NCBI GenBank assembly: GCA_000993685.1
Contig: LBWP01000006.1
Coordinates: forward strand, 5,356-69,355
DNA from: Candidatus Woesebacteria bacterium GW2011_GWA1_39_21
Lineage (GTDB): Bacteria; Patescibacteriota; Microgenomatia; UBA8517
Length of the DNA stretch: 64,000 nt
Direction of reading: 5' to 3'
In this document: positions 1-64,000 of the stretch, piece after piece
How positions within the stretch are numbered: position 1 is the stretch's first letter
Layout of the letters: each line of letters opens with the position of its first letter
Position numbers and translations under genes: made by a program
Notes under the pieces: generated by a model
Told to the model about the DNA's origin: nothing
Seen by the model: the letters and a program-made list of their open reading frames with translations, nothing else
Database searches by the model: none

Positions 1-1605
1 TTTGAAAAATATGACTTGTGGTTTGAAAGTTTAACCCCTCCTTTTTCATTTTCATTGCTTCCGATTTTGACGAAAAAACCGGTTGTGGCAATCGTGCACA
101 TGCTTTCAGGAAAAGATATGAGAAGAAAGTATCATCTACCCTTCGATGTGGTTCAAAATTTTGGTTTGAAGCTTTACAGGCATTTTATAGTTTTATCAAA
201 GAAATCAAGAGCTGACATATTGAAGGTTAATAAAACTGCCGATATTCGAGTTATTCCAAACGGTGTTGATATCCCCAAGAAAGTAGATATGAAAAAAGAA
301 AACACAATCATTTTTATCGGGAGAATTGAAATTAATCAAAAAGGGCTTGACCTTTTACTGCATGCGTGGAAAAAGGCAGAATTAAAAATAGATGCAAAAC
401 TGGTAATTGCGGGTTCAGGACAAAATGGCGAAGTTGAAAAACTTAAAAAGTTGATCAATGATTTGAAGCTAAATAAAAGTGTTAAATATGTTGGGAGGGT
501 AGAAAATAGAAGTAAGGACGCTCTCTTTAGAAAATCACTTTTTGTCGTTTCTCCCTCAAGATTTGAAACATTTGGGGTAACCGCATTAGAGGCGATGTCC
601 TATTCGCTTCCGTTTTTGTGTTTTGATATTGATGGGTACAAATGGATCCCAAAATCAAATTGTTTGAAGGTTAAGAAGTTTGACATTAAAAGTTTTTCTG
701 ACAGCATCATTAGACTTATAAGTAATGTAAATTACAGGAAAAGCCTTTCTAGTAAATCTAAAAAATTTGTTAAACAATATAAATGGTCAAACATTGTTCA
801 AAGATATCAAGATTATATCAACGGACTATTTAATAAGAATATTTATGACTCAAATAAAATTATCGATACAATTATTAAGAACAAGCGAAGATGTGTTTTT
901 GTCTCTCCACATTTTGATGATGCCGCTTTATCCGCTGGAGGATTTTTGACGAAGATCTCCGAAAATAAAAAGGTTGTTGTGATTAATGTTTTTACAAAGG
1001 GTAATTCTGGACCATACACACTTAGTGCAAGTAAATTTTTGCAACTTTCTGATGTGTACGATGCAAACTATTTGTATGAAAAGAGAGCGATTGAGGATCA
1101 GAAAGCTTTGAAGAAGAAGAATATTCAAATTATTAATCTAGGATTTGTTGACGCAACGTTCAGGACAATTAACACGAATATTTTTCGAAAAACAGTTGGT
1201 AAGATTATTCCTGAGATGAATTATGTTTACCCGATTTATCGATTAAATGTTTTACATGGAAAAATATCTATCAACGATAAGGTGCTGTTGGAAAATCTAG
1301 CAGTTCGGCTGTCCAAAATCATCAAAAATGATGACATTGTCTTTGCACCACTTGGGATTGGAGGACATGTTGACCACAGGATTGTTAACCAGATTGTAAG
1401 AAAACTCAAAAATACGAAAGTTTTTTGGCGAGATTTTCCCTACAGTTCTTATGTCTCAGAAGAAATTATTGGCAACAAAAGAGTTCTGATATATAACGGG
1501 GAGCAAAAAAGTAGAGAATTAATGATAAGAAAATATGTTACCCAAGTAAATAGTATGTTTCCAAGTGGTGAGATAGAGCTCACACCTGAAGTTTATTGTT
1601 TTTAA
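1..1605 (+). CDS. 5'-truncated (runs off window start) bifunctional protein: GT4-type glycosyltransferase domain fused to a C-terminal PIG-L/LmbE-family N-acetylglucosaminyl deacetylase
   Basis: Frame is open from nt 1, with no start codon in the window. N-terminal half has GT1/GT4 C-domain motifs (FIGRIEINQKGLDLLL, EXFG: FETFGVTALEAM). C-terminal half has PIG-L/LmbE motifs (VSPHFDDAALSAGG and GGHVDHRIV). Confidence 0.7.
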   Translation, partial: FEKYDLWFESLTPPFSFSLLPILTKKPVVAIVHMLSGKDMRRKYHLPFDVVQNFGLKLYRHFIVLSKKSRADILKVNKTADIRVIPNGVDIPKKVDMKKENTIIFIGRIEINQKGLDLLLHAWKKAELKIDAKLVIAGSGQNGEVEKLKKLINDLKLNKSVKYVGRVENRSKDALFRKSLFVVSPSRFETFGVTALEAMSYSLPFLCFDIDGYKWIPKSNCLKVKKFDIKSFSDSIIRLISNVNYRKSLSSKSKKFVKQYKWSNIVQRYQDYINGLFNKNIYDSNKIIDTIIKNKRRCVFVSPHFDDAALSAGGFLTKISENKKVVVINVFTKGNSGPYTLSASKFLQLSDVYDANYLYEKRAIEDQKALKKKNIQIINLGFVDATFRTINTNIFRKTVGKIIPEMNYVYPIYRLNVLHGKISINDKVLLENLAVRLSKIIKNDDIVFAPLGIGGHVDHRIVNQIVRKLKNTKVFWRDFPYSSYVSEEIIGNKRVLIYNGEQKSRELMIRKYVTQVNSMFPSGEIELTPEVYCF

Positions 1606-1614
1606 GATTGAAAT

Positions 1615-2193
1615 ATGAAATACAAGGAATTTGTCGGTAAATTTGTTTCATCCCTAAACCTAGTTAAGAGGGATTTGGTTTTATTATTTACAGGTCCAAT
1701 TGAGTATATATATACATTTACGATCTCTAACTCTGTAAAGGTTAAAATTGAACCCCATAACAATTCCACCGAAAAAGTTGGGTTTTATATCATAAACAAA
1801 TTAAAGAGTCTTAAGACAAAAATTTATTTGAAACAAATTGGTTCGACAGTTTTAAAAATTCCAGGTAATAACGACGTAGATTTTATTGCTTATCCTTATG
1901 ATGGTAACTTACACAACATTATTCCCAACATTACTAAGATTTTTGGATCACCTAAAAAAGTTAAAAAAGAATTTGTTCAGTGGGAATTCAAAATCAAAGA
2001 AGTTGAGTGTGCGTTACTTTTAGCTAAGAGAGGATGTAGATTATATAAACGAATCTCGGAAGATCAAATGCTACTACAAAGTAACCAGAATAACGTTCAT
2101 AAATATGTGAAGATGAAATTGGCCTCAGACGGTGTTTCGTTGAGGGAATATGAGAGAAGAAAAATATATTTTTTTTATCAACTTAGAAAGTAG
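1615..2193 (+). CDS. hypothetical protein
   Basis: 192-aa ORF in the intergenic slot between glycosylation genes; no motif recognised. Confidence 0.3.
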   Translation: MKYKEFVGKFVSSLNLVKRDLVLLFTGPIEYIYTFTISNSVKVKIEPHNNSTEKVGFYIINKLKSLKTKIYLKQIGSTVLKIPGNNDVDFIAYPYDGNLHNIIPNITKIFGSPKKVKKEFVQWEFKIKEVECALLLAKRGCRLYKRISEDQMLLQSNQNNVHKYVKMKLASDGVSLREYERRKIYFFYQLRK

Positions 2194-2198
2194 TTTAT

Positions 2199-3662
2199 AT
2201 GTCAAATCGATCCAACATCATAAAAATCAATGTATTGTTAATGGTGACATTTATAATTACGACTGTAGTATTGGGCATAATTGTAAAGGGCGTGGCGGGA
2301 AACCTGTCTGCAAACGATGTTTACAATCTTCAAGCGAGGACACAGCCTTTTGAGTTATCTCCGGAACGGGGTCGTTTTGCGATAGTACAATCGCTTTTCG
2401 AATATCGGCGATTAGATTTTCCAAAAGAAGTTGCTAGGTATGTGATTCCTGACCTGGCCTACCGGGACGGTAAATTTGTTACACTGTTTCCACCAGGTGT
2501 GTCTTTTATTTCCTCACCACTTTACTATCTTGGAAAACAGTTTAATTACTCACAGTATTTTTCTTTTCTTACCGTTTCGATATTTGCCATCATCAACGTA
2601 TTTTTAATTTTCAAAATTGTGGCTTTGTTAACCTCTAACAAATATGCTGGGATTCTGGCAGGTTTAATATTTTTATTTTCAACAACAGCTCTTCCTTATG
2701 CTATAACACTGTACCAGCACCATTTTACAACGTTTTTTATTTTGTTGTCTTTGTTTTTATTTCTGAAAAAAAAATCGATAACCAGTTTGCTACTTAGCTA
2801 TTTTAAATTTATAGATATAAAGGTTGGAAAGAAGATAATTGTAAAGCTCAGTTACTCAATCTTTGTTGCTTTTTTGGCGTTTGTTGTGGGGATAATTCCA
2901 AATCTTGCCTTTAGTAAATATGTTTATGGAAATATGTTTCAGCTTGCAGGTACAGTTCGGGGTGTCAAAAATGTGCAGGTTCTTGAACCCGACATTGAAG
3001 CGGCACGCTCAAACAGCGAGCAGGCTGTAGATTCGAATAAATCCTTATCAAATTTTTTTCAAATGTCCAATGTTGCTAACGGATTTCAGGTCTTGATTGC
3101 TTCATCGGAGAGGGGATTTGTTTTTTATGCACCGGTTATGTTGTTGTCAATTTTCGTAATTTTTGTTTTTTCTAAATCAAGTGATGATAACAAAAAGACG
3201 ATTCGATTAGTATTTGTTGTTCAGTTATTAATTTTAATTTTGTACTTAATGTGGGGTGACCCATGGGGCGGTTGGGCATTTGGACCAAGGTACCTTATTC
3301 CCCTTTTTTCCTGTAACTCGATTCTATTAGGGGTTGTTTTGAATAAATATGGGAAAAACCTATTAATGTTGGCTCTATTTTCTGTTTTATTCATTTACGG
3401 CCTAGCTGTTAATACCGCCGGGGCATTGACAACAAACGCCCTGGCCCCTTCAAAGGAGGTCGAATCAGCATCACTTCCAAAAGTTCAGTACATGTTTAAT
3501 TTTCAGATGATAAGTGACAACCATTCATCTTCCTTTGTTTACAACAACCTATTAAATCAATATTTTGATTTGAAGACATTCTTTTTTCTTATCATTTCCG
3601 TTGTTAGCGTTTTGTATCTAATTAACTTGATTTTATTGTATAGGAGTGAATATGAAAATTAG
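2199..3662 (+). CDS. GT-C fold membrane glycosyltransferase, ArnT/PMT-like (GT39/GT83-type)
   Basis: Multi-pass membrane protein. First-loop pattern ERGRFAIV...YRDGKFVTLFPPGVSF..YYLG resembles the ArnT/PMT DE-x-R-Y-A ... KPPLxYW arrangement. Confidence 0.55.
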   Translation: MSNRSNIIKINVLLMVTFIITTVVLGIIVKGVAGNLSANDVYNLQARTQPFELSPERGRFAIVQSLFEYRRLDFPKEVARYVIPDLAYRDGKFVTLFPPGVSFISSPLYYLGKQFNYSQYFSFLTVSIFAIINVFLIFKIVALLTSNKYAGILAGLIFLFSTTALPYAITLYQHHFTTFFILLSLFLFLKKKSITSLLLSYFKFIDIKVGKKIIVKLSYSIFVAFLAFVVGIIPNLAFSKYVYGNMFQLAGTVRGVKNVQVLEPDIEAARSNSEQAVDSNKSLSNFFQMSNVANGFQVLIASSERGFVFYAPVMLLSIFVIFVFSKSSDDNKKTIRLVFVVQLLILILYLMWGDPWGGWAFGPRYLIPLFSCNSILLGVVLNKYGKNLLMLALFSVLFIYGLAVNTAGALTTNALAPSKEVESASLPKVQYMFNFQMISDNHSSSFVYNNLLNQYFDLKTFFFLIISVVSVLYLINLILLYRSEYEN

Positions 3663-6357
3663 TTTTAAAAAGGAAGGTCTAAACATCGAACTGCCAAACT
3701 TTGCAAAAGTGGCTCCACAACTTGAAAAAAGTGCCGGAATTATTCTAATTGGCACACTAATTCTTTTGAGTCTTTTGGCTTTCGCCTATTTCTATTCAAA
3801 GGATTTAATTCTTTCATACAACGATTCTCGGGCTCACATGGATATGGCGCGACTAATTATCGACAACTTAAAACCTGGGTTTGCTCAACTTGGTGGAGTT
3901 TGGCTTCCGCTGCCACACCTTCTTATGCTTCCACTAGTTTGGAATGACTGGATGTGGCAAACAGGCCTTGCCGGGTCGGTATTTTCGATGTTTTTTTATG
4001 TCGTGTCCGGTATATATGTATCCAAATTATTGGCATTTGTTGTTAAGGATAAATTTTCTGTTGTTATTTGTACACTACTTTTTGCTTTAAATGTGAATTT
4101 GCTATATATGCAGTCGACACCGATGACGGAACTTACTTTACTTTCATTCTCTATTGCCGCTACTTATTATTTGTTGCGTTGGGTTCAAAGTGACAAACTC
4201 ACAGATTTCCTACTTCTTAGTCTGGCAGTTCTTTTGGCGACGTTAGTCAGATATGACGGATGGATGTTGTTTTTATTGACTGCTTTGAGTATCTTTATCA
4301 TTCGTCTACGAAAGGTATTAATTTCTTTAAAGGAAAAGCCTTTTTTTGTAAAAGTTAGAATTGCGTTAACTAACAGTAGTTTATGGGGTATTTTGTTAAT
4401 GTATGGACTTTTGGCTGGTTTGGGAATTGCTCTATGGGTTTTATGGAACTGGGCGATTTTTAAAGATCCTCTGTTTTTTTTAACTGGACCGTATTCTGCG
4501 AAAGCTCAACAAGCGGTGATTAGTGGGGCGGGAAAACTTTTTACAGAAGGAAACATTTTACTTTCCGTCTCCGCTTACTGGTGGGCAATGGCCGATAATG
4601 TAGGTTTGTTTGTTTTTTTATCCGCACTGATAGGTTTTTTAATTGCAATTAAAGAGGATAAATTTAACGATACATTTGTTGTACTACTGACACTTCTTGC
4701 ACCGATTTTCTTCCACATATCATCTCTTTATGGTGGTAATTCAGTGCTTGTACTTCCTGAATTGAAAATTAATGTTACAGAAGGACTTAAAGGAACATTA
4801 TTTAATGCGCGATACGGTTTAATGATTTTGCCAGCTGTTTCAGTATTTACCGCGTATTTAATCAAAAAGGGAAATTTTATTAGGTGGCTGGTTTTAGTTC
4901 TTATTCTCTTTAGCTATCTGATGATGGCAAAGGAGGCGTATGTGATTGACTTGATCGATGGGCAAATGGGGTCAAGTTCGCTAAGGGTTGGTGATGTAAG
5001 CACCTGGCTAAAAGAAAATGCACCCGGCAAAGGTCTGATACTTACCGCACTTTCATACAATAACGCACTTGCATTTAGTACGGGTTTTGATTTAAAAAGA
5101 TTTATTCACGAGGGCACAGGAAAATACTGGCAATCTGCTTTGGAAAATCCACAGGAGTATTCGCAGTGGATTGTTATGGCCAATGGTGACGTCGGAGATC
5201 CTGTTTACAACGCTTTAATAAAAAACAACCATTCAAACTTTCTAAAATATTACGATCTTTCGCAAAAATTTGATTTTTTGAATGTATATAAAAGAAAAGA
5301 AGTCCCGAAAAACTTTGTCTACATCCATGACGAACAGTTTAAGGTTGACGATGCAAACCTTAGATTTATTGGGGTAAATTCTTACGATTTGATTTACCGT
5401 TCAACAGGTGAGATAGCCTCCACACTTTCATCTGCAAAAGCCAGTGGATTTGAAGTTGTTCGTCTCTGGGTTTTTGGCGAAGGTGACTTTAATGTGCTGC
5501 AACCAAAGCCGGGAGAATACAATGAAGCCTTGCTTGATAATCTGGATTATATCTTAGCAACGGCGGGAAAACTTAACATGAATGTTATCTTAACACTATC
5601 AAATTACTGGGAAGCTTACGGTGGTGTAAGGCAATATTTGAAATGGGTTGATTTACCTAATGACAAACCATCGGATTTGGATAGATTTTTTACCGACAGT
5701 CGTGTCAGAACGATTTACAAAAATTATGTCAATGCAATTGTACTTAGGAAAAATACTTTGACGGAGATTAACTATAGAGACGACCCAACCATTATGACGT
5801 GGGAACTTATGAATGAACCAAGAAGTTCATCGTTATCTACAGCGAACGTTGTCAACGATTGGTTTTCCGAAATGACAAGCCATATCAAATCTTTGGATAA
5901 ATATCACATCGTAACGACCGGGATAGAAGGACATTTTGACAACTTGTCCATAAATCCATACACAACGGGTCCGACAATAAATGATGTAAGTAATAATGTA
6001 AGTATTGATGTGTTGTCAGGGCATTTGTATTTGGACTATTTTGATCCATCAGTTAGTGCAAATAACTTCTCGATTGTTAACCTTTGGACAGCATTTGCAA
6101 AAAATGCAGGTATGCCGTTCTTTATTGAGGAAGTTGGTTTTTCAAAAAAACCTGATGATAATGGTGGAATTGATCGATATACTCTTTATGAAAACTTATT
6201 GGAGTCAGCAAGAAAAAACAATCTTCAGGGTTTAATTCTTTGGAATTGGGCTTTAAAGACTGATGACAGTTTTGGAATTTCGCCGCTTGATCCTGGTGAT
6301 GCGGAACTGATTCAGCTTTTCAAATCCTATTCTGAAAGGCTGAAAAACGATGTATAA
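3646..6357 (+). CDS. fusion protein: N-terminal ArnT/PMT-like GT-C membrane domain plus C-terminal glycoside hydrolase family 5 (mannanase/cellulase-like) domain
   Basis: N-terminal ~480 aa are polytopic with DSRAHMDMARLI...GGVWLPLPHLL (GT-C loop-1-like). C-terminal ~400 aa carry the GH5 acid/base motif WELMNEPR, a candidate nucleophile in FFIEEVGF, and the SGHLY motif. Confidence 0.7.
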   Translation: MNMKISFKKEGLNIELPNFAKVAPQLEKSAGIILIGTLILLSLLAFAYFYSKDLILSYNDSRAHMDMARLIIDNLKPGFAQLGGVWLPLPHLLMLPLVWNDWMWQTGLAGSVFSMFFYVVSGIYVSKLLAFVVKDKFSVVICTLLFALNVNLLYMQSTPMTELTLLSFSIAATYYLLRWVQSDKLTDFLLLSLAVLLATLVRYDGWMLFLLTALSIFIIRLRKVLISLKEKPFFVKVRIALTNSSLWGILLMYGLLAGLGIALWVLWNWAIFKDPLFFLTGPYSAKAQQAVISGAGKLFTEGNILLSVSAYWWAMADNVGLFVFLSALIGFLIAIKEDKFNDTFVVLLTLLAPIFFHISSLYGGNSVLVLPELKINVTEGLKGTLFNARYGLMILPAVSVFTAYLIKKGNFIRWLVLVLILFSYLMMAKEAYVIDLIDGQMGSSSLRVGDVSTWLKENAPGKGLILTALSYNNALAFSTGFDLKRFIHEGTGKYWQSALENPQEYSQWIVMANGDVGDPVYNALIKNNHSNFLKYYDLSQKFDFLNVYKRKEVPKNFVYIHDEQFKVDDANLRFIGVNSYDLIYRSTGEIASTLSSAKASGFEVVRLWVFGEGDFNVLQPKPGEYNEALLDNLDYILATAGKLNMNVILTLSNYWEAYGGVRQYLKWVDLPNDKPSDLDRFFTDSRVRTIYKNYVNAIVLRKNTLTEINYRDDPTIMTWELMNEPRSSSLSTANVVNDWFSEMTSHIKSLDKYHIVTTGIEGHFDNLSINPYTTGPTINDVSNNVSIDVLSGHLYLDYFDPSVSANNFSIVNLWTAFAKNAGMPFFIEEVGFSKKPDDNGGIDRYTLYENLLESARKNNLQGLILWNWALKTDDSFGISPLDPGDAELIQLFKSYSERLKNDV

Positions 6358-6368
6358 TATTTATCCAA

Positions 6369-7205
6369 ATGAAAGTTTCTCTCGTTGTCACGGTTCTTAA
6401 TGAGGAACCTTCTATTGCAGCACTTCTCGAATCGCTTATTTCCCAAACAAGGCAACCGGATGAGATCGTCATTGTCGACGGAGGGTCAAACGACAAAACA
6501 GTTAATATTATTAAAAGTTATCAGAAAGTCATTAAAGGCCTGAAACTTTTGGAGTTCAAAACGACACGATCTGAGGCGAGAAATATCGGAATCCGCTCTT
6601 CAAGCGGTGATGTAATTGTCACGACCGACGCCGGATGTGTTGCGGAAAAACACTGGATTAAAAAAATCACCCAGCCTTTTACTGATTCGAAAATTGCAGC
6701 CAGATCTTTGGCTTTCCGCAAAATTTTGTGGGAAAAAGTTGGTGGGTTTCCAGAGGGGCTAAAAGACACAGCTGAAGATACGATGTTTAATTACAATATC
6801 ATAAAGGCAGGTGCAAAAATTGCCCGTGTAAAAGATGCCATTGTTTATTGGCAACTCCCTCTAACTTTGATCGAAGGCTTTAAAAAAATATTTTTGTATG
6901 CAAAGGGCGATGCACGCTCGGGAATTTGGTGGCATCCGACGAAAAAATTTTCGACGCATAACATCAAAATTGCCTTTATTTACCTGCGTTACATTTTCGC
7001 CCTCTACTTTATTTTATTTATTCCCCTTTTCCCCGTTTTGAAACTGCCTTTCGTTTTGGGAGTGGTCTTTTACATGTTCTGGGCGTTTAAAAAAGTTTAC
7101 ACGCGGACAAATGACTGTTTAGCAGGTCTGTCTGGAGTTGTTGTCCAGTTTGCTTCCGATATCGCCGTAATGTGTGGCTTTTTGTCAGGATTGATTACTA
7201 TATAG
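6369..7205 (+). CDS. family 2 glycosyltransferase with C-terminal transmembrane segment
   Basis: N-terminus VSLVVTVLNEE...DEIVIVDGGSNDKT is a typical GT2 start; C-terminus is hydrophobic. Confidence 0.65.
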   Translation: MKVSLVVTVLNEEPSIAALLESLISQTRQPDEIVIVDGGSNDKTVNIIKSYQKVIKGLKLLEFKTTRSEARNIGIRSSSGDVIVTTDAGCVAEKHWIKKITQPFTDSKIAARSLAFRKILWEKVGGFPEGLKDTAEDTMFNYNIIKAGAKIARVKDAIVYWQLPLTLIEGFKKIFLYAKGDARSGIWWHPTKKFSTHNIKIAFIYLRYIFALYFILFIPLFPVLKLPFVLGVVFYMFWAFKKVYTRTNDCLAGLSGVVVQFASDIAVMCGFLSGLITI

Positions 7206-7920
7206 ATCTTTTGAATCTTTGGTAAACTCCAAACAAGTACCAGTAAATATATTTAGGTAGCCATTTCATTAGCTTAAATTTCGATTTACCGTATTTTCTG
7301 TCGACCCAAAATGTTGGGACCTCTGTGACTTTAAATCCGGCAAAATATCCTTTGATCAAAAGCTCCTCCGCAAATTCAAAACCACCCCTCGATTCGATTT
7401 TAATACTTTTCAAAATTTCTTTTTTAAACATTTTATAAGAATAGGTCAGATCCGATGTAGGAATTCCAAGAAGATATGGTGTTGTTATTCCTGATAGCCG
7501 TGAAAGGACAGATTTAAGTGTGACTTTGGAAACAATTCGTCCGCCCTTGGAATATCTGGTTGGGCAAACGATATCGTAACCTTGTTCAATTTTTTCATAC
7601 ATCGAGTTTAAAGTTTTAGGGTCGTCTGTTCGGTCGGCAGCCATCATTACTAAAATTTCTCCGCGAGCGGTGTTGAAACCTTTCAGGGTTGCGTTGACTA
7701 CACCTTTTCCAAAATCGTTACGAACCAAACGGATGTTTCTGTGCCTTGAAACTAGTTTGCGTGCAACCGGTAAGGTGTTGTCCTTTTCATCATCATAGAC
7801 AATAATTAATTCAAATTTTGGCCGAACGACCTTACGGATTTTATCAACTGTCCAAGCAAGATTTTTCCTTTCATTTTTGACTGGTAGGATAATACTAATT
7901 TCTGGTTTTTGTTGATACAT
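7198..7920 (-). CDS. GT2 polyprenol-phosphate sugar synthase (DPM1/GtrB-like dolichyl/undecaprenyl-phosphate mannosyl- or glucosyl-transferase)
   Basis: ISIILPVKNERKNL...ELIIVYDDEKDNT...AADRTDDP matches the DPM1/GtrB GT2 pattern. Soluble, 240 aa. Confidence 0.75.
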   Translation of the reverse strand: MYQQKPEISIILPVKNERKNLAWTVDKIRKVVRPKFELIIVYDDEKDNTLPVARKLVSRHRNIRLVRNDFGKGVVNATLKGFNTARGEILVMMAADRTDDPKTLNSMYEKIEQGYDIVCPTRYSKGGRIVSKVTLKSVLSRLSGITTPYLLGIPTSDLTYSYKMFKKEILKSIKIESRGGFEFAEELLIKGYFAGFKVTEVPTFWVDRKYGKSKFKLMKWLPKYIYWYLFGVYQRFKRSI

Positions 7921-8012
7921 GGATACCTGTTAGTCTAACGCAAGTATTTGTGAAAAAAAAGAATACCATTTTTGTTTTGATGAAATAATCAAATTGTGTT
8001 ATACAAATAAAG

Positions 8013-8660
8013 ATGAAAAGTTTTTTGGAAGTACGCTTTGATGAAAGTGATTTTAAAAAACGGGAACTGATTTGGAGAGAATTAATTAAAGTCTGTTTTC
8101 AAAGATATGTCAAAAAGACTGACACTGTTTTGGATGTCGGCGCTGGTTTTTGTGAATTTATCAACAACGTTATATGTAGGAATAAAATTGCCATCGATTC
8201 TTCGAATTTAATAAAAAAGTATGCAGACTCTGATGTTATAAAAATTGTTAAGCCGTTTTCAAAGATTCCTAAAAAGTATTTTGGAAGGTTTGATGTAATT
8301 TTCATGAGCAACTTTCTCGAACACTTGGAAAAAAAACCGGATGTTGTGAAAACTATGCAATTGTCTAGGAAGTTGCTTAAGAGGCGGGGTACGTTGATTA
8401 TTGTCCAACCGAATATCGACTTGATTAAAGAAAAATATTGGGATCGGATTGACCACCATATCGCCCTAAATGGCAGAAGTGTTATTGAAGCCTTGAATAT
8501 TTCAGGATTTCAATTGAAGATTTTTGAAAAACGTTTTACACCAGCTACGATGCAATCTCATTTGCCAATTTCAGATTTTTTGATTAGGATGTACTTATCT
8601 TTGCCTTCTTTTGCACGGCCATTCGCTGGACAAAGCCTGTTTATTGCTAGTAAAAGATGA
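8013..8660 (+). CDS. class I SAM-dependent methyltransferase
   Basis: Motif I VLDVGAGFCEF. Sits inside the glycosylation locus. Confidence 0.6.
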   Translation: MKSFLEVRFDESDFKKRELIWRELIKVCFQRYVKKTDTVLDVGAGFCEFINNVICRNKIAIDSSNLIKKYADSDVIKIVKPFSKIPKKYFGRFDVIFMSNFLEHLEKKPDVVKTMQLSRKLLKRRGTLIIVQPNIDLIKEKYWDRIDHHIALNGRSVIEALNISGFQLKIFEKRFTPATMQSHLPISDFLIRMYLSLPSFARPFAGQSLFIASKR

Positions 8661-8700
8661 AGAAAATGCTATATAATAATCTGCTTTCTGCCCTTTAATA

Positions 8701-9666
8701 ATGAAAAGGAGTGAGAAAATATTAATAACTGGTGCAGGTGGTTTTATTGGTCACCACCTGGCACGGTATTTGAAAATGAGGGGCTATTTTGTGCGTGGTG
8801 TAGATATCGAGTATCCTCAATTTTCAACACTAGACGATTTTAGCCAGTTTAAGCTTTTAGACATTCGAAGTTTCAGGAATTGCATGGAGGCTATGCAAGA
8901 TATAGATAAAGTTTATGCATTGGCCGCACTTAACGGCAGTATCGAATATACGACAAAAGAAAAGGCGGTTTTGGTACGAGACAACACGACAATAAATCTG
9001 AATACTGCCGAAGCGGCTGTTCGTTCTCACGTAAAGCGTTTATTTTATTCATCATCCGCTTGCGTGTATCCTGTTTGGAAACAGATGGAAGGAAACATTC
9101 AACCGCTGCGTGAAGAAGATTCATATCCAGCTCTGCCAGATAGCGAATACGGATGGGAGAAATTATATTCGGAGCGGATGTATAAATCTTACGAAACTGA
9201 TTTTGGTTTAGACGTTCGCATTGCAAGATTTTTCAATATTTACGGCCCTGAGTCTTTAATTGATACCTTAAAATCGAAGGCGCCAATGGCATTAACAAAA
9301 AAAGTCATTGAGGCAGGTAATGGTGGAACAGTCCAGATTTGGGGTGACGGACAGCAAGTCAGATCGTTTTGCCACGTTGATGATTGCTGCGAGGGGATTT
9401 ATTTGTTGATGAAATCTAATATTAATGAACCGGTAAATCTTGGTACATCTGATCACGTCAGCATTAACGAACTTGTCGATATGATAACAAAGATTGAGGG
9501 AATTAAAATCAAGAAGGAATACCAAATGGATAAAATTCAAGGCGTTCGGGCGAGACTTTGTGATTTTACGAAGGCGGAAAAACTTTTACGTTGGACACGC
9601 AAGGTAACTTTAGAAAAAGGTTTGAAAGAGATTAATATCTTTGTTCACAAACAGCTCGGGAAATAA
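8701..9666 (+). CDS. NAD-dependent sugar-nucleotide epimerase/dehydratase (extended SDR)
   Basis: Rossmann motif ILITGAGGFIGHHL; catalytic YxxxK (YGWEK); 321 aa. Confidence 0.8.
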   Translation: MKRSEKILITGAGGFIGHHLARYLKMRGYFVRGVDIEYPQFSTLDDFSQFKLLDIRSFRNCMEAMQDIDKVYALAALNGSIEYTTKEKAVLVRDNTTINLNTAEAAVRSHVKRLFYSSSACVYPVWKQMEGNIQPLREEDSYPALPDSEYGWEKLYSERMYKSYETDFGLDVRIARFFNIYGPESLIDTLKSKAPMALTKKVIEAGNGGTVQIWGDGQQVRSFCHVDDCCEGIYLLMKSNINEPVNLGTSDHVSINELVDMITKIEGIKIKKEYQMDKIQGVRARLCDFTKAEKLLRWTRKVTLEKGLKEINIFVHKQLGK

Positions 9667-9671
9667 GGTGA

Positions 9672-11222
9672 TCAATTATATAACCTTACTTCGTAATCTT
9701 CCCCCAACGATTGGCAACTTCCAATTTTTGTGAAGTCGTTGCTTTGGAGATAGCGCTCTATCTGACCACAGGATTTCATCTCTCGTGTTTTTTTGTTTTC
9801 GGGTTCCTGTGGTTTTTTTGCAAGAACCGCGAGCATGGGTTTTTGCGAAACTTGAAGCTCACCTGCAATAATTTTGCCGTATTTACAGCTATTGTGGATT
9901 CCCGGTTCTTCTGTAATAAATGAGCTGGCAGGTTTTAAATCGCTTCTCACTAAATATAACGAAGCGTTATTCCAAAGAAATTTATCGTACGAAAGACGCC
10001 CAACAAAGATTGACTTTCCTGGGACATTGTTCGTTAACCGGCGGCAATCCGATGTTTGCAGATCAATTTGATAACGCGCAAAATTATATCGAGGTACAAG
10101 TATGTATGATACTTTAACATACCAAGCCGCTAACGGTAAAAATGTCAAAAGTATAATGAAAAGCTTCGTTTGACTGAATAAATTTAGTGATTTGTTGAGA
10201 AGCACCCAGATGATACTGACAGCAAACCATAAAGGAACTGCGTGGAGCCAGTCGGATCGACCGATAGCGTAGAGCACAAACACGAGAGGATAGGATAAAA
10301 GGATTACACTACTAAGAAGTTTAGAAAGATGCTGGTTACCAAGCGAAGAAATTGCTATTTTTTTTGAACTTCTGATCAGAAGATATACGTAGATTACGAT
10401 GCAAAGGTAAATAAGTATTTCCGGACGTAACGGGTGTTTTGGAATGGGAAGCGGTAAATCTCTGTAGCTGGTGGTTAAAAATACTGGTATAACAAAGATA
10501 AAATCAATCGCGCTTTTCAAAACATTAAGCTTTTGTAAATAGAATAGCAATAAAGATAAAGATAAAAGATACGCTAAAAGTGAAAGGCGGATGTACCGGA
10601 AAAGTGTAACTAAAACAAAAGCATTTTTTTTCGTTGTGAGTCGGAAAGAGATGAAGATCAAAAAGTAAAGTCCGTGAAGAAATAACATCCAATCCCAGCG
10701 AAACCAAACGCTGGCAAATGTAACGGCGAAAGCAAAGAAGAGTGGTTTGATACTTTGCCGTTTAATGTAGTTTAAAAGCAAAAGAACATTTAATAATAAA
10801 AGCAGTAAAGAGAATGCTTCACTGCTTTCAAAAATTCTGATAACGGCTGATATAAACAAGATAACGATAGCAAGTTGGCAGTACAATCCAACTGTTTTTC
10901 GATTGCGAAAACCTAACATTAGCAGAATTGAAGTTGTCAGCAAAATGTAAAAAAGTGATTGAATAATGTTGTTTTGAATAATTGAAAGATATGGAAAGAT
11001 TTTTCCAAAGACAAGAAAAATACCTGGAGGATAGACAACTGAAAAGTCTCGATACGGAGTTAGTCCTCGTACGATATATATCTTAGAAAGAATTCGCAGA
11101 CTGCCATCAAAAATATCAACTTCGTAGCTGCCGATAATAAAAAGAAAGATTGTATATAGATAGAAGAAAAACGAAAGTAAGAAGAAATATTTTGCAATCT
11201 TGTTAATTGTTTTTTTATCCAT
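9672..11222 (-). CDS. polytopic integral membrane protein, possible additional GT-C type glycosyltransferase
   Basis: 516 aa with many TM helices. N-terminal loop YRDFSVVYPPGIFLVFG weakly resembles the GT-C loop motif. No firm assignment. Confidence 0.35.
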   Translation of the reverse strand: MDKKTINKIAKYFFLLSFFFYLYTIFLFIIGSYEVDIFDGSLRILSKIYIVRGLTPYRDFSVVYPPGIFLVFGKIFPYLSIIQNNIIQSLFYILLTTSILLMLGFRNRKTVGLYCQLAIVILFISAVIRIFESSEAFSLLLLLLNVLLLLNYIKRQSIKPLFFAFAVTFASVWFRWDWMLFLHGLYFLIFISFRLTTKKNAFVLVTLFRYIRLSLLAYLLSLSLLLFYLQKLNVLKSAIDFIFVIPVFLTTSYRDLPLPIPKHPLRPEILIYLCIVIYVYLLIRSSKKIAISSLGNQHLSKLLSSVILLSYPLVFVLYAIGRSDWLHAVPLWFAVSIIWVLLNKSLNLFSQTKLFIILLTFLPLAAWYVKVSYILVPRYNFARYQIDLQTSDCRRLTNNVPGKSIFVGRLSYDKFLWNNASLYLVRSDLKPASSFITEEPGIHNSCKYGKIIAGELQVSQKPMLAVLAKKPQEPENKKTREMKSCGQIERYLQSNDFTKIGSCQSLGEDYEVRLYN

Positions 11223-11280
11223 ACAAACCTACTTTTGGTAATGATATCATGGCCGCATAGAGTGAGTTACAATATAGCAA

Positions 11281-12495
11281 ATGGGATATTACCGAAAAAC
11301 ACTTCACGGCTTAAAGTATCAGACACTAATGCGCGCTTCAATTAGAATTATTGGTTTTATCAAAGTCGCGTTAATAGCACGGATTTTAGGGCCCGTCGAG
11401 TTTGGAATCTTTGGGATAGCAACTCTCTTGATGGGACTATTGGATACTTTCACTGACACGGGGATTAATGTTTTTCTAATTCAGGAGAAGAACAGTTTGA
11501 AAAAATTTCTTGATTCTGCGTTTTTTGTCTCGCTAACGCGGGCAGTTCTAATTGCACTAGTAATTGTTCTTCTTAACCCTTTTGTTAAGCAGTTTTTTAA
11601 CATCAGAAGTACAACACAAACTCTGCTTTTAGTTGCATTGGTCTCACTTTTGCGTGGTCTGATCAATCCTGCGATGGTGCAGTTTGAAAAGAAATTTCAG
11701 TTCGATAAACAGATGACTATCAGAGTGTTTCTATATCTACTTGACGCGATTTTTTCTATTTACTTTTGCTATAAATTCAGGGTTTCTGAAGCGATATTTA
11801 TGGGAATGATCGTTGGTGTCTTTATTGAGATTTTAATTTCCTGGTTTTTTATAAAGCCACGCGCGAAGCTCAAGTTGAATATTTCTCAATTGAAGTATGT
11901 TTTTACGAGAGGAAAGTGGATCACGCTAACGGGTATTTTTAACTATCTTTTCCATAATCTTGATGATATTTTTGTCGGCAGGATTTTAGGAGTTTCAAGT
12001 TTGGGTATATATCAACTTTCGTATAAACTTTCAACGGTTCCGATATACGAGACGGGGGAGATTTTCGGTAGAGTAACGCTTCCCGTGTATTCAAAAATAT
12101 CGCACAGTAAAGAGAGGTTAAAGAAAGCGTTTACAAAAGTAACGTTCGTAATATCACTTTTAGTTATTCCCCTGGGAATACTTTTAATCATCTTCGCCAA
12201 AAATATTGTCATGATTTTCGGCAACCAATGGCTTGAGGCAGTTCCAGTTGTCAGGTGGTTGGCGTTTTTTGGAATATTGAGAGCAATAACGGGTTCCGTT
12301 ACACCGCTTTTTTACGGCATCAAAAAACAGGAATATGCCATGAATTTCATTTTAGTTGGATTAATTGTACTGATTATTACGATATATCCTTTGGTTAAAA
12401 TCTACGGTATTATCGGGGCATGTATTTCTACAATAATTGCAACAATATCCACTATTCCGATAATCATTTTTTATTTAAAAAAGGAGTTTAAATGA
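11281..12495 (+). CDS. Wzx-like polysaccharide flippase (MOP/polysaccharide biosynthesis protein family)
   Basis: N-terminus RIIGFIKVALIARILGPVEFGIFGIATLL is typical of Polysacc_synt flippases; about 12 TM helices. Confidence 0.6.
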   Translation: MGYYRKTLHGLKYQTLMRASIRIIGFIKVALIARILGPVEFGIFGIATLLMGLLDTFTDTGINVFLIQEKNSLKKFLDSAFFVSLTRAVLIALVIVLLNPFVKQFFNIRSTTQTLLLVALVSLLRGLINPAMVQFEKKFQFDKQMTIRVFLYLLDAIFSIYFCYKFRVSEAIFMGMIVGVFIEILISWFFIKPRAKLKLNISQLKYVFTRGKWITLTGIFNYLFHNLDDIFVGRILGVSSLGIYQLSYKLSTVPIYETGEIFGRVTLPVYSKISHSKERLKKAFTKVTFVISLLVIPLGILLIIFAKNIVMIFGNQWLEAVPVVRWLAFFGILRAITGSVTPLFYGIKKQEYAMNFILVGLIVLIITIYPLVKIYGIIGACISTIIATISTIPIIIFYLKKEFK

Positions 12496-13292
12496 AAGAC
12501 GAGTTAAAAGAAGAAACACTAAAAAAACTGCTTCAGAAATTTTGGTATATCCCCTCTGACGTTGTACTTCGAACATATGAGGCGCTTCTTTGGAATAAGA
12601 TTAAATTTATCCACCCAAACCTCGATGTTGGCTGCGGAGATGGTGAGGTGGACGACTTTCTATTTAAGGGCAAGTATTTTGACTGTGCAATTGACGTTAT
12701 TGAGAGCGATATCCCCAAAGCTCGAAAATTATCAATTTATAAAAAGGTTATTAAGGCCGACGCAAGAGCTCTGCCTTTTAAAAACAATTCTTTTTCACAA
12801 GTGATTTCAAATAGCAGCTTTGAACATATTCAAAATGACGCTAAGGCGATTTCGGAAATTTCTCGTGTATTGAAAAAAGGAGGATTTTTTTGTTTTACAA
12901 CTACAAACAATTTTTTAAAAAAGGAGTTAAAGAAAATTACAGCATCCGACGAAAGGTTTATCAGCTACAACGAAAGAGTGAAACACTTTCATTACAGAAG
13001 TTTACAATCGTGGAAAAAAATTCTTTTTAAAAATGGTCTAAAGATTCGAAAGCATTACTTGTACATGGACGAAGACACAGTGAAAGTTTGGTTTTTATTG
13101 TTTCGCATGTTCACTTTTAAAATAAAGAAAAGAGAGCTATGGTCGTATTTAAGTAGTTCCAAAATCACAAAATTCATTCCTTCGTCGATAGTGGCTAAAG
13201 TGGAGCTTTTTGTACTAAAAAAAGTAGTCAGATTTGAATTTAGCCAAACGCAAGGACATTGGCTTTATATTGAAGCTGTTAAAACTATATGA
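12492..13292 (+). CDS. class I SAM-dependent methyltransferase (Methyltransf_11-like)
   Basis: LDVGCGDGE motif I; ARALPFKNNSFSQVISNSSFEHI motif II/III region. Confidence 0.65.
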   Translation: MKDELKEETLKKLLQKFWYIPSDVVLRTYEALLWNKIKFIHPNLDVGCGDGEVDDFLFKGKYFDCAIDVIESDIPKARKLSIYKKVIKADARALPFKNNSFSQVISNSSFEHIQNDAKAISEISRVLKKGGFFCFTTTNNFLKKELKKITASDERFISYNERVKHFHYRSLQSWKKILFKNGLKIRKHYLYMDEDTVKVWFLLFRMFTFKIKKRELWSYLSSSKITKFIPSSIVAKVELFVLKKVVRFEFSQTQGHWLYIEAVKTI

Positions 13293-14407
13293 AGATTGCA
13301 GTATTTCATAATTTACCTGTCGGAGGTGCCAAGAGAACGCTCTTTGAGCAGTTAAGTTATCTAATAAAAAGGCACGACGTTGACCTTTACGAATACAACT
13401 CGACAGATGAGACTTTATGGAATCTTAAAGATTTAGTAGCCAACGTTTTTTCTTACACGTTTGAAATCAAGCTAAATAAAAGCGGCATTATTAATAGACT
13501 TATCGCTGACCATAAAAATTTTTTCTTTCTAAATTCTCTCAACAGAAAAATCGCTTCGGACATCGATCATAAAAAATACGATTTAGTTCTTGTGCATGCC
13601 GATCGCTATACGCAGGCTCCTTTTATCTTAAGACATTTGAAAACTCCATCATTATATTTTTGCCAGGAGTATTTGAGGTTGGCTTACGAAAAAGAGGTGT
13701 CCTTTGGAGAAAAATTGACCGGCTTAAATTATCTTTATGAAAAAATCACCAGGTTAATTAGAAAAAATATTGATAAAGAAAATATTGAGTCTGCTGACTT
13801 TGTCGTTTGTAACTCCAACTTTACGAAAAAAAATGGTAACCGCGTTTATCGGCTGAAAAAAACTGCAGTCGATCATTTGGGTGTGGATGTTAAAAAATTT
13901 CATAAGTATGTCGTAAAAAGAAAGAATTATTTATTATTTATCGGCGAAAAAAACTTCGTTAACGGTTATCAACTTATAAAATCGATATCGTCAAAGACCA
14001 AGTGTGAGATTAAGATCTATGGTTATCATCAAGGAGCGCTTAGGGAGACGGATGATCTGAAGTTGGCAAAGATTTATTCCGAGGCGTTTTTAACGCTTTG
14101 TGTATCATATAAAGAACCCTTTGGGTTGGCAGCTTTGGAGTCGATGGCGTGTGCAACGCCGGTTCTTGCAGTCGATGAGGGTGGATATCGTGAGACGCTG
14201 GTCAATGAAGTCAGCGGGTATTTGCTCAAACGCGATGCGGATTTATTTGCAAAAAAAATTAAGGAGCTTCAAAATAACCGGAAACTGTACGAAAAAATGT
14301 CGTCGGCAGCTGTCAAATTGGTTAAAGCTAAATGGACTTGGCAGGTGCATGGGAAAAAATTAGAAGAGTACATGAACAAACTTATATCAACAAACAAGCA
14401 TGAGTAA
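13289..14407 (+). CDS. GT4 (GT1 superfamily) glycosyltransferase
   Basis: EX7E region EPFGLAALESMACATPVLAVDEGGYRETL. Confidence 0.75.
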   Translation: MKIAVFHNLPVGGAKRTLFEQLSYLIKRHDVDLYEYNSTDETLWNLKDLVANVFSYTFEIKLNKSGIINRLIADHKNFFFLNSLNRKIASDIDHKKYDLVLVHADRYTQAPFILRHLKTPSLYFCQEYLRLAYEKEVSFGEKLTGLNYLYEKITRLIRKNIDKENIESADFVVCNSNFTKKNGNRVYRLKKTAVDHLGVDVKKFHKYVVKRKNYLLFIGEKNFVNGYQLIKSISSKTKCEIKIYGYHQGALRETDDLKLAKIYSEAFLTLCVSYKEPFGLAALESMACATPVLAVDEGGYRETLVNEVSGYLLKRDADLFAKKIKELQNNRKLYEKMSSAAVKLVKAKWTWQVHGKKLEEYMNKLISTNKHE

Positions 14408-14789
14408 AGTTAGCTCAAGAAAAAAAATATTTTGGTTACTTTTTGGAATTTGGGTGTTTGTATTTTTAGTTGTTGACGCCTTTCGGGTTTTTAAAAAGAC
14501 TGTTTCAAAAATATACGAGGGAAATATACAAAAAGTCCAAAGTATGAGTGTGGATGAATTGTCAGCTTTGGCAAAAAGCAGAATTAAAAAGGGAAACTCT
14601 GTAGTTTTTCTTTCCGACGACGGCCTGGCGTACATGTATTTCAATCTGCTTTCCTATCCTCTGGTTGCGAAGTGGAGCACTGATTACACAGCCGTTGAAT
14701 TAAGGGATTGGGATTATCTTGTCGTTTATGACACGGTTAATATGTTTCAACTAAGAAGCGGACTATACTCGAAAAATGATTTTAATTAA
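14400..14789 (+). CDS. hypothetical membrane-anchored protein
   Basis: N-terminal TM helix; tightly packed in the operon; no motif. Confidence 0.3.
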   Translation: MSKVSSRKKIFWLLFGIWVFVFLVVDAFRVFKKTVSKIYEGNIQKVQSMSVDELSALAKSRIKKGNSVVFLSDDGLAYMYFNLLSYPLVAKWSTDYTAVELRDWDYLVVYDTVNMFQLRSGLYSKNDFN

Positions 14790-16122
14790 ATTTGTCATTG
14801 CCATAATTTTTACCTTCTTTGCCGGTGCTTGCGTATTCAGGTTATTTATGAAGGACAAAAGTGTTTCCGGACTTTTGTTTATCGCCACTTCTTTTTTCAT
14901 CGGCATGTCGGCAATTTCATTTCAGATGCAGCTTTATTCGCTTGTTGGGATACAATTTAGCGCTTTAAAATTGGGTCTACCATGGCTTATATTTCTACCA
15001 CTTTTCTTGAAAGAGAAGTATCTTTTTAAAGTTAAAATCAACTTGCGCAAAGTAGATAGTCCGCTTCTTTTGTTTTTTCTTTTGATAACTGTCTTTCAAC
15101 TCTCGCTGATTTTTTTGCGATTTTTTTTGCACAGAAATGCAATCGGATGGGACGGAATAAGCATTTGGTATTACAAAGCAAACGCTTTTTTTGTTGATAA
15201 AACAATTGATTTTAGCATTTTTACGAACCCGCTATTGGGCCAAGAAGGTTTAACCGATACATATATCCGTTCAAGTTACCCGCTTTTTCTGCCGTTATAT
15301 TTGGCGTTTATCTTTTTGACGATCGGAAAGTTCAGCATTTTTTTCGGAAACATAATTTGGATATTATGCTATCTCTTACTTTTAGTTGTCCTTTACAAAT
15401 TTTTGCTGCGCCGTTTTAATTTTTCTTTTGCTGTTCTTGGAATTTTTTTGTTAGTTTCGCTTCCCGCCAATTTTGATCATTTGGCGGGAAAATACGCCGG
15501 CTACGCCGATTTAATTCTAATGTGTTTTGCAACGACGGGTGTTATTTTTTTTCTGGAAGGGATTTTTCGTAAAAAACTGTATTATCTTTCAATCAGCCTA
15601 CTTTTGGCTTCTGCCGCTGCAAATATTAAGGAGGACGGAATGGTATTTTTGGCAGCGATAGCGATAATGTTTACCCTAACCTCTTTTGCAAAAAGAAAGT
15701 TTACAAACTTAAAATATTTAGCAGTTCCGCTTTTGATTGTTTCCCCCTGGTATGTTATTCGGGACATCTTGCGTTTCCCTTCTCTTCTCGACGCATCGAG
15801 CGGGGTGCATTTTGACAGGTTGGCGACAATTGTTGTTGTAATATTTCAACAATTTTTTGATGTTGGAAATTTTCTTTTTTTGTTCCCCCTGTTTCTGCTT
15901 ACGCTTGTCTTTTCCTACAGGGTTATTTTTAAACAATATTATGTCTATCTACTTGTTGTGATTGGCATGGTAATTGCTTGCTACGTTATAATCTTTATGT
16001 TAACACCGCTTGATCCGGTAAGGCACATCAACTCGCTTGCCGATCGGATTTTGTATACCGTTTCTCCTTTGATGATCATCTTTATCTTGCAAACCTTTTG
16101 GAATAGCTATATAGAAAAATAA
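14776..16122 (+). CDS. polytopic integral membrane protein of unknown function (glycan polymerase/transferase candidate)
   Basis: 448 aa, >10 predicted TM helices, embedded in the glycosylation operon. Confidence 0.4.
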   Translation: MILIKFVIAIIFTFFAGACVFRLFMKDKSVSGLLFIATSFFIGMSAISFQMQLYSLVGIQFSALKLGLPWLIFLPLFLKEKYLFKVKINLRKVDSPLLLFFLLITVFQLSLIFLRFFLHRNAIGWDGISIWYYKANAFFVDKTIDFSIFTNPLLGQEGLTDTYIRSSYPLFLPLYLAFIFLTIGKFSIFFGNIIWILCYLLLLVVLYKFLLRRFNFSFAVLGIFLLVSLPANFDHLAGKYAGYADLILMCFATTGVIFFLEGIFRKKLYYLSISLLLASAAANIKEDGMVFLAAIAIMFTLTSFAKRKFTNLKYLAVPLLIVSPWYVIRDILRFPSLLDASSGVHFDRLATIVVVIFQQFFDVGNFLFLFPLFLLTLVFSYRVIFKQYYVYLLVVIGMVIACYVIIFMLTPLDPVRHINSLADRILYTVSPLMIIFILQTFWNSYIEK

Positions 16123-16126
16123 CGAT

Positions 16127-18370
16127 ATGAAAAAACCTGATCTCTCGATAATATATGTTAACTACAATAGTCTGACCGATCTTTCACAATCAATTAGGTC
16201 ATTAATAAAATACGGATTTAAAAAGAATTTGGAAATTATCGTCGTTGATAATGGTCACTCTAAAGAAATCAAAAAAATTCTTTCGCAATTCCACACTAAG
16301 GTAAAGTTAATTAGAAGCAAAATTAATGGCGGCTATGGGGCCGGAAATAATCTAGGTGCGCTCATCTCAGTTGGAAAATACTTGCTATTTCTTAATCCCG
16401 ACACCGAAATGAAAAAGGGGAGTATTGACGTGCTTTATAACTTTTTAGAAAAAAACGACGACGTTGCAATTGTTGCACCAAACCTTGTTGATACAAGGGG
16501 AATTGTCTTTAAACAACTTGGCTCACGAAAGTTGACACCACTAAGAGGAATATTTTCATTATCGATTATCAACAGACTCTTTTCCGGTAACCCAATTGCG
16601 AAAAATTACAACCTCCTGGACAAAGATTTTAACAAAGTCCGTGAAGCAGACGTTGTCCCCGGTTCCGCGTTTATGATAAGAGCCTCGGTCTTTAAAAAAG
16701 TCGGCGGCTTTGATAAGCGGTTTTTTATGTACTTTGAGGAGTCGGATCTTTGTCTTCGCGTCAAACAGTTGGGGTACAAAATTGTTATCATACCGACTTC
16801 CGAAATTGTCCACAAGTGGAGTGACAGACAAAATAAAAAATTAAAAAAATATTTTTACAAAAGCCGTTTTTATTATTTTAAGAAACACTTCGGAGTGGTT
16901 GCCGCTTCGTTTGTCGAATTCATCTGCCGCTTAACCAAATATGATTTGGTATTCATCTTAATTTTCGCACTGGGCGCGTATCTGAGGTTTTATATGTCTA
17001 ACAAACTTTTTTATCTTGATTCGGAGGTTGCCGATAATTTGCTAGACATAAAAAACGCCTATTTAAGTAATAGCATCCCATTAATCGGTCCGCCAACTTC
17101 TCATCCTTGGTTGAACTTTGGTCCACTTTTCTATTGGATATATGGCCCTATTTTGATTTTTTTTAAGTTTAATCCGGCAACCCACATGTACTTTGGGCTG
17201 CTTGTTAGCTGTCTTGCAATTTTCTTGAACTACTTTGTTGTAAAACGCTTTTGGGGTTCTAAAATCGCAGTTTTGTCATCGCTGATTATTTCACTATCAC
17301 CGTTTTTATTGGGGTATGCATACCTTGGTAGATTTTATACATACACAGTAACTTTTTCATATCTAACACTATTTCTGCTTTTAAAGTTTTTAGATACGAA
17401 AAAAGGTCTTTTCTGGCTTTTTTTCAGTGTTGGATTGCTTTTGAACTTTCATTATTCGACACTTGTTTTGGCTCCAGCGATTCTTTTGCTTATTACTCTG
17501 CGTAAGATTAAGCTCTCGTTTAAGGATTTATTTATCTTACTCATTGCTGTCTTGTTGCCGCTCTCCCCACTTTTTATATATGATGCTCAAAATCATTTTG
17601 TCATGTTACAAAAATTGTTTTTATGGTTTCCATATCGGGTTTTGAGTGTTTTTTGGGTAATTAATGCGGGAAATGTTCCACAAGACGCGTTAGTTTCCGG
17701 ATACCAAATGTTTTTCGGATTTGTCGGAAATCTTTTGTCTTTTGAAGACGTTAAAACACTCCACATTTTGGCAGCATTGACTGTCTTTACGCTGTTACTT
17801 TTTACACTGATTAAATTCACGAAACTGGGAAAATATTCGCAAAACCTTATAATTATCTCCGGAAGTTCTTTGTTCTTACTGACTTTACACGGCGAGACAC
17901 CTAATCATTACTTTCTCTTTATCTCTCCATTTATTTTAATTTTGATAACGGTTGCACTAGTTAGACTTTTTCCGCGGAGAATATCGCTCTTTCTTCTACT
18001 TTTGATTTGTTCAGTGTTATTTTTTAACATCGTACTTTATCTCAAATTGAGGCAGAACAAAGTGATAACGACCTATTTTCAACAAAAACAAGTAGCAACG
18101 TTTTTGGTTAATGACAGTAACTCAAAAGCAATCTGGCTAAGAAGAATCGGTGAAAACGACCAGTTTGATGGAGATTTCGCGCAAAATTATGATTATCTTT
18201 TGTGGATGTTTGGAAACGAACCGGTAAGGTTGGGTAATCTGACCAATAGTCAAAAAAATCCACAAGTTGAATATATAATAGTGGAAGATAAGTCGTTTGA
18301 AGACAAAGCCTTTGTATCGATGCAAAAGTATTCAGTGTCAGGTGTAACAATTTTAAAAAAGAATTTATGA
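16127..18370 (+). CDS. fusion protein: N-terminal GT2 glycosyltransferase domain plus C-terminal ArnT/PMT-like GT-C membrane domain
   Basis: N-terminus LSIIYVNYNS...IIVVDNGHSKE...NPDTE (GT2 DXD). C-terminal polytopic domain has LDSEVADNLLDIKNAY...GPPTSHPWLNFGPLFYW, the ArnT/PMT loop-1 pattern. Confidence 0.65.
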   Translation: MKKPDLSIIYVNYNSLTDLSQSIRSLIKYGFKKNLEIIVVDNGHSKEIKKILSQFHTKVKLIRSKINGGYGAGNNLGALISVGKYLLFLNPDTEMKKGSIDVLYNFLEKNDDVAIVAPNLVDTRGIVFKQLGSRKLTPLRGIFSLSIINRLFSGNPIAKNYNLLDKDFNKVREADVVPGSAFMIRASVFKKVGGFDKRFFMYFEESDLCLRVKQLGYKIVIIPTSEIVHKWSDRQNKKLKKYFYKSRFYYFKKHFGVVAASFVEFICRLTKYDLVFILIFALGAYLRFYMSNKLFYLDSEVADNLLDIKNAYLSNSIPLIGPPTSHPWLNFGPLFYWIYGPILIFFKFNPATHMYFGLLVSCLAIFLNYFVVKRFWGSKIAVLSSLIISLSPFLLGYAYLGRFYTYTVTFSYLTLFLLLKFLDTKKGLFWLFFSVGLLLNFHYSTLVLAPAILLLITLRKIKLSFKDLFILLIAVLLPLSPLFIYDAQNHFVMLQKLFLWFPYRVLSVFWVINAGNVPQDALVSGYQMFFGFVGNLLSFEDVKTLHILAALTVFTLLLFTLIKFTKLGKYSQNLIIISGSSLFLLTLHGETPNHYFLFISPFILILITVALVRLFPRRISLFLLLLICSVLFFNIVLYLKLRQNKVITTYFQQKQVATFLVNDSNSKAIWLRRIGENDQFDGDFAQNYDYLLWMFGNEPVRLGNLTNSQKNPQVEYIIVEDKSFEDKAFVSMQKYSVSGVTILKKNL

Positions 18371-19143
18371 GCAAAATCAGTGTCGTAATTTTAACCCACA
18401 ATTCGGGGAGTGTGATTGGACCGCTCTACCAATCGCTTAAAGAGTTTGATGAGGTCCTTGCTATTGATGATAACTCCTGCGATCAGACAGAAAATATTTG
18501 TAAGCGTTTAGGTATCAGATATTTCAATCACACCCTCAACGGCGACTTTTCCGCACAAAGAAATTTCGCTCTAACAAAATGTAGCTACGACTGGGTGTTT
18601 TACATTGATAGTGACGAGACGGTTAATGAGAATTTTGTGGACGAGATTAAAAGGTTAGCCGGTAACAACAATTTTGCAGGCTATTATGTTACGCGAAAAG
18701 TTAATTTTTTAAATCATGTCATGATTGCTACGGAAATGGGAAATGACAAGTTGGTTCGCGTTGGTTTAAAAAATTCTGGTAAGTGGGTTCGGCGCGTGCA
18801 TGAAGTTTGGAAGATTAACGGAAATCTGGGTGAAATTAACACGCCGCTTATTCATAATACTGCACTTACGCTTCACAAATTTATCGAAAAGCTAAACTGT
18901 TATTTCAGGCTTCATGCACAAGAAAATCTAAACGCAGGGAAAAGTGTCAGCTTTTCTAAAATATTATTTTTTTCGCTTGGAAAATTTTTTAAAAATTATA
19001 TATTTCTTCGTGGATATCGTGATGGTACGCATGGCTTCGTCGCAAGTGTTCTCATGTCGCTTCATACATTTCTTTCCTGGTCGTACGCTTGGCTTCAAGG
19101 AAATATTCAGAAAGGTAACAGGGGTGATAAACTTTCAGTGTAG
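18367..19143 (+). CDS. family 2 glycosyltransferase
   Basis: ISVVILTHNSG...LAIDDNSCDQT...YIDSDE. Confidence 0.7.
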   Translation: MSKISVVILTHNSGSVIGPLYQSLKEFDEVLAIDDNSCDQTENICKRLGIRYFNHTLNGDFSAQRNFALTKCSYDWVFYIDSDETVNENFVDEIKRLAGNNNFAGYYVTRKVNFLNHVMIATEMGNDKLVRVGLKNSGKWVRRVHEVWKINGNLGEINTPLIHNTALTLHKFIEKLNCYFRLHAQENLNAGKSVSFSKILFFSLGKFFKNYIFLRGYRDGTHGFVASVLMSLHTFLSWSYAWLQGNIQKGNRGDKLSV

Positions 19144-19147
19144 TAGT

Positions 19148-20647
19148 ATGCCGCAAATTGTGGAGTTTTTAAAAAAACATTGGTTTTTGCTCTTATCCTT
19201 TTTATATTTTTTGACAAGGCTGTTTAATTTATTAACCTTGCCAATTTTTAACGATGAAGCCATATATATCGATTGGGCAAATAAAATGCGTTTTGGGTAT
19301 GTACCAACTTTCTATTCACTTTATGACGGTAAACCCCCCCTCCACTTTATTTTGATTTCACAAGCGTTAAAGGTCTTTGCTAACCCCTTGTTGGCGGGCA
19401 GGCTAGTCAGCGTTTTTATCGGATTTTCCACGTTAATTGTTTTGAAAAAAATCTCAGAAGCTGTTTTTGACAAGAGAGAAGGCGTCTTTTTGGTGTGTGT
19501 TTTTTACATTCTTTCCCCAATTTATACATTTTTTGATCGGCAAGCATTGCAAGAGCCGGTCTTAACAACATTTCTTTTATGGAGCTTCTATTTTTTAATA
19601 AAGTATTCGCAAAAATTTAGAGTAAAAGACATCATCTTTTCGGCTTTGTTTTTAAACCTGGCCTTTTTTACAAAAGCATCAGCAGCATATTTGCTTGGAC
19701 CAATTTGTTTATATTTTATCTACAAATTTTTTGTTGATCCAAAAAATAGAAATAATATATTCCTTTCAGCGGTGTGTTATTTTTGTGTCTTTATTTGCTT
19801 ATTGGCACCTCTTATGCTTCAAGAGCAAGCACATCTGATTTTTACACGTAACGACCGCTATCTGCTTAGTCTGAATTTGCCACCAGCGGTGTTTCTAAAA
19901 ATTTTGATAGACAATCTTGTCAAAAGCTTCCATCTTTTCCTTTGGTATTTTAATGTTTACCTTTTATTTTTTGTTATTTCATTGGTAAGTTTCTTGCGGA
20001 AGGTAAGATCGAGTGAATTAAAAATCTTTTTTTTGTTTATGTTGCCGCTGATTATTATGATCTTTACTTCCAAAGAAATTAACGACAGATACATTGCCCC
20101 ATTTTCAATATTTTTGATATTTATTTGTGCGGCGGGATTTACGGCGGTCAATAACAGTCTGAGGATTTTCTTCTATTTCACCCTGATTGTTCCGGCATTA
20201 ATTACTTTTTTTCAAATCATAAACATCAACAGTTACATATCTTTGCTAAACAAAAGTTATCCCCACCTGGGGCTATCAATTTATCAGAATGGGTTTACAT
20301 CCGGATATGGCGTAACTCACGCAATAACTTATCTTCAAAGTCTTGAGAGTAGTCACCGGAAGCTGTACCTTGGCGTTCGCGTCGATGCCGGCAATCCCGA
20401 AAGTGCTGTCATGGCATATTTTCTCAAGGACAAAAAAGCAACGGTTGTGCCAATGTATTTTGATGCACGGTTAATCAAACTTCCACTTCCGGATGATTTT
20501 GTTGGTAACATCTACCCATTCTATTTTATCTCGAGAGATGATAATTTAGCCGGAATGGATAAATATTTGACACTTGTGAAAAAGTTTTTCAAACCTGATG
20601 GAGTATCGTTTGTCGGAATCTATAAATATCAAAAATCCAAAAGTTAA
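19148..20647 (+). CDS. ArnT/PMT-like GT-C membrane glycosyltransferase (GT39/GT83-type)
   Basis: LPIFNDEAIYIDWANKM...DGKPPLHFIL matches the DE-x-x-Y-A ... KPPL loop-1 signature. I take the ATG at 19148, just after the stop of the upstream GT2, rather than the overlapping track ORF start at 18944. Confidence 0.65.
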   Translation: MPQIVEFLKKHWFLLLSFLYFLTRLFNLLTLPIFNDEAIYIDWANKMRFGYVPTFYSLYDGKPPLHFILISQALKVFANPLLAGRLVSVFIGFSTLIVLKKISEAVFDKREGVFLVCVFYILSPIYTFFDRQALQEPVLTTFLLWSFYFLIKYSQKFRVKDIIFSALFLNLAFFTKASAAYLLGPICLYFIYKFFVDPKNRNNIFLSAVCYFCVFICLLAPLMLQEQAHLIFTRNDRYLLSLNLPPAVFLKILIDNLVKSFHLFLWYFNVYLLFFVISLVSFLRKVRSSELKIFFLFMLPLIIMIFTSKEINDRYIAPFSIFLIFICAAGFTAVNNSLRIFFYFTLIVPALITFFQIININSYISLLNKSYPHLGLSIYQNGFTSGYGVTHAITYLQSLESSHRKLYLGVRVDAGNPESAVMAYFLKDKKATVVPMYFDARLIKLPLPDDFVGNIYPFYFISRDDNLAGMDKYLTLVKKFFKPDGVSFVGIYKYQKSKS

Positions 20648-20649
20648 CT

Positions 20650-21911
20650 ATGATACCCACAAACTTAACTATTAAAAAAGCCTATGCATATGTAATTGTC
20701 GTCGCTTTTCTTTTGCTTTTCCCCTTTGGACAACTGCTGCGGATCAACTTAACAGCACTGGGTTTTAATTTTGGAATAGTTCCTGCCGACATCCTTGCGC
20801 TTTTCTCGCTTCCGTACTTGTTCTTGAATAATGACATCCTCCCCGCCTTAAAAGGCGGGGTTTCCCCAAGGAGGATGACATATAAGCAAAGCTTAACTCT
20901 GTTTGCACATTTTCAGAGTTCAATTCATCTTATCTAAAAAGAATCATCTTTTTCTTTATTGCAAGTTGGGTTTTTTCATTGATTGTTTTTCGAACCACGG
21001 CAATCGTTTACGGTTTAATGTATTTAATCCGGCTGGTATCGTATATCTCGTTTGCATTTCTTGTCAACTATCTATGCGCTTCTGAAAGGATTAAAAAAAA
21101 TATTTTGAACCTGACCTTGGTTGTGCTTGGTTTTTTTATGCTTCTTGGAGCATGTCAGTTTATTTTTTATTATGATTTGCGTGATTTATACTTTAGCGGT
21201 TGGGACGACCACTACTATCGATTTGTCTCAACAACCCTAGATCCGGGTTACGCTGCAGTTGTTTTAAATATCGGGCTGGTTTTGGTTTTAGCAAAAAATC
21301 TTATTAAATCACGATACGTAAAGATACTTTTCACAGTTTTATTTGTTACCGCAGTCATCCTGACTTTTTCCCGAGCAGGGTATCTGACTCTTTTGGCGCT
21401 TCTTTTGTACAGATTTAAAAAACACTTTAAAAAAATTCTCTTGGTAGCCGTCGTCGTTGTTATATTTTTACTGATAGTTCCGAAACCGAGGAGTGCGGGT
21501 GTCGAGTTGTTAAGAACGTTTAGTATCAGCTCAAGAGTTGATGATTACAAAAAAACCGCAGAAATATTCTTTAAACACCCTCTTTTCGGCGTTGGATATA
21601 ATAATTTGTGTTTATTCCGCGTGATTAATGGTGAAAACAATATCGCTTCGCATTCCTGTTCGGGAAGTGACTCGTCACTTCTGACGATTTTGGCAACGAC
21701 CGGCGTGGTCGGATCAATGATCTTTTTCATATCTTTTTACAAAATCATAGGGCTTTTGCCAAAAGATGAGTATGGCCACATCGTGAAGATGGTTATTATG
21801 GTCTTGCTTGTAAGTTCGCTTTTTAATAACACGCTCTTTTTCAATTTTAATATGGGGCTTTTCGCGCTATTTTTCGGACTTTCGAGGAAAACCTCTACTC
21901 TTGAAAATTAA
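20650..21911 (+). pseudogene. Wzy/WaaL-like O-antigen ligase/polymerase family gene split into 95-aa and 310-aa ORFs by a 95-nt palindromic insertion
   Basis: Both parts are polytopic. The C-terminal part has the Wzy_C-type motif FSRAGYLTLLALLL. Removing nt 20830-20924 joins the two ORFs in frame with no intervening stop. Confidence 0.55.
20830..20924 (+). mobile_element. 95-nt miniature palindromic repeat element (MITE-like), copy A, inside the Wzy-like gene
   Basis: A 57-nt block and a 37-nt block are identical to the reverse complement of 30259-30376. Contains nested hairpins (ccccgcc ttaaaa ggcgggg, flanked by atgacatcctcc / ggaggatgacat). Confidence 0.6.
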
Positions 21912-22605
21912 CCGTTAGTTGTTTTGTCGCTTCGTTACCTGCCTTGTCTTTAGCCACGAGGGTGATTGTATTTGCGCCTGGCTGCAAATTGTATTTGTAG
22001 CCGAAGGTGTCATCGTCAGAGACGAGGACGTACTTGTCATTTATTTTAAGTTCAACATCACTATCGCTTGTACCCTTAATTTCAACTAAACGATTTTTAT
22101 CTCCGTAAACTGTGGAGTTGTCTTGCGGTTGGTTCACTGTTAAATTTGGATTGTCCTTGTCTAAAACAATTTGGTACTGTTTTGTATGGACACTTTCATT
22201 TCCTGCAGAATCAGTTGAAAAAAGAAAGAAACTGTTGATGCCGCTAACAAGCTTCGCCTTAAAAATATATGACCCGTCGGAATCAGCAACCTGTTCGTAA
22301 GTGTCCCTGTTTAAAGAAAGAGTAACCGCTGATGCGGCCTCTGCAGAACCTTTAACTTCAATGTTATCCTTATTTGTGTAGTCGGGAATGTCATTAACAA
22401 GGGGAATGTTCGGAGGGATTTTATCTTCAGATTTGCTGATAGTATCGGAATTTTTTAAGTTTCCGATAAAGTTGATGACGTAAACAAGTGCTTTGGCGCC
22501 GGCAAAAAAGATTACAACCGCGGAAAAGATTGTAAAAAGCAGATAGCGAATCGATTTGTTTCGATTCGACTGGGTCTGTTTTTTTTGTCTAAGCGAATAA
22601 TACAT
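21895..22605 (-). CDS. membrane-anchored surface protein with tandem bacterial Ig-like domains
   Basis: N-terminal TM helix; two roughly 80-aa repeats with a beta-rich pattern (e.g. KGSAEAASAVTLSLN..., KGTSDSDVELKIN...ITLVAKDKAGNE). Confidence 0.45.
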   Translation of the reverse strand: MYYSLRQKKQTQSNRNKSIRYLLFTIFSAVVIFFAGAKALVYVINFIGNLKNSDTISKSEDKIPPNIPLVNDIPDYTNKDNIEVKGSAEAASAVTLSLNRDTYEQVADSDGSYIFKAKLVSGINSFFLFSTDSAGNESVHTKQYQIVLDKDNPNLTVNQPQDNSTVYGDKNRLVEIKGTSDSDVELKINDKYVLVSDDDTFGYKYNLQPGANTITLVAKDKAGNEATKQLTVNFQE

Positions 22606-22614
22606 AATCTTCGG

Positions 22615-22686
22615 AGCCGATGAGGGGACTTGAACCTCTAACCTTTCCCTTACGAAGGGATTGCTCTACCGTTGAGCTACATCGGC
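22615..22686 (-). tRNA. tRNA-Thr (anticodon CGT)
   Basis: Hand-folded cloverleaf: 7-bp acceptor, GG-containing D-loop, anticodon loop TTCGTAA, T-loop TTCAAGT. One A-C mismatch in the T-stem; CCA not encoded. Confidence 0.7.
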
Positions 22687-22696
22687 AAAGTTGATT

Positions 22697-22798
22697 ATTG
22701 AATTCATCTGCGAAATCCACGGACTTTAGTCCGAGGGTGAAGCAAGAATCCAATCTCGTCGACAAAATACCATGGGCTTTAGCCCGTGGTAGTTTATT
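22697..22798 (+). repeat. 102-nt dispersed repeat, copy 1 (direct-orientation partner at 30374-30475)
   Basis: About 90% identity to 30374-30475 over about 100 nt. Contains the hairpin ccacggacttt agtccg. Confidence 0.6.
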
Positions 22799-22839
22799 AT
22801 AAAAAGATAGAACCGATATATTATAACAAAAAGGAGAAC

Positions 22840-23076
22840 CTATTTTCCGAAGTAGCCGGCTCCAGATAGGCAGTCATTGAGGTTTTGATCGAATGCACTT
22901 TCTTCATTAACCATAACTATTTCTTTATTCTGAATGATGTTTGATGTTTTTTCAGCGATGTCGGCACACGAGGCGTAAATTATTTGAGGTCGGTAATTAT
23001 TCCAAACTCCGAGTCCAAGAATAAGCGAAACGGTAATGAAGACTGTCAAATAGATTTTGCCCTTGATATTTTCCAC
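22840..23076 (-). CDS. hypothetical small membrane-anchored protein
   Basis: N-terminal TM helix; 78 aa. Confidence 0.3.
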   Translation of the reverse strand: MENIKGKIYLTVFITVSLILGLGVWNNYRPQIIYASCADIAEKTSNIIQNKEIVMVNEESAFDQNLNDCLSGAGYFGK

Positions 23077-23165
23077 AATTTGATTATTAACATTAAAGAG
23101 GAATTTGTCAATTATTGACTATTCTTATCTAAAAGGCGGCTGATCATCTTGGCTGCAGAGCCGAT

Positions 23166-23330
23166 TTATTTAGACTCAGCGCCTTTTGGAATCTCTATAT
23201 TAATCCAAATGTCATCCATTTCACACCAATAAGCACTTCTTTTATACTCTTTCTTTGGTTTCACCTTAAAGTTAAAACTTGAATCTTCCCTTTTTAAAAT
23301 CATTTGTTTTTTGCATTTAGGACATTCCAT
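23166..23330 (-). CDS. hypothetical zinc-ribbon small protein (54 aa)
   Basis: Manually translated: MECPKCKKQMILKRED...YWCEMDD, with a CPKC...WC metal-binding-like pattern. Not in the ORF track because it is under 60 aa. Confidence 0.3.
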   Translation of the reverse strand: MECPKCKKQMILKREDSSFNFKVKPKKEYKRSAYWCEMDDIWINIEIPKGAESK

Positions 23331-23636
23331 GTTCTCAATTATAAATCTTTTGTAACTAAGTTACTTTGTTACTTCTGGAGCTGGTGACCGTAATTGGCTC
23401 GGACCTATTTGATCTTGACGACAATATCAAACAGTATTTTCAAGATTCAAATATGCCACTAATCACAGCGATTGAAATTGGTCTTCGCTATTACATCACT
23501 AGTGATCTTATTTTACAGCTTAATGTTTTTAAAGACTATCTTGAGACTGTGAATTCCTGTCTGTTTCAGGAAGTTTTTGGTAAACCTAGGAAATATTTTC
23601 ACTAAAAGTCTTTTTGTTATAAAATAAGATCAAATC

Positions 23637-24395
23637 ATGAAAGCTAAGTTTATATGTCTTAACCTTTGGGGTGGCGGGATACTTATCGACAATATTTTAG
23701 ATTTTCTTTCTATTGAAAAACCAGATATCCTAGCGGTTCAAGAAGTTTACAAAGAAGCCGATTCTTCAAAAAACATCAAAATATATAATTCTCTTGACTT
23801 AATAATCAATAATTCTGGACTCAAATATTTATCGTTTGCACCAACCTACAAAACTCTAAAGACTAGTGTAATTGTTGAACACGGAAATGCCGTCTTTAGT
23901 AGATTTCCAATAATTTCGACAGATGCCACTTTTTATGATTTACCCTACGACGGGAATTTTAAGGAACCAGAAAAAGATTTTTCTTCTTGTCCACGTAATC
24001 TCCAACACGTTGTGGTTCGAATAAATGAACGGATTATCAACATTTTTAACACTCATGGAATATGGGGATTTGACGATGAAGATACTGAACGGAGACTAAA
24101 TATGAGCAATAAAATACTAGAAAAGACGAAAGACTTTAAAAATGTAATCTTGGCTGGAGATTTTAATATTGATATGAAAAGTCAAACCATAAAAAATATT
24201 GAAAAGAATCTAAATAACCTTTTTTTAAAAGAATTTGAATCTTCTTTTAATCTCAAATACAAGAATGGCGCCATTTTTTCAAAGCTAGCCGTAGATACCG
24301 TTTTTGTAAGCCACGACATCAATATTATAGAAAAACGTAGTTCTAAGGCCGACGTTTCAGACCATTTACCGTTAATCATGACGTTTGAAATCTAA
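23637..24395 (+). CDS. endonuclease/exonuclease/phosphatase (EEP) family protein
   Basis: ILAVQEV..., GDFNI..., SDHLPL motifs typical of the EEP fold. Confidence 0.75.
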   Translation: MKAKFICLNLWGGGILIDNILDFLSIEKPDILAVQEVYKEADSSKNIKIYNSLDLIINNSGLKYLSFAPTYKTLKTSVIVEHGNAVFSRFPIISTDATFYDLPYDGNFKEPEKDFSSCPRNLQHVVVRINERIINIFNTHGIWGFDDEDTERRLNMSNKILEKTKDFKNVILAGDFNIDMKSQTIKNIEKNLNNLFLKEFESSFNLKYKNGAIFSKLAVDTVFVSHDINIIEKRSSKADVSDHLPLIMTFEI

Positions 24396-24530
24396 TCGAT
24401 AGCTCCGACTCCGCTTACCGTATGATTTTCCCAAGGCAAAAGTAAAAACGTTAAAAACATTGGCTAGAACTCGGGAATGACTTTATTTCTTGAGGAAAAT
24501 TGGGGTAAACACAAAACCATTTCGCTATTG

Positions 24531-24601
24531 AGCGGGATACGGGAGTTGAACCCGTTTCTCTACCTTGGGAAGGTAGCATTAAGCCGATTAACTAATCCCG
24601 C
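24531..24601 (-). tRNA. tRNA-Gly (anticodon CCC)
   Basis: Hand-folded: acceptor GCGGGAT/ATCCCGC, anticodon arm CTACC-TTCCCAA-GGTAG, T-arm ACGGG-TTCAACT-CCCGT. Confidence 0.7.
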
Positions 24602-24669
24602 GTATTATAACGCGTAAACAATTTAACTAACCAAAAGTATTTTAGCAAATTTTTTGAAAGTATTTAAAT

Positions 24670-25311
24670 TTAGCGGGGAATGATAAAGATGTTACCGGAG
24701 TGAATGAGGCTTGGATTTTGAAGATTATTTGCACTGGCAATCTCTGTCCATTTGAACCCATCACCGTATGCTCTGACCGAAATATTCCATAAAGAATCAC
24801 CTTTGGTAACTGTGTAGGTTTCACCTGTAATTGTTTGTGTCTCGGGTGTCATTATTTGGCTTGGAGTAGGTGATACAAACATTTCCCGAGCTGGCGTAAC
24901 TGTAGCTGTTGGAGTTTCCGTTATCGCAAGTGTCGCTTGGGGAGTTACTTTTTCCATTGCTTCCGTTGGAACTTGTGAAATTACCGGAGGAATTTTTATT
25001 TCTTGTCCGACTTCGATGTCATAAGGGGCTGTTAGATTATTTGCATCGGCAATTCTTTTCCAATCATAACCAGATCCCAACTGGCTTTCAGCAATTTTCC
25101 AAAGGTCGTCGCCTTTTTGGACTGAATACATTTGTCCTTCTGAAGTTGTTTCTTGTTCGGTTCCAATTGAGGGAATTGTTTCGCCCTCGTTTCCGCTATT
25201 ATAATTTTTTACGATAAAGAAGCCGACGATGAGGATAACGATCACGCCGAGAAGCATACTGACGTTCGATTCATTTTTCTTGAAATATTTTAAAACTTTT
25301 TTAAGATTCAT
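24670..25311 (-). CDS. membrane-anchored protein with two LysM peptidoglycan-binding domains
   Basis: YSVQKGDDLWKIAE...WKRIADANNL and YTVTKGDSLWNISV...WTEIASANNL; N-terminal TM helix. Confidence 0.8.
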   Translation of the reverse strand: MNLKKVLKYFKKNESNVSMLLGVIVILIVGFFIVKNYNSGNEGETIPSIGTEQETTSEGQMYSVQKGDDLWKIAESQLGSGYDWKRIADANNLTAPYDIEVGQEIKIPPVISQVPTEAMEKVTPQATLAITETPTATVTPAREMFVSPTPSQIMTPETQTITGETYTVTKGDSLWNISVRAYGDGFKWTEIASANNLQNPSLIHSGNIFIIPR

Positions 25312-25543
25312 TTGTGCGACCTATATTAATTTTATATAAATGCATCTATTAAACGCAAAGACTAATGCGAATTTATACTATGAGGATAAATTTGTCAAGA
25401 TCGTCTATCATTAATAGTTAATTTTATATATCGCTATTGTTGAGTGATAACTTTTTTTATATAATATTGACGTTCAAACTAATTGTATGGGGTCATAACA
25501 ACCTTGATTTCATCAAGAATGTTGTGTTCCCAAAATAAATTTT

Positions 25544-25617
25544 GGGGTCATAGCTCAACTGGCTAGAGCGCTTCCCTGTCACGGAAGAGGTTGCGGGTTC
25601 GAGTCCCGTTGACCCCG
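25544..25617 (+). tRNA. tRNA-Asp (anticodon GTC)
   Basis: Hand-folded: acceptor GGGGTCA/TGACCCC, D-arm GCTC-AACTGGCTA-GAGC, anticodon arm CTTCC-CTGTCAC-GGAAG, T-arm GCGGG-TTCGAGT-CCCGT. Confidence 0.8.
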
Positions 25618-25695
25618 CAAATAAGTTCAAATTGGATAAAATAATAGAGTTCTTCCTTAATTTTTAACTTCACTTGATTATGTTAGAATATCCCT

Positions 25696-25899
25696 ATGGA
25701 AAAAGAATTTGAAGTAACAAGAACACATAAATATGGAGATAGCCTTCGGGAGGAGGTTGCAGTGGAATTTGTACTTAAGGGAAAAGATTTTCAAAAAGTT
25801 AAACAAGCAGTGCTAAAAGAGTTTAATTTGACTGATCCAGAAAAAGCTATGTTTCAAGGAATACAAATGAAAGATGATAATCACAGTTTGGAAATGTAA
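25696..25899 (+). CDS. hypothetical protein; the ORF continues in frame for 62 more codons past its TAA stop (to 26088)
   Basis: See findings. 67-aa ORF, then TAA, then an open in-frame stretch SGETCDITGGARINVLL...KKS ending at TGA 26086-26088. Confidence 0.3.
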   Translation: MEKEFEVTRTHKYGDSLREEVAVEFVLKGKDFQKVKQAVLKEFNLTDPEKAMFQGIQMKDDNHSLEM

Positions 25900-26203
25900 A
25901 GTGGTGAAACTTGTGATATTACTGGTGGTGCTCGTATAAATGTTCTTTTACAACAAGATTTTAATGGAACTATAACAACAGTCATAACTCCAAATCATCA
26001 TATTTGGGACTCTTCAAGACCTGGGTTAGAAAATGTTTCAAGAGGAATTAGTTCAGCCTTGCAAGAGTTTATATCTAAAAAATCATGAATTATTTTCGCA
26101 ATTAGGGAAAACCTCCATTAACTTGATGAGTGAATTCAGAAAAAGTTCAAGATAAGACCCATCATCCCCGCCCACAACACACCTGGTTTGTCTCTCATTT
26201 AAT

Positions 26204-26563
26204 ATGCCTAAAGAACAAGTATTAGAACATAACGCTCAATATATTAGAGAATATTTTTCTGGTATAACAAATTTAAACGAGGCTGCCGGCGCTGTTATTG
26301 CAAATCTTAAGAGATTACGCAAGGTGAAGCATCGCGATGGCGGTCTAATGTACCCGAGGTTGGATTCGGATTTATTTTTCGATAACTTATGTAGATTATT
26401 TGTAGTTGTTAATCACGGGGGTGCTGAAACTATTCCTGAAGCAAATAAAAAAGGTTGTGTAAATAAAGGCGCCATATGTGAGGCGTGTGGTAATTTATAT
26501 TTCGTGGATGGAAAATTTCATTGTGATTTGGACCGACGTGATAGTCAATATTTTGTTGGATAG
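26204..26563 (+). CDS. hypothetical protein with C-terminal Cys cluster
   Basis: 119 aa; C-terminal CEACGNLYFVDGKFHCD, possibly a zinc-binding motif. Confidence 0.3.
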   Translation: MPKEQVLEHNAQYIREYFSGITNLNEAAGAVIANLKRLRKVKHRDGGLMYPRLDSDLFFDNLCRLFVVVNHGGAETIPEANKKGCVNKGAICEACGNLYFVDGKFHCDLDRRDSQYFVG

Positions 26564-26612
26564 TAAATTTTACTAGATATTTTTTTCAGTTTATCTTCAA
26601 TTTCTTGGTATA

Positions 26613-28340
26613 ATGTATTTATATGCTTCAGGAAAAAGCAGAATTATTGCTTACGAACGCGCAGCCGATGCGGTTGAACATCTTTCTTCTGAAGCTAAGG
26701 ATCTTTACGACGAGGGCAAGCTTGAAGATATTCCCGGAGTTGGGGCTTCGATCGCAGCCAATCTATCGGATATTTTTAAAACTGGTAAGTCTAAACATTT
26801 TGAAGCATTATTAAAAAGTGTTTCTCCTGCTGTTTTTGAACTTATCCCGCTTGAAGGAATTGGACCCAAACTAGCTTACAAATTGGTTAACGAACTTAAA
26901 ATCAAACCACCCGACGCGATATCCAAATTAAAAAAATTAGTCTTAAAAGGTGAGATTGCCAAACTTGAAGGCTTCGGTGAAGATTCGCAAGCAAGCATCT
27001 TGAAGGCAATAGACGATTACAAAGAAAGTGGTAACCGCCACTTATTAAATTATGCCGAAAGTGTGGCCAACCTGATCGTTGATTGGATGAAAAATGATGC
27101 TAGCGTTACGCGAGTCGACACCTTGGGCAGCCTGCGAAGAAAAGTTTCTACAATTGGCGATATTGATATTGCCTGTTGTACAAATGACGTCAGTAAAACA
27201 ATCGAACACTTCGTAAATTATCCCGATAAAAAGCGAGTATTAGACAGGGGAGACAAAAAAGCATCGATTATTATCCCTGGAAACATTCAGGTTGATCTGA
27301 TGGCTCAAAGGCCTAATGCCTACGGAGCGCTTTTACAGCATTTTACAGGTAGCAAGCATCACAACATCGCACTTCGTGAATATGCACGTACAAAGTCGAA
27401 AAGTTTATCTGAATACGGGATTAGAAATCTAAAAACAAAAAAACTGAAAAAATTAGCAAGTGAAGAAGAATTTTACCACAGCCTATCTCTTTCCTACATT
27501 CCACCGGAGCTTCGTGAAGATACCGGTGAAATCCAGGCAGCCGAATCGGATTTCAAAAACCAAACACCCGGGTTACCTAAACTAATTGGGCTCACCGATA
27601 TCAAAGGCGATTTACAAATCCACTCAAACTTTGACATTGAGACAAGTCATGACCTTGGGATATCCTCATATCGCGTAATCATTCAGAAAGCACAAGAGCT
27701 TGGTTATGAATATCTTGCTTTCACCGACCATAATCCAAGCAGATCGAAACACAGCGACAAGCAAATTATTGATTTAATAAAGCGAAAGAAAGAAAGTATT
27801 GAAAAGTTAAATTACTCATTAATGCATAACAACAAAAGAGTAATATCCGTATTCAACAGTTTGGAAGTTGATATCAAGTCAAATGGTGACTTGTCGATTC
27901 CGGAAGCAGCTTTTGATTGCCTCGATTTCGTGTTGGTATCGATCCATTCAGTTTTTCGATTATCGAAAGAGTTGATGACTAAACGAGTACTACAAGCTTT
28001 AAATCACCCTAAAGCGAAGATCTTTGCTCATCCCACGGGTAGAAAATTGAACGAAAGGGAAGGGGTAGAACTTGACTGGGACAAAATATTCGACTATGCA
28101 AAAGAAAATAACAAGTTTATTGAAATTAATGCAGATCCAATGCGTCTTGACCTTCCGGACTATCTTGTGAAAGACGCCGTGAAACGTGGAGTAATGTTAA
28201 CGATGGGAACTGATGCTCATCATGTTGACCACATGATCAACATGCGGTATGCGGTGTATGTTGCCAGACGCGGTTGGGCCCAAAAAGTTAATGTCCTTAA
28301 CACACGACCTTTTAAAGATGTCAAGATGTTGTTAATTTAA
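26613..28340 (+). CDS. DNA polymerase X family protein with C-terminal PHP phosphoesterase domain
   Basis: Pol-beta-like nucleotidyltransferase motif GSLRRKVSTIGDIDIAC; RIIAYERAA N-terminal helix-hairpin region; C-terminal PHP-like histidine motifs (HSNFD..., FTDHNP). Confidence 0.8.
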   Translation: MYLYASGKSRIIAYERAADAVEHLSSEAKDLYDEGKLEDIPGVGASIAANLSDIFKTGKSKHFEALLKSVSPAVFELIPLEGIGPKLAYKLVNELKIKPPDAISKLKKLVLKGEIAKLEGFGEDSQASILKAIDDYKESGNRHLLNYAESVANLIVDWMKNDASVTRVDTLGSLRRKVSTIGDIDIACCTNDVSKTIEHFVNYPDKKRVLDRGDKKASIIIPGNIQVDLMAQRPNAYGALLQHFTGSKHHNIALREYARTKSKSLSEYGIRNLKTKKLKKLASEEEFYHSLSLSYIPPELREDTGEIQAAESDFKNQTPGLPKLIGLTDIKGDLQIHSNFDIETSHDLGISSYRVIIQKAQELGYEYLAFTDHNPSRSKHSDKQIIDLIKRKKESIEKLNYSLMHNNKRVISVFNSLEVDIKSNGDLSIPEAAFDCLDFVLVSIHSVFRLSKELMTKRVLQALNHPKAKIFAHPTGRKLNEREGVELDWDKIFDYAKENNKFIEINADPMRLDLPDYLVKDAVKRGVMLTMGTDAHHVDHMINMRYAVYVARRGWAQKVNVLNTRPFKDVKMLLI

Positions 28341-28399
28341 GCTCTTTTGTATATGATTATTAACGTAAATATTTTTTTTCAGAACGGAGGTGAAAAGAT

Positions 28400-28978
28400 A
28401 TGATATGGGTAATTCTTATTCCTTTAGTTATTGTCGTATTTTATTTAATCGCGACATACAATTTTTTTGTTTCGAGTAAAGCTAGAATTAAGGCTGCTAT
28501 CCAAGAAATTGGTAATCAGTTAAAAAGACAGGTAGAACTTATCCCAAACCTAGAAAGTTCGACTAAGGGCTATCTAAAACACGAAAAAGGAATTTTTGAC
28601 AAATTAACCGAAGCAAGAAAGTCGATTACAAAAGCAATTGAATCGGGAGACGTTCAAAAGATGGCTGATGCTGCTAATAAACTGGCAACACTATTGCCTG
28701 ACCTGAAAGTTATTGTTGAAAGTAATCCTCAAATCAAAGGCGCAGAGGTTGTCACTAAATTGATGGATGAACTTAGAGACACCTCGGATAAGGTCATGTA
28801 CGCAAGAAGACTTTTAATTGATCTTTCTGCGGACTATAACGTTAAAAGAGCAAGCTTTCCTTCAAATTTAGTTGCATTGATGTTTTCCTTTGCAGAGATG
28901 CAAGGACTAAAAACACCGGAAAACGAAATGGAAGTTAAAGAAGCTGAAATGCAGACGCCAAAAGTCGATTTAGACTAA
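28400..28978 (+). CDS. lemA: LemA family protein
   Basis: N-terminal TM helix plus the conserved LemA pattern (SKARIKAAIQEIGNQLKRQVELIPNL). Strong SD GGAGGTG upstream. Confidence 0.75.
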   Translation: MIWVILIPLVIVVFYLIATYNFFVSSKARIKAAIQEIGNQLKRQVELIPNLESSTKGYLKHEKGIFDKLTEARKSITKAIESGDVQKMADAANKLATLLPDLKVIVESNPQIKGAEVVTKLMDELRDTSDKVMYARRLLIDLSADYNVKRASFPSNLVALMFSFAEMQGLKTPENEMEVKEAEMQTPKVDLD

Positions 28979-29054
28979 AAGGATTTTTTTTGAAATCCAG
29001 ATTTATAATCTGTAGTTAACGGCTAGATCTCTAGCCAGTGTTTTTGTTGCAATT

Positions 29055-29987
29055 ATGAAAAACATCTACGAGGTTAAAAGCCAAAACCAGTTCAAGAGTT
29101 TCGTGGTAGTTGGGTTTTTTTTACTTTTTTCAACGCTCGCAATTTACTTTTTAACCAAAGCCTTTGCTTATTATACGGGCTATACTCCAGGAGGATTGGG
29201 GTACTTGGGAGTTGCACTTATCTTTTCAGGCATTACAACTTTTTTCAGTTACTTTTACAGTGATAAAATCGTTCTAACCCTTTCGCAAGCACACCCGGCA
29301 GATAAGAGAAGATATTTTAATTTCTACACCGCCGTTGAAAATTTAACTCTCTCACAGGGTATGCCGGTCCCAAAATTGTATGTCGTTAGCGACAGTGCTC
29401 CCAATGCCTTTGCAACCGGAAGAAATGCCGATCATGCAGTAGTATGTGTAACAACCGGACTTCTGGACAAGCTCAACAAAACCGAACTCGAGGGTGTGCT
29501 TGCACACGAACTGACACATATCAAAAATTACGACATGCTTTTGATGTCGCTTGTTTCAGTGATGGTTGGAGTGATTGCACTTTTAGGTGATTGGCTACTT
29601 CGGGCTTCATGGTTTGGCCGGAGGAAAGATTCCAATCGTGAGGGTGGGCAGTTAGGTGCAATTATTATGGTTATTGGGATTATCTTTGCTTTAGTTTCCC
29701 CAATAGTTTCACAGTTAATCCAACTTGCAATTTCACGAAGAAGAGAATTTATGGCCGATGCCGGTTCCGTTGAAATTACACGTCAGCCTAGTGGATTAAT
29801 TAGTGCGTTGCAAAAACTCGAATCAGATTCTGAACCTTTGGAGGTTGCAAACAAAGCAACCGCGCATCTTTACATTGTCAACCCTTTTAAAAATCAAATA
29901 AAAGGAGCTGTTGGATGGTTTGCCGGACTTTTTAATACACATCCACCAATTGATCAAAGGATAAAAGCGTTAAAACAGATGGCCTAA
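29055..29987 (+). CDS. htpX: M48 family zinc metalloprotease, HtpX homolog
   Basis: HEXXH motif LAHELTHIKNYD; downstream EFMADAGS motif; four TM segments. Confidence 0.85.
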   Translation: MKNIYEVKSQNQFKSFVVVGFFLLFSTLAIYFLTKAFAYYTGYTPGGLGYLGVALIFSGITTFFSYFYSDKIVLTLSQAHPADKRRYFNFYTAVENLTLSQGMPVPKLYVVSDSAPNAFATGRNADHAVVCVTTGLLDKLNKTELEGVLAHELTHIKNYDMLLMSLVSVMVGVIALLGDWLLRASWFGRRKDSNREGGQLGAIIMVIGIIFALVSPIVSQLIQLAISRRREFMADAGSVEITRQPSGLISALQKLESDSEPLEVANKATAHLYIVNPFKNQIKGAVGWFAGLFNTHPPIDQRIKALKQMA

Positions 29988-30026
29988 ACCAACAAGTAGA
30001 CTTAGAGCAACTAAGAGAATTAAACA

Positions 30027-30055
30027 TTGACAAATTTGGCTAATCATATTTAAAT
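30027..30055 (+). promoter_or_regulatory. candidate sigma70-like promoter (perfect TTGACA -35, 17-nt spacer, TTAAAT -10-like hexamer) placing a transcription start at the ATG of a 31-codon hydrophobic ORF (30062-30157)
   Basis: Read directly from the sequence; no SD, so a leaderless arrangement is implied. Speculative. Confidence 0.2.
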
Positions 30056-30258
30056 GTTTGCATGGAAGGTACAGTAGGTATCGTTGTTTTATTAGTTTTC
30101 GCCTTTTTAGCAATCGCTATTTTATATTTCGCAAATAAGTTCACCCACAAAAGGTAAGCTATTTTCCTGCTCCATAATATTATAACAGCGTTCAAGAAAA
30201 CCCAACCCTTCAGGGTGGGGATGACCCGCCTGCTTAGCTGCGCAAGCTAGCGGGCAGG

Positions 30259-30376
30259 ATTGAACTCTGAAAATGTGCAAACAGAGTTAAGCTTTGCTTT
30301 TGATAAAATCTTAAGCACGCTTATATGTCATCCTCCTTGGGGAAACCCCGCCTTTTAAGGCGGGGAGGATGTCATT
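30259..30376 (-). mobile_element. miniature palindromic repeat element, copy B (inverted relative to copy A; carries an extra 23-nt internal insert)
   Basis: The 57-nt and 37-nt blocks are identical to 20830-20924 in reverse complement; intergenic location. Confidence 0.6.
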
Positions 30377-30475
30377 GAATTTCTTTGCGAAATCCACGGA
30401 CTAAAGTCCGTGGATGAAGCAAGAATCCAATCTCGTCGACAAAATACCATAGGCTTTAGCCCGTAGTAGTTTATT
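30374..30475 (+). repeat. 102-nt dispersed repeat, copy 2; directly abuts and overlaps by 3 nt the end of palindromic element copy B
   Basis: About 90% identity to 22697-22798; contains the perfect hairpin ccacggactaaagtccgtgg. Confidence 0.6.
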
Positions 30476-30520
30476 CTTGTATGAAAATATATTAAGTTAT
30501 ATCATTGACATGAAGCTGTT

Positions 30521-30862
30521 ATGGTAAATATAAAATATCTCGCGGGTTTGGCAAATCTTGCTGTATCCGAGCAAGAAGCTAAAACATTTGGAAAACAACT
30601 CAAAGACATCATCGCTCTCATTTCAAAATTAAACGAAGTTGATACAAAGGATGTTGAACTCCATCGCAGTAGAATCGATCTGACATCAGATAAGTACTTG
30701 GAAGATGTTTGCAGCACTTCGCTTCCAACCCGATCCGTTCTTTATAACGCTGCGTCAAAGCATAACGATTATTTTAGTGTTGATCTGATTCTTGAGAATA
30801 AACAACTCATGCCTAAGAGCCCTGAGTTTTCGCGAAGTTTGAATAAAAAGATTTCAAAATGA
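30521..30862 (+). CDS. gatC: Asp/Glu-tRNA amidotransferase subunit C with C-terminal extension
   Basis: LAVSEQEAKTFGKQLKDIIALISKLNEVDTKDVE matches the GatC core; stop overlaps the gatA start. Confidence 0.75.
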   Translation: MVNIKYLAGLANLAVSEQEAKTFGKQLKDIIALISKLNEVDTKDVELHRSRIDLTSDKYLEDVCSTSLPTRSVLYNAASKHNDYFSVDLILENKQLMPKSPEFSRSLNKKISK

Positions 30863-32265
30863 AATTGCCGATTAATTACCAGCAGCAAAAGAAACTAATT
30901 AGTGAGAAAAAGACCACGCATGTTGAAATTCTTGATGGCTACCTTGAAAGAATTGAAAAATACGACAAGAAGGTAAACTCTTTTCTGACGCTCATGAAGG
31001 AGAGCAGCTACAAGCAAGCAAGGCTATGCGATAAGTTGTTTTCAGAATTGGGTGAGGATGTTTACAAAAAATATCCGCTATTGGGTTTTGTAGTTTCCTT
31101 AAAAGACCTGTACGCGGCTGAGAGCGTCAGGACAACAGCTTCTTCAAAAGTTTTAGACGATTATACATCCCCTTATGATTCGACTGCTGTTTCCCGCTTA
31201 AGGGCCGACGGCTGTATTTTTATAGGTAAGACTAACTGCGATGCATGGGCACACGGTTCTTCCGGTGAAAACTCCGATTACGGCCCAACAAAAAACCCAT
31301 GGAACTTTGACTTCGTTCCCGGCGGATCCTCTAGTGGTTCGGCCGTAAGCGTTACCTGTGATTTTTGTCTCGCATCCACAGGGACCGACACAGGTGGATC
31401 TATCAGGTTACCGGCAAACTTTTGCGGTGTTGTCGGCTTAAAACCAACCTGGGGCGCAATTTCCAGGTATGGGGTGGTTGCTATGGCATCATCGCTTGAT
31501 TGCGTCGGCTTTTTTGCCAACTCAAGTGAAGACGCAAGAAGTCTTTTTAATGCGACAAAAGGCATAGACGGCTTTGACGCAACGGTAACAAATGTTACAC
31601 CGGCAAAACTTAAAAATGATTACACAATTGGTATCGCGAAAGAATATTTGAACGATGGGGTCAATCCTCAAGTTAAAAACGAGCTAAAAAGAGTAATTTC
31701 AACTTTGGAAAATAACGGCTTTACCATTAAAGATGTCAGCCTGCCATTAACCGAACATGCAATCTCCGTTTATTACATCATCCAACCGGCAGAGGTTTCG
31801 TCAAATCTTGCCAGATATGACGGGGTAAGATACGGACATGACAGGTCGTACTTCGCACCTGAAGCCAAGCGAAGAATTATTCTAGGTACACATGTTTTGT
31901 CAGAAGGTTATTATGATGCTTTTTATATCAAGGCTATGAAAGTCAGAGAAAAGATTATTGAAGAATTTGATCGGGTACTTAACGAAGTCGATGCGATTAT
32001 CGCTCCCGTTTCACCGACGCCGCCCTTTAAACTGGGGGAGAAAGCGCAAGATCCACTACAGATGTATCTTGCCGACATCTATACAGTTGCAGCAAATATC
32101 GCCGGTATCCCAGCACTGGCCATCCCCTCAAATATTACAACTCAAAATTTACCCTTAGGTTTTCAGCTACTAGGAAAAAGGTTTAATGAAGAAGTACTTT
32201 TTGATATCGCTAACAAATTTGAATCTGTTAACACAAAACATCCCGGAAAGGCGCAACTTTTATGA
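30859..32265 (+). CDS. gatA: Asp/Glu-tRNA amidotransferase subunit A (amidase)
   Basis: Amidase signature GGSSSGSAVSV; Ser-cisSer-Lys triad context; 468 aa. Confidence 0.9.
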   Translation: MKLPINYQQQKKLISEKKTTHVEILDGYLERIEKYDKKVNSFLTLMKESSYKQARLCDKLFSELGEDVYKKYPLLGFVVSLKDLYAAESVRTTASSKVLDDYTSPYDSTAVSRLRADGCIFIGKTNCDAWAHGSSGENSDYGPTKNPWNFDFVPGGSSSGSAVSVTCDFCLASTGTDTGGSIRLPANFCGVVGLKPTWGAISRYGVVAMASSLDCVGFFANSSEDARSLFNATKGIDGFDATVTNVTPAKLKNDYTIGIAKEYLNDGVNPQVKNELKRVISTLENNGFTIKDVSLPLTEHAISVYYIIQPAEVSSNLARYDGVRYGHDRSYFAPEAKRRIILGTHVLSEGYYDAFYIKAMKVREKIIEEFDRVLNEVDAIIAPVSPTPPFKLGEKAQDPLQMYLADIYTVAANIAGIPALAIPSNITTQNLPLGFQLLGKRFNEEVLFDIANKFESVNTKHPGKAQLL

Positions 32266-33521
32266 AAGAAGATATTACCTTCTTATTTAAAAATACAAAA
32301 TTTCCTTACCTCTGGTTTTCTCAGATTTTTTCGCAGATAACGATCAACATGATGAATTATCTTCTTTTGATCAGGCTTTATGAAAATACCAACTCAACTT
32401 TGGCCATTTCGTTTCTTTGGGTTTCGTATTCATTGCCGGTGATATTAATCGGACCCGTTGCTTATGCAATGGTTGACATTTTAGACAGGAGAAAGGTTTT
32501 AATTGCCACAAACTTCTTCCAAGCTATGCTGGTATTTTTTTACGCAATCTACGCACGAAGTTTTGTCTTTGGAGCGTATGGAATCGCTTTTTTTTACTCT
32601 CTCTTAAACCAATTTTATGTTCCATCGGAAAGTTCCTCTATTACGAGTCTGGTGGAGAGGAAATATTTACCACAAGCAAACGGCTTATTTTTCGTCACCC
32701 AACAGTTATCTTTGATTTTGGGATTTGCACTCGCTAGTGTAATTAATAATTTTATTGGTTTTGATCTTTCACTGTACGTTTGTGCCGCCTTTTTGTTTAT
32801 TGGATTTATTTCAGTAACATTTTTACCAAAAATGAAATTTTCTGAAAAGCAAAAGGGGGATGTAGAAAATGGAATTATCAGCTTCTTTCAATCGATATAC
32901 AGCGGTTATAAATATATTAGAACAAACAAGAATATTTTTATTACCTTGGCGGTTTTAATTTCGGTTCAAATCATGTACTCGATCATTGTGATTAGCGTTC
33001 CCACAATTTCCGAAACGCTACTCGATGTTCCTGCGAAATTGTCCGGTGTTTTTTTGGTTATTCCCGCCGGGATCGGGTCGATGCTTGGAGCAATCTATAT
33101 CCCAATGTTTCTTAAAAACAAATGGCGCAAACGTCGGTTAGTCGAAACTTCACTTTTGGTTATCGCAACCCTTCTTTTCACTGAAACTTTTCTTATTTAC
33201 TACTTGCCGGCTGTTGCGCGCTTAATTATCTCAGGCGTGATTATTCTGTTTATCGGCGTCTTTTTTACCGGAATTCTTATTCCCTCACAAACTTTTCTTC
33301 AGGAAAATACAAGCGACGAATACAAAGGCAGGATTTTCGGAAACATGTGGTTTATTACAACAATAGCAACTGTCATCCCGGTCATCTTCTACGGCTTTTT
33401 TACCGAGCTTTTTGGTATAAAACTTGTTTTGGCTTCCATTTCATTTGCGTGCCTTACCATGTATTATTTCTCGAAAAGAGACAATCTAAAGTTTTTTGAA
33501 TATGAAAAAAATAAATCCTGA
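32262..33521 (+). CDS. MFS transporter
   Basis: 419 aa with 12 predicted TM helices; inserted between gatA and gatB. Confidence 0.7.
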   Translation: MKEDITFLFKNTKFPYLWFSQIFSQITINMMNYLLLIRLYENTNSTLAISFLWVSYSLPVILIGPVAYAMVDILDRRKVLIATNFFQAMLVFFYAIYARSFVFGAYGIAFFYSLLNQFYVPSESSSITSLVERKYLPQANGLFFVTQQLSLILGFALASVINNFIGFDLSLYVCAAFLFIGFISVTFLPKMKFSEKQKGDVENGIISFFQSIYSGYKYIRTNKNIFITLAVLISVQIMYSIIVISVPTISETLLDVPAKLSGVFLVIPAGIGSMLGAIYIPMFLKNKWRKRRLVETSLLVIATLLFTETFLIYYLPAVARLIISGVIILFIGVFFTGILIPSQTFLQENTSDEYKGRIFGNMWFITTIATVIPVIFYGFFTELFGIKLVLASISFACLTMYYFSKRDNLKFFEYEKNKS

Positions 33522-34863
33522 ATATATTCCAATCATCGGCCTCGAGGTCCACATTGAATTGAATACCAAAAGGAAAATGTTTTGTCGCTGTTGTGCCGAG
33601 CATTTTCTCCAAGCTGCTAACTCCAACACCTGTCCGACATGTCTAGGTCTACCCGGGGCCATGCCATACCCAAATAAAACAGCTATTGAAAATACAGTTC
33701 TCTTTGGCCTGGCTTTAGGATGCAAAATCAACAAGTATTCGAAGTTTGACCGAAAACATTATTTTTATCCCGACCTTCCGAAGGGTTACCAAATTACTCA
33801 GTACGATTTGCCATTTTGCTTAAACGGAAAATGGGAATCCCCTGATGGCAAATTTTATCAGATTAGAAGAGTCCATCTAGAAGAAGACACGGGTAAGCTC
33901 CAGCACAAAAATATTGGCGATAAAAAAATGTCGTTAATCGACTTTAACAGAAGCGGTGTACCCTTAATGGAACTCGTCACCGAGCCTTCTTTTCATAACC
34001 CGGATGACGTTTTGGCTTTTTTGAAGGATATTCAGACATTGGCAAGGTATTTACAAATTTCAAACGCTGACATGGAAAAAGGTTCGATGCGCCTAGAGGC
34101 AAACATATCCTTAACCAAGATAACTAAACAACTGGGGATTGACGAAAAAAATATAAAGCTTCCAGATTACAAAGTGGAGCTGAAAAATATCAATTCTTTT
34201 AGATTTTTGAAAAATGCCATTCATGCAGAAATTGTTAGGCAAACAAATCTTCTTTCCCGCGGTGAAAAGATCAAACAGGAGACGCGCGGTTATGATGAAC
34301 AAACAAATAGCACATATTCTCAAAGATCAAAGGAGAATGTTAAAGATTACCGATATTTTCCAGAACCAGATATTCCGTCAATTGTAATTGAAGATGAAAC
34401 GGTCGCAATTATTCAAAAACGATTGGTAGAGTCTCCTTGGGAGAAAAGAAAAAGGTATATTAAAGAATTTGGACTCAGCCAAAATTACGCCCAAATTCTC
34501 ACATCCGACTTAAATCGCGGCGCCTATTTCGAAAAGCTGTATCGCTTAACTAAAAAACACCATTTAAACACAAAAAAGGTTGTCGATCTTATGATCAACA
34601 AAAATTACGATCAGAAATTTCCAACGCCGCAGGGTCTAGTTTTAGATTTATTAAAAACCATAAAAACCCAATCGCCTTCCGATGAGCAACTGGATAGGGC
34701 TGTTTCGGAAGTGCTTATTTCACAACGAAAGGCGGTTTCCGACTATAAATCCGGAAAGGAAAACGCGCTCGGCTTTCTAATCGGCGCCGTGTCGCGAAAA
34801 CTCTCCGGAAAGGGTGATGCAATGACAATTAGAGATAAGTTAACGGAATCGCTTGGTAAATGA
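33496..34863 (+). CDS. gatB: Asp/Glu-tRNA amidotransferase subunit B
   Basis: PIIGLEVHIELNTKRKMFC...CPTCLGLPGAMP is the GatB N-terminal signature. Confidence 0.9.
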   Translation: MNMKKINPEYIPIIGLEVHIELNTKRKMFCRCCAEHFLQAANSNTCPTCLGLPGAMPYPNKTAIENTVLFGLALGCKINKYSKFDRKHYFYPDLPKGYQITQYDLPFCLNGKWESPDGKFYQIRRVHLEEDTGKLQHKNIGDKKMSLIDFNRSGVPLMELVTEPSFHNPDDVLAFLKDIQTLARYLQISNADMEKGSMRLEANISLTKITKQLGIDEKNIKLPDYKVELKNINSFRFLKNAIHAEIVRQTNLLSRGEKIKQETRGYDEQTNSTYSQRSKENVKDYRYFPEPDIPSIVIEDETVAIIQKRLVESPWEKRKRYIKEFGLSQNYAQILTSDLNRGAYFEKLYRLTKKHHLNTKKVVDLMINKNYDQKFPTPQGLVLDLLKTIKTQSPSDEQLDRAVSEVLISQRKAVSDYKSGKENALGFLIGAVSRKLSGKGDAMTIRDKLTESLGK

Positions 34864-37800
34864 TATGTCAAAATTTGTGCATCTTCACCTTCACACGGAG
34901 TATTCTCTATTAGACGGACTGTGCAAAATTAGCCCTTTGATTTCTTATGTTAAAGCAAGCGGGATGGACGCTCTCGCAATTACCGATCATGGAACAATGT
35001 ATGGGGTCATTGAATTTTACAAAAAATGCAAAGCCGAAGGAATAAAACCAGTCATCGGTGTCGAAGGCTATATCTGCCGCGATCTGAAAGTCAAAGACCG
35101 AACTTCAAAATATAATCATATTATTCTTCTTGCAAAAAACGAAGTTGGGTATAAGAATCTAATGCGGATAACGTCGATTGCCCACATTGAAGGTTATTAT
35201 TATAAGCCTCGTTTTGATTTTGAAGTTTTAAAAAAATATTCCAAGGGTTTAATCTGCACTACTGCATGCGGACAGGGCGAGGTCCCCCAAGCACTTAACA
35301 ATGATGGTTACGATGCAGGTAAAAAGGTTGTTGAAAAATATGCCGACATTTTTAAAGACGATTTTTATATTGAACTTCAGTTTCGAGATTACACAGAAGC
35401 CTTAAAGAATGCTAAAAATGACGAAATCAAAACCCAGCTTCTTGATATGCAGGACTTCAAAGACAAAGTTAATCCCATGCTGGTCAAACTAAGCCGTGAC
35501 ATGGGCATTCCGATTGTTGCGACAAACGATTGTCACTACATTAAAAAAGAAGACGCGATAGCTCAGGACGCAGCTGTTTGTATTGCAACAGGAAAGACCG
35601 TTGATGAAACAAAAAGATTGCGCTATATCGATAATCCCGACTATTACGTCAAAACACCACAAGAAATGGAGAAGGTTTTCGCGCAATATCCAGACGCGAT
35701 AAAAAACACGCTTAAAATTGCCGACAAAACAGATCTTGAAATTTCGACATTGGGAAAATGGTTCTTCCCAAAAATCAAGTTACCTGATAACTACTCGGCT
35801 GATGATTACCTGCAAAAGCTGGTTTATAAGCAGCTGAAAAAGAAATTTAAAAATCCCAGCCAAGAAGAAGTTACGCGCATCGAATACGAACTCAATATTA
35901 TTAAAACGAAGGGTTATTCTGCATACTTTTTAATTGTTAGGGATTTTGTCAGTTGGTGCACGTCACACGGAATCATTACCAATACCAGAGGCTCTGCTGC
36001 GGGATCTTTCGTCTCCTATTTAATAGGTATCACAAAGGTCAACCCCCTTGAGTATTACTTACCGTTTGAACGTTTCTTAAACCCATACCGACCAAGTCCA
36101 CCCGATATCGACCTTGACATCGCCGACGACAGAAGAGAAGAGTTGATTCGTTATATTTCCAAACACTATGGTGTCGAAAATGTAGCCCAACTCTGTACTT
36201 TCGGTCGAATGCTCTCGAGACAATCAGTCCGTGACACTGCGCGAGTTTTAGGTTATGAGTATGCCGTCGGAGATCGAATTTCTAAACTTATCCCACCCCC
36301 CAAACAGGGTTTTCCCATAACAATTCCAAAAGCGTTGGGGACAATTGAAGAATTAAAAAATCTTTACGACTCCGACTCCGATACTAAAAAAATTATCGAT
36401 CTTGCCCTTCAAATTGAAGGTAACGCCAGACACGTTTCTGTCCATGCAGCAGGAGTTGTTATTTCACCGACAGCAATTACTGATTTTACACCCATCCAAC
36501 GCGAGCCGTCGGGCGATAAAATTATAACGCAATACGAAATGCATTCGGCCGAAGATGTTGGCCTAATCAAATTCGATGTTCTTGGAATCAGAAACTTAGC
36601 GATTCTCGGAAGTTCGATTAAAATTGCCAAGGAAACCAAAGGTGTCGATATCGATATTAATAAAATTCCACTCGACGACAAAAAAACATTTAAGATGCTT
36701 GGTAAAGGCCAAACGATGGGCGTATTCCAGCTCGCAAGCACCGGGATGACCAAATACTTAATAGATCTTAAACCTGAAAGAATTGAGGATTTAATGGTAA
36801 TGGTTGCACTTTACCGACCCGGTCCAATTGCCGTAATTCCCGACTATATTAAAAGAAAACAAAACCCAGAACTTGTGAAATATCTCGATCCGCGGATGGA
36901 AAAGTTCTTAAACGCCTCATATGGTTTGATTGTCTACCAAGACGATCTCTTGTTTTGTGCAATTGAGCTTGGTGGCTACAGCTGGGAGGAGGCTGATAAA
37001 TTCCGAAAAGCCGTAGGTAAGAAAATCCCGGAAGAAATGGCTGCTCAGAAAGAAAAGTTTATCAAAGGAACAATTGCTAACGGTCAGACGGAAAAATTTG
37101 CCAATGAACTTTGGAGGCTCTTTGAGCCATTCCAATCATACGGATTCAACAAATCACACGCCGCGTCCTACGGAATGGTCGCCTACCAAACAGCTTACAT
37201 GAAAGCTAATTTCCCGGTCGAATTTATGTGTGCACTGTTAACCGCGGAAAGCGCTGACAAAATTAAAATCGCTGCTGCTATCCACGAATGTAAACGAATG
37301 GGAATTTCAGTGCTTCCACCTGACATTAACGAAAGCAGTGTTGACTTTACGATTGTAAAGGATGATAAGTCGCTCGACGGTGGCGCAATACGTTTTGGTT
37401 TAAACGCAATTAAAAATGTTGGAAACGCCGCCGTTGAAAGCATCCTTGGTGAACGAGCTAACGGCAGGTTCAAAAATATTTTGGATTTTCTAAAACGAAC
37501 CGATAGCCGAAAGGTTAATAAAAAAGTCCTTGAAAGTCTTATTAAAGTCGGAGCTTTTGCTTCTTTTGGCAAAAGGTCGACTTTGTTAAATCACCTTGAT
37601 GAAATTAGGGGAAAAGTTACACAAAATAGTACAAACAAAAACCAGCAAGCGCTTTTTACAACCCCGAATAATGATCTTGATAATGAAACGCTTGTCCAAT
37701 ATTATGAAGGCGATGAATTCTCTGAAGAAGAAATCAGCGCCTTTGAAAAAGCACTTCTTGGACTTTCACTGTCAGGAAAGTCGGTTAATGAACTTCTGGA

Positions 37801-38311
37801 AAAAATTAAAGCCTATGCCGACTGTAATATCTCCGATCTGTCTAGTTTTGAGCAAAAAAATGGCACCGTAAAAATTGCCGCTGTAATTTCTGAGGTGAGA
37901 ATAATCATTACAAAAAAGTCCGGACAGGAAATGTCGTTTATGAAAGTCGAGGATGAAACCGGATCATTGGAAGTAGTGATTTTTCCAGGTGTTTTTGAAA
38001 AATACAAAAATACGCTCAATGAAGGACGGGCAATATTAATTAAAGGAAAGGTTGATGAAAAAAACGACAAGCCCGCTTTTCTTGCCGATGATATTCAAAT
38101 TGAACCGGACGAAGATATAATTACGATTGTCATAAAAGACAGTAACGACGTTGAATCTTTGAAAAGATTGAAGAAATTTCTTTTAACTATCCCCGGAAGA
38201 AATGGTGTTAGTCTTTTGTTTGAAAAAAATAATTTTAGGAAAAAATTGAGTATCAAAATTAACTGGAATGAGGAAAATGCAAGGCAAATATCCTCCATTC
38301 TGAACAATTAG
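34853..38311 (+). CDS. dnaE: DNA polymerase III alpha subunit
   Basis: PHP N-terminus FVHLHLHTEYSLLDG; 1152 aa; polymerase core motifs throughout. Confidence 0.95.
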   Translation: MVNDMSKFVHLHLHTEYSLLDGLCKISPLISYVKASGMDALAITDHGTMYGVIEFYKKCKAEGIKPVIGVEGYICRDLKVKDRTSKYNHIILLAKNEVGYKNLMRITSIAHIEGYYYKPRFDFEVLKKYSKGLICTTACGQGEVPQALNNDGYDAGKKVVEKYADIFKDDFYIELQFRDYTEALKNAKNDEIKTQLLDMQDFKDKVNPMLVKLSRDMGIPIVATNDCHYIKKEDAIAQDAAVCIATGKTVDETKRLRYIDNPDYYVKTPQEMEKVFAQYPDAIKNTLKIADKTDLEISTLGKWFFPKIKLPDNYSADDYLQKLVYKQLKKKFKNPSQEEVTRIEYELNIIKTKGYSAYFLIVRDFVSWCTSHGIITNTRGSAAGSFVSYLIGITKVNPLEYYLPFERFLNPYRPSPPDIDLDIADDRREELIRYISKHYGVENVAQLCTFGRMLSRQSVRDTARVLGYEYAVGDRISKLIPPPKQGFPITIPKALGTIEELKNLYDSDSDTKKIIDLALQIEGNARHVSVHAAGVVISPTAITDFTPIQREPSGDKIITQYEMHSAEDVGLIKFDVLGIRNLAILGSSIKIAKETKGVDIDINKIPLDDKKTFKMLGKGQTMGVFQLASTGMTKYLIDLKPERIEDLMVMVALYRPGPIAVIPDYIKRKQNPELVKYLDPRMEKFLNASYGLIVYQDDLLFCAIELGGYSWEEADKFRKAVGKKIPEEMAAQKEKFIKGTIANGQTEKFANELWRLFEPFQSYGFNKSHAASYGMVAYQTAYMKANFPVEFMCALLTAESADKIKIAAAIHECKRMGISVLPPDINESSVDFTIVKDDKSLDGGAIRFGLNAIKNVGNAAVESILGERANGRFKNILDFLKRTDSRKVNKKVLESLIKVGAFASFGKRSTLLNHLDEIRGKVTQNSTNKNQQALFTTPNNDLDNETLVQYYEGDEFSEEEISAFEKALLGLSLSGKSVNELLEKIKAYADCNISDLSSFEQKNGTVKIAAVISEVRIIITKKSGQEMSFMKVEDETGSLEVVIFPGVFEKYKNTLNEGRAILIKGKVDEKNDKPAFLADDIQIEPDEDIITIVIKDSNDVESLKRLKKFLLTIPGRNGVSLLFEKNNFRKKLSIKINWNEENARQISSILNN

Positions 38312-38321
38312 TTTTCAATTC

Positions 38322-38711
38322 TTGATATCAAAGAGCATTTCAAACTATAATACGCACATGTCAAATAGTTTTACATATAAAGACAAAGACGTTGGGGTTG
38401 GCGACAGGGTGCATGTAATCCAAAAAGTATTCGAGTCCGGAAAAGAAAGAAGACAAATATTTATTGGAACCCTGATCAAGGTTAAGGGTGAATCTGAAAA
38501 CAGAACTGTCACTGTCAGAAGAATTGGAGAAAACAAAATCGGCATTGAAAAGATCTTCTCGGTTAACAATCCTTTTCTTGAGGATATTGTTGTTGCCCAC
38601 GAAGGCCACAAAGGTACGAGAAAAGCAAAGATCTACTACATCCGCCACAAATCCAAAAAAGAAATCGATAAAAGCTCCTCCCGCAACAAGAAAAAGGAAG
38701 CAAAGAAATAA
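38322..38711 (+). CDS. rplS: 50S ribosomal protein L19 with lysine-rich C-terminal tail
   Basis: GDRVHVIQKVFESGKERRQIFIGTLIKVKG...TVRRIGENKIGIEKIF matches L19. Confidence 0.85.
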   Translation: MISKSISNYNTHMSNSFTYKDKDVGVGDRVHVIQKVFESGKERRQIFIGTLIKVKGESENRTVTVRRIGENKIGIEKIFSVNNPFLEDIVVAHEGHKGTRKAKIYYIRHKSKKEIDKSSSRNKKKEAKK

Positions 38712-38785
38712 TTCCCAGGAACCTTACCCATTACACATCGTTTTTCCACTTTTAATGTTATTACTTTATAATAGGATATTTAAAG

Positions 38786-39142
38786 ATGAAAAAAAACTCC
38801 TCTGATAAAGGTAAGGTTGGTGAAAGCTACGCAAGCCTGCTTCTTAAAAAAAACGGTTATAAAATCGTAAACAAAAATTTCAGATCAAGATTTGGTGAAA
38901 TCGACATCGTTGCCGAAAAGGATGGTTACACATATTTCTGCGAGGTCAAAACACGTTGGGGAGTTTCTTTCGGACATCCAGAAGAAGCCGTTAACAAGCT
39001 GAAGTTAGATAAGATTAAAAAAACAATTGACTATTATTTGCAGCAAAAGAGTGGAAGTTATACATCCGCTAGGATTTTAGTCATCGCCCAAATAATCAAC
39101 AACGGTTCTTTAGCTTATCAAAAACTTATCATTGTTGATTAA
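38786..39142 (+). CDS. yraN: YraN/UPF0102 family endonuclease
   Basis: GEIDIVAEKDGYTYFCEVKTR motif. Confidence 0.75.
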   Translation: MKKNSSDKGKVGESYASLLLKKNGYKIVNKNFRSRFGEIDIVAEKDGYTYFCEVKTRWGVSFGHPEEAVNKLKLDKIKKTIDYYLQQKSGSYTSARILVIAQIINNGSLAYQKLIIVD

Positions 39143-39903
39143 TTAGACAGAAAACAAAAAAATGATCCAACGATTGTAGATTCTTTTATTGAGAAGGTGT
39201 CGTCAATAAAAACTGATGCGTTTCCACCATCCAAGTTGACCGCATCTGTTAAATCGATCGATCTTTTGCTTTTTAAAGCTTCCAAAATATTTTCAACCTG
39301 CGTATATTGGGGGCCACTCCCAAAATCATCATATTTAAAAATTGCAATCACATAAACCTCATTTGTCCTGGTTTTTCCCAAAATGATTCTCCGCCCGTAA
39401 TTTTTTAGATTTTCCGGTGTTTCATACGAGGAACGATAAATAAATATCGGACCTGCTTGCATTAAGAGTACTTTCCTTTTATCCAAGCCAGAGTCGGAAA
39501 TTTTTTGAATATCAATTTTCCCGGTGACATCAACACTAACCACGCCGTTTAAAAAGGTGGAACCTTTAATCTTCCCCAAGTATTTCCCATCCAAATAGAA
39601 CAATCCCAACGGCTTTCTCGCTTCGTCAAAAAGCCCACCGTTGACTAAAACCTGACATTGGTTTGCACCGATAATTTCACTTGATGTAAGTTGTGTTTCA
39701 AAATTAGCTATGACTTTCGCTTTGTAATCAGTTACGTTTCTGGTTACAACTACATAATCGCCAATTAAATATTTATCAAGGGTGTTTGTATTGCCTTGTT
39801 CCTGCGTTTCGTTAACAGATCTTTCATAAGTCTTATCTTTTTTCAGAAGATCTATCACACCAATTGTTAGAATTAAAAATAATACTAACAGCATCTTTTT
39901 CAT
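39139..39903 (-). CDS. phosphodiester glycosidase family protein (NAGPA-like), secreted/membrane-anchored
   Basis: VLVNGGLFDEARKPLGLFYLDGKYLGK...AGPIFI...VNLDGGNASVF; N-terminal TM or signal peptide. Confidence 0.65.
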   Translation of the reverse strand: MKKMLLVLFLILTIGVIDLLKKDKTYERSVNETQEQGNTNTLDKYLIGDYVVVTRNVTDYKAKVIANFETQLTSSEIIGANQCQVLVNGGLFDEARKPLGLFYLDGKYLGKIKGSTFLNGVVSVDVTGKIDIQKISDSGLDKRKVLLMQAGPIFIYRSSYETPENLKNYGRRIILGKTRTNEVYVIAIFKYDDFGSGPQYTQVENILEALKSKRSIDLTDAVNLDGGNASVFIDDTFSIKESTIVGSFFCFLSN

Positions 39904-40038
39904 AGCTACCTTTATAATACTACTTGCACACGTTGTCTCCCTTAGCTTATCATCAATTTATTGCTACCTTGCTTAAAACCACGGCATTTTTGCTTTGGAC
40001 ATAGCAAGTTTTCGCGGTTAACGAAGTTAATCGCAAGT

Positions 40039-40073
40039 GACAAAATACCAGGGGCTTTAGCCCGCAGTTTATT
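40039..40073 (+). repeat. partial third copy of the 102-nt dispersed repeat (3' portion)
   Basis: gacaaaataccaggggctttagcccgcagtttatt, compared with gacaaaataccatgggctttagcccgtggtagtttatt in copy 1. Confidence 0.45.
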
Positions 40074-40344
40074 CATCAGGATGCAACAAGTAAACGTCGT
40101 TGACAAACTAAGTTCGGGAAAGATATTTCTTATTATTTGGGTTATCTGTGTCGCGATTATGTATTTTTTATCTTCTAGACCTGGTAATCCTTTAATCTTT
40201 CCGGGCGACATTTACACGATAAAGGGAATGAATAAAATATACATTCCTTTAGGAAGTTCTCTCTATTTGGCGATAATTATATTTGTATTGTTGAAAATAT
40301 TTGTTAAGATATAGCGGTACCACATTTACAAAATTTACAAACAT

Positions 40345-40995
40345 ATGGTTACAAAAAAAGTGTCAGCAACAAAAACAGTTAGCAAAACCGCAAAAAAAGG
40401 CTTCGATAGATTTTTCAGCGGAAAAAGTCTTATAATTCTCGTTTTTTCAACGCTCTTACTTCTTATAGTTCCTTTAATCTGGTACATGAATAAAAGAATC
40501 TTTATCGCGAGGGTCAACGGTCAACCAATTTCTAGAATCGAGTTTTACAAGGAGCTTCAAAAGAGTAGCGGCGAAACAGTACTTAACGATCTGATTACAA
40601 AAAAGTTGATTTCTCAAGAAGCGGACAAACGCGGAATTAAAATATCAGAGGCGGATGTCCAAAATGAGCTTGGTAAAATCCGCTCCTCGATTGAATCTCA
40701 AGGTTCAACACTTGAGGACGTCTTAACCTACCAAGGCGTCACTAAAGCCCAGTTAGTTGAAAATATTCAGATTCAAAAAAAACTTGAGGGTATACTCAAA
40801 GAACAAATCACTGTTAGTGATAGCGATGTCAAAGACTATTACGATCAAAACAAAACTGCTTATCCGGCCACACAAACATTTGATCAATTGAAAGATCAAA
40901 TTCGTTCTGAACTCTACCAAAGCAAAATCCAGGAAGCTTACGCCAGCTGGATCGCAGAGGTGCGCGGTAAATCTCTAATTGAAAAATATTTATAA
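40345..40995 (+). CDS. membrane-anchored SurA N-terminal domain-like chaperone (no PPIase domain)
   Basis: N-terminal TM helix, then ARVNGQPISRIEFYKEL...DLITKKLISQEADKRGIKISEADV, a SurA_N/PpiD-like pattern. Confidence 0.5.
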   Translation: MVTKKVSATKTVSKTAKKGFDRFFSGKSLIILVFSTLLLLIVPLIWYMNKRIFIARVNGQPISRIEFYKELQKSSGETVLNDLITKKLISQEADKRGIKISEADVQNELGKIRSSIESQGSTLEDVLTYQGVTKAQLVENIQIQKKLEGILKEQITVSDSDVKDYYDQNKTAYPATQTFDQLKDQIRSELYQSKIQEAYASWIAEVRGKSLIEKYL

Positions 40996-41000
40996 TAATC

Positions 41001-41255
41001 ATGAGTTTTTTAAACGACTTTGCACTTGCAATACAAAACAACCCGATACTTTTGGTTATTTACTCTTTGTATACGCTTACCTTAAAAGGTTTTGCTCTTT
41101 GGAAGGCCGCAAAAAATTCCAATAAATATTGGTTCGTTGCAATTCTTATCATCAATCTCTTTGGAATTCCCGAGCTTCTTTATATCTTTATTTTTTCGAA
41201 AAGGAGTATTTCCTTCAGCTTTTTACATTCACAAAAGTCTAATTCGAAAAAATGA
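41001..41255 (+). CDS. hypothetical small membrane protein
   Basis: 84 aa, two predicted TM helices. Confidence 0.3.
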   Translation: MSFLNDFALAIQNNPILLVIYSLYTLTLKGFALWKAAKNSNKYWFVAILIINLFGIPELLYIFIFSKRSISFSFLHSQKSNSKK

Positions 41256-41755
41256 TTATCCTTGGCCTTGATCCTGGAACAGCTACAACAGGTTTTGGCT
41301 TAATTGAGATCAACGAAAAAAATTTTTCTGTAATTAATTTCGGAATAATCCAAACTGATAAAAACCATCACCAAGGAAGACGTCTTTCTGAAATTTATAA
41401 AACACTCTCGAAGCTGGTTAGTAATTACAAACCCGATGCGATCTCGATGGAGAAAATATTTTTTGCAACTAATGCCAAAACAGCAATTTCTGTTGGTCAG
41501 GCACAGGGAGTTATGATGCTTTGTGCCTATCGTTTCAACAAACAATTGTTTGAATATGCTCCAGGTACAATAAAAAAACAGATCTCCGGAAGCGGAAGGT
41601 CCGATAAAAAAATGATGCAAAAAGCTGTCAGAAAAATCTTAGGACCGAAAATTAAAAGCAAAAAAGGACAAAAAACGCACTTCGACGATGCTGCTGATGC
41701 CTTAGCAATAGCTCTATGTCACGCGGTCACAATTGGAGAAGTAACTCTGTTCTAG
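41252..41755 (+). CDS. ruvC: crossover junction endodeoxyribonuclease RuvC
   Basis: IILGLDPGTATTGFGLIE N-terminus; catalytic acidic residues conserved (FDDAADALAIA). Confidence 0.9.
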   Translation: MIILGLDPGTATTGFGLIEINEKNFSVINFGIIQTDKNHHQGRRLSEIYKTLSKLVSNYKPDAISMEKIFFATNAKTAISVGQAQGVMMLCAYRFNKQLFEYAPGTIKKQISGSGRSDKKMMQKAVRKILGPKIKSKKGQKTHFDDAADALAIALCHAVTIGEVTLF

Positions 41756-41813
41756 TATAATCAATTTTGCAAGAAAATAAGGTAAGCATTTTCAATAAAA
41801 TATAGCCAAGAAT

Positions 41814-42083
41814 TTGAGGGGGGTGATTAAAATGGATGGAGTGAAAGTTGGCATTGTAACGCACTACTACGAAAAAATTAAAGTTGCCATAATTTCTGTG
41901 GAATCTGACTTAAAAGTTGGAGATAAAATTAAATTTGTCAGAGGCGGTGAAGATTTATTCGAACAAATAATCGATTCGATGCAGGTTGAACACAAAAACA
42001 TTGATCCAGCGATAAAAGGAAATGTGATAGGATTAAAAGTCGAGAATGAAGTTAAAGAAGGCGCTGAAGTTTATAGGGTTTAA
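41814..42083 (+). CDS. hypothetical small beta-barrel protein
   Basis: 89 aa; weak resemblance to translation-factor domain-2-like barrels (VGDKIKFVRGGEDLFEQIIDSMQVEHKNI). Confidence 0.3.
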   Translation: MRGVIKMDGVKVGIVTHYYEKIKVAIISVESDLKVGDKIKFVRGGEDLFEQIIDSMQVEHKNIDPAIKGNVIGLKVENEVKEGAEVYRV

Positions 42084-42513
42084 GAACTCTACTAAAAAAA
42101 GAAAAAAACGAAGGAAATCCTCCAGTGCGGTGGTTTGGGAAAAAGCAAAAGATATCCAAACACGGATCGCTCATTTAATCCGCTTATCACACCTTCCATT
42201 TGCACCCGAAAAAATCAGTTGCATGCGCTCGTACAATTCAAAATCAAGAGCCTATGCGAGGATTTGGGGTCTATCAAAAGTTTGGCAGTTATCTCTAAAT
42301 TTAAAGCCATCTTACGTTATCGAAGTTCTTTCGGAAAAATTCGATGGTTTACCTAATGATAAAAAGGATGAAGTACTCTTACACGAACTTGCTCATATCC
42401 CGAATAACTTTTCAGGGAGTTTGCTGCCACATATCAGACACGGAAAAAGAAGCTTTAGTAAAAAAGTAGACAGGCTTGTTCAGTCTGTAAAATTAAATTT
42501 AAAAAAACTATAG
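42046..42513 (+). CDS. putative HExxH zinc metallohydrolase (YgjP/DUF45- or SprT-like) with basic N-terminal tail
   Basis: HELAHIPNNFSG resembles the YgjP HELCHLxExNHS motif. N-terminus KKRKKRRK suggests nucleic-acid affinity. Overlaps the upstream ORF by 38 nt, so the start is uncertain. Confidence 0.4.
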   Translation: MKLKKALKFIGFKNSTKKRKKRRKSSSAVVWEKAKDIQTRIAHLIRLSHLPFAPEKISCMRSYNSKSRAYARIWGLSKVWQLSLNLKPSYVIEVLSEKFDGLPNDKKDEVLLHELAHIPNNFSGSLLPHIRHGKRSFSKKVDRLVQSVKLNLKKL

Positions 42514-42523
42514 AGGCGAATTT

Positions 42524-43189
42524 ATGAATATTTATCTAATTCATGGAGACAATACCCTGCGTTCCTACGAGCGCCTCCAAGAATATATCCAATGGGGTAA
42601 AAAAAAGTTTTGGGACATTGTAAAAATTGATGCGAAGGATCAAAACACAATCAGCATCCTGCGGTCAGAAAATCTTTTTATGCAGAAAAGAATGGTTGTT
42701 ATCGACAACTATACCCAAATCAATGCAGAAGCCGTAAAATTTATCAACCAAAGTGATCTTGATATCGAACTTATTATCTACCATAAAAGCCAGATACCAA
42801 AAACATTTATTAAAAAGCTCAAAAGCGTTAAAAAGGATGAAGAGTACAAACTTTCGAAGTTTTTGTGGAAATTTATCGACAGTTTTTATCCGGGAAACGC
42901 AAAAGCGTGTCTGACCTTACTTGACGTAACAGTCAAAAGTGACCCAATTGAGTTAGTTTTTTCAATTCTTGTAGGACAACTAAGAGATATTTTCCTAGTA
43001 GTCAAAAAACAACTACTGTCATATCCGCCTTGGAGAATGGCAAAGCTAAAAGAGCATGCCGAGAAATTTGGAAAAAATGGAATTGGAAAAACGATCGACG
43101 CCCTAGCTGAAATTGATTTAAAGATAAAAACAAGTGATTCGAACCTCAAAGACGAGCTTGATTTATTTATCGCAACAAAGTTAGAATGA
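42524..43189 (+). CDS. possible DNA polymerase III delta subunit (HolA-like), short form
   Basis: MNIYLIHGDNTL...LFMQKRMVVIDN resembles the HolA N-terminal pattern; only 221 aa. Confidence 0.35.
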   Translation: MNIYLIHGDNTLRSYERLQEYIQWGKKKFWDIVKIDAKDQNTISILRSENLFMQKRMVVIDNYTQINAEAVKFINQSDLDIELIIYHKSQIPKTFIKKLKSVKKDEEYKLSKFLWKFIDSFYPGNAKACLTLLDVTVKSDPIELVFSILVGQLRDIFLVVKKQLLSYPPWRMAKLKEHAEKFGKNGIGKTIDALAEIDLKIKTSDSNLKDELDLFIATKLE

Positions 43190-43198
43190 AGGACTGAT

Positions 43199-44629
43199 AT
43201 GCCGGAATATACAGATCCTCATTTTACAGATAATATCTTCAGGGGTTATGACATAAGAGGAAAATATCCAGATGAATTAAACGAGGCTGGTGCATATACG
43301 ATCGGTCGTGCTTACTCAACCTTTTTGTCGCGAAGAAGAATTAATGAATGTGTAATTTCTGGCGATAACCGTATTACAACTCCAAATATTAAGAGGGCGA
43401 TAATTGATGGTCTTTTGGATTCCGGTATTAATGTAATTGATTTAGGTTTGGGTCTGGTTTATTTTATGTATTTCGGACAATATTATTTCCAATCAAAGGG
43501 TGGGGTAAATGTAAGCGCTTCTCATAACCCCAAAGAATATAACGGGTTCAAACTTGCTGTAGGTTTTTCAGACACAATGATAACAGAAGAGATTGTTGAA
43601 CTAAGAGAAATAGCAAAAAAAGGTAAATTTACTACTCCAAACGAAAAAGGTGAATATAGAGAAGAAGAAATATTTTCGCATTACAAAAATGATTTATTTA
43701 AAAAAATGCCGGATAAACTAAGTTTTAGAGTTGTCGTTGATGGCGGTAATTGCACCCCCGGAAAATTTATGCCTGATATTTTAAGAGAGGCTGGTTGTGA
43801 AGTTATTGAACAAAATACTGAGCTTGACGGTAATTTTCCATTAGGAACACCGGATCCTACCGAGCGGGAGTATCTTCAAAGGTTGGCCGATGGGGTTGTA
43901 AAAAACAAAGCTGATATAGGTTTTTGTTACGACCCTGACGGTGACAGAATAGGGATTGTAGACAATGAAGGTAATATGATTTGGAATGATGTTTTGGTTT
44001 CAATTTTTGCTTCAGATCTTTTAGATTTCCAACCCAAAGCCAAAATCGTCTTTAATACATTATGTTCAAAACAAGTTACCGATGTAATAAAAGAACGAGG
44101 AGGTGTTCCAGTCATTTGGTTAACCGGACATTCTTTTATCAAAGCAAAGGTTAAGGAAGAAAGAGCTTTGTTTGGTGGTGAATTATCGGGGCATTTTTTC
44201 TTTATGGATAATTTTTATGGGCATGATGATTGTGCTTTTGCTAGTTTAAGGTTGTTGAATTATTTGAAAAGAGTCCGAAAAAGCTTAAAGCAAGTTATAT
44301 CTGAATTACCGAAATATTATTCAAGTCCAGAGATAAAACTAGGTTTAGCAGATAATATAAAATTTGATTTTGTAAAAGATATTTTTGGGAAGGAACTTAA
44401 AGACATGTTTAAGGATGCAAAGTTTATAGAAATTGACGGCGTTCGTGCTGATACTGATACCGAAATGGTGATAATAAGAGCAAGTCAAAACGGCCCGTAT
44501 GTGACAATCAAATTCGAGGGAAAAACGGAAGATCAATACAATCAACTTAAATCAAAATTAAAAGTCATGTTGAAAAGTCATCGTGAAGTCGATTGGACAT
44601 ATGGAGTTAATACTGATGCATTTGATTAA
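43199..44629 (+). CDS. phosphohexomutase (phosphoglucomutase/phosphomannomutase or GlmM-type)
   Basis: Active-site loop NVSASHNPKEYNGFK; 476 aa, four-domain architecture. Confidence 0.85.
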   Translation: MPEYTDPHFTDNIFRGYDIRGKYPDELNEAGAYTIGRAYSTFLSRRRINECVISGDNRITTPNIKRAIIDGLLDSGINVIDLGLGLVYFMYFGQYYFQSKGGVNVSASHNPKEYNGFKLAVGFSDTMITEEIVELREIAKKGKFTTPNEKGEYREEEIFSHYKNDLFKKMPDKLSFRVVVDGGNCTPGKFMPDILREAGCEVIEQNTELDGNFPLGTPDPTEREYLQRLADGVVKNKADIGFCYDPDGDRIGIVDNEGNMIWNDVLVSIFASDLLDFQPKAKIVFNTLCSKQVTDVIKERGGVPVIWLTGHSFIKAKVKEERALFGGELSGHFFFMDNFYGHDDCAFASLRLLNYLKRVRKSLKQVISELPKYYSSPEIKLGLADNIKFDFVKDIFGKELKDMFKDAKFIEIDGVRADTDTEMVIIRASQNGPYVTIKFEGKTEDQYNQLKSKLKVMLKSHREVDWTYGVNTDAFD

Positions 44630-44638
44630 TTTGATTTT

Positions 44639-45709
44639 ATGAATCAATTACAATTATTAGATAAAATTAAAAAGCTTGACAAACAAAATGTTTATGCCTC
44701 GGTTCTTGCACTTCCGGATCAGTGTCTTCATGCCTGGAATGAGGCTAATCAGGTAAAAATTCCGCATGATTATAAAAACGTTGAGAATGTTGTCATGTGC
44801 GGAATGGGCGGGTCAGGTTTAGGCGCAAGGGTTATTGAGTCTCTTTACTTTTCTAAACTTTCAAAACCATTAACTCGGGTAAATGATTACCACCTTCCGC
44901 TATTTGTAAATGAGAAATCACTCGTCTTTATTTCAAGTTATTCAGGGAATACAGAAGAAACTGTACAAAATATTAATGAGGCGTTGGAACGGAAAGCTAA
45001 AATATTAGTCATTGGTTCCGGCGGAAAACTAATCGAGAAAGCAAAAGAAAATAATTTACCGTACTACCAGATAGTACCCACTTACAACCCCTCAAATCAA
45101 CCCAGAATGGCCATCGGCTACTCAATCATAGGTCAGCTGGTCTTCGCAATGAAGGCGGGGCTTTTGGAGATTAAAAAAGAAGATGTTGATAAATCAGTCA
45201 GTATTATGAAAAAGATTTTTGATGTTAATGATATTGATAAAGATGAAACCCCCGATTCATTAAAAATTGCAAACTCGATGAAGGGGAAAATAATTTTGTA
45301 CGTTTCTTCCGAACACTTGGTCGGTGCCACGCATGTTGTCAATAACCAGCAAAACGAAAACGCGAAGAATCTTTCTTTTGATTTTGCAATACCCGAGCTT
45401 AACCATCACCTGATGGAAGGGCTCAAACACCCGGCGACAAACAATAAAAACATTTTATTTTTCTTTATTAATTCCGAATTGTATTCATCGCGCGTTCGAC
45501 AAAGATTTGAGATTACCACCGACGTTGTCGGCCAAAATAATATTCCTAGCGTTTCCTACAAAGTAAATTCAGACGACAAATTTTCTCAAGTTTTTGAGCT
45601 CATCCAGTTTGGGGCGTTTTTAAATTTCTATCTCACCATGCTTAATGGAATTAATCCCGCTCCTATTCCATGGGTTGATTATTTTAAGGAAAAACTTGGC
45701 AATATTTAG
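44639..45709 (+). CDS. bifunctional phosphoglucose/phosphomannose isomerase (archaeal-type PGI/PMI, SIS domain)
   Basis: Family signature SYSGNTEET and SIS motif VVMCGMGGSGLGARV. Confidence 0.8.
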   Translation: MNQLQLLDKIKKLDKQNVYASVLALPDQCLHAWNEANQVKIPHDYKNVENVVMCGMGGSGLGARVIESLYFSKLSKPLTRVNDYHLPLFVNEKSLVFISSYSGNTEETVQNINEALERKAKILVIGSGGKLIEKAKENNLPYYQIVPTYNPSNQPRMAIGYSIIGQLVFAMKAGLLEIKKEDVDKSVSIMKKIFDVNDIDKDETPDSLKIANSMKGKIILYVSSEHLVGATHVVNNQQNENAKNLSFDFAIPELNHHLMEGLKHPATNNKNILFFFINSELYSSRVRQRFEITTDVVGQNNIPSVSYKVNSDDKFSQVFELIQFGAFLNFYLTMLNGINPAPIPWVDYFKEKLGNI

Positions 45710-45761
45710 AGTGTTTTTAATTGTTGACCAAACGTAATTTTGCCTCTACGATTATAAATTA

Positions 45762-48059
45762 ATGACTAATTCTGCCCAGAATTACAATCTCTTCTTAAAA
45801 GACATCAACAAAGACGATATTTCACTTGTCGGAGGCAAAGGAGCAAACCTTGGTGAGATGATTAACGCAGGCTTCCCGGTTCCAAATGGATTTGCAGTAA
45901 CAACACTTTCGTATGATGAATTTTTAAAGGAAAATGATCTGTTTTCCAAAATAAATGATGATATTAAAAACGTAAATGTCGACGTTTCGGATGAGCTCGA
46001 CAGTGTTTCCAAAAAAATACAAAAAACCATTTTACAAGGCGAGATTCCGCATGAAGTTGCTGTAGATATTGTTAAATTTTATAAAAAACTGTCGGGTCCT
46101 TTTTCACAAGCACTTGTTGCCGTCCGCTCTTCTGCAACAGCGGAAGACTTGCCCGGAATGTCATTTGCCGGTCAGCAGGCAACATTCTTAAATGTCAAAG
46201 GGCAGAACAATCTGATCACAGCCGTGCGTGAGTGCTGGGCATCGCTTTTTACTCCACGGGCAATTTTCTATAGACATCAAAACAAAATTCCCACCGGTAA
46301 GGTAAAGATCTCTGTTATTGTTCAGAAAATGGTCGAGTCGGAAGTATCGGGTGTGATGTTTTCGATAAATCCTGTTACCAATGAGAAAGACAAAATTGTG
46401 ATTGAAGCGGTTTGGGGACTCGGCGAAATGATCGTCCAGGGTTCGGTTGTGCCTGATACATACCTCGTCCAGAAAGAAACATTTGCAATTCTTTCTAAAG
46501 AAGTTTCTGACCAAAAAGTAATGCTAAGTCGAAAGAAAGGCGAGAATATAGAAACCGAAGTACCGAAAAAACTTATTGACCTACAAAAAATTAAAGATGA
46601 GGATATCATTAAACTAGCAAAAATTTCGGATGCGCTTCAGAAACATTACTATTTTCCACAAGATTCAGAATGGGCATTAGAAAAAGGAAAGCTCTATATT
46701 GTTCAGACCCGACCGGTTACTACAATTGAAGACGTCCAGAAACAAAAGGCGAAGGCTTCTTCTGGAGTCAAAGATGAAAACCAACTCGATACTCCGATAT
46801 TATCCGGTGCTTCCGCAAGCCCAGGCATTGGAACGGGAACTGTCAAAATTCTCAAGAGTCCTAAAGAAATTGTCAAGATTAAATCCGGCGATATCCTTGT
46901 TGCTAAAATGACTTCACCCGACTATGTTCCTGCAATGAAAAAGGCAGTTGCTATTGTTACTGACGAAGGTGGACTTACATCGCATGCGGCAATTGTATCA
47001 AGAGAGTTGGGAATTCCATGTGTTGTCGGCACTAAGAATGCGACCAAAATCCTAAAAGAAAACCAAATTCTCACGGTCGATGGGAGTAAAGGTTTAGTTT
47101 TTCTTGGTGGTAAGGTAAAAACATCTTCCACACTTAAAAAAGCTGAACCTCTTGTTAATATCAAGACTAAGACGGCAACAAAGTTGTATGTGAACCTCGC
47201 AGAACCCGAACGCGCAAAGGAAGTTTCAAAAATGAATGTCAACGGCGTTGGACTTCTCCGCGCTGAGTTTATGGTTGCCAACATTGGAATACACCCGAAG
47301 GAAGCAATTCAACAAAAGAAGCAGGATGTCTTTATCGAAAAGCTTGAAGCCGGCCTCGAGGAGTTTACAAAGGCGTTTGACCCCCGTCCTGTTGTCTACC
47401 GTGCGACAGATTTCAAAACAAACGAATATCGAAGTCTCCCCGGTGGTGATAAATGGGAACCTAACGAAGCCAATCCGATGCTTGGATTCCGAGGTGCATA
47501 CCGATATATCTCACATCCCGAAGTTTTTAATTTAGAATTACAAGCAATTAAAAACGTCAGGAAAAAACATAAAAATCTCTGGATGATGATACCCTTTGTA
47601 CGCTCTCCAGAAGAACTTAAACGCGTGCGAAGATTGGTCGCCACTGAAGGACTTTTTGAAGATCCTACATTCAAATTTTGGATGATGGTTGAAATTCCGA
47701 TTAATGTAATTTTGATTGACGAATTTATAAAAATCGGCATTGACGGAGTTTCAATCGGATCCAACGATTTAACAATGCTGATTACAGGAACCGATCGCGA
47801 TAACGCCGAAGTTGCAAATGAATTTAACGAGCGCTCTCCCGCTGTTATGTGGGCACTACGCCGTGTTATTCGACACTGTAACAAGGCCGGCGTGACTTCT
47901 TCGATCTGTGGCCAAGCTCCATCAACTTACGATGATTTTGCAAGAAAACTCGTACGTTACGGAGTAACAAGTATGTCTGTCAATCCCGACGCGGTTGATA
48001 GAGTCAGAGGAGTAATAAAACTTGCAGAACAGGAGCTAGTTCGTGATAGAATAAAATAA
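45762..48059 (+). CDS. ppsA: phosphoenolpyruvate synthase (pyruvate, water dikinase)
   Basis: N-terminal ATP-grasp VGGKGANLGEM; phospho-histidine domain GGLTSHAAIVSRELGIPCVVG; C-terminal PEP-utilizing TIM barrel. 765 aa fits PpsA better than PPDK. Confidence 0.8.
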   Translation: MTNSAQNYNLFLKDINKDDISLVGGKGANLGEMINAGFPVPNGFAVTTLSYDEFLKENDLFSKINDDIKNVNVDVSDELDSVSKKIQKTILQGEIPHEVAVDIVKFYKKLSGPFSQALVAVRSSATAEDLPGMSFAGQQATFLNVKGQNNLITAVRECWASLFTPRAIFYRHQNKIPTGKVKISVIVQKMVESEVSGVMFSINPVTNEKDKIVIEAVWGLGEMIVQGSVVPDTYLVQKETFAILSKEVSDQKVMLSRKKGENIETEVPKKLIDLQKIKDEDIIKLAKISDALQKHYYFPQDSEWALEKGKLYIVQTRPVTTIEDVQKQKAKASSGVKDENQLDTPILSGASASPGIGTGTVKILKSPKEIVKIKSGDILVAKMTSPDYVPAMKKAVAIVTDEGGLTSHAAIVSRELGIPCVVGTKNATKILKENQILTVDGSKGLVFLGGKVKTSSTLKKAEPLVNIKTKTATKLYVNLAEPERAKEVSKMNVNGVGLLRAEFMVANIGIHPKEAIQQKKQDVFIEKLEAGLEEFTKAFDPRPVVYRATDFKTNEYRSLPGGDKWEPNEANPMLGFRGAYRYISHPEVFNLELQAIKNVRKKHKNLWMMIPFVRSPEELKRVRRLVATEGLFEDPTFKFWMMVEIPINVILIDEFIKIGIDGVSIGSNDLTMLITGTDRDNAEVANEFNERSPAVMWALRRVIRHCNKAGVTSSICGQAPSTYDDFARKLVRYGVTSMSVNPDAVDRVRGVIKLAEQELVRDRIK

Positions 48060-48060
48060 T

Positions 48061-49326
48061 ATGACAAAAATCGCTAAAATCTGGGCGAGAGAAATTTTAG
48101 ACTCTCGAGGAATTCCAACCGTTGAAGCTTTTTGTCAAACCGAGAATGGCTACATTTCAGTATCATCAGTGCCATCCGGAACTTCAACCGGTTCCTCGGA
48201 GGCTTTAGAACTGCGCGACAACGACCCCAAAAGATTTCATGGAAAGGGTGTTTTAAAAGCTGTTGATAACATCAACAGCAAACTTGGCCCTGCTTTTGTT
48301 GGTGATGTTGTTGAAGATCAGGTCTCAATTGATAAAAAACTAATTTCCCTCGACGGCACAAAAAACAAATCTAAATACGGTGCAAACGCTATTCTTGCAG
48401 TATCAATCGCCTGTATCAAAGCGGCAGCAATGTCATCTTCGACACCGCTTTATAAATATGTCAACCAATTAGCAAAAACACTGGGGATAAACGCCAGTAT
48501 GAAAGTTCCAACGCCACTTTTTAATATGATCAATGGCGGACTTCACGGAGCTGGGAATCTCGATTTCCAGGAATTCCATGTTATTCCCGCAACCTCAAAA
48601 AATTTCCACGATGGCCTTCGAATCGGCGCAGAAATATACACAACAATTGGAGTCAATCTCAAACGCCGTGGCGCAATTCATTCAGTCGGCTTTGAAGGTG
48701 GGTATGCTCCTAATCTCTTTACCAATGCAGACGCTTTAGAGATTCTTGTCGAATCAATTCAAGAAAGTCCCTATCAGTTAGGTATTGACGTATTCTTGGG
48801 ACTTGATGTTGCCGCTTCATATTTTTACAAAAACGGTTCTTATACCATCAGGGACAAATCATCATCACTAAAGGACGTTGAGCTTATGGAATATTATAAA
48901 AATATCAACTCGCTTTATCACCTTGCTTTGATTGAAGATTGTTTTTATGAAGAAGCATGGGACAGTTGGCAAAAGGTTTACAACGAATTCGCCGGACAGG
49001 TTTTGATTGTTGGAGACGATCTTCTATCAACCAGTCCCGAACGCGTGCAAAGAGCAATTAAGGAGAAAGCTTGTGACACGATACTTGTCAAACCCAATCA
49101 AATTGGAACTGTTTGCGAAACAATAAACGTCATTAAGTTGGCAAGGTCGGCAAATTGGAAAATTATCGTCTCCCATAGATCTGGTGAAACAAACGACTGG
49201 TTCATTGCAGATTTTGCCGTCGGCGTAGGTTCAGATTATGTTAAATTCGGTGCTCCAGCAAGAGGCGAGAGGGTTGCAAAATACAACCGTCTTCTTGGAA
49301 TTGAAAGCGAATTGACTTCAGCGTAA
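48061..49326 (+). CDS. eno: enolase
   Basis: AKIWAREILDSRGIPTVEA N-terminus; SHRSGETND active-site region. Confidence 0.95.
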   Translation: MTKIAKIWAREILDSRGIPTVEAFCQTENGYISVSSVPSGTSTGSSEALELRDNDPKRFHGKGVLKAVDNINSKLGPAFVGDVVEDQVSIDKKLISLDGTKNKSKYGANAILAVSIACIKAAAMSSSTPLYKYVNQLAKTLGINASMKVPTPLFNMINGGLHGAGNLDFQEFHVIPATSKNFHDGLRIGAEIYTTIGVNLKRRGAIHSVGFEGGYAPNLFTNADALEILVESIQESPYQLGIDVFLGLDVAASYFYKNGSYTIRDKSSSLKDVELMEYYKNINSLYHLALIEDCFYEEAWDSWQKVYNEFAGQVLIVGDDLLSTSPERVQRAIKEKACDTILVKPNQIGTVCETINVIKLARSANWKIIVSHRSGETNDWFIADFAVGVGSDYVKFGAPARGERVAKYNRLLGIESELTSA

Positions 49327-49329
49327 TCT

Positions 49330-49968
49330 ATGAACCTGAAATTTGTTTTTGATTTTATTTTTCACCTTGATAAATATCTCCTCACTATCATTGATCAATA
49401 CGGTGTACTGACGCATGTTTTTCTATTTCTTATTATCTTTGTGGAAACCGGGTTTGTTATCACGCCCTTTTTACCCGGCGACTCGATTATTTTTGCAGCC
49501 GGAACCTTTTCTGCACTCGGTTACTTCACGCTCCTTCCGCTTTTTCTAAATTTATTCCTTGCAGCTGTAGCCGGCGATACCGTTAATTATTTTATCGGTA
49601 AGAAGATTGGACCAAAGATCTTCGAAAGAGATTCCCGCTTTATCAAAAAGGAACACCTCCTTCGCACGCGCTTATTTTACGAAAAACACGGCGGAAAAAC
49701 GATCATTTTGGCCCGCTTCATCCCGATTATCAGAACGTTTGCTCCTTTTGTCGCCGGGGTTGGTATCATGAACTATAAAAGATTTGTTTTTTTTAACATC
49801 ATCGGCGCTTTTCTTTGGGTGGGTCTGTTTCTTTCTCTTGGATACTTTTTTGGAAATATTCCCTTTATTAAAAATAATTTTGAAGCCACAATACTCGTCA
49901 TCATTTTGATTTCTATCATTCCAATCTCAATTGAAGTAATAAAGTCAAAAACGGGGAAAAAATCTTAG
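49330..49968 (+). CDS. DedA/SNARE-associated family membrane protein
   Basis: VETGFVITPFLPGDSIIFAAG motif. Confidence 0.8.
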   Translation: MNLKFVFDFIFHLDKYLLTIIDQYGVLTHVFLFLIIFVETGFVITPFLPGDSIIFAAGTFSALGYFTLLPLFLNLFLAAVAGDTVNYFIGKKIGPKIFERDSRFIKKEHLLRTRLFYEKHGGKTIILARFIPIIRTFAPFVAGVGIMNYKRFVFFNIIGAFLWVGLFLSLGYFFGNIPFIKNNFEATILVIILISIIPISIEVIKSKTGKKS

Positions 49969-50588
49969 TTTCTTAGATACTTCCGGATCAAGCCAACAAC
50001 TTTACCTTGTATTCGAACGTTTCTCACAAAAATCGGGCTCATCTTTGAATTGGCCGGCTCCAAACGGATTCTGGTTGTTTCTTTGAAAAAGCGCTTGAGT
50101 GTCGCCATTCCGTTGTCTAAAAGTGCGACAACAATATCACCGTTATTTGCAGTTTCCACTTGTTCAATCACGACATAATCACCATCTCTTATCTGTTCCT
50201 CGATCATTGACTCGCCTTTGACTTGCAGGAGGTAAGTTCGCCTTTGCGTAGAAGCCATGGATGGGGGAATCGACATCGACGCCGACGGATCAGTGTAGGG
50301 TTCGATGGGTGCACCTGCAGCAATATAGCCAAGAATTGGGACTTCAACTCCCTCAGCGGCAGTGGAGGTGTTTTCCTCAACAAGTTTGATCGCTCTTGTT
50401 TTACCGGTTTTGCGCTTGATCAAACCTTTGGCTTCCAAGGTAAGCAAATGTTCGTGGACGGTTGCAAGCGAGGAAACACCCAGCGAGTTGGCAATTTCTT
50501 TCAGTGTCGGAGCAGAACCAGACATTTGAATGTATTGCTTGATGTAATCGAGGATTTGTCTTTGCCGTTTATAAATAATTAGCGCCAT
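49965..50588 (-). CDS. lexA: LexA repressor (winged-helix DNA-binding plus S24 autopeptidase)
   Basis: N-terminal LexA HTH region; VKGESMIEEQIRDGDYVV (Ser nucleophile) and ATLKRF (Lys). Confidence 0.85.
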   Translation of the reverse strand: MALIIYKRQRQILDYIKQYIQMSGSAPTLKEIANSLGVSSLATVHEHLLTLEAKGLIKRKTGKTRAIKLVEENTSTAAEGVEVPILGYIAAGAPIEPYTDPSASMSIPPSMASTQRRTYLLQVKGESMIEEQIRDGDYVVIEQVETANNGDIVVALLDNGMATLKRFFKETTRIRLEPANSKMSPIFVRNVRIQGKVVGLIRKYLRN

Positions 50589-50703
50589 ACAAATAAAATT
50601 GAATGAAACTTATCTTATATAGGTATACTAATATAACCCGAAGTTGTCAAGGGGAATTTATGCTATAGTCGATAAACTCTAGATTGCGACAGTAAGCGAG
50701 AGT

Positions 50704-50738
50704 GTTTGAATATATAATCTCTTACGAATAGTTCAAAC
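50704..50738. promoter_or_regulatory. inverted repeat GTTTGAA-N21-TTCAAAC in the divergent lexA/uvrB control region (operator candidate, speculative)
   Basis: Palindromic arms read directly; not a known LexA box consensus. Confidence 0.15.
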
Positions 50739-50768
50739 TCAAGTAAGAGGAGTATATACTAAAAGTTC

Positions 50769-52823
50769 ATGAACAATTTTAAACTACACTCAACATACAA
50801 ACCCATCGACGATCAGAAGCGGGCAATAGCAAAACTCTGTGATGGAATCAAAAGCGGACGCGATTACCAAGTTTTACTTGGCGTTACCGGCTCCGGTAAA
50901 ACTTTTACTGTTGCCAACGTCATTGAAAAGCTTCAGGTGCCGACGTTGATTATTTCACACAACAAAACTCTAGCCGGCCAGCTTTACCAAGAATTCAGAG
51001 ATTTTTTCCCGGGTAACGCCGTTTCGTATTTTGTCTCTTATTATGATTATTATCAGCCGGAAGCTTACATTCCCTCAACTGACACTTATATCGAAAAAGA
51101 TTCCGATATTAACGACCTGATCGATAAGCTACGGCTTTCGACAACAACCAACTTGTTAACCAGGCCTGACACAATCGTTATTGCCTCGGTTTCCTGCATT
51201 TACAATTTGGGCTCCCCAGTTGAATACCGTAAAACTATTTTCGAATTTACAAAAGGAATGAAAGTGGCGCGCCAACAAATCTTAGACCGATTGGTTTCTC
51301 TTCAATACGAAAGAGGCGACTATGGATTCCACCGCGGCACTTTTCGAGTTAGGGGCAATGTCGTTGACGTCTACCCGTCTTACCAAGATGAAGCCGTAAG
51401 AATTAATATCGAAAATGATTACATATCAGAAATTGAAATCATTAACCCAATTGATGGAACAAAGGTTAATAATAACAGCCCTAATCATAATTTCACACTT
51501 TTCCCGGCAAAACACTACGTAACCGACAGGGCAGGAAACGGAAATATTTTAACAACAATCGAAAAAGATATGCGTGCCCGCGTTAAAATACTTGAGTCTT
51601 CTGGAAAAATCCTCGAAGCTCATCGTCTTAAGCAAAAAGTCTCATACGATTTAGGAATGATTAAAGAGTTGGGATATGTTAAGGGGATTGAAAATTACTC
51701 ACGCTACTTTGATGGAAGAAACGAGGGTGACCCTCCCTACAGTTTAATTGACTATTTTAATATTCCTTATGGCAAGAAATGGCTATTGGTCGTCGACGAA
51801 TCACATATGACTTTCCCTCAAATCAGGGGAATGTATCACGGCGACCTGTCTAGAAAAAAAACACTTATAGACTATGGATTTAGACTGCCTTCTGCACTTG
51901 ATAACAGGCCGTTAAAATTTGAAGAATTTGTAAGACGAATTCCTAATTTTATCGCCACAAGCGCCACCCCTGCAGAGTGGGAAATAACGCAAGCAATCCA
52001 AGCTTCAAACAAACACGGCGGCGCATCAAATGGGATTGTCGAACAACTGATTCGCCCAACCGGCATTCCCGACCCACTGGTCGAAATTAAACCCACAACA
52101 AATCAAGTGTCTGATGTTATGCAAGAAATAGTTAAGGAATCAAAAGCAAAACGCAGAACTTTAGTCACAACACTCACCAAAAAAACGGCAGAGGATTTAA
52201 CCGAGTACCTGAAGGAGAAGGGTCTGGCTGTTCACTATTTGCACTCGGATGTTGACACCCTTGAACGAACCGACATCCTCGACGACTTAAGGCTTGGAAA
52301 ATATGACTGCATCATTGGTGTGAATTTGTTGCGGGAAGGGCTGGATCTTCCTGAAGTAGCACTTGTGGCAATACTTGATGCGGACAAGGAAGGCTTTTTA
52401 CGCAGCGATGTTTCACTTGTGCAGACAATGGGGAGGGCGGCCAGACACGTCAAAGGAAGAGTCATTTTATATGCCGATAAGATTACCAAGTCAATCGAAA
52501 AATCCCTCAATGAAGTGTCAAGACGAAGAGCGCTTCAGGTAACTTATAATAAAAAACACCATATTACGCCAAGGTCAATTAAAAAACCTATCAGAGAAAA
52601 AATCATCACCAAAACTGACGATTCACAAATTGAGAAGTTTCTTGAAATAAGTGCTTCGAAACTTCGTGATTTAGATGAGGCAAGTTTTGATTCGTTAACA
52701 CCGCTTGATAAAAAGAAGCTTGTTAACAAACTTAAAAAAGAGATGAAAATTGCTGCAGAGGATCTTAATTTTGAATTTGCAGCACAAATCAGAGATAAGA
52801 TTAAATTTTTAGAGATAAGTTAA
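50769..52823 (+). CDS. uvrB: excinuclease ABC subunit B
   Basis: GVTGSGKTFTVANVIEK Walker A; helicase motifs; C-terminal UvrB/UvrC interaction coiled coil. Confidence 0.95.
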   Translation: MNNFKLHSTYKPIDDQKRAIAKLCDGIKSGRDYQVLLGVTGSGKTFTVANVIEKLQVPTLIISHNKTLAGQLYQEFRDFFPGNAVSYFVSYYDYYQPEAYIPSTDTYIEKDSDINDLIDKLRLSTTTNLLTRPDTIVIASVSCIYNLGSPVEYRKTIFEFTKGMKVARQQILDRLVSLQYERGDYGFHRGTFRVRGNVVDVYPSYQDEAVRINIENDYISEIEIINPIDGTKVNNNSPNHNFTLFPAKHYVTDRAGNGNILTTIEKDMRARVKILESSGKILEAHRLKQKVSYDLGMIKELGYVKGIENYSRYFDGRNEGDPPYSLIDYFNIPYGKKWLLVVDESHMTFPQIRGMYHGDLSRKKTLIDYGFRLPSALDNRPLKFEEFVRRIPNFIATSATPAEWEITQAIQASNKHGGASNGIVEQLIRPTGIPDPLVEIKPTTNQVSDVMQEIVKESKAKRRTLVTTLTKKTAEDLTEYLKEKGLAVHYLHSDVDTLERTDILDDLRLGKYDCIIGVNLLREGLDLPEVALVAILDADKEGFLRSDVSLVQTMGRAARHVKGRVILYADKITKSIEKSLNEVSRRRALQVTYNKKHHITPRSIKKPIREKIITKTDDSQIEKFLEISASKLRDLDEASFDSLTPLDKKKLVNKLKKEMKIAAEDLNFEFAAQIRDKIKFLEIS

Positions 52824-52960
52824 CGCAAGTTGCTTTTGGGAAACTTTTGTGCTTACGCTACTGACGTTCAGCCTTGTATGCTAAAATACCTCAGCTACCG
52901 GTTTTTCGGCAGGTGTTTTGCGTGGAAGATAATTATAAATTTCCTGTTAATCAAATTGAT

Positions 52961-55885
52961 ATGGATACACAATTTATAAAAGTTAGAGGTGCACAACAGC
53001 ACAATTTAAAGAATGTTGACATGGACATTCCCAAAAACAAACTCGTGGTCTTTACCGGCGTTTCAGGTAGTGGAAAAAGTTCAATGGCCTTCGATACAAT
53101 TTACGCCGAGGGTCAAAGACGGTACGTCGAAAGCCTTTCAACTTACGCCAGACAATTTCTGGGGGTTTTGGAAAAGCCCGACGTTGAATTAATTGAAGGC
53201 CTTTCTCCAGCAATTTCAATTGACCAGAAAACGACATCGAGGAACCCGCGCTCGACGGTAGGAACCGTGACGGAAATCTACGATTATTTGCGGCTTTTGT
53301 ACGCTAGGGTCGGTCATCCACATTGTCCGATCTGCAAAACCGAAATCAAAAAACAATCGCTTGATGAGATTGTCGAGTCAGCACTGAATTTACTCTCAAA
53401 GCTTGTTGCAAATAAAAAGATCCTCAAGTTTCTTATTCTCTCGCCGGTGGTTCTCGACAAAAAAGGTGAGTTTTCCAATCTTTTCGACAACTTACGCTCG
53501 AAAGGCTATCGGCAAGTGCGGGTAGACGGCGTTGTCAAAGACACGGATGAGGATTTTTTTCTTATCAAAACAAATAAACATACGATTTCTGCTGTCATCG
53601 ACCGTGTCTCGGTCGAAAAAAAATCGCTCGGCGACAGAGTATATTTAACGAACTTAAAATCGCGCCTTTCCGACTCAATTGATCAAGCATTAAAACTTTC
53701 CGATGGGTTGGTAATTCTCTCGGAAGTTTTAGACCAATCGTTTGAAATCCCCCGATTTCCAAAAAACTTCAGCGATCATATTTTTTCTGAACGTTTTTCG
53801 TGTCCAAAAGATAACATTCAGATACCAGAAATTGAACCGCGGTCATTTTCTTTTAACGCACCGCAGGGGGCTTGTAAGCGCTGTTTTGGTATCGGAATTA
53901 TTTCGAAAATCGATCCTGATAAAATTTTCTCCTATGACTTGAGTATTATCGAAGGGGGAATCCTACCTTTTTCCAATATGTTTGAGAGCGATACTTGGTA
54001 TTCACGTTTATTTTTGCAAATGTGTTCCGAGAACAAGATCGACTATCGCGCGGATTTAAAAATTCTGGATAAAGGTCAGATCGGGATTATCTTAAACGGA
54101 AGCGGTAATCGCGAATATCGAGTCTCCGGGACTAACAGATTTGGAAAGGACACCTTCATTTACGAAAAATTTGACGGTGTTATCCCCGAGTTGGAAAAAA
54201 GACACCGCGAAACTGAGTCGGACTGGGTACGGTCGGAAATTGAAAAGTACATGGTCAATATCACTTGCCCCGACTGCGGCGGCGCACGGTTAAACAAGGA
54301 ATCGCTTTCTGTTTCCGTTGACGGTCTTTCAATATCGCAGTTTACAGATTTGACAATTGAAAAATCGTATCTTATTGCAAAAGAGCTTTCAAAAGCACAT
54401 TCGTCATTAACGCAAAAGGAAAAGGAAATTTCCAAATTAATTTTAAATGAAATTGAAAAAAGAATGGAGTTTCTGATTTCGGTGGGGTTAAACTATCTCA
54501 CACTATCACGCCCGGCGGGTACATTGTCCGGCGGTGAAGCGCAAAGAATTCGACTTGCAAGTCAAATCGGGTCAGGCTTAACAGGGGTTTTATATGTTTT
54601 GGACGAGCCGACAATTGGCTTGCACCAGAAAGATAATCAGATGCTCATCGATACCCTAAAAAAATTGCGTGACTTGGGGAACTCCGTAATTGTCGTCGAA
54701 CACGACGCAAAGATGATGAAGAACTCAGATTATATTTTTGACTTTGGTCCGGGAGCCGGTAAGCTCGGTGGAGAAATCATTGCAAGGGGAAACTTCGATG
54801 AAATCTGCAAAGATAAAGGGTCAATTACGGGAAGGTATCTCTCCGGCGAGAAAAAAATTCAAACAACTGCCGCCTATACTCCTGAGCTATTAAACACCAG
54901 AAGAAACATTACCCTCTACGGTTGCCATTTATATAATTTGAAAAATATTGACGTTACCTTCCCGCTAAACAAATTTGTCGTAATCACAGGCGTATCCGGA
55001 AGCGGCAAATCAACACTTTTGGTCGAAAGTCTTTATCCGGCGCTTTTAAACCACATCCGTAGCGAAAATAGAAACATGCAAAATATTTATAAAGGCTGCG
55101 ATGGTTGGGAAAATATCGATAGGGTGATTTTGATTGACCAAAGCCCAATCGGAAAGACACCAAGAAGCAACCCGGCAACATATACCAAAGTTTTTGATGA
55201 AATCAGGGATGTCTTTGCTTCAACGCGCGACGCAAAAGTAAACGGTTATAAGAAAGGCAGATTTTCCTTTAATGTCAAAGACGGAAGGTGCGAGGCGTGC
55301 GAAGGGCAGGGCCAGATCAAAATCGAAATGCAGTTTATGAGTGATATTTGGGTGAAATGCGAAGTTTGTCAGGGGAAGCGTTATAATGCACAGACATTAG
55401 ATGTTAACTTCCGTGGAAAAAACATTTACGAGATTCTTTGCATGAGTGTGGATGAAGCAGTAGACTTTTTCCACAACAACGCTAAAATTCTAAAAAAACT
55501 CGAGACGCTCTCTTCAGTTGGATTGGGCTATATCGAGTTGGGCCAAAGCGCTGTTACCCTGTCTGGCGGAGAATCACAACGCGTAAAACTGGCATTTGAA
55601 CTTGGCAAAAAAGACACCGGAAAAACCACCTATATTTTAGACGAGCCAACAACGGGACTTCATTTTTCCGACGTTGAGAAGTTATTGGCGGTTCTTAGGT
55701 TACTTGTAATGCGCGGAAACAGCGTTTTTGTTATTGAACACAATCTTGACGTTATAAAATTCGCAGACTGGATCATTGATTTAGGCCCAGACGGCGGGGA
55801 ACGCGGTGGCGAGATTGTTGCTCAAGGTACTCCCGAAATGTTAAAAAACAACAAAAAATCCTACACTGGTCAATATCTTAAGTAA
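52961..55885 (+). CDS. uvrA: excinuclease ABC subunit A
   Basis: MDTQFIKVRGAQQHNLKNVD canonical N-terminus. I use the ATG at 52961 rather than the track start at 52874. Two ABC modules and zinc-finger Cys clusters. Confidence 0.93.
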   Translation: MDTQFIKVRGAQQHNLKNVDMDIPKNKLVVFTGVSGSGKSSMAFDTIYAEGQRRYVESLSTYARQFLGVLEKPDVELIEGLSPAISIDQKTTSRNPRSTVGTVTEIYDYLRLLYARVGHPHCPICKTEIKKQSLDEIVESALNLLSKLVANKKILKFLILSPVVLDKKGEFSNLFDNLRSKGYRQVRVDGVVKDTDEDFFLIKTNKHTISAVIDRVSVEKKSLGDRVYLTNLKSRLSDSIDQALKLSDGLVILSEVLDQSFEIPRFPKNFSDHIFSERFSCPKDNIQIPEIEPRSFSFNAPQGACKRCFGIGIISKIDPDKIFSYDLSIIEGGILPFSNMFESDTWYSRLFLQMCSENKIDYRADLKILDKGQIGIILNGSGNREYRVSGTNRFGKDTFIYEKFDGVIPELEKRHRETESDWVRSEIEKYMVNITCPDCGGARLNKESLSVSVDGLSISQFTDLTIEKSYLIAKELSKAHSSLTQKEKEISKLILNEIEKRMEFLISVGLNYLTLSRPAGTLSGGEAQRIRLASQIGSGLTGVLYVLDEPTIGLHQKDNQMLIDTLKKLRDLGNSVIVVEHDAKMMKNSDYIFDFGPGAGKLGGEIIARGNFDEICKDKGSITGRYLSGEKKIQTTAAYTPELLNTRRNITLYGCHLYNLKNIDVTFPLNKFVVITGVSGSGKSTLLVESLYPALLNHIRSENRNMQNIYKGCDGWENIDRVILIDQSPIGKTPRSNPATYTKVFDEIRDVFASTRDAKVNGYKKGRFSFNVKDGRCEACEGQGQIKIEMQFMSDIWVKCEVCQGKRYNAQTLDVNFRGKNIYEILCMSVDEAVDFFHNNAKILKKLETLSSVGLGYIELGQSAVTLSGGESQRVKLAFELGKKDTGKTTYILDEPTTGLHFSDVEKLLAVLRLLVMRGNSVFVIEHNLDVIKFADWIIDLGPDGGERGGEIVAQGTPEMLKNNKKSYTGQYLK

Positions 55886-55953
55886 GCCTTTCGTCAACCC
55901 ATCTGATATTATCAAAGTAGAAGCGTCAAATATAAAATTTATTACAACAATTT

Positions 55954-57756
55954 ATGAAGGTCTTGAGATATCTACTTTTCCAGATAATTTTCATTTTCCT
56001 TTTTTTCAGCTTTACCTCCGCTGACGCAAATTTTGACGTCAAACTTGATAACAACTATCTTTTCGATAGAGCTGGAATTGTTTCCGTCACCGAGAAAATT
56101 AGTGTTAAAAACAAAACAACGGAAAAATACCTGCCATCTTTTGAATACAAAATCCAAAACGTCGATATAAAAAATCTTGACGTATCAGAAAACGGCAGAG
56201 CTATTCCACACAATATCTCAAAAAGAGAAAACGAAACGACCATTAAAATCAACTTTGGCGATAAAGTTTTGGGTAACGGTAAACGTAGAGATTTCCAAAT
56301 TAACTATACGATCGACAACATCGCCGAAAAAACCGGAGACGTCTGGGAAATTTCTATTCCAAAAATTGAAGATGTCGCAAGTTACAGCGAGATACTAACA
56401 AAAATTAGCGTTCCAGAAGATTTTGGGGCTGAGGCATATTTTTCACCTTCCTATATCAGAAAATCGCATGAGGGTGACAGTGTTGTTTATGAATTTGACA
56501 AAAACGCCGTTTCCGAATCAAGAATTGTTGCCGCATTTGGGCAATACCAGGTTTTCGATTACTCAATCAATTACAATTTGAAAAATACTTCGGCAGCCAG
56601 TAAGCGCGAGGTAGTAGCGCTTCCTCCCGACACGTCATACCAACGCATTTTTTATAAAAATCTTGAGCCGAAACCTAAAAACATAAGCGTCGATGAGGAT
56701 GGAAATTGGATTGCACAATACGAAATCCCTGCAAATTCGGAAGTAAAAGTTAACGTCGGCGGATTTGTACAGATATTTTCTTACCCGCGAAAATATTTAT
56801 CTCCTGGCGTTATGAATTTATACAGCAATATCAAAGAAACAAATTATTGGCAAGTTTCCGATAATAGAATCCAAGAGCTTTCCAAAAGCCTACAAACACC
56901 TGAGAAAGTATATAATTTTGTTGTTGGAAATCTCAAATACGATTTCAGCTTGACAGCCAAAGATCGTCTTGGTGCAGTCGAGGCGGTTACAACAACAGAT
57001 GCCGTAACCTGCAGAGAATTTACCGATCTGACGATTGCGCTTCTGCGCGCATCAGGAATTCCCTCCCGCGAAGTGATCGGCTACTCGCAAAGTGATAATC
57101 CGTCGGTAAAATCAATCAGCTTTTTCAACGACGTACTTCACTCTTGGGTCGAGTATTGGGATAATGATAAAAAATTGTGGATATCAATCGATCCAACTTG
57201 GGGAGCAACCTCAAAGTCTGATTATTTCAATAAATTTGATCTCCGACATTTTGCTTTCGCAATCCATGGGCAAAGTGACAGCCTACCATATCCCCCAGGG
57301 TCTTTTACCGACAATCGCAATAGCAAAGACATTTCGGTCAATGTCGGCAACATTGAAAACATTATAGAAAAACCGATCAAGGTCGAATACAAAACAGAAA
57401 TATTCTTTGTCCTAACAAGGCAAATGAATATCACATTAAAAAATGAAAACCCATTTGCCCTTTATGATAAAAGAATCGATTACATTTCTGATAACAAAAT
57501 ATATGCACAAGACAATGTGCAAATCATTCCGCCTTTTTCAACAATCAACAGATCGGTTTACTCCAAATTTTCACTTCTCGGACGAGACACTCCCGACAAA
57601 TATGCTGTAGTCATCAATGGAGCAAGAAAAGAAATCGAGGGTACAAAACTGACAGACATGTATTCACAGTTAATCATTGTCTTTTTAATCATCGCTTCGG
57701 TAATTGTGTTTCTATTAATTAGGGTTAGAATTCCCAAATCAAAAAAATATGATTAA
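55954..57756 (+). CDS. secreted/membrane-anchored transglutaminase-like cysteine protease domain protein
   Basis: Signal peptide; TG core Cys (TCREFTDLTIALLRASGIPSREVIGY), His (HSWVEYWD) and Asp; C-terminal TM helix. Confidence 0.7.
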   Translation: MKVLRYLLFQIIFIFLFFSFTSADANFDVKLDNNYLFDRAGIVSVTEKISVKNKTTEKYLPSFEYKIQNVDIKNLDVSENGRAIPHNISKRENETTIKINFGDKVLGNGKRRDFQINYTIDNIAEKTGDVWEISIPKIEDVASYSEILTKISVPEDFGAEAYFSPSYIRKSHEGDSVVYEFDKNAVSESRIVAAFGQYQVFDYSINYNLKNTSAASKREVVALPPDTSYQRIFYKNLEPKPKNISVDEDGNWIAQYEIPANSEVKVNVGGFVQIFSYPRKYLSPGVMNLYSNIKETNYWQVSDNRIQELSKSLQTPEKVYNFVVGNLKYDFSLTAKDRLGAVEAVTTTDAVTCREFTDLTIALLRASGIPSREVIGYSQSDNPSVKSISFFNDVLHSWVEYWDNDKKLWISIDPTWGATSKSDYFNKFDLRHFAFAIHGQSDSLPYPPGSFTDNRNSKDISVNVGNIENIIEKPIKVEYKTEIFFVLTRQMNITLKNENPFALYDKRIDYISDNKIYAQDNVQIIPPFSTINRSVYSKFSLLGRDTPDKYAVVINGARKEIEGTKLTDMYSQLIIVFLIIASVIVFLLIRVRIPKSKKYD

Positions 57757-59083
57757 ACTTCTGGATAAAATCGACAACTATTACAAATTTAGAAAAGCCA
57801 ATCTCAAGCATCTTCCCCTGCTTCCGGGAATTTACCTGTTTCTCAACTTTGAGAAGAAAATAATTTATATCGGAAAGGCAAAATCATTAAGAGAACGCGT
57901 CAAATCGTACTTTAACAAAAACCTCTACGGAAAAACTGACCGGCTCGTGAAATCTGTTGACTGCTTTTCCTTCATCAAAGTCGAAAGTGAAGTCGAGTCA
58001 ATTCTACTGGAGGCCAAACTAATTTCTAAATACAAACCCGTTTATAATATATCCCTCAAAGACGATAAAAGTCCAATTTATGTGTACCTAACAAACGCAG
58101 ATCTACCCTATCTAACACTTTCGAGAAAAAAACAAATTGATGCAAAAGCAAAATCCGTTTGGGGACCATTCACTAATTCTGGGAATTTAAAGTGGCTGTT
58201 AAAATCTATCAGAAGAATTGTTCCCTACGCAAACCATAAACCGTCAAATAAAAACTGCCTCTATTCGCAGATGGGATTATGTAATCCCTGTCCTTCGCAA
58301 ATAGTTTTGGAAGAAAATGCCGATAAACATACACAGCTGATCAGGCAATATAAAAAGAACCTCTCAAACATTAGGTTATTTTTTGCAGGGCACTTTAAGA
58401 AGCTGGAGGGGATTTTACTTCAGCAAATGAAGACGTCATCGCAAAATCAGGATTATGAAAAGGCACAAATATTTAAGAATCGAGTCACGATCCTTAAGGA
58501 AATAACCTCGCCGCGAATCATTCCTGAAACATACATACAGGACCCATATTATTCAGATAAAGTTACCAAAAGCCGATTAAACAGCTTAAAAACTTTTTTA
58601 AACAGATTCATGCCAGTAACTTCTGTTGAAAAAATTGAATGTTACGACATCGCACACCTGCAAGGTACTAACGCTGCCGGATCGATGGTCGTGTTTCACC
58701 AGGGAAAACCAGACAGATCTAAGTACCGACATTTCCGTCTCCGCGTGTCCAAAAATTCAGATGTTGATTCTCTAAACGAAATAATTAAAAGACGCACCAA
58801 CCATTTCTACGATTGGGGAATACCTGATTTAATCATCGTCGATGGTGGCAAAGGACAAGTAAACGTCTTCAAAAAAGCGGTCGGTCAATACAACATTCCC
58901 GTTGTCGGGATCGCAAAACGCTTTGAACGTTTGCTTATCCCCACCTCCAGCGGTTTCATACAAACCAAACCCGACGAGGGAGCACTTTTCATCGTCGAAT
59001 ATCTCCGTGACGAAGCCCATCGTTTTGCACAACGTTATCACCACATGCTAGTTTCTAAAAATCTTTTAAATATTGTAGAATGA
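57749..59083 (+). CDS. uvrC: excinuclease ABC subunit C (short form)
   Basis: GIY-YIG N-terminus GIYLFLNFEKKIIYIGKAKSLRERV; UvrBC-binding and endonuclease regions. 444 aa; the C-terminal HhH region appears reduced. Confidence 0.85.
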   Translation: MIKLLDKIDNYYKFRKANLKHLPLLPGIYLFLNFEKKIIYIGKAKSLRERVKSYFNKNLYGKTDRLVKSVDCFSFIKVESEVESILLEAKLISKYKPVYNISLKDDKSPIYVYLTNADLPYLTLSRKKQIDAKAKSVWGPFTNSGNLKWLLKSIRRIVPYANHKPSNKNCLYSQMGLCNPCPSQIVLEENADKHTQLIRQYKKNLSNIRLFFAGHFKKLEGILLQQMKTSSQNQDYEKAQIFKNRVTILKEITSPRIIPETYIQDPYYSDKVTKSRLNSLKTFLNRFMPVTSVEKIECYDIAHLQGTNAAGSMVVFHQGKPDRSKYRHFRLRVSKNSDVDSLNEIIKRRTNHFYDWGIPDLIIVDGGKGQVNVFKKAVGQYNIPVVGIAKRFERLLIPTSSGFIQTKPDEGALFIVEYLRDEAHRFAQRYHHMLVSKNLLNIVE

Positions 59084-59087
59084 GCTT

Positions 59088-59489
59088 ATGCGTCGGATAT
59101 TACGTCACCTTGTAATCGACACTTTTTGCTTGTATCTGGTTTCGGCAGTTGCTTCCGGAATTTCTTTTGGCAATGGATTTACAACACTGATTTTGGCAGG
59201 AATCGCCATCACTTGTGTATCACTTTTTGCAAAACCAGTCATCAACATTCTACTTCTGCCAATCAACCTAATTACATTCGGCCTCTTTCGTTGGGTTGCA
59301 TCATCCTTTGTGATTTACATTACATCACTACTTATCCCTGCTTTTAAAATTAGCTATTTTCACTTTTCAGGTTTTTCATCAAAGTGGATTGATATTCCTG
59401 TACTTAATTTTGAAGGCTTCTTAGCATATGTAGCTTTCTCTTTTTTGTTCTCAATCATTTCATCTTTTATTTATTGGCTTATCAAATGA
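59088..59489 (+). CDS. four-TM membrane protein, DUF360/holin-4-like
   Basis: 133 aa; hydrophobic pattern only. Confidence 0.3.
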   Translation: MRRILRHLVIDTFCLYLVSAVASGISFGNGFTTLILAGIAITCVSLFAKPVINILLLPINLITFGLFRWVASSFVIYITSLLIPAFKISYFHFSGFSSKWIDIPVLNFEGFLAYVAFSFLFSIISSFIYWLIK

Positions 59490-59512
59490 ATGCAATTTGA
59501 TATAATATAGAA

Positions 59513-59725
59513 ATGCAAAATATCTTATTAATTGTCCAAGTAGTACTTTCGCTCGTCTTGATATTTTTCATTCTTATCCAAAATAAAGGAACCGGCTTCG
59601 GAAGAGTGTGGGGAACCTCTTCTTCTTTCACAAGACGCGGTCTTGAAAAGCTGATCTTTCGGCTCACTTTCTTTCTGACCGCTTTCTTTGTCATCCTTTC
59701 GCTAATCAATACAACATTTAGTTAA
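59513..59725 (+). CDS. secG: preprotein translocase subunit SecG
   Basis: LIFFILIQNKGTGFGRVWG matches the SecG LxQxxKGxxxGxxFG core. Two TM helices, 70 aa. Confidence 0.65.
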   Translation: MQNILLIVQVVLSLVLIFFILIQNKGTGFGRVWGTSSSFTRRGLEKLIFRLTFFLTAFFVILSLINTTFS

Positions 59726-59743
59726 ACAAGGCTCAATAATTTA

Positions 59744-61048
59744 ATGAGATTTTTTTTAAAACTAGTTCTGGCATTTATCATAAAGTTCCGCGGTGTAATA
59801 ATTTTTGGAATAATCATGGGATGCGCGCTTTCAATTTTTTTAATAAAAAAACTTCCCTCGATCCATTTGAAAACGACAGCTAATATCGGTTACACCGGAA
59901 GATATACCATCGACGAGTTGCCGTATGAAATTTCATCACTCATCAGTCGCGGTCTTGTCAAAAGCGAAGCGTCAGGTGAAATTTATGGAGATCTGGCGGA
60001 AAGCTGGTCAATTGAAGATAACGGGAAACGTTGGGTCTTTCGTCTTAAGGACAATGTCTATTGGCAAGATCGTAAGAAATTTTCCGTAAACGACACTAAC
60101 TATAATTTTCAAGACGTGGCTATCGAAAAGTCCGGTAACGCAATTATCTTTAATCTAAACGAACCCTACATTCCTTTTATTGTACTTTTGGAAAAACCTA
60201 TTTTTAAAAAAGGTTTATTAGGAACCGGCGAATGGAAAGTAAAAAACTTATCTCTTAAGGGTGGCTACATTCAAAAGATAACCCTTTCCGAAGGAAGCGA
60301 AACGCAAAATATCAAATTTTATCCAACGGAAGAACAACTGAAGTTTGCGTTCAAGATGGGTGAAGTAAGCATTGCTAAAAATCTAAGCTCACCGATTCCG
60401 TTTGAAAAGTGGGACGACACAAAAGTGGAAAAGAATGTAAAAAATAATCAGGTAGTCGTCATTTTTTTTAATACTGGTGACACATTCTTGGCAGATAAAA
60501 ACTTCAGGCTTGCTCTAAACTATTCAATCGACAAAAGTGTTTTCGAATCAAGGGCGCTATCCCCAATAAACCCGGAATCATATTTTTATAATCCACAGGT
60601 GAAAAGTTACGATTTCGATCTTGAAAAAGCCAGGTCGCTCTTAAAAGACATTCAAGATAAGCTTCCGAACGACTATGTCATCAAACTTATTTCGTCACCA
60701 AACCTGATCGACACGGCTGAAAATGTTTCAAAGATGTGGCGGGATTTAGGTATCAATTCAAACGTATTAGTGTCATCGGTCATCCCTTCGGATTACCAGG
60801 CGTTTATCACCGTTTTTGATATTCCCAAGGATCCAGACCAGTATTCACTGTGGCACTCAACACAAACGCAAACAAATATCACAAAATATAAAAATCTTCG
60901 AATTGATAAACTGCTGGAGGAGGGAAGGGTCGAAATGGATAGAGAGGACAGGAAAAAAACATATCTTGATTTTCAAAGATATTTGTTAGAAGATTCTCCC
61001 GCAATCTTTCTCTTTCATCCGATATGGTATAATGTTTTCAGAAATTAG
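59744..61048 (+). CDS. ABC transporter substrate-binding protein, family 5 (peptide/nickel type), membrane-anchored, apparently C-terminally short
   Basis: GLVKSEASGEIYGDLAESWSIEDNGKRWVFRLKDNVYWQD is typical SBP_bac_5. No cognate permease or ATPase genes nearby. Confidence 0.7.
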   Translation: MRFFLKLVLAFIIKFRGVIIFGIIMGCALSIFLIKKLPSIHLKTTANIGYTGRYTIDELPYEISSLISRGLVKSEASGEIYGDLAESWSIEDNGKRWVFRLKDNVYWQDRKKFSVNDTNYNFQDVAIEKSGNAIIFNLNEPYIPFIVLLEKPIFKKGLLGTGEWKVKNLSLKGGYIQKITLSEGSETQNIKFYPTEEQLKFAFKMGEVSIAKNLSSPIPFEKWDDTKVEKNVKNNQVVVIFFNTGDTFLADKNFRLALNYSIDKSVFESRALSPINPESYFYNPQVKSYDFDLEKARSLLKDIQDKLPNDYVIKLISSPNLIDTAENVSKMWRDLGINSNVLVSSVIPSDYQAFITVFDIPKDPDQYSLWHSTQTQTNITKYKNLRIDKLLEEGRVEMDREDRKKTYLDFQRYLLEDSPAIFLFHPIWYNVFRN

Positions 61049-61385
61049 TATGAACGGTTCATTCCCCAAAACGCATAACTATATTACCTCACTCGACATG
61101 ACACATTGCGACGAGTTAGACCAGGTGACGAAAGAGCTTATGGAAAATGAAGCAGGTTATGAGCGTGCCTCACAAGCTCTACGAAGAAGATTTGTCAGAG
61201 GCGCGCAAAATGTTTCAGCAATTGAGAGAGGAAACAGAAAAACTAAAATTAAGCGCACTGGCGAAAATGGCAAATATCGTTATTTTATCGAGGGTGTAGA
61301 TGGAAGCTGGAGTGAACCACAAGAACGGATTTGGGTCGTTTCAATGTTTGCGCTTTGGCAACGAAAGCGAAGAATAACACGATGA
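61032..61385 (+). CDS. hypothetical protein
   Basis: 117-aa ORF with no motif; overlaps the SBP gene end by 17 nt. Confidence 0.25.
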   Translation: MFSEISMNGSFPKTHNYITSLDMTHCDELDQVTKELMENEAGYERASQALRRRFVRGAQNVSAIERGNRKTKIKRTGENGKYRYFIEGVDGSWSEPQERIWVVSMFALWQRKRRITR

Positions 61386-61539
61386 ACCTTGTTTTGGCAA
61401 GCGAGTTAAGAAAAAAAATCCCCGACCTTTTAAAGACTTTTTTCCATCTTATTTTCCTTATTATTTTGCTTCAATACACAATTTAAAACAGAAGTCTTAC
61501 GAATTCTTGTTTGCTCACTCCAAGTCAGATAATACAATA

Positions 61540-61773
61540 TTAAGAGATCTCTTTTTTCATCTCGTCAAACTCTTTTTTACTAAGTTCTCCTTTTGCGTAA
61601 CGCTCTTTGAGAATATCCAAAGCTTTACTCGATGAACCATTTTCAGAATGTCCACCGCGTTTAAATAATGCCAAAACCAGTACAAATAAAAGCACCCAAA
61701 ATGCCACTACAGCAAGTGTTCCAAAAAATCCAAAGCCATTATGCATCATTGGCGACCAGTGGTAATAACCCAT
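61540..61773 (-). CDS. SHOCT domain-containing small membrane protein
   Basis: N-terminal TM helix; C-terminal ALDILKERYAKGELSKKEFDEMKKEI is the SHOCT motif. Confidence 0.6.
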   Translation of the reverse strand: MGYYHWSPMMHNGFGFFGTLAVVAFWVLLFVLVLALFKRGGHSENGSSSKALDILKERYAKGELSKKEFDEMKKEIS

Positions 61774-61908
61774 TTTCTTTCACCTCCTTAATTCTAAAAA
61801 AAGTATAATCACTAAATCTGAAATTTAGCTGTAGTAATTTAAAAATAATTGTAAAGCAGTCTACTAGTTGAAGATTGGTAAAAAAATAAGTATAACCTTT
61901 AGCAATAG

Positions 61909-62364
61909 CTACTTTAATATATTTCTTCCGTAGTACTCAATTCGCCAGACGTCACCGGTTTCAGTATAGCAATAGTGAACAGCAATGGCCTTTTGGTCAC
62001 AATAACTAAACTGTACAACCCTATTGTTTGATAAAGTAATTTTTTCGTAATCACGAAAACAATTATTATTGCTTTTATCACAATAAGATTTATATACGGC
62101 TTCGGCATTGCGGCACGGTTGGCTGTAGTTTAAAGGACAGGCATAAACAAGCCTGTTAGAAACAATGTACGATCTAAATAAGAAATATCCCGTTAACACC
62201 CAAAAAGCAAACGATAGATAATATTTCAGTCTTGAACTGCTCTCTTGTCCAACTTCAGGAACCTTTAATGGATTTTTGCTTTTTCGAAACAACGAAACTA
62301 GCGATTTCAACAGCGTATATGGTAAAAGATATATTTGCCCAAGAACCTTAATTAAAAACTTCAT
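61909..62364 (-). CDS. hypothetical membrane-anchored Cys-rich protein
   Basis: 151 aa; TM helix then an extracytoplasmic domain with 8 Cys. Confidence 0.3.
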   Translation of the reverse strand: MKFLIKVLGQIYLLPYTLLKSLVSLFRKSKNPLKVPEVGQESSSRLKYYLSFAFWVLTGYFLFRSYIVSNRLVYACPLNYSQPCRNAEAVYKSYCDKSNNNCFRDYEKITLSNNRVVQFSYCDQKAIAVHYCYTETGDVWRIEYYGRNILK

Positions 62365-62456
62365 AGTAATTTAGCTTACTTAGTATTTATGATTGCGATA
62401 GGGAAGTCAAATTAGATTCGCGATAAAAAGCGAATGTGTGGTTACTAATTTACGTT

Positions 62457-62921
62457 TTAACTTTTCTGCTTTTCCCATTGTCTTAACAGAAAAAGACACT
62501 CTTTTTCAAAGTCGGGAATAAAAAGAGTTTCAATCTTTTTATTATTTTTATCATTTAGAGTTTTATTATTTGTTAGACCTTCATAATAAAATTTCTTAAC
62601 CATTTCCGGTGTTTTTCTGCAAGCATATACAATTTTTGATATTCCAGCCCAGTTGGCAACAGAGAAGCACATGTTGCAGCACTCAAGAGATTCATATAAA
62701 ACTGCGCCGTCTAAATGGGTAGAACCAATTGTTTTACACGCCTTTCTAATTGCAGAGGTCTCTGCATGCTCTGTTGGGTCATGTAGTTTAGATCCAAGAC
62801 TTACTCCTTCCGCAACAACCTTTCCGTCCTTAACTATAACTGCTCCGGCAGGGAAGCCACCATTTTGAACGGATTTTTTTGCTTGTTCAAGCGCAAGTAG
62901 AAGAAAGTCTTTATCAACCAT
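62457..62921 (-). CDS. CDA-fold nucleoside/nucleotide deaminase (TadA/guanine deaminase-like)
   Basis: HAE zinc motif (HAETSAIRKA) and the C-x-x-C of CCNMC. Confidence 0.75.
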   Translation of the reverse strand: MVDKDFLLLALEQAKKSVQNGGFPAGAVIVKDGKVVAEGVSLGSKLHDPTEHAETSAIRKACKTIGSTHLDGAVLYESLECCNMCFSVANWAGISKIVYACRKTPEMVKKFYYEGLTNNKTLNDKNNKKIETLFIPDFEKECLFLLRQWEKQKS

Positions 62922-63004
62922 ATTATGCTTATTTTAACATCCGGCTTTCTAATTTAACACATCACTACAAAGGCATACTTTTTAAATGTATAATTGATTT
63001 ACGC

Positions 63005-63490
63005 ATGAAAGACTTAAACAAGTTGGCTAAGGAAATTGTGCTAAATAATCAGTATTTAACGCTAAACACAATTAATGGAGGCGGGAAGCCTTGGTCGTGT
63101 ATTCTTGCCTACACATTTGATAGCAATTTCAATTTTTACTTTGTTTCACTTCCAAGTTCAGGCCACTCAAAACATATCGAAAAGTCAGAAGATGTGGCCT
63201 TCACAATTTTTGATTCTACCCAAGGTTTTAGTATTGGTGTCGGGTTGCAAATCGAAGCAAAGGCAAAGAGACTACACGAAGAAAAAATTCCTGAAATTAC
63301 AAAGACTTATTTTGAAAGAAAATACCCATATGGAGACATTTCAAACGACTTTACCGTTGGTCTAAAGAAATTTCTTAATGAAGGAATTTACATCTTTTAC
63401 CAACTCACTCCAACCCGCATTTGGATAAATGATCCAAATGCCAATACAGACAAACGGGTTGAGATATCATTAAAAGAAACTCGCACCTAG
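63005..63490 (+). CDS. pyridoxamine 5'-phosphate oxidase-like FMN-binding split-barrel protein
   Basis: LAKEIVLNNQYLTLNTINGGGKPWSCILAYTFDS pattern. I take the ATG at 63005, since the longer track ORF from 62879 would overlap the deaminase gene. Confidence 0.4.
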   Translation: MKDLNKLAKEIVLNNQYLTLNTINGGGKPWSCILAYTFDSNFNFYFVSLPSSGHSKHIEKSEDVAFTIFDSTQGFSIGVGLQIEAKAKRLHEEKIPEITKTYFERKYPYGDISNDFTVGLKKFLNEGIYIFYQLTPTRIWINDPNANTDKRVEISLKETRT

Positions 63491-63596
63491 TATTGGAGAA
63501 ATTGCAACAAAAGGTCTGATTGACAATTCTAGTAGAACAAGGGCGCATTGTTCATTGATTGCTTCCTGCTATTTCGTGAACTAAAATACCATTGCA

Positions 63597-64000
63597 ATGA
63601 AAAAGATTATATTTTTACAGAGTTGGTATTCTAAAATCACTGACAATTGGTACCCCTGGCTCAAAAAGGAACTTGAGAAAAAGGGCTATACAACATTTTT
63701 CCCTGATATCCCGGAAATGCGTAAAAACGTACCCGCCATGAGAAAGATTCTTAAATACATCGAGTCTTTAAATATAATTGATAATAATACGCTTATAATT
63801 GGGCATAGTCTCGGTAATTTATTGGCGATGCGTCTGGGTGAAAAATTTCAATACAAACAAATGATTTTGGTGTCTGTTTGGGATTATGATGACTTATGCG
63901 AAGGGCACAGGCTATTTTGGAAAACAAAAATAAATCATTCGAAAATTAAAAACCATGTCAAAAACATTGCCGTGATTCATTCAGACAACGACCCGTACTA
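63597..64000 (+). CDS. alpha/beta hydrolase (YdeN/RBBP9-like serine hydrolase), 3'-truncated by window end
   Basis: GHSLG nucleophile-elbow motif; the ORF runs off the window. Confidence 0.5.
   Translation, partial: MKKIIFLQSWYSKITDNWYPWLKKELEKKGYTTFFPDIPEMRKNVPAMRKILKYIESLNIIDNNTLIIGHSLGNLLAMRLGEKFQYKQMILVSVWDYDDLCEGHRLFWKTKINHSKIKNHVKNIAVIHSDNDPY

What the first reader, a model, noticed from the sequence alone, without database searches (positions are those of the whole stretch)
16127..18370. GT2 synthase domain fused to a GT-C transferase domain
The N-terminal 250 aa are a canonical cytoplasmic GT2 (DXD present). The C-terminal roughly 480 aa form a polytopic domain carrying LDSEVADNLL...GPPTSHPWLNFGPLFYW, the ArnT/PMT-like signature. 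Such a fusion could make a lipid-phosphate sugar on the cytoplasmic face and consume it on the outer face in a single polypeptide. This is uncommon and mechanistically interesting, since flipping would have to be intrinsic or handled by the neighbouring Wzx.
Basis: partly seen in the sequence, partly recalled or inferred. Interest (0 to 1): 0.55.

Follow-up and report, generated by a model that had tools for sequence, protein, structure and literature searches.

The report
Two-sided GT2–GT-C fused glycosyltransferase
One gene of an uncultivated groundwater bacterium really does join a sugar-adding enzyme that works inside the cell to a second one that works on the outer face of the membrane, but the two halves most likely do separate steps of one surface-sugar pathway and do not form a self-contained make-and-use machine.

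Summary
ORF 16127-18370 (+) encodes a 747-aa protein identical to a deposited "Glycosyl transferase family 2" of Candidatus Woesebacteria GW2011_GWA1_39_21. Residues 1-236 are a GT2/GT-A domain, and two conserved amphipathic helices follow. Residues 271-747 fold as a 13-TM GT-C enzyme with an outer C-terminal domain; the top 32 PDB fold hits are all GT-C, with ArnT first.

- The GT2 is not of the polyprenyl-phosphate-sugar synthase class. It aligns to ArnC, DPMS and GtrB only over the nucleotide-binding half, and over its full length it resembles ppGalNAc-T, GlfT and rhamnosyltransferase-type enzymes.
- Three of three fully annotated clusters have a separate DPM1/GtrB/ArnC-type GT2, and four more partial loci show a homolog of it.
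- Orthologs of this GT-C occur without the GT2 in the same gene slot (71 stand-alone versus 38 fused among the best 150 cluster representatives), and they keep the same conserved outer-face residues.
- The GT2 module also occurs alone and fused to GT2 or GT4 modules.

The most likely reading is a lineage-specific fusion (Microgenomates) of a variable cytoplasmic elongating GT to a conserved outer-face GT-C, within a Wzx/Wzy_C surface-glycan cluster. It is uncharacterised and of modest interest.

The parts
16127..18370 (+). Whole gene: 747-aa GT2-GT-C fusion protein
   Evidence: ORF list and translation. It is 100% identical to the deposited protein P0001. The full-length AF2 model has pLDDT 94.4 and pTM 0.91.
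16127..16834 (+). Cytoplasmic GT2 (GT-A fold) catalytic domain, residues 1-236. Invariant or near-invariant residues: D41, N42, N75, N90-P91-D92, D196, E204, E205, D207, H229.
   Evidence: Pfam PF00535 scores 76.3 bits. Conservation comes from the 103-sequence alignment. Foldseek hits to ppGalNAc-T2 and to 6p61 have E about 1e-11. D92 and H229 align to the DxH and His metal ligands of GalNAc-T.
16835..16927 (+). Two conserved amphipathic helices, residues 237-267 (F243, S246, R247, Y249, Y250, F251, K252, K253, G256). They belong to the GT2 module and are a probable membrane-interface element.
   Evidence: AF2 helices H237-255 and H257-267; conservation. The SR[FY]YYF[KR]K[HN] motif is also found in stand-alone GT2 homologs of many phyla. 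Stand-alone GT-C orthologs start only at TM1.
16937..18058 (+). GT-C transmembrane domain, residues 271-644, about 13 TM helices, N-terminus inside
   Evidence: AF2 secondary structure plus the positive-inside count. Foldseek gives ArnT, STT3, PglB, AglB, ALG12, Pmt4, ALG9, AftD, DPY19, Emb and PimE. Pfam PMT_2 matches residues 333-482.
16991..17125 (+). First external loop (EL1), residues 289-333, with the conserved acidic residue E300 (codon 17024-17026) and the G321-P-P-T-S325-H326-P-W328 motif
   Evidence: E or D at position 300 in 103/103 fused and 59/59 stand-alone relatives. hhalign places E300 on the E of the 'NDEAIY' motif of the neighbouring PMT_2 paralog. The codon was checked.
18059..18367 (+). 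C-terminal extracytoplasmic alpha/beta domain, residues 645-747 (G675, Y688, Y690, L691, W693, G696, E720 conserved)
   Evidence: AF2 strands and helices at 650-746; conservation. The topology puts it outside, as in ArnT.
7198..7920 (-). Stand-alone 240-aa GT2 of the polyprenyl-phosphate-sugar synthase type, the likely supplier of the GT-C donor
   Evidence: NCBIfam matches over the whole domain to PgfS, ArnC, Dol-P-hexose transferase and AglJ. BLASTP against E. coli ArnC gives 3e-16 over residues 7-220, including the DRKYGKSK / EREFGESK motif. Counterparts exist in L081 and L083 and in L004, L007, L013 and L016.
11281..12495 (+). Wzx/MOP-family flippase
   Evidence: Pfam Polysacc_synt_3 scores 210 bits and NCBIfam matches the MOP flippase family. 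It is syntenic in related loci.
13289..14407 (+). GT4 glycosyltransferase, a conserved member of the cluster located upstream of the fusion
   Evidence: Pfam Glycos_transf_1 and Glyco_transf_4. It directly precedes the fusion in most other loci; here a 129-aa ORF and a PMT_2 gene lie in between.
14776..16122 (+). GT-C paralog (PMT_2), 448 aa, about 11 TM helices
   Evidence: Pfam PMT_2 scores 27.1 bits. It is not BLASTP-similar to the fusion. TM count.
18367..19143 (+). 258-aa GT2, conserved immediately downstream of the fusion
   Evidence: Pfam GT2; synteny.
19148..20647 (+). GT-C paralog (PMT_2) with the canonical 'FNDEAIY' DE motif. The true start is probably the ATG at 19148, not the GTG at 18944.
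   Evidence: Pfam PMT_2 scores 50.7 bits. Sequence. hhalign against the fusion family gives E 1.2e-4.
20650..21911 (+). Wzy_C (O-antigen ligase / polymerase / O-OTase family) gene, split by a frame change in this window
   Evidence: Pfam Wzy_C. A 398-aa ortholog aligns in two different frames.
21895..22605 (-). Convergent small Big_13 + Glucodextran_B surface-type protein, found next to the Wzy_C gene in most related loci examined
   Evidence: Pfam; synteny.

Best explanation
The protein is a bifunctional glycosyltransferase with active sites on opposite faces of the membrane. It belongs to a conserved surface-glycan cluster of Microgenomates (Patescibacteria) with the order Wzx - methyltransferase - GT4 - [GT2-GT-C] - GT2 - (further GT-C paralogs) - Wzy_C. 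The N-terminal GT2 sits in the cytoplasm, is held at the membrane by two amphipathic helices, and uses a nucleotide sugar to add one residue to a lipid-linked glycan intermediate (inferred). The C-terminal ArnT-like GT-C has its conserved residues (E300, R287, S325, H326, W328, D486, W500, Y503, H588, Y595) on the outer side. It transfers a sugar from a polyprenyl-phosphate-linked donor to the flipped glycan or its final acceptor (inferred). That donor is most likely made by the separate DPM1/GtrB/ArnC-type GT2 encoded in the same cluster. The two halves therefore catalyse different steps of one pathway. The fusion joins a variable cytoplasmic GT module to a conserved GT-C and does not form a closed synthesis-and-consumption unit. 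What is shown: the domain identities, folds, topology plan, residue conservation, synteny, and the existence of unfused orthologs. What is inferred: the substrates, the order of steps and the acceptor.
For: The GT-A and GT-C folds come from high-confidence models. Catalytic-type residues of both halves are invariant across 103 relatives. The topology is GT2 inside (46 K/R), 13 TM helices, with EL1 and the C-terminal domain outside. The GT2 matches ArnC, DPMS and GtrB only in the nucleotide-binding half, but matches ppGalNAc-Ts over residues 5-235 and MftF, rhamnosyltransferase and GlfT1 models in NCBIfam. JGI names two relatives as WbbL-type. A separate Pol-P-sugar-synthase-type GT2 is present in the window, L081 and L083, and homologs lie near the fusion in L004, L007, L013 and L016. 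The cluster is syntenic in more than 12 loci. Stand-alone GT-C orthologs sit in the same slot without the GT2 and have identical conserved residues. The GT2 module is found alone in many phyla and fused to GT2 or GT4, and in L089 the GT4 is doubled next to a stand-alone GT-C. Precedent for cytoplasmic GTs, a Wzx flippase and outer-face GT-C enzymes acting on one lipid-linked glycan comes from PMC10821137.
Against: No substrate has been tested. The GT2 subtype assignment rests on profile and fold similarity far below any curated equivalog cutoff (for example TIGR01556 at 54 bits against a cutoff of 200). The conserved amphipathic helices next to the GT2 site would equally suit a bare polyprenyl-phosphate acceptor. 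The canonical Asp of the GT-C 'DE' dyad is missing (G or S at 299), so the catalytic chemistry of the GT-C half is not certain. No phosphoglycosyl transferase was found in the cluster, so the nature of the lipid-linked acceptor (Pol-PP or Pol-P) is unknown. I could not inspect the model coordinates, so the geometry between the two sites was not examined.
Confidence: 0.55

Rival explanations
1. Build-and-transfer variant. The GT2 elongates a polyprenyl-P(P)-linked oligosaccharide on the inner face. After Wzx flips it, the protein's own GT-C domain uses that same oligosaccharide-lipid as donor, acting as a polymerase or ligase like the lactococcal WpsH/WpsJ or an OST. The protein would then handle one lipid-linked intermediate on both faces.
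For: The cluster has Wzx, a Pol-P-sugar-synthase-type GT2 that could initiate on Pol-P, several cytoplasmic GTs, and no phosphoglycosyl transferase. This is the layout described for the lactococcal PSP (PMC10821137). The fold hits include the oligosaccharyltransferases STT3, PglB and AglB directly after ArnT.
Against: The GT-C orthologs function without the GT2 in the same slot. A Wzy_C protein that could be the polymerase or ligase is already present. Fold similarity does not discriminate mono- from oligosaccharide donors.
Confidence: 0.2
2. The GT2 synthesises a polyprenyl-phosphate monosaccharide on the cytoplasmic face, and the fused GT-C consumes it outside. Flipping would be intrinsic or carried out by the neighbouring Wzx.
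For: GT2 + GT-C is the classic functional pair (GtrB/GtrC, ArnC/ArnT, GacI/GacL; PMC10821137). The conserved amphipathic helices lie directly before TM1. The high pTM of 0.91 suggests a fixed arrangement of the two domains.
Against: The GT2 aligns with ArnC, DPMS and GtrB only over residues 2-115 and lacks their C-terminal lipid-phosphate motif region, whereas a stand-alone GT2 in the same cluster has it. Such stand-alone synthases are present in three of three fully annotated clusters, and homologs appear in four more loci. GT-C orthologs exist without the GT2. The GT2 module also occurs alone and fused to cytoplasmic GTs.
Confidence: 0.12
3. The GT-C half is catalytically dead and serves only as a membrane anchor or scaffold that holds the GT2 at the membrane or within a glycan-assembly complex.
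For: The canonical Asp of the 'DE' dyad is absent. The Pfam PMT_2 score is marginal. There is no sequence-level match to ArnT.
Against: The conserved polar residues cluster on the outer side, with an acidic residue at position 300 in 162 of 162 sequences, and the external C-terminal domain is conserved. Stand-alone orthologs, which have nothing to anchor, keep the same residues and the same gene slot.
Confidence: 0.07

Closest known systems
ArnT (GT83; Cupriavidus metallidurans, PDB 5F15/5EZM) and other GT-C enzymes (STT3/PglB/AglB, ALG12, Pmt4)
   Same: The C-terminal half shares the GT-C fold (TM-score 0.59 over about 570 columns), the plan of N-terminus inside, 13 TM helices and a C-terminal soluble domain outside, and a conserved acidic residue in the first external loop.
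   Different: About 11% identity. hhalign against E. coli ArnT finds nothing meaningful. The 'DE' dyad is reduced to a single E/D. The N-terminus carries a complete cytoplasmic GT2. The donor and acceptor are unknown.
Three- or four-component glycosylation systems: GtrB/GtrA/GtrC, ArnC/ArnEF/ArnT, GacI/GacJ/GacK/GacL, PgfS/PgfM
   Same: The cluster contains a DPM1/GtrB-type GT2 (7198-7920), a Wzx-type flippase and several GT-C proteins, which is the same logic of making a Pol-P-sugar inside and using it outside (PMC10821137).
   Different: The GT2 fused to the GT-C is not the GtrB/ArnC/GacI-type synthase. In the known systems the synthase and the GT-C are separate proteins.
Lactococcal PSP pathway (WpsA/B, WpsC-F, WpsG, WpsH, WpsJ)
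   Same: Cytoplasmic GTs of variable type elongate a lipid-linked sugar, a Wzx flippase moves it, and GT-C enzymes act outside. The variable GT content tracks glycan diversity (PMC10821137).
   Different: The organisms are unrelated, there is no detectable orthology, and the lactococcal enzymes are not fused.
WbbL / GlfT1 / MftF-like GT2 enzymes and ppGalNAc-T GT-A domains
   Same: They are the best sequence and fold relatives of the N-terminal domain over its full length. D92 and H229 align to the metal ligands of ppGalNAc-T. Pfam Glyco_transf_7C gives a weak hit.
   Different: All scores are far below the curated cutoffs (54 against 200 bits for TIGR01556), so membership of any characterised equivalog is not established. 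These enzymes are soluble or peripheral, and are not joined to a GT-C.
Mycobacterium tuberculosis Ppm1 (Rv2051c): membrane Lnt-like domain fused to a cytoplasmic Ppm synthase (from my own knowledge; not tested here)
   Same: It is a precedent for one polypeptide that combines a cytoplasmic GT2 with a polytopic enzyme domain acting at the outer face.
   Different: There the GT2 is a true Pol-P-mannose synthase, and the membrane partner is an acyltransferase-type domain, not a GT-C.

Membership tests
GT2 (Pfam PF00535, GT-A fold) | Profile match above the curated threshold | tested here: met
   76.3 bits against a cutoff of 23.3, residues 7-191.
GT2 (Pfam PF00535, GT-A fold) | GT-A fold | tested here: met
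   The AF2 model has pLDDT 94.4. Foldseek E is about 1e-11 to ppGalNAc-T2, and TM 0.84-0.85 (normalised to the target) to 6p61.
GT2 (Pfam PF00535, GT-A fold) | DXD-type metal/nucleotide motif and an acidic catalytic residue | tested here: met
   A variant motif, N90-P91-D92, with D92 invariant. H229 (102/103) aligns to the third metal ligand of GalNAc-T. E205 and D207 are invariant. There is no literal D-x-D at the canonical site.
Polyprenyl-phosphate sugar synthases (DPM1/GtrB/ArnC/PpgS-type GT2) | Similarity across the whole catalytic domain, including the acceptor half | tested here: not met
   The family profile aligns to E. coli ArnC only over residues 9-109, to DPMS 5mlz over 2-115, and to GtrB 5ekp over 3-105. 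There is no NCBIfam hit to the ArnC, PgfS, PpgS or Dol-P-hexose models. The control ORF 7198-7920 matches all of these over its full length.
Polyprenyl-phosphate sugar synthases (DPM1/GtrB/ArnC/PpgS-type GT2) | Formation of a Pol-P-monosaccharide from an NDP-sugar and Pol-P | not testable with these tools
   This needs a biochemical assay.
GT-C superfamily (PMT_2 / ArnT-like) | GT-C fold of the membrane domain | tested here: met
   The top 32 Foldseek PDB hits are all GT-C or GT-C-like, with ArnT at E 1.8e-6 and TM 0.59, and ALG12 at TM 0.61.
GT-C superfamily (PMT_2 / ArnT-like) | Profile match to a GT-C Pfam family above threshold | tested here: met
   PMT_2 scores 29.6 bits against 26.1, which is marginal. 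Most relatives also carry PF13231. A weak profile hit to PIG-M has E 0.007.
GT-C superfamily (PMT_2 / ArnT-like) | Conserved acidic catalytic residue in the first external loop after TM1, facing outside | tested here: met
   E or D at position 300 in 103/103 fused and 59/59 stand-alone relatives. The loop is assigned to the outside by the topology count. Structural superposition on ArnT D55 was not possible, because no coordinates were available.
GT-C superfamily (PMT_2 / ArnT-like) | Canonical 'DE' dyad of ArnT/PMT-type enzymes | tested here: not met
   hhalign puts E300 on the E of 'NDEAIY'. The D position is G in the consensus and S299 in this protein.
GT-C superfamily (PMT_2 / ArnT-like) | Use of a polyprenyl-phosphate-linked sugar donor | not testable with these tools
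   Inferred from the fold and from the Pol-P-sugar-synthase-type GT2 in the cluster.
ArnT proper (GT83, lipid A Ara4N transferase) | Sequence-level homology to ArnT | tested here: not met
   hhalign of the family against E. coli ArnT gives probability 0.2%. NCBIfam has no hit for the C-terminal half.
WbbL-type rhamnosyltransferase (TIGR01556) | Score above the curated cutoff | tested here: not met
   54.2 bits against 200.55. This is similarity only; the JGI 'WbbL' names for two relatives are automatic.

The most novel reading that the evidence does not exclude
The fusion is a self-contained trans-membrane glycosylation unit. The GT2, although not of the DPM1 class, loads a sugar onto polyprenyl phosphate at the amphipathic-helix/TM1 interface. 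The same polypeptide then guides or flips that lipid to its own outer-face GT-C site. This would be a new class of Pol-P-sugar synthase physically coupled to its consumer.
Probability: 0.08. Interest if true: 0.75.

Novelty: new variant of a known kind. Interest (0 to 1): 0.3.

Why it matters
If both halves are active, this is a natural single-chain enzyme with glycosyltransferase sites on both faces of the membrane. It comes from uncultivated Patescibacteria, whose cell-surface chemistry is essentially unknown. Fused and unfused forms occupy the same gene slot, which gives a clean natural experiment on what fusion adds, such as stoichiometry, localisation of a soluble GT at the lipid carrier, or complex assembly. 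The conserved cluster (Wzx, Wzy_C, several GT-C proteins, a Pol-P-sugar synthase, and a syntenic small surface protein) is a concrete candidate for the main surface-glycan or glycoprotein pathway of Microgenomates. The finding does not, on present evidence, reveal a new mechanism for making or flipping lipid-linked sugars.

Tried and rejected
(1) Sequence search of the whole protein and of the family profile against the PDB found only GT-A hits, plus a weak PIG-M hit for the C-terminal half. The GT-C question had to be settled by structure.

(2) Foldseek with the full-length model was saturated by GT-A hits. It was solved by modelling residues 265-747 separately.

(4) hhalign of the family against E. 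coli ArnT gave no usable alignment, so E300 could not be registered on ArnT D55 by sequence. Model coordinates are not exposed, so no 3D check of the active-site geometry or of the distance between the two sites was possible.

(5) I first concluded that this GT-C subfamily is always fused, because three 'GT-C-only' hits were a frameshifted gene and truncations. The exhaustive representative search overturned this: 71 stand-alone against 38 fused.

(6) The idea that the fusion is a recent duplicate or merger of the neighbouring GT2 + PMT_2 pair was rejected, because there is no BLASTP similarity to any paralog in the locus.

(7) The small ORFs 14400-14789 and 20650-20937 were considered as GtrA- or ArnE/F-like flippases. 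Neither has a family hit; the first has one TM helix, and the second is the N-terminal piece of the split Wzy_C.

(8) Literature searches for a described GT2/GT-A-GT-C fusion, or for glycosylation work on Woesebacteria or CPR bacteria, found nothing relevant.
Full report
**Observation**

The ORF at 16127-18370 (+) is real. It starts at an ATG 4 nt after the stop of the preceding gene, and it overlaps the next gene by 4 nt (ATGA), so it lies inside a tightly packed operon.

It is 100% identical to a deposited protein, [quoted passage not shown]. The window therefore comes from a CPR/Patescibacteria (Microgenomates) genome of about 36% GC.

**Domain identities**

- Pfam finds Glycos_transf_2 at residues 7-191 (76.3 bits) and PMT_2 at residues 333-482. 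The PMT_2 score of 29.6 bits is barely above the 26.1-bit cutoff.
- Sequence searches against solved structures hit only the GT2 half.
- I aligned 103 full-length relatives of 30-50% identity (A1). The resulting AF2 model has pLDDT 94.4 and pTM 0.91.
- The full-length fold search returned only GT-A hits, so I modelled residues 265-747 alone (pLDDT 94.5).
- The top 32 PDB matches of that model are all GT-C enzymes or GT-C-like proteins. ArnT comes first (5F15, E 1.8e-6, TM 0.59), followed by STT3, PglB, AglB, ALG12 (TM 0.61), Pmt4, ALG9, AftD, AftA, DPY19, PIG-U, ALG3, EmbB and PimE.

**Anatomy and conservation**

*GT2 domain.* D41/N42, N75, N90-P91-D92, D196, E204, E205, D207 and H229 are invariant or nearly so. 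The canonical DXD position reads N-P-D. In the alignment to a ppGalNAc-T it lies on the D-x-H motif, and H229 lies on the second His metal ligand.

*Linker.* Residues 237-267 form two strongly conserved amphipathic helices with the motif SRFYYFKKH.

*Membrane domain.* AF2 helices combined with a positive-inside count give the following plan:
- the GT2 is inside (46 K/R);
- there are 13 TM helices;
- the first external loop, residues 289-333, is outside;
- an alpha/beta C-terminal domain, residues 645-747, is outside.

This is the ArnT plan.

*Candidate active site.* An acidic residue at position 300 is present in 103 of 103 relatives. Other conserved residues lie at or near the outer face: R287, G321, S325, H326, W328, S391-P392, D486, W500, Y503, H588 and Y595. 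Profile-to-sequence alignment with the neighbouring PMT_2 paralog, which has a canonical FNDEAIY motif, puts E300 on the E of the DE dyad. The D position is G in the consensus and S here. The GT-C half thus looks active but has a reduced acidic motif.

**Which kind of GT2 is it?**

This question decides the interpretation.

- The family profile aligns to E. coli ArnC only over residues 9-109.
- It aligns to DPMS (5mlz) and GtrB (5ekp) only over residues 2-115. It aligns to ppGalNAc-Ts over residues 5-235.
- NCBIfam gives MftF, rhamnosyltransferase (TIGR01556), GlfT1 and similar models, all far below their cutoffs. It gives no ArnC, PgfS, PpgS or Dol-P-hexose model.
- As an internal control, the stand-alone 240-aa GT2 at 7198-7920 (minus strand) matches PgfS, ArnC, Dol-P-hexose transferase and AglJ over its whole domain.
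- That control also aligns to ArnC over residues 7-220, including the C-terminal R-x-x-G-x-SK stretch.

The fused GT2 is therefore not of the polyprenyl-phosphate-sugar synthase class, and a gene of that class sits 8 kb upstream.

**Comparative genomics**

*Cluster conservation.* The conserved order is Wzx - MTase - GT4 - fusion - GT2 of about 255 aa - (zero to two PMT_2) - Wzy_C - a convergent Big_13/Glucodextran_B protein. This order is found in Woesebacteria and Levybacteria loci and in ten further loci. Some of those MAGs are labelled "uncultured Gammaproteobacteria", but they have 32-34% GC and the same cluster, so the labels are probably wrong.

*Separate donor synthase.* All three fully annotated clusters contain a separate Pol-P-sugar-synthase-type GT2. 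In L081 it lies directly downstream of the fusion, and there the fusion is the only GT-C in the cluster. Homologs of the window's synthase also lie within 10 kb of the fusion in L004, L007, L013 and L016.

*Fused and stand-alone forms.* A search of 1.84 billion cluster representatives with the C-terminal domain alone found 1224 relatives at E up to 0.001. Among the best 150, 38 are fused, 71 are full-size stand-alone proteins of about 470 aa, and the rest are fragments. This corrected my earlier impression that the domain is always fused.

*Same slot, no GT2.* Two stand-alone orthologs that I located sit in exactly the same slot, between the GT4 and the GT2 of about 255 aa, with no GT2 domain and no substitute GT2 gene. 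In one of them the upstream GT4 is doubled to a 755-aa GT4-GT4 protein. The stand-alone proteins keep the same conserved residues, including E or D at position 300 in 59 of 59.

*The GT2 module elsewhere.* The GT2 module, with its amphipathic helices, occurs alone in Cyanobacteria, Chloroflexota, Bacteroidota, Actinomycetota, Planctomycetota and other phyla. It also occurs fused to a second GT2 or to a GT4.

Together these results describe a conserved outer-face GT-C to which a variable cytoplasmic GT module has been joined in one lineage.

**Mechanism**

Best explanation (confidence about 0.55). The two halves catalyse different steps of one surface-glycan pathway:
- The GT2 adds a sugar from a nucleotide sugar to a lipid-linked intermediate on the inner face.
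- Wzx flips the intermediate.
- The GT-C adds a sugar outside from a Pol-P-sugar made by the separate synthase.

The folds, topology, conservation and synteny are shown. The substrates and the order of steps are inferred.

A close variant (about 0.2) is that the GT-C uses the flipped oligosaccharide-lipid itself as donor, acting as a polymerase or ligase in the manner of WpsH/WpsJ. This is suggested by the absence of a phosphoglycosyl transferase from the cluster and by the lactococcal precedent (PMC10821137).

**Comparison with known systems**

- The C-terminal half works like ArnT/PMT-type GT-C enzymes. It is not a sequence-level member of ArnT and lacks the full DE dyad.
- The N-terminal half is a GT2 of the broad WbbL/GlfT/MftF-like group, without membership of any curated equivalog.
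- The cluster resembles the GtrB/GtrC, GacI/GacL and Pgf systems, and the lactococcal Wps pathway.

I found no paper describing a natural GT2-GT-C fusion or any glycosylation work on these organisms. The protein is already in public databases with an automatic GT2 name.

**Verdict**

The thing is a real, conserved, uncharacterised two-domain enzyme, best classed as a new variant of known kinds. The mechanistically exciting reading is disfavoured by four independent lines of evidence. Interest is 0.3.

Noticed in passing
window 20650-21911 (+): The Wzy_C gene is split. A 398-aa ortholog aligns its residues 1-61 to 20650-20832 in one frame and residues 81-338 to 20964-21725 in another frame. This means a frameshift, and so a pseudogene or an assembly error. 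All other loci have an intact gene of about 398 aa.
   Followed up: yes
window 21895-22605 (-): A small (236-aa) Big_13 + Glucodextran_B protein lies convergent to Wzy_C in most related loci examined. It may be the glycosylation target or a glycan-binding surface protein. PglL-type O-OTase genes are reported to lie next to their targets (PMC3643930 abstract).
   Followed up: partly
window 3646-6357 (+): A 903-aa protein with about 9 N-terminal TM helices and a C-terminal GH5 'cellulase' domain. This is another polytopic-plus-catalytic fusion in the same glycan region.
   Followed up: no
window 16-1605 (+): A single ORF combines a GT4 glycosyltransferase and a PIG-L-type de-N-acetylase domain.
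   Followed up: no
window 2199-3662 (+) and 9672-11222 (-): Two further polytopic proteins (8 and 10 predicted TM helices). The first weakly matches the LA_3751/LA_3752 putative glycosyltransferase family, and the second has no family hit. They may be additional GT-C-like enzymes, which would give up to six in 22 kb.
   Followed up: partly
window 18944-20647 (+): The listed GTG start overlaps the upstream GT2 gene by 200 nt. The ATG at 19148 gives a 499-aa PMT_2 protein that starts just before TM1 and carries a canonical FNDEAIY motif, so it is the likelier start.
   Followed up: yes
L089:3270-5537, L039:9677-11761, L020:9971-11818: Cytoplasmic GT modules in related loci are fused in different combinations: GT4-GT4 (755 aa), GT2-GT4 (694 aa) and GT2-GT2 (615 aa). 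This suggests frequent fusion of neighbouring GT genes in these lineages.
   Followed up: partly
L003, L004, L005, L007, L008 (genome contigs): MAGs titled 'uncultured Gammaproteobacteria' have 32-34% GC where checked (L003, L005). L003, L005 and L008 carry much of the Microgenomates glycan cluster, while L004 and L007 carry part of it (Wzx, GT4, fusion, Pol-P-sugar synthase homolog). The taxonomic labels look wrong.
   Followed up: partly
P0029 (1118 aa), P0035 (1092 aa): These are longer relatives. In P0035 the GT-C match starts near residue 625, implying an extra N-terminal module of about 350 aa before the GT2-GT-C unit.
   Followed up: no
L033:9947-11947 (Flavisolibacter), L060:9998-11941 (Terrimonas): Bacteroidota homologs of the GT2 module are about 650 aa, with a C-terminal region of about 350 aa that has no Pfam annotation. 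This may be a different membrane partner.
   Followed up: no

Follow-up and report, generated by a model that had tools for sequence, protein, structure and literature searches.

A candidate PATE-like element carried in frame by Microgenomates/Woesebacteria proteins, and a 55-nt deletion that may have split one of its host genes

Introduction

Several kinds of small, hairpin-bearing DNA bear comparison with the repeat described here. The defining features of MITEs are terminal inverted repeats and target-site duplications. REPs, which are 20-40 nt long, carry GTAG as a conserved 5' motif; REPINs consist of inverted doublets. At the ends of IS608, cleavage takes place 10 nt 3' of the RE hairpin and, for the LE hairpin, about 19 nt on its 5' side. 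To our knowledge, descriptions of PATEs come from archaea and a few bacteria but not from CPR/Patescibacteria, a group whose genomes are tiny and considered poor in mobile DNA. We also know of no description of frequent in-frame read-through in proteins for PATEs, and of no link between RPEs and IS200/IS605 ends. RPEs themselves are palindromic repeats of about 100-150 bp that are found in frame in unrelated, often housekeeping genes, where they are translated into additional peptide segments, as well as in intergenic DNA (PMC10969869). Gomes-Filho et al. described an 'RE-like tetraloop' in RNAs from the 3' ends of IS1341-type tnpB genes, in which an 8-bp stem carries a UUCA loop or, in variants, UUUA, and found it also in a haloarchaeal PATE-derived RNA and in HgcC (PMC4615843). 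In the Thermococcus transcriptome, copies of HgcC lie within transposase genes and inside unrelated genes (PMC4247193).

The locus studied here lies in a 64-kb stretch of DNA (the window) from Candidatus Woesebacteria bacterium GW2011_GWA1_39_21. In a limited check of the literature, no account of palindromic or MITE-like elements from CPR, Patescibacteria or Woesebacteria came to light, and the repeat at this locus seems to be a PATE-like, RPE-like element in a lineage for which none has apparently been described.

The host gene

A preliminary description of the locus defined a repeat at 20830-20924 by its second copy in the window. The homology is real: positions 20830-20887 are 100% identical to 30319-30376 and positions 20884-20924 are 100% identical to 30259-30299, both on the opposite strand, and by chance no match would be expected for either half. 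The second copy (copy B) is longer than was thought, covering 198 nt (30179-30376) instead of 118, and carries 23 additional nt between the two matching blocks. The repeat lies in a plus-strand gene whose 5' part (20650-20829) encodes the first transmembrane segments, up to ...SLPYLFLN. This part is identical to residues 1-60 of the best homologue, P0001, and aligns to the N-termini of 13 homologues. The upstream ORF (20650-20937, 95 aa) enters the repeat and ends 13 nt past 20924, and the downstream ORF (310 aa) starts with a TTG at 20979, ends at 21911 and holds the Wzy_C domain; this stop and this restart had been placed correctly, as the ORF list confirms. Removal of 20830-20924 joins the two frames with zero stops, again as proposed, but the product has 388 aa, not 372.

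Are these two genes or the halves of one? Full-length homologues from Microgenomates/Woesebacteria (about 390-405 aa) typically span about 90-100% of the joined protein, so both ORFs belong to one gene. Furthermore, all 13 homologues aligned across the site (alignment A5, 35-52% identity) are continuous and lack the insert, and a natural two-gene split is found in none of them. The C-terminal part scores 55.2 bits against Pfam Wzy_C (cut-off 31.7). The joined protein, which had been expected to outscore its parts, reaches 54.5 bits, as the model spans the C-terminal domain alone. With a domain above the cut-off and a polytopic architecture, the host gene is a member of the Wzy_C / O-antigen ligase family, and the repeat does lie in a single gene of this kind, as had been suggested. 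Judged from its sequence, the split gene would have lost its function.

The 55-nt deletion

What does this site look like in close relatives? In nine independent assemblies from the same population, 99.8-100% identical, the element at the Wzy site is longer: it measures 141 nt by homology to other copies, of which about 135 nt were probably inserted. This 141-nt element (AATGACATCC...GCTGTTATAAT) keeps the reading frame and contains no stop, and the gene forms a single ORF of 438 aa. Its product, P0001, equals that of the window gene except in a 50-residue junction stretch with the translated repeat. Comparison by BLAST of window positions 10650-31829 with two of these assemblies (L001/L002; 99.9-100% identical) gave two indels in total, both of them deletions in the window, of 55 nt at 20929/20930 and of 82 nt at 26638/26639. 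The sequence missing from the window at the Wzy site, CCCACCCTGAAGGGTGGGGTTTTCTTGAACGCTGTTATAATCAGAAAATTTTATC, as read from L001 (10150-10400), comprises the LE-like second hairpin, the TTAT border and the host codons Q-K-I-L; that is, the 55-nt deletion took one terminal hairpin and 14-19 nt of host sequence, and it shifted the frame.

As the element is in frame in the sister assemblies, the frameshift is due to a deletion and not to an insertion. What is left in the window is a truncated remnant of 100 nt (20830-20929, plus strand), made up of the 95 nt and TCATC and lying antisense to the HgcC-like orientation. The next hairpin module begins with TCATC, so that the remnant extends to 20929, and the sister strains have 41 further element bases at the point where it ends; the 95 nt taken at first for the whole element are thus a part of it. 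Their removal restores the frame by arithmetic alone (150 - 55 = 95). The 3' part of the gene (20930-21911, plus strand) is identical to the C-terminal 326 residues of P0001. A reversible switch, as had been proposed, finds no support, since the frame was broken by a deletion and a deletion is unable to revert.

Is the deletion real? The split could be an artefact of assembly or curation, in which case the real organism would have an intact, in-frame 141-nt element, and the gap would come from joining across the repeat. We consider this a strong contender, with a probability somewhat short of even. The deletion is present in the window alone, its products are unrecorded and the site is prone to breaks and chimeras, all of which make an artefact possible. 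In addition to L001/L002, contigs L003-L010 were reached via the product of a neighbouring gene and cover at least four datasets from Rifle-type groundwater; sources of the further contigs were two re-assembled PRJNA268031 runs, three ANAN16 scaffolds, one JGI metagenome and three more ENA assemblies. Every one of L003-L010 that reaches the site has the long form, which is seen in all nine other assemblies, the two PRJNA268031 re-assemblies included. Four contigs (L007-L010) end inside the repeat, as is expected of multi-copy DNA, and another, L155, is a chimera joined through the element. Neither product of the window's split ORFs is on record in a collection of 15 billion proteins, and exact look-ups likewise gave no record of the 95-aa ORF of the window, of its PolX (575 aa) or of a 903-aa protein. 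The start of the deletion falls exactly on a module boundary, which also fits a faulty join. However, the window is otherwise clean, as a 22.3-kb stretch (35762-58059) is collinear with three assemblies with no indel, and the other 21 kb has two. The deletion junction (20929-20930), found only in the window, has an ATC microhomology (TTCATC/TTTATC) that is typical of genuine slippage deletions. Similar element-anchored deletions are also seen elsewhere: L152 differs from L141 by a 44-nt deletion anchored in the element with flanks 99.9-100% identical, L150 and L148 (95% identical) are separated by another, and the copy in L146 ends after GAGTTCAATTC and has no LE-like hairpin. On balance we lean, by a narrow edge, towards a real minor allele over a join error. 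Slippage promoted by the hairpins may have caused it and, unless the deletion is an assembly error, the split gene is a pseudogene in this strain.

For annotation, this locus should be recorded neither as two genes nor as an excisable switch; it is a decayed or mis-assembled copy in an otherwise intact gene. More generally, the element family brings about assembly breaks and chimeric contigs, and it appears to seed local deletions.

Anatomy of the element

An alignment of 15 distinct copies gives a 111-nt core (N-ATGAC...TTATAA-N). The core measures about 105-111 nt, elements inside proteins measure 105-156 nt, and nested inserts of 21-87 nt occupy two hot spots in the 15-copy alignment. Read in the RNA-like orientation, the 5' half of the core consists of TTAT, 17 nt and an 8-bp stem with a UUCA tetraloop; the 3' half consists of a spacer, an 8-bp stem with a UUUA tetraloop and 10 nt ending in TCAT. 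On the strand opposite the Wzy gene the two hairpins are CCCCACCC-UUCA-GGGUGGGG and CCCCGCCU-UUUA-AGGCGGGG, each with an A-run before it. In the Wzy sense orientation T-runs come after the hairpins, one of which is called terminator-like.

In the window, the fold and the 15-copy alignment delimit a terminal hairpin (module 1, the RE-like end; 20831-20881, plus strand) with an outer stem ATGACATCCTCC/GGAGGATGACAT around CCCCGCC-TTAAAA-GGCGGGG (20841-20860). On the opposite strand it gives the 8-bp stem and UUUA tetraloop followed by the 10 nt ending in TCAT, and across the 15 copies it shows compensatory changes at 6:48, 7:47 and 19:24. It is followed by a 30-nt nested insert (module 2; 20884-20913, plus strand) that is absent from the 111-nt core copies (alignment A2). 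In module 2, AACTCTG (20895-20901) pairs with CAGAGTT of the core (20914-20920), and the -2 frame peptides of core copies do not have the 10 residues ENVQTELSFA. Copy B (30179-30376, minus strand) is a full-length, intergenic copy between htpX and gatC, made up of the 111-nt core and three nested inserts (30, 23 and 34 nt), and it is the plus strand that reads in the HgcC-like orientation. We had considered that nested inserts are multiples of three in coding copies alone and dropped the idea, as intergenic copies also total +21 and +87 nt. A repeat search also found a second family of two-hairpin repeats, D1, which adjoins copy B (30374-30475, plus strand). Other copies of D1 lie at 22697-22798 (91% identical) and, in part, at 40039-40068, and D1 also occurs beside element copies in L144, L152 and L158.

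The nested hairpins noticed in the preliminary description are real, and the folding energy of the intact 141-nt element is -55.8 kcal/mol (z = -5.95). For 35 predicted pairs, 97.7% of the cells in the alignment are paired, with compensatory changes in 11/35; 0/500 shuffles reach the observed value, and slid controls are 40-50% paired. As the search pattern fixed the inner part of the first hairpin, the informative covariation is that of the outer stem and the second hairpin.

Where does the element begin and end? Its hairpins are near both ends, and the ends themselves, ATGAC... and ...TTATAA, are not inverted repeats. No duplicated bases were found in the flanks of 14 distinct copies. The element, which had been likened to a MITE, has neither terminal inverted repeats nor a target-site duplication, and thus falls outside the classical MITEs. 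TTAT (once TTAC) adjoins the LE side in all 14-15 copies examined. Alignment with MAFFT gives exactly 45 inserted residues in the Wzy protein and leaves LFLNN|NQKIL, which is the loop length in 13/13 homologues; 45 residues mean 135 inserted nt, which would assign the TTAT (ATAA on the sense strand) to the host. This loop length and peptidyl-tRNA hydrolase (Pth; see below) are two cases, and TTAT could belong to the element and not to the target. In the AlphaFold model of P0001 (pTM 0.87), the host fold has pLDDT values above 90 and the insert, residues ~61-107, has values of 50-60.

Copies and host proteins

In Microgenomates/Woesebacteria the element belongs to a family with many copies. Of the sites sampled, about 70% lie between genes, and at the remaining ~30% the element is read in frame within more than 20 unrelated proteins. 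The 141-nt element has two open frames out of six. A six-frame chimeric peptide query found eight other host proteins from unrelated families, one with the element in the Wzy frame (an alpha/beta hydrolase) and seven in the opposite-strand frame (YNSVQENPTLQGGDELNSDMSSSLGKPRLLRRGGCH), so that in this search 7/9 coding copies are in the orientation opposite to the Wzy copy. Among these hosts are an aminotransferase as well as PMT_2 and GT4 proteins, and two are named Woesebacteria by their sources; in the DNA of the eight, the core lacks the 30-nt module 2 seen in the window. When JGI metagenomes were scanned with a DNA pattern, 23 loci were found, or about 17 distinct sites, five or six of which are inside long read-through ORFs and the rest intergenic. 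An exhaustive comparison of a 36-residue peptide profile with 1.84 billion representatives matched 43 cluster representatives, and the hosts include a Glu racemase, a GT2, a methyltransferase, a DUF4012 protein, a second Wzy_C protein and a peptidyl-tRNA hydrolase. The last of these aligns to the solved Pth structure 4qt4 with a clean 36-residue insertion between contiguous segments, the borders of which are ambiguous by one residue. Examples of predicted junction peptides between host and insert are LFLNNDILPALK and ...GGCH-host. The intact ORFs suggest that in-frame inserts are translated.

Other searches added no copies. A word-index profile search with the two-frame alignment A3 returned 9 matches, mostly short spurious ORFs. 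A genome-contig scan with CATCCTCCCCGCCNNNNNNGGCGGGG listed at least 118 matches, and those listed are unrelated high-GC hairpins, none with the element, this pattern being GC-generic; a scan of viral contigs for the RE-like end gave no match. A small intron, an intein or programmed frameshifting were considered as well and rejected, as the element occurs in both orientations and in intergenic DNA and the sister strains read through it.

Resemblance to HgcC and to IS200/IS605 ends

In a relaxed Rfam search, every copy tested (10) matched HgcC (RF00062) over the full model and in the same orientation, with 27-35 bits. The gathering threshold of HgcC is 50 bits and is reached by no tested copy; on these scores the relation is a resemblance and not membership. 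For the window remnant the match covers 20818-20956 on the minus strand (32.6 bits), and for copy B 30228-30388 on the plus strand (33.2 bits), both sub-threshold. The E-value is 5e-6 when a 261-nt stretch of the locus is searched and 7e-4 to 1e-3 for the whole window, where the element copies are the sole non-tRNA Rfam matches with E <= 0.001; at gathering thresholds the window holds three tRNAs and nothing else. The element and HgcC also have linear motifs in common, GAUGA..UGAAC after the first hairpin and GGAA-CCCCGCC.UUUA.GGCGGGG-AGGA.GUCA. Of note, GC-rich hairpins in AT-rich DNA may have inflated the HgcC scores.

The reading of the element as PATE-like and derived from IS200/IS605 relies on an anatomy like that of IS200/IS605 ends and on the HgcC literature. 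As the Rfam score is sub-threshold and no partner tnpA/tnpB was found, we infer, rather than observe, the PATE origin. A full-length insertion sequence with tnpA/tnpB and matching ends is absent from the annotated genes of L131-L137, and a Pfam scan of the 10 window ORFs of TnpA/TnpB size matched no transposase; the matches were to housekeeping families, with two ORFs without a match. Could the element then be a generic REP- or MITE-like hairpin repeat, unrelated to IS200/IS605, spread through recombination or the action of an unknown enzyme and similar to HgcC by convergence? The sub-threshold scores and the lack of a partner transposase in the 10 window ORFs and the L131-L137 genes would fit, and REP, BOX, SPRITE and other such repeats are terminator-like hairpins too (PMC10969869). 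We nevertheless regard this as unlikely, if still worth keeping in mind. The match extends over the full HgcC model including the linear motifs outside the stems (GAUGA..UGAAC and GGAA-stem-GAGGA.GUCA), and it is found again in each divergent copy and nowhere else in the 64 kb. In addition, two like hairpins, the lack of both terminal inverted repeats and target-site duplication, a constant border tetranucleotide and a 10-nt tail are features of IS200/IS605 ends and not of MITEs.

Proposed history of the locus

The explanation that we favour, with moderate confidence, is that the repeat is a decayed, or possibly mis-assembled, copy of a PATE-like derivative of IS200/IS605 with RPE-like behaviour, and that a later 55-nt deletion broke the host gene in which it was read in frame. 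The element would have arisen by fusion of the left and right ends of an insertion sequence of the IS200/IS605 family (IS1341/tnpB type), and it would have moved as single-stranded DNA ('peel and paste') with a Y1 transposase acting in trans, inserting 3' of TTAT. A copy with the 30-nt nested insert would then have landed antisense in the Wzy/O-antigen-ligase-like gene, at a point encoding the short loop after the second membrane helix; it added 45 codons in frame, and in the nine sister assemblies the gene is whole at 438 aa. The gene could stay whole because the length of the element is divisible by three and two frames out of six lack a stop. A later deletion of 55 nt between the ATC microhomologies would have given the 95-aa and 310-aa ORFs. 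Why are so many sites intergenic? The host genomes are presumably mostly coding, in contrast to the ~30% of sampled sites that are coding. The copies that persist within genes are the in-frame, stop-free ones, which add about 35 residues, and they may be what a selection filter has left.

A bolder reading, for which we see little probability, is that the element is an undescribed, widespread CPR PATE with an HgcC/omega-RNA-like scaffold, transcribed copies of which could yield a guide-like RNA. If transcribed, the 3' flank of such an RNA would match the element's own insertion site and, together with a TnpB supplied in trans, could preserve or spread the element, and the same DNA would add segments of about 35 residues to dozens of housekeeping and cell-envelope proteins in minimal genomes. 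Far down the scale is the model of the preliminary description, a recent inactivating 95-nt insertion or excisable switch whose precise loss restores the ligase: an open frame is indeed regained on deletion of the 95 nt and the copies are 100% identical, as recent copies would be, but the gene is whole at 438 aa, with the full element in frame, in nine sister assemblies, 95 nt is no natural unit of a family whose core is 111 nt and whose remnant here runs to 20929, the restored protein would be 4-6 ancestral residues short, without the QKIL of P0001 and its homologue P0002 and with a loop shorter than in 13 homologues, and an element-free allele is found in 0/9 sister assemblies.

The preferred reading, a decayed PATE-like element with RPE-like behaviour, has implications beyond this locus. 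In-frame insertion into essential genes such as that of peptidyl-tRNA hydrolase would extend the Rickettsia-type 'selfish DNA inside proteins' to a second lineage with reduced genomes, and the resemblance to HgcC would connect this pattern to the biology of IS200/IS605 and TnpB.

Comparison with known systems

How does the element compare with what has been described? Like classical MITEs (Correia, ERIC, Nezha) it is small and non-autonomous, and in-frame fusions or terminator-like hairpins are possible in both, but the absence of terminal inverted repeats and target-site duplication in its copies excludes it from that class. With the REP/REPIN sequences of RAYT systems it has in common short hairpins, a relation to IS200/IS605 that for the element is a probable one, a mostly intergenic location, frequent pairing and a maintained structure; unlike them, it is a unit of ~110 nt with two hairpins in direct orientation and has no GTAG.

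The closer match is with PATEs of the IS200/IS605 type. Like these, the element has two similar subterminal hairpins without terminal inverted repeats, makes no target duplication and has a constant TTAT beside one end. Its 8-bp stems with UUCA/UUUA tetraloops are like those of HgcC, sotRNA and the haloarchaeal PATE (PMC4615843), and its copies, like those of HgcC in Thermococcus, are also found inside unrelated genes (PMC4247193). It departs from PATEs and HgcC in its HgcC scores, which are below the Rfam cut-off, and in that no cognate tnpA/tnpB was found among the 10 window ORFs and the L131-L137 genes.

In behaviour, the nearest analogue is the RPE, and the likeness is one of analogy only: elements of 105-156 nt, more than 20 host proteins and two of six frames open. 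As with RPEs, the element is palindromic and lies in frame in multiple unrelated genes, its translation being predicted from intact ORFs. Unlike RPEs, its hosts are groundwater CPR bacteria (free-living or episymbiotic) and not Rickettsia, and it is linked, by its resemblance, to the ends of IS200/IS605.

Hairpin repeats in the window

The PATE-like main element is accompanied by a second repeat family, D1/D2, with copies at 22697-22798, 30374-30475 and 40039-40068 that share 91% identity with each other. The D1/D2 unit is ~102 nt long and contains two hairpins of 8-9 bp with loops TTTA/TAAA. One copy is adjoined by a tRNA-Thr gene and another abuts copy B, the full-length intergenic copy of the main element (30179-30376, minus strand). 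D1/D2 copies are also found next to the main element in three metagenome contigs (L144, L152 and L158). Unlike the main element, which matches the RNA family HgcC below threshold, the D1/D2 repeat gave no HgcC match. D1/D2 is probably a sister hairpin element.

The 530-nt spacer between htpX and gatC (29988-30520) is, over almost its whole length, a nested mosaic of hairpin modules, made up of copy B with two extra inserts and one D1 element. As single-stranded DNA, this spacer forms a much more stable fold than its shuffled versions (z = -5.2).

Other features of the window

Compared with the sister-assembly contigs L001 and L002, the window alone has a second deletion, of 82 nt, at the junction 26638/26639 (within 26613-26660), which shows no microhomology. 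The true N-terminus of a PolX-family polymerase (MDNIQIASLLRDIAACYQIANEDKNKF) is thereby lost; in its place the reading frame opens with eight unrelated residues from an ATG further upstream. The same gene is also split in L010, another sister-assembly contig, into a 76-aa piece and the remainder. Elsewhere, the ORF at 42046-42513 matches PF18894 ('putative phage metallopeptidase') with 69 bits; its neighbours are housekeeping genes (RuvC, PGM, PGI).

Variation at copies of the main element

In the metagenome contig L155 (Ga0209727_1011128, 1-220), the left flank of a different element copy, that of the L146 locus, is linked to the flank on the right of the Wzy copy with the element as the joint; most likely, L155 is a chimera produced during assembly. 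Also missing from L155 are 42 nt of the window (24377-24418) spanning the 3' end of an Exo_endo_phos gene. At the L146 locus itself (Ga0075624_117, ~4640-4745), the element lacks its second hairpin and makes up the last ~50 codons of an ORF; the preceding portion of this ORF resembles, by eye, a hexapeptide-repeat acetyltransferase. Here the main element would be the source of a new protein tail.

Within the element, a 24-nt unit, AAGCAAAGCTTAAGATTTTATCAA, occurs as one to three tandem repeats depending on the copy (L148, ~290-400; also L144, L150, L158 and copy B, 30296-30318), and its site is an internal expansion hot spot. In the sister-assembly contig L004 (ERZ909589), the second hairpin of the Wzy element has a flipped loop, reading CCCCACCC-TTCA-GGGTGGGG instead of -TGAA-, in a locus that is otherwise identical. 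Palindromes undergo loop inversions of this type.
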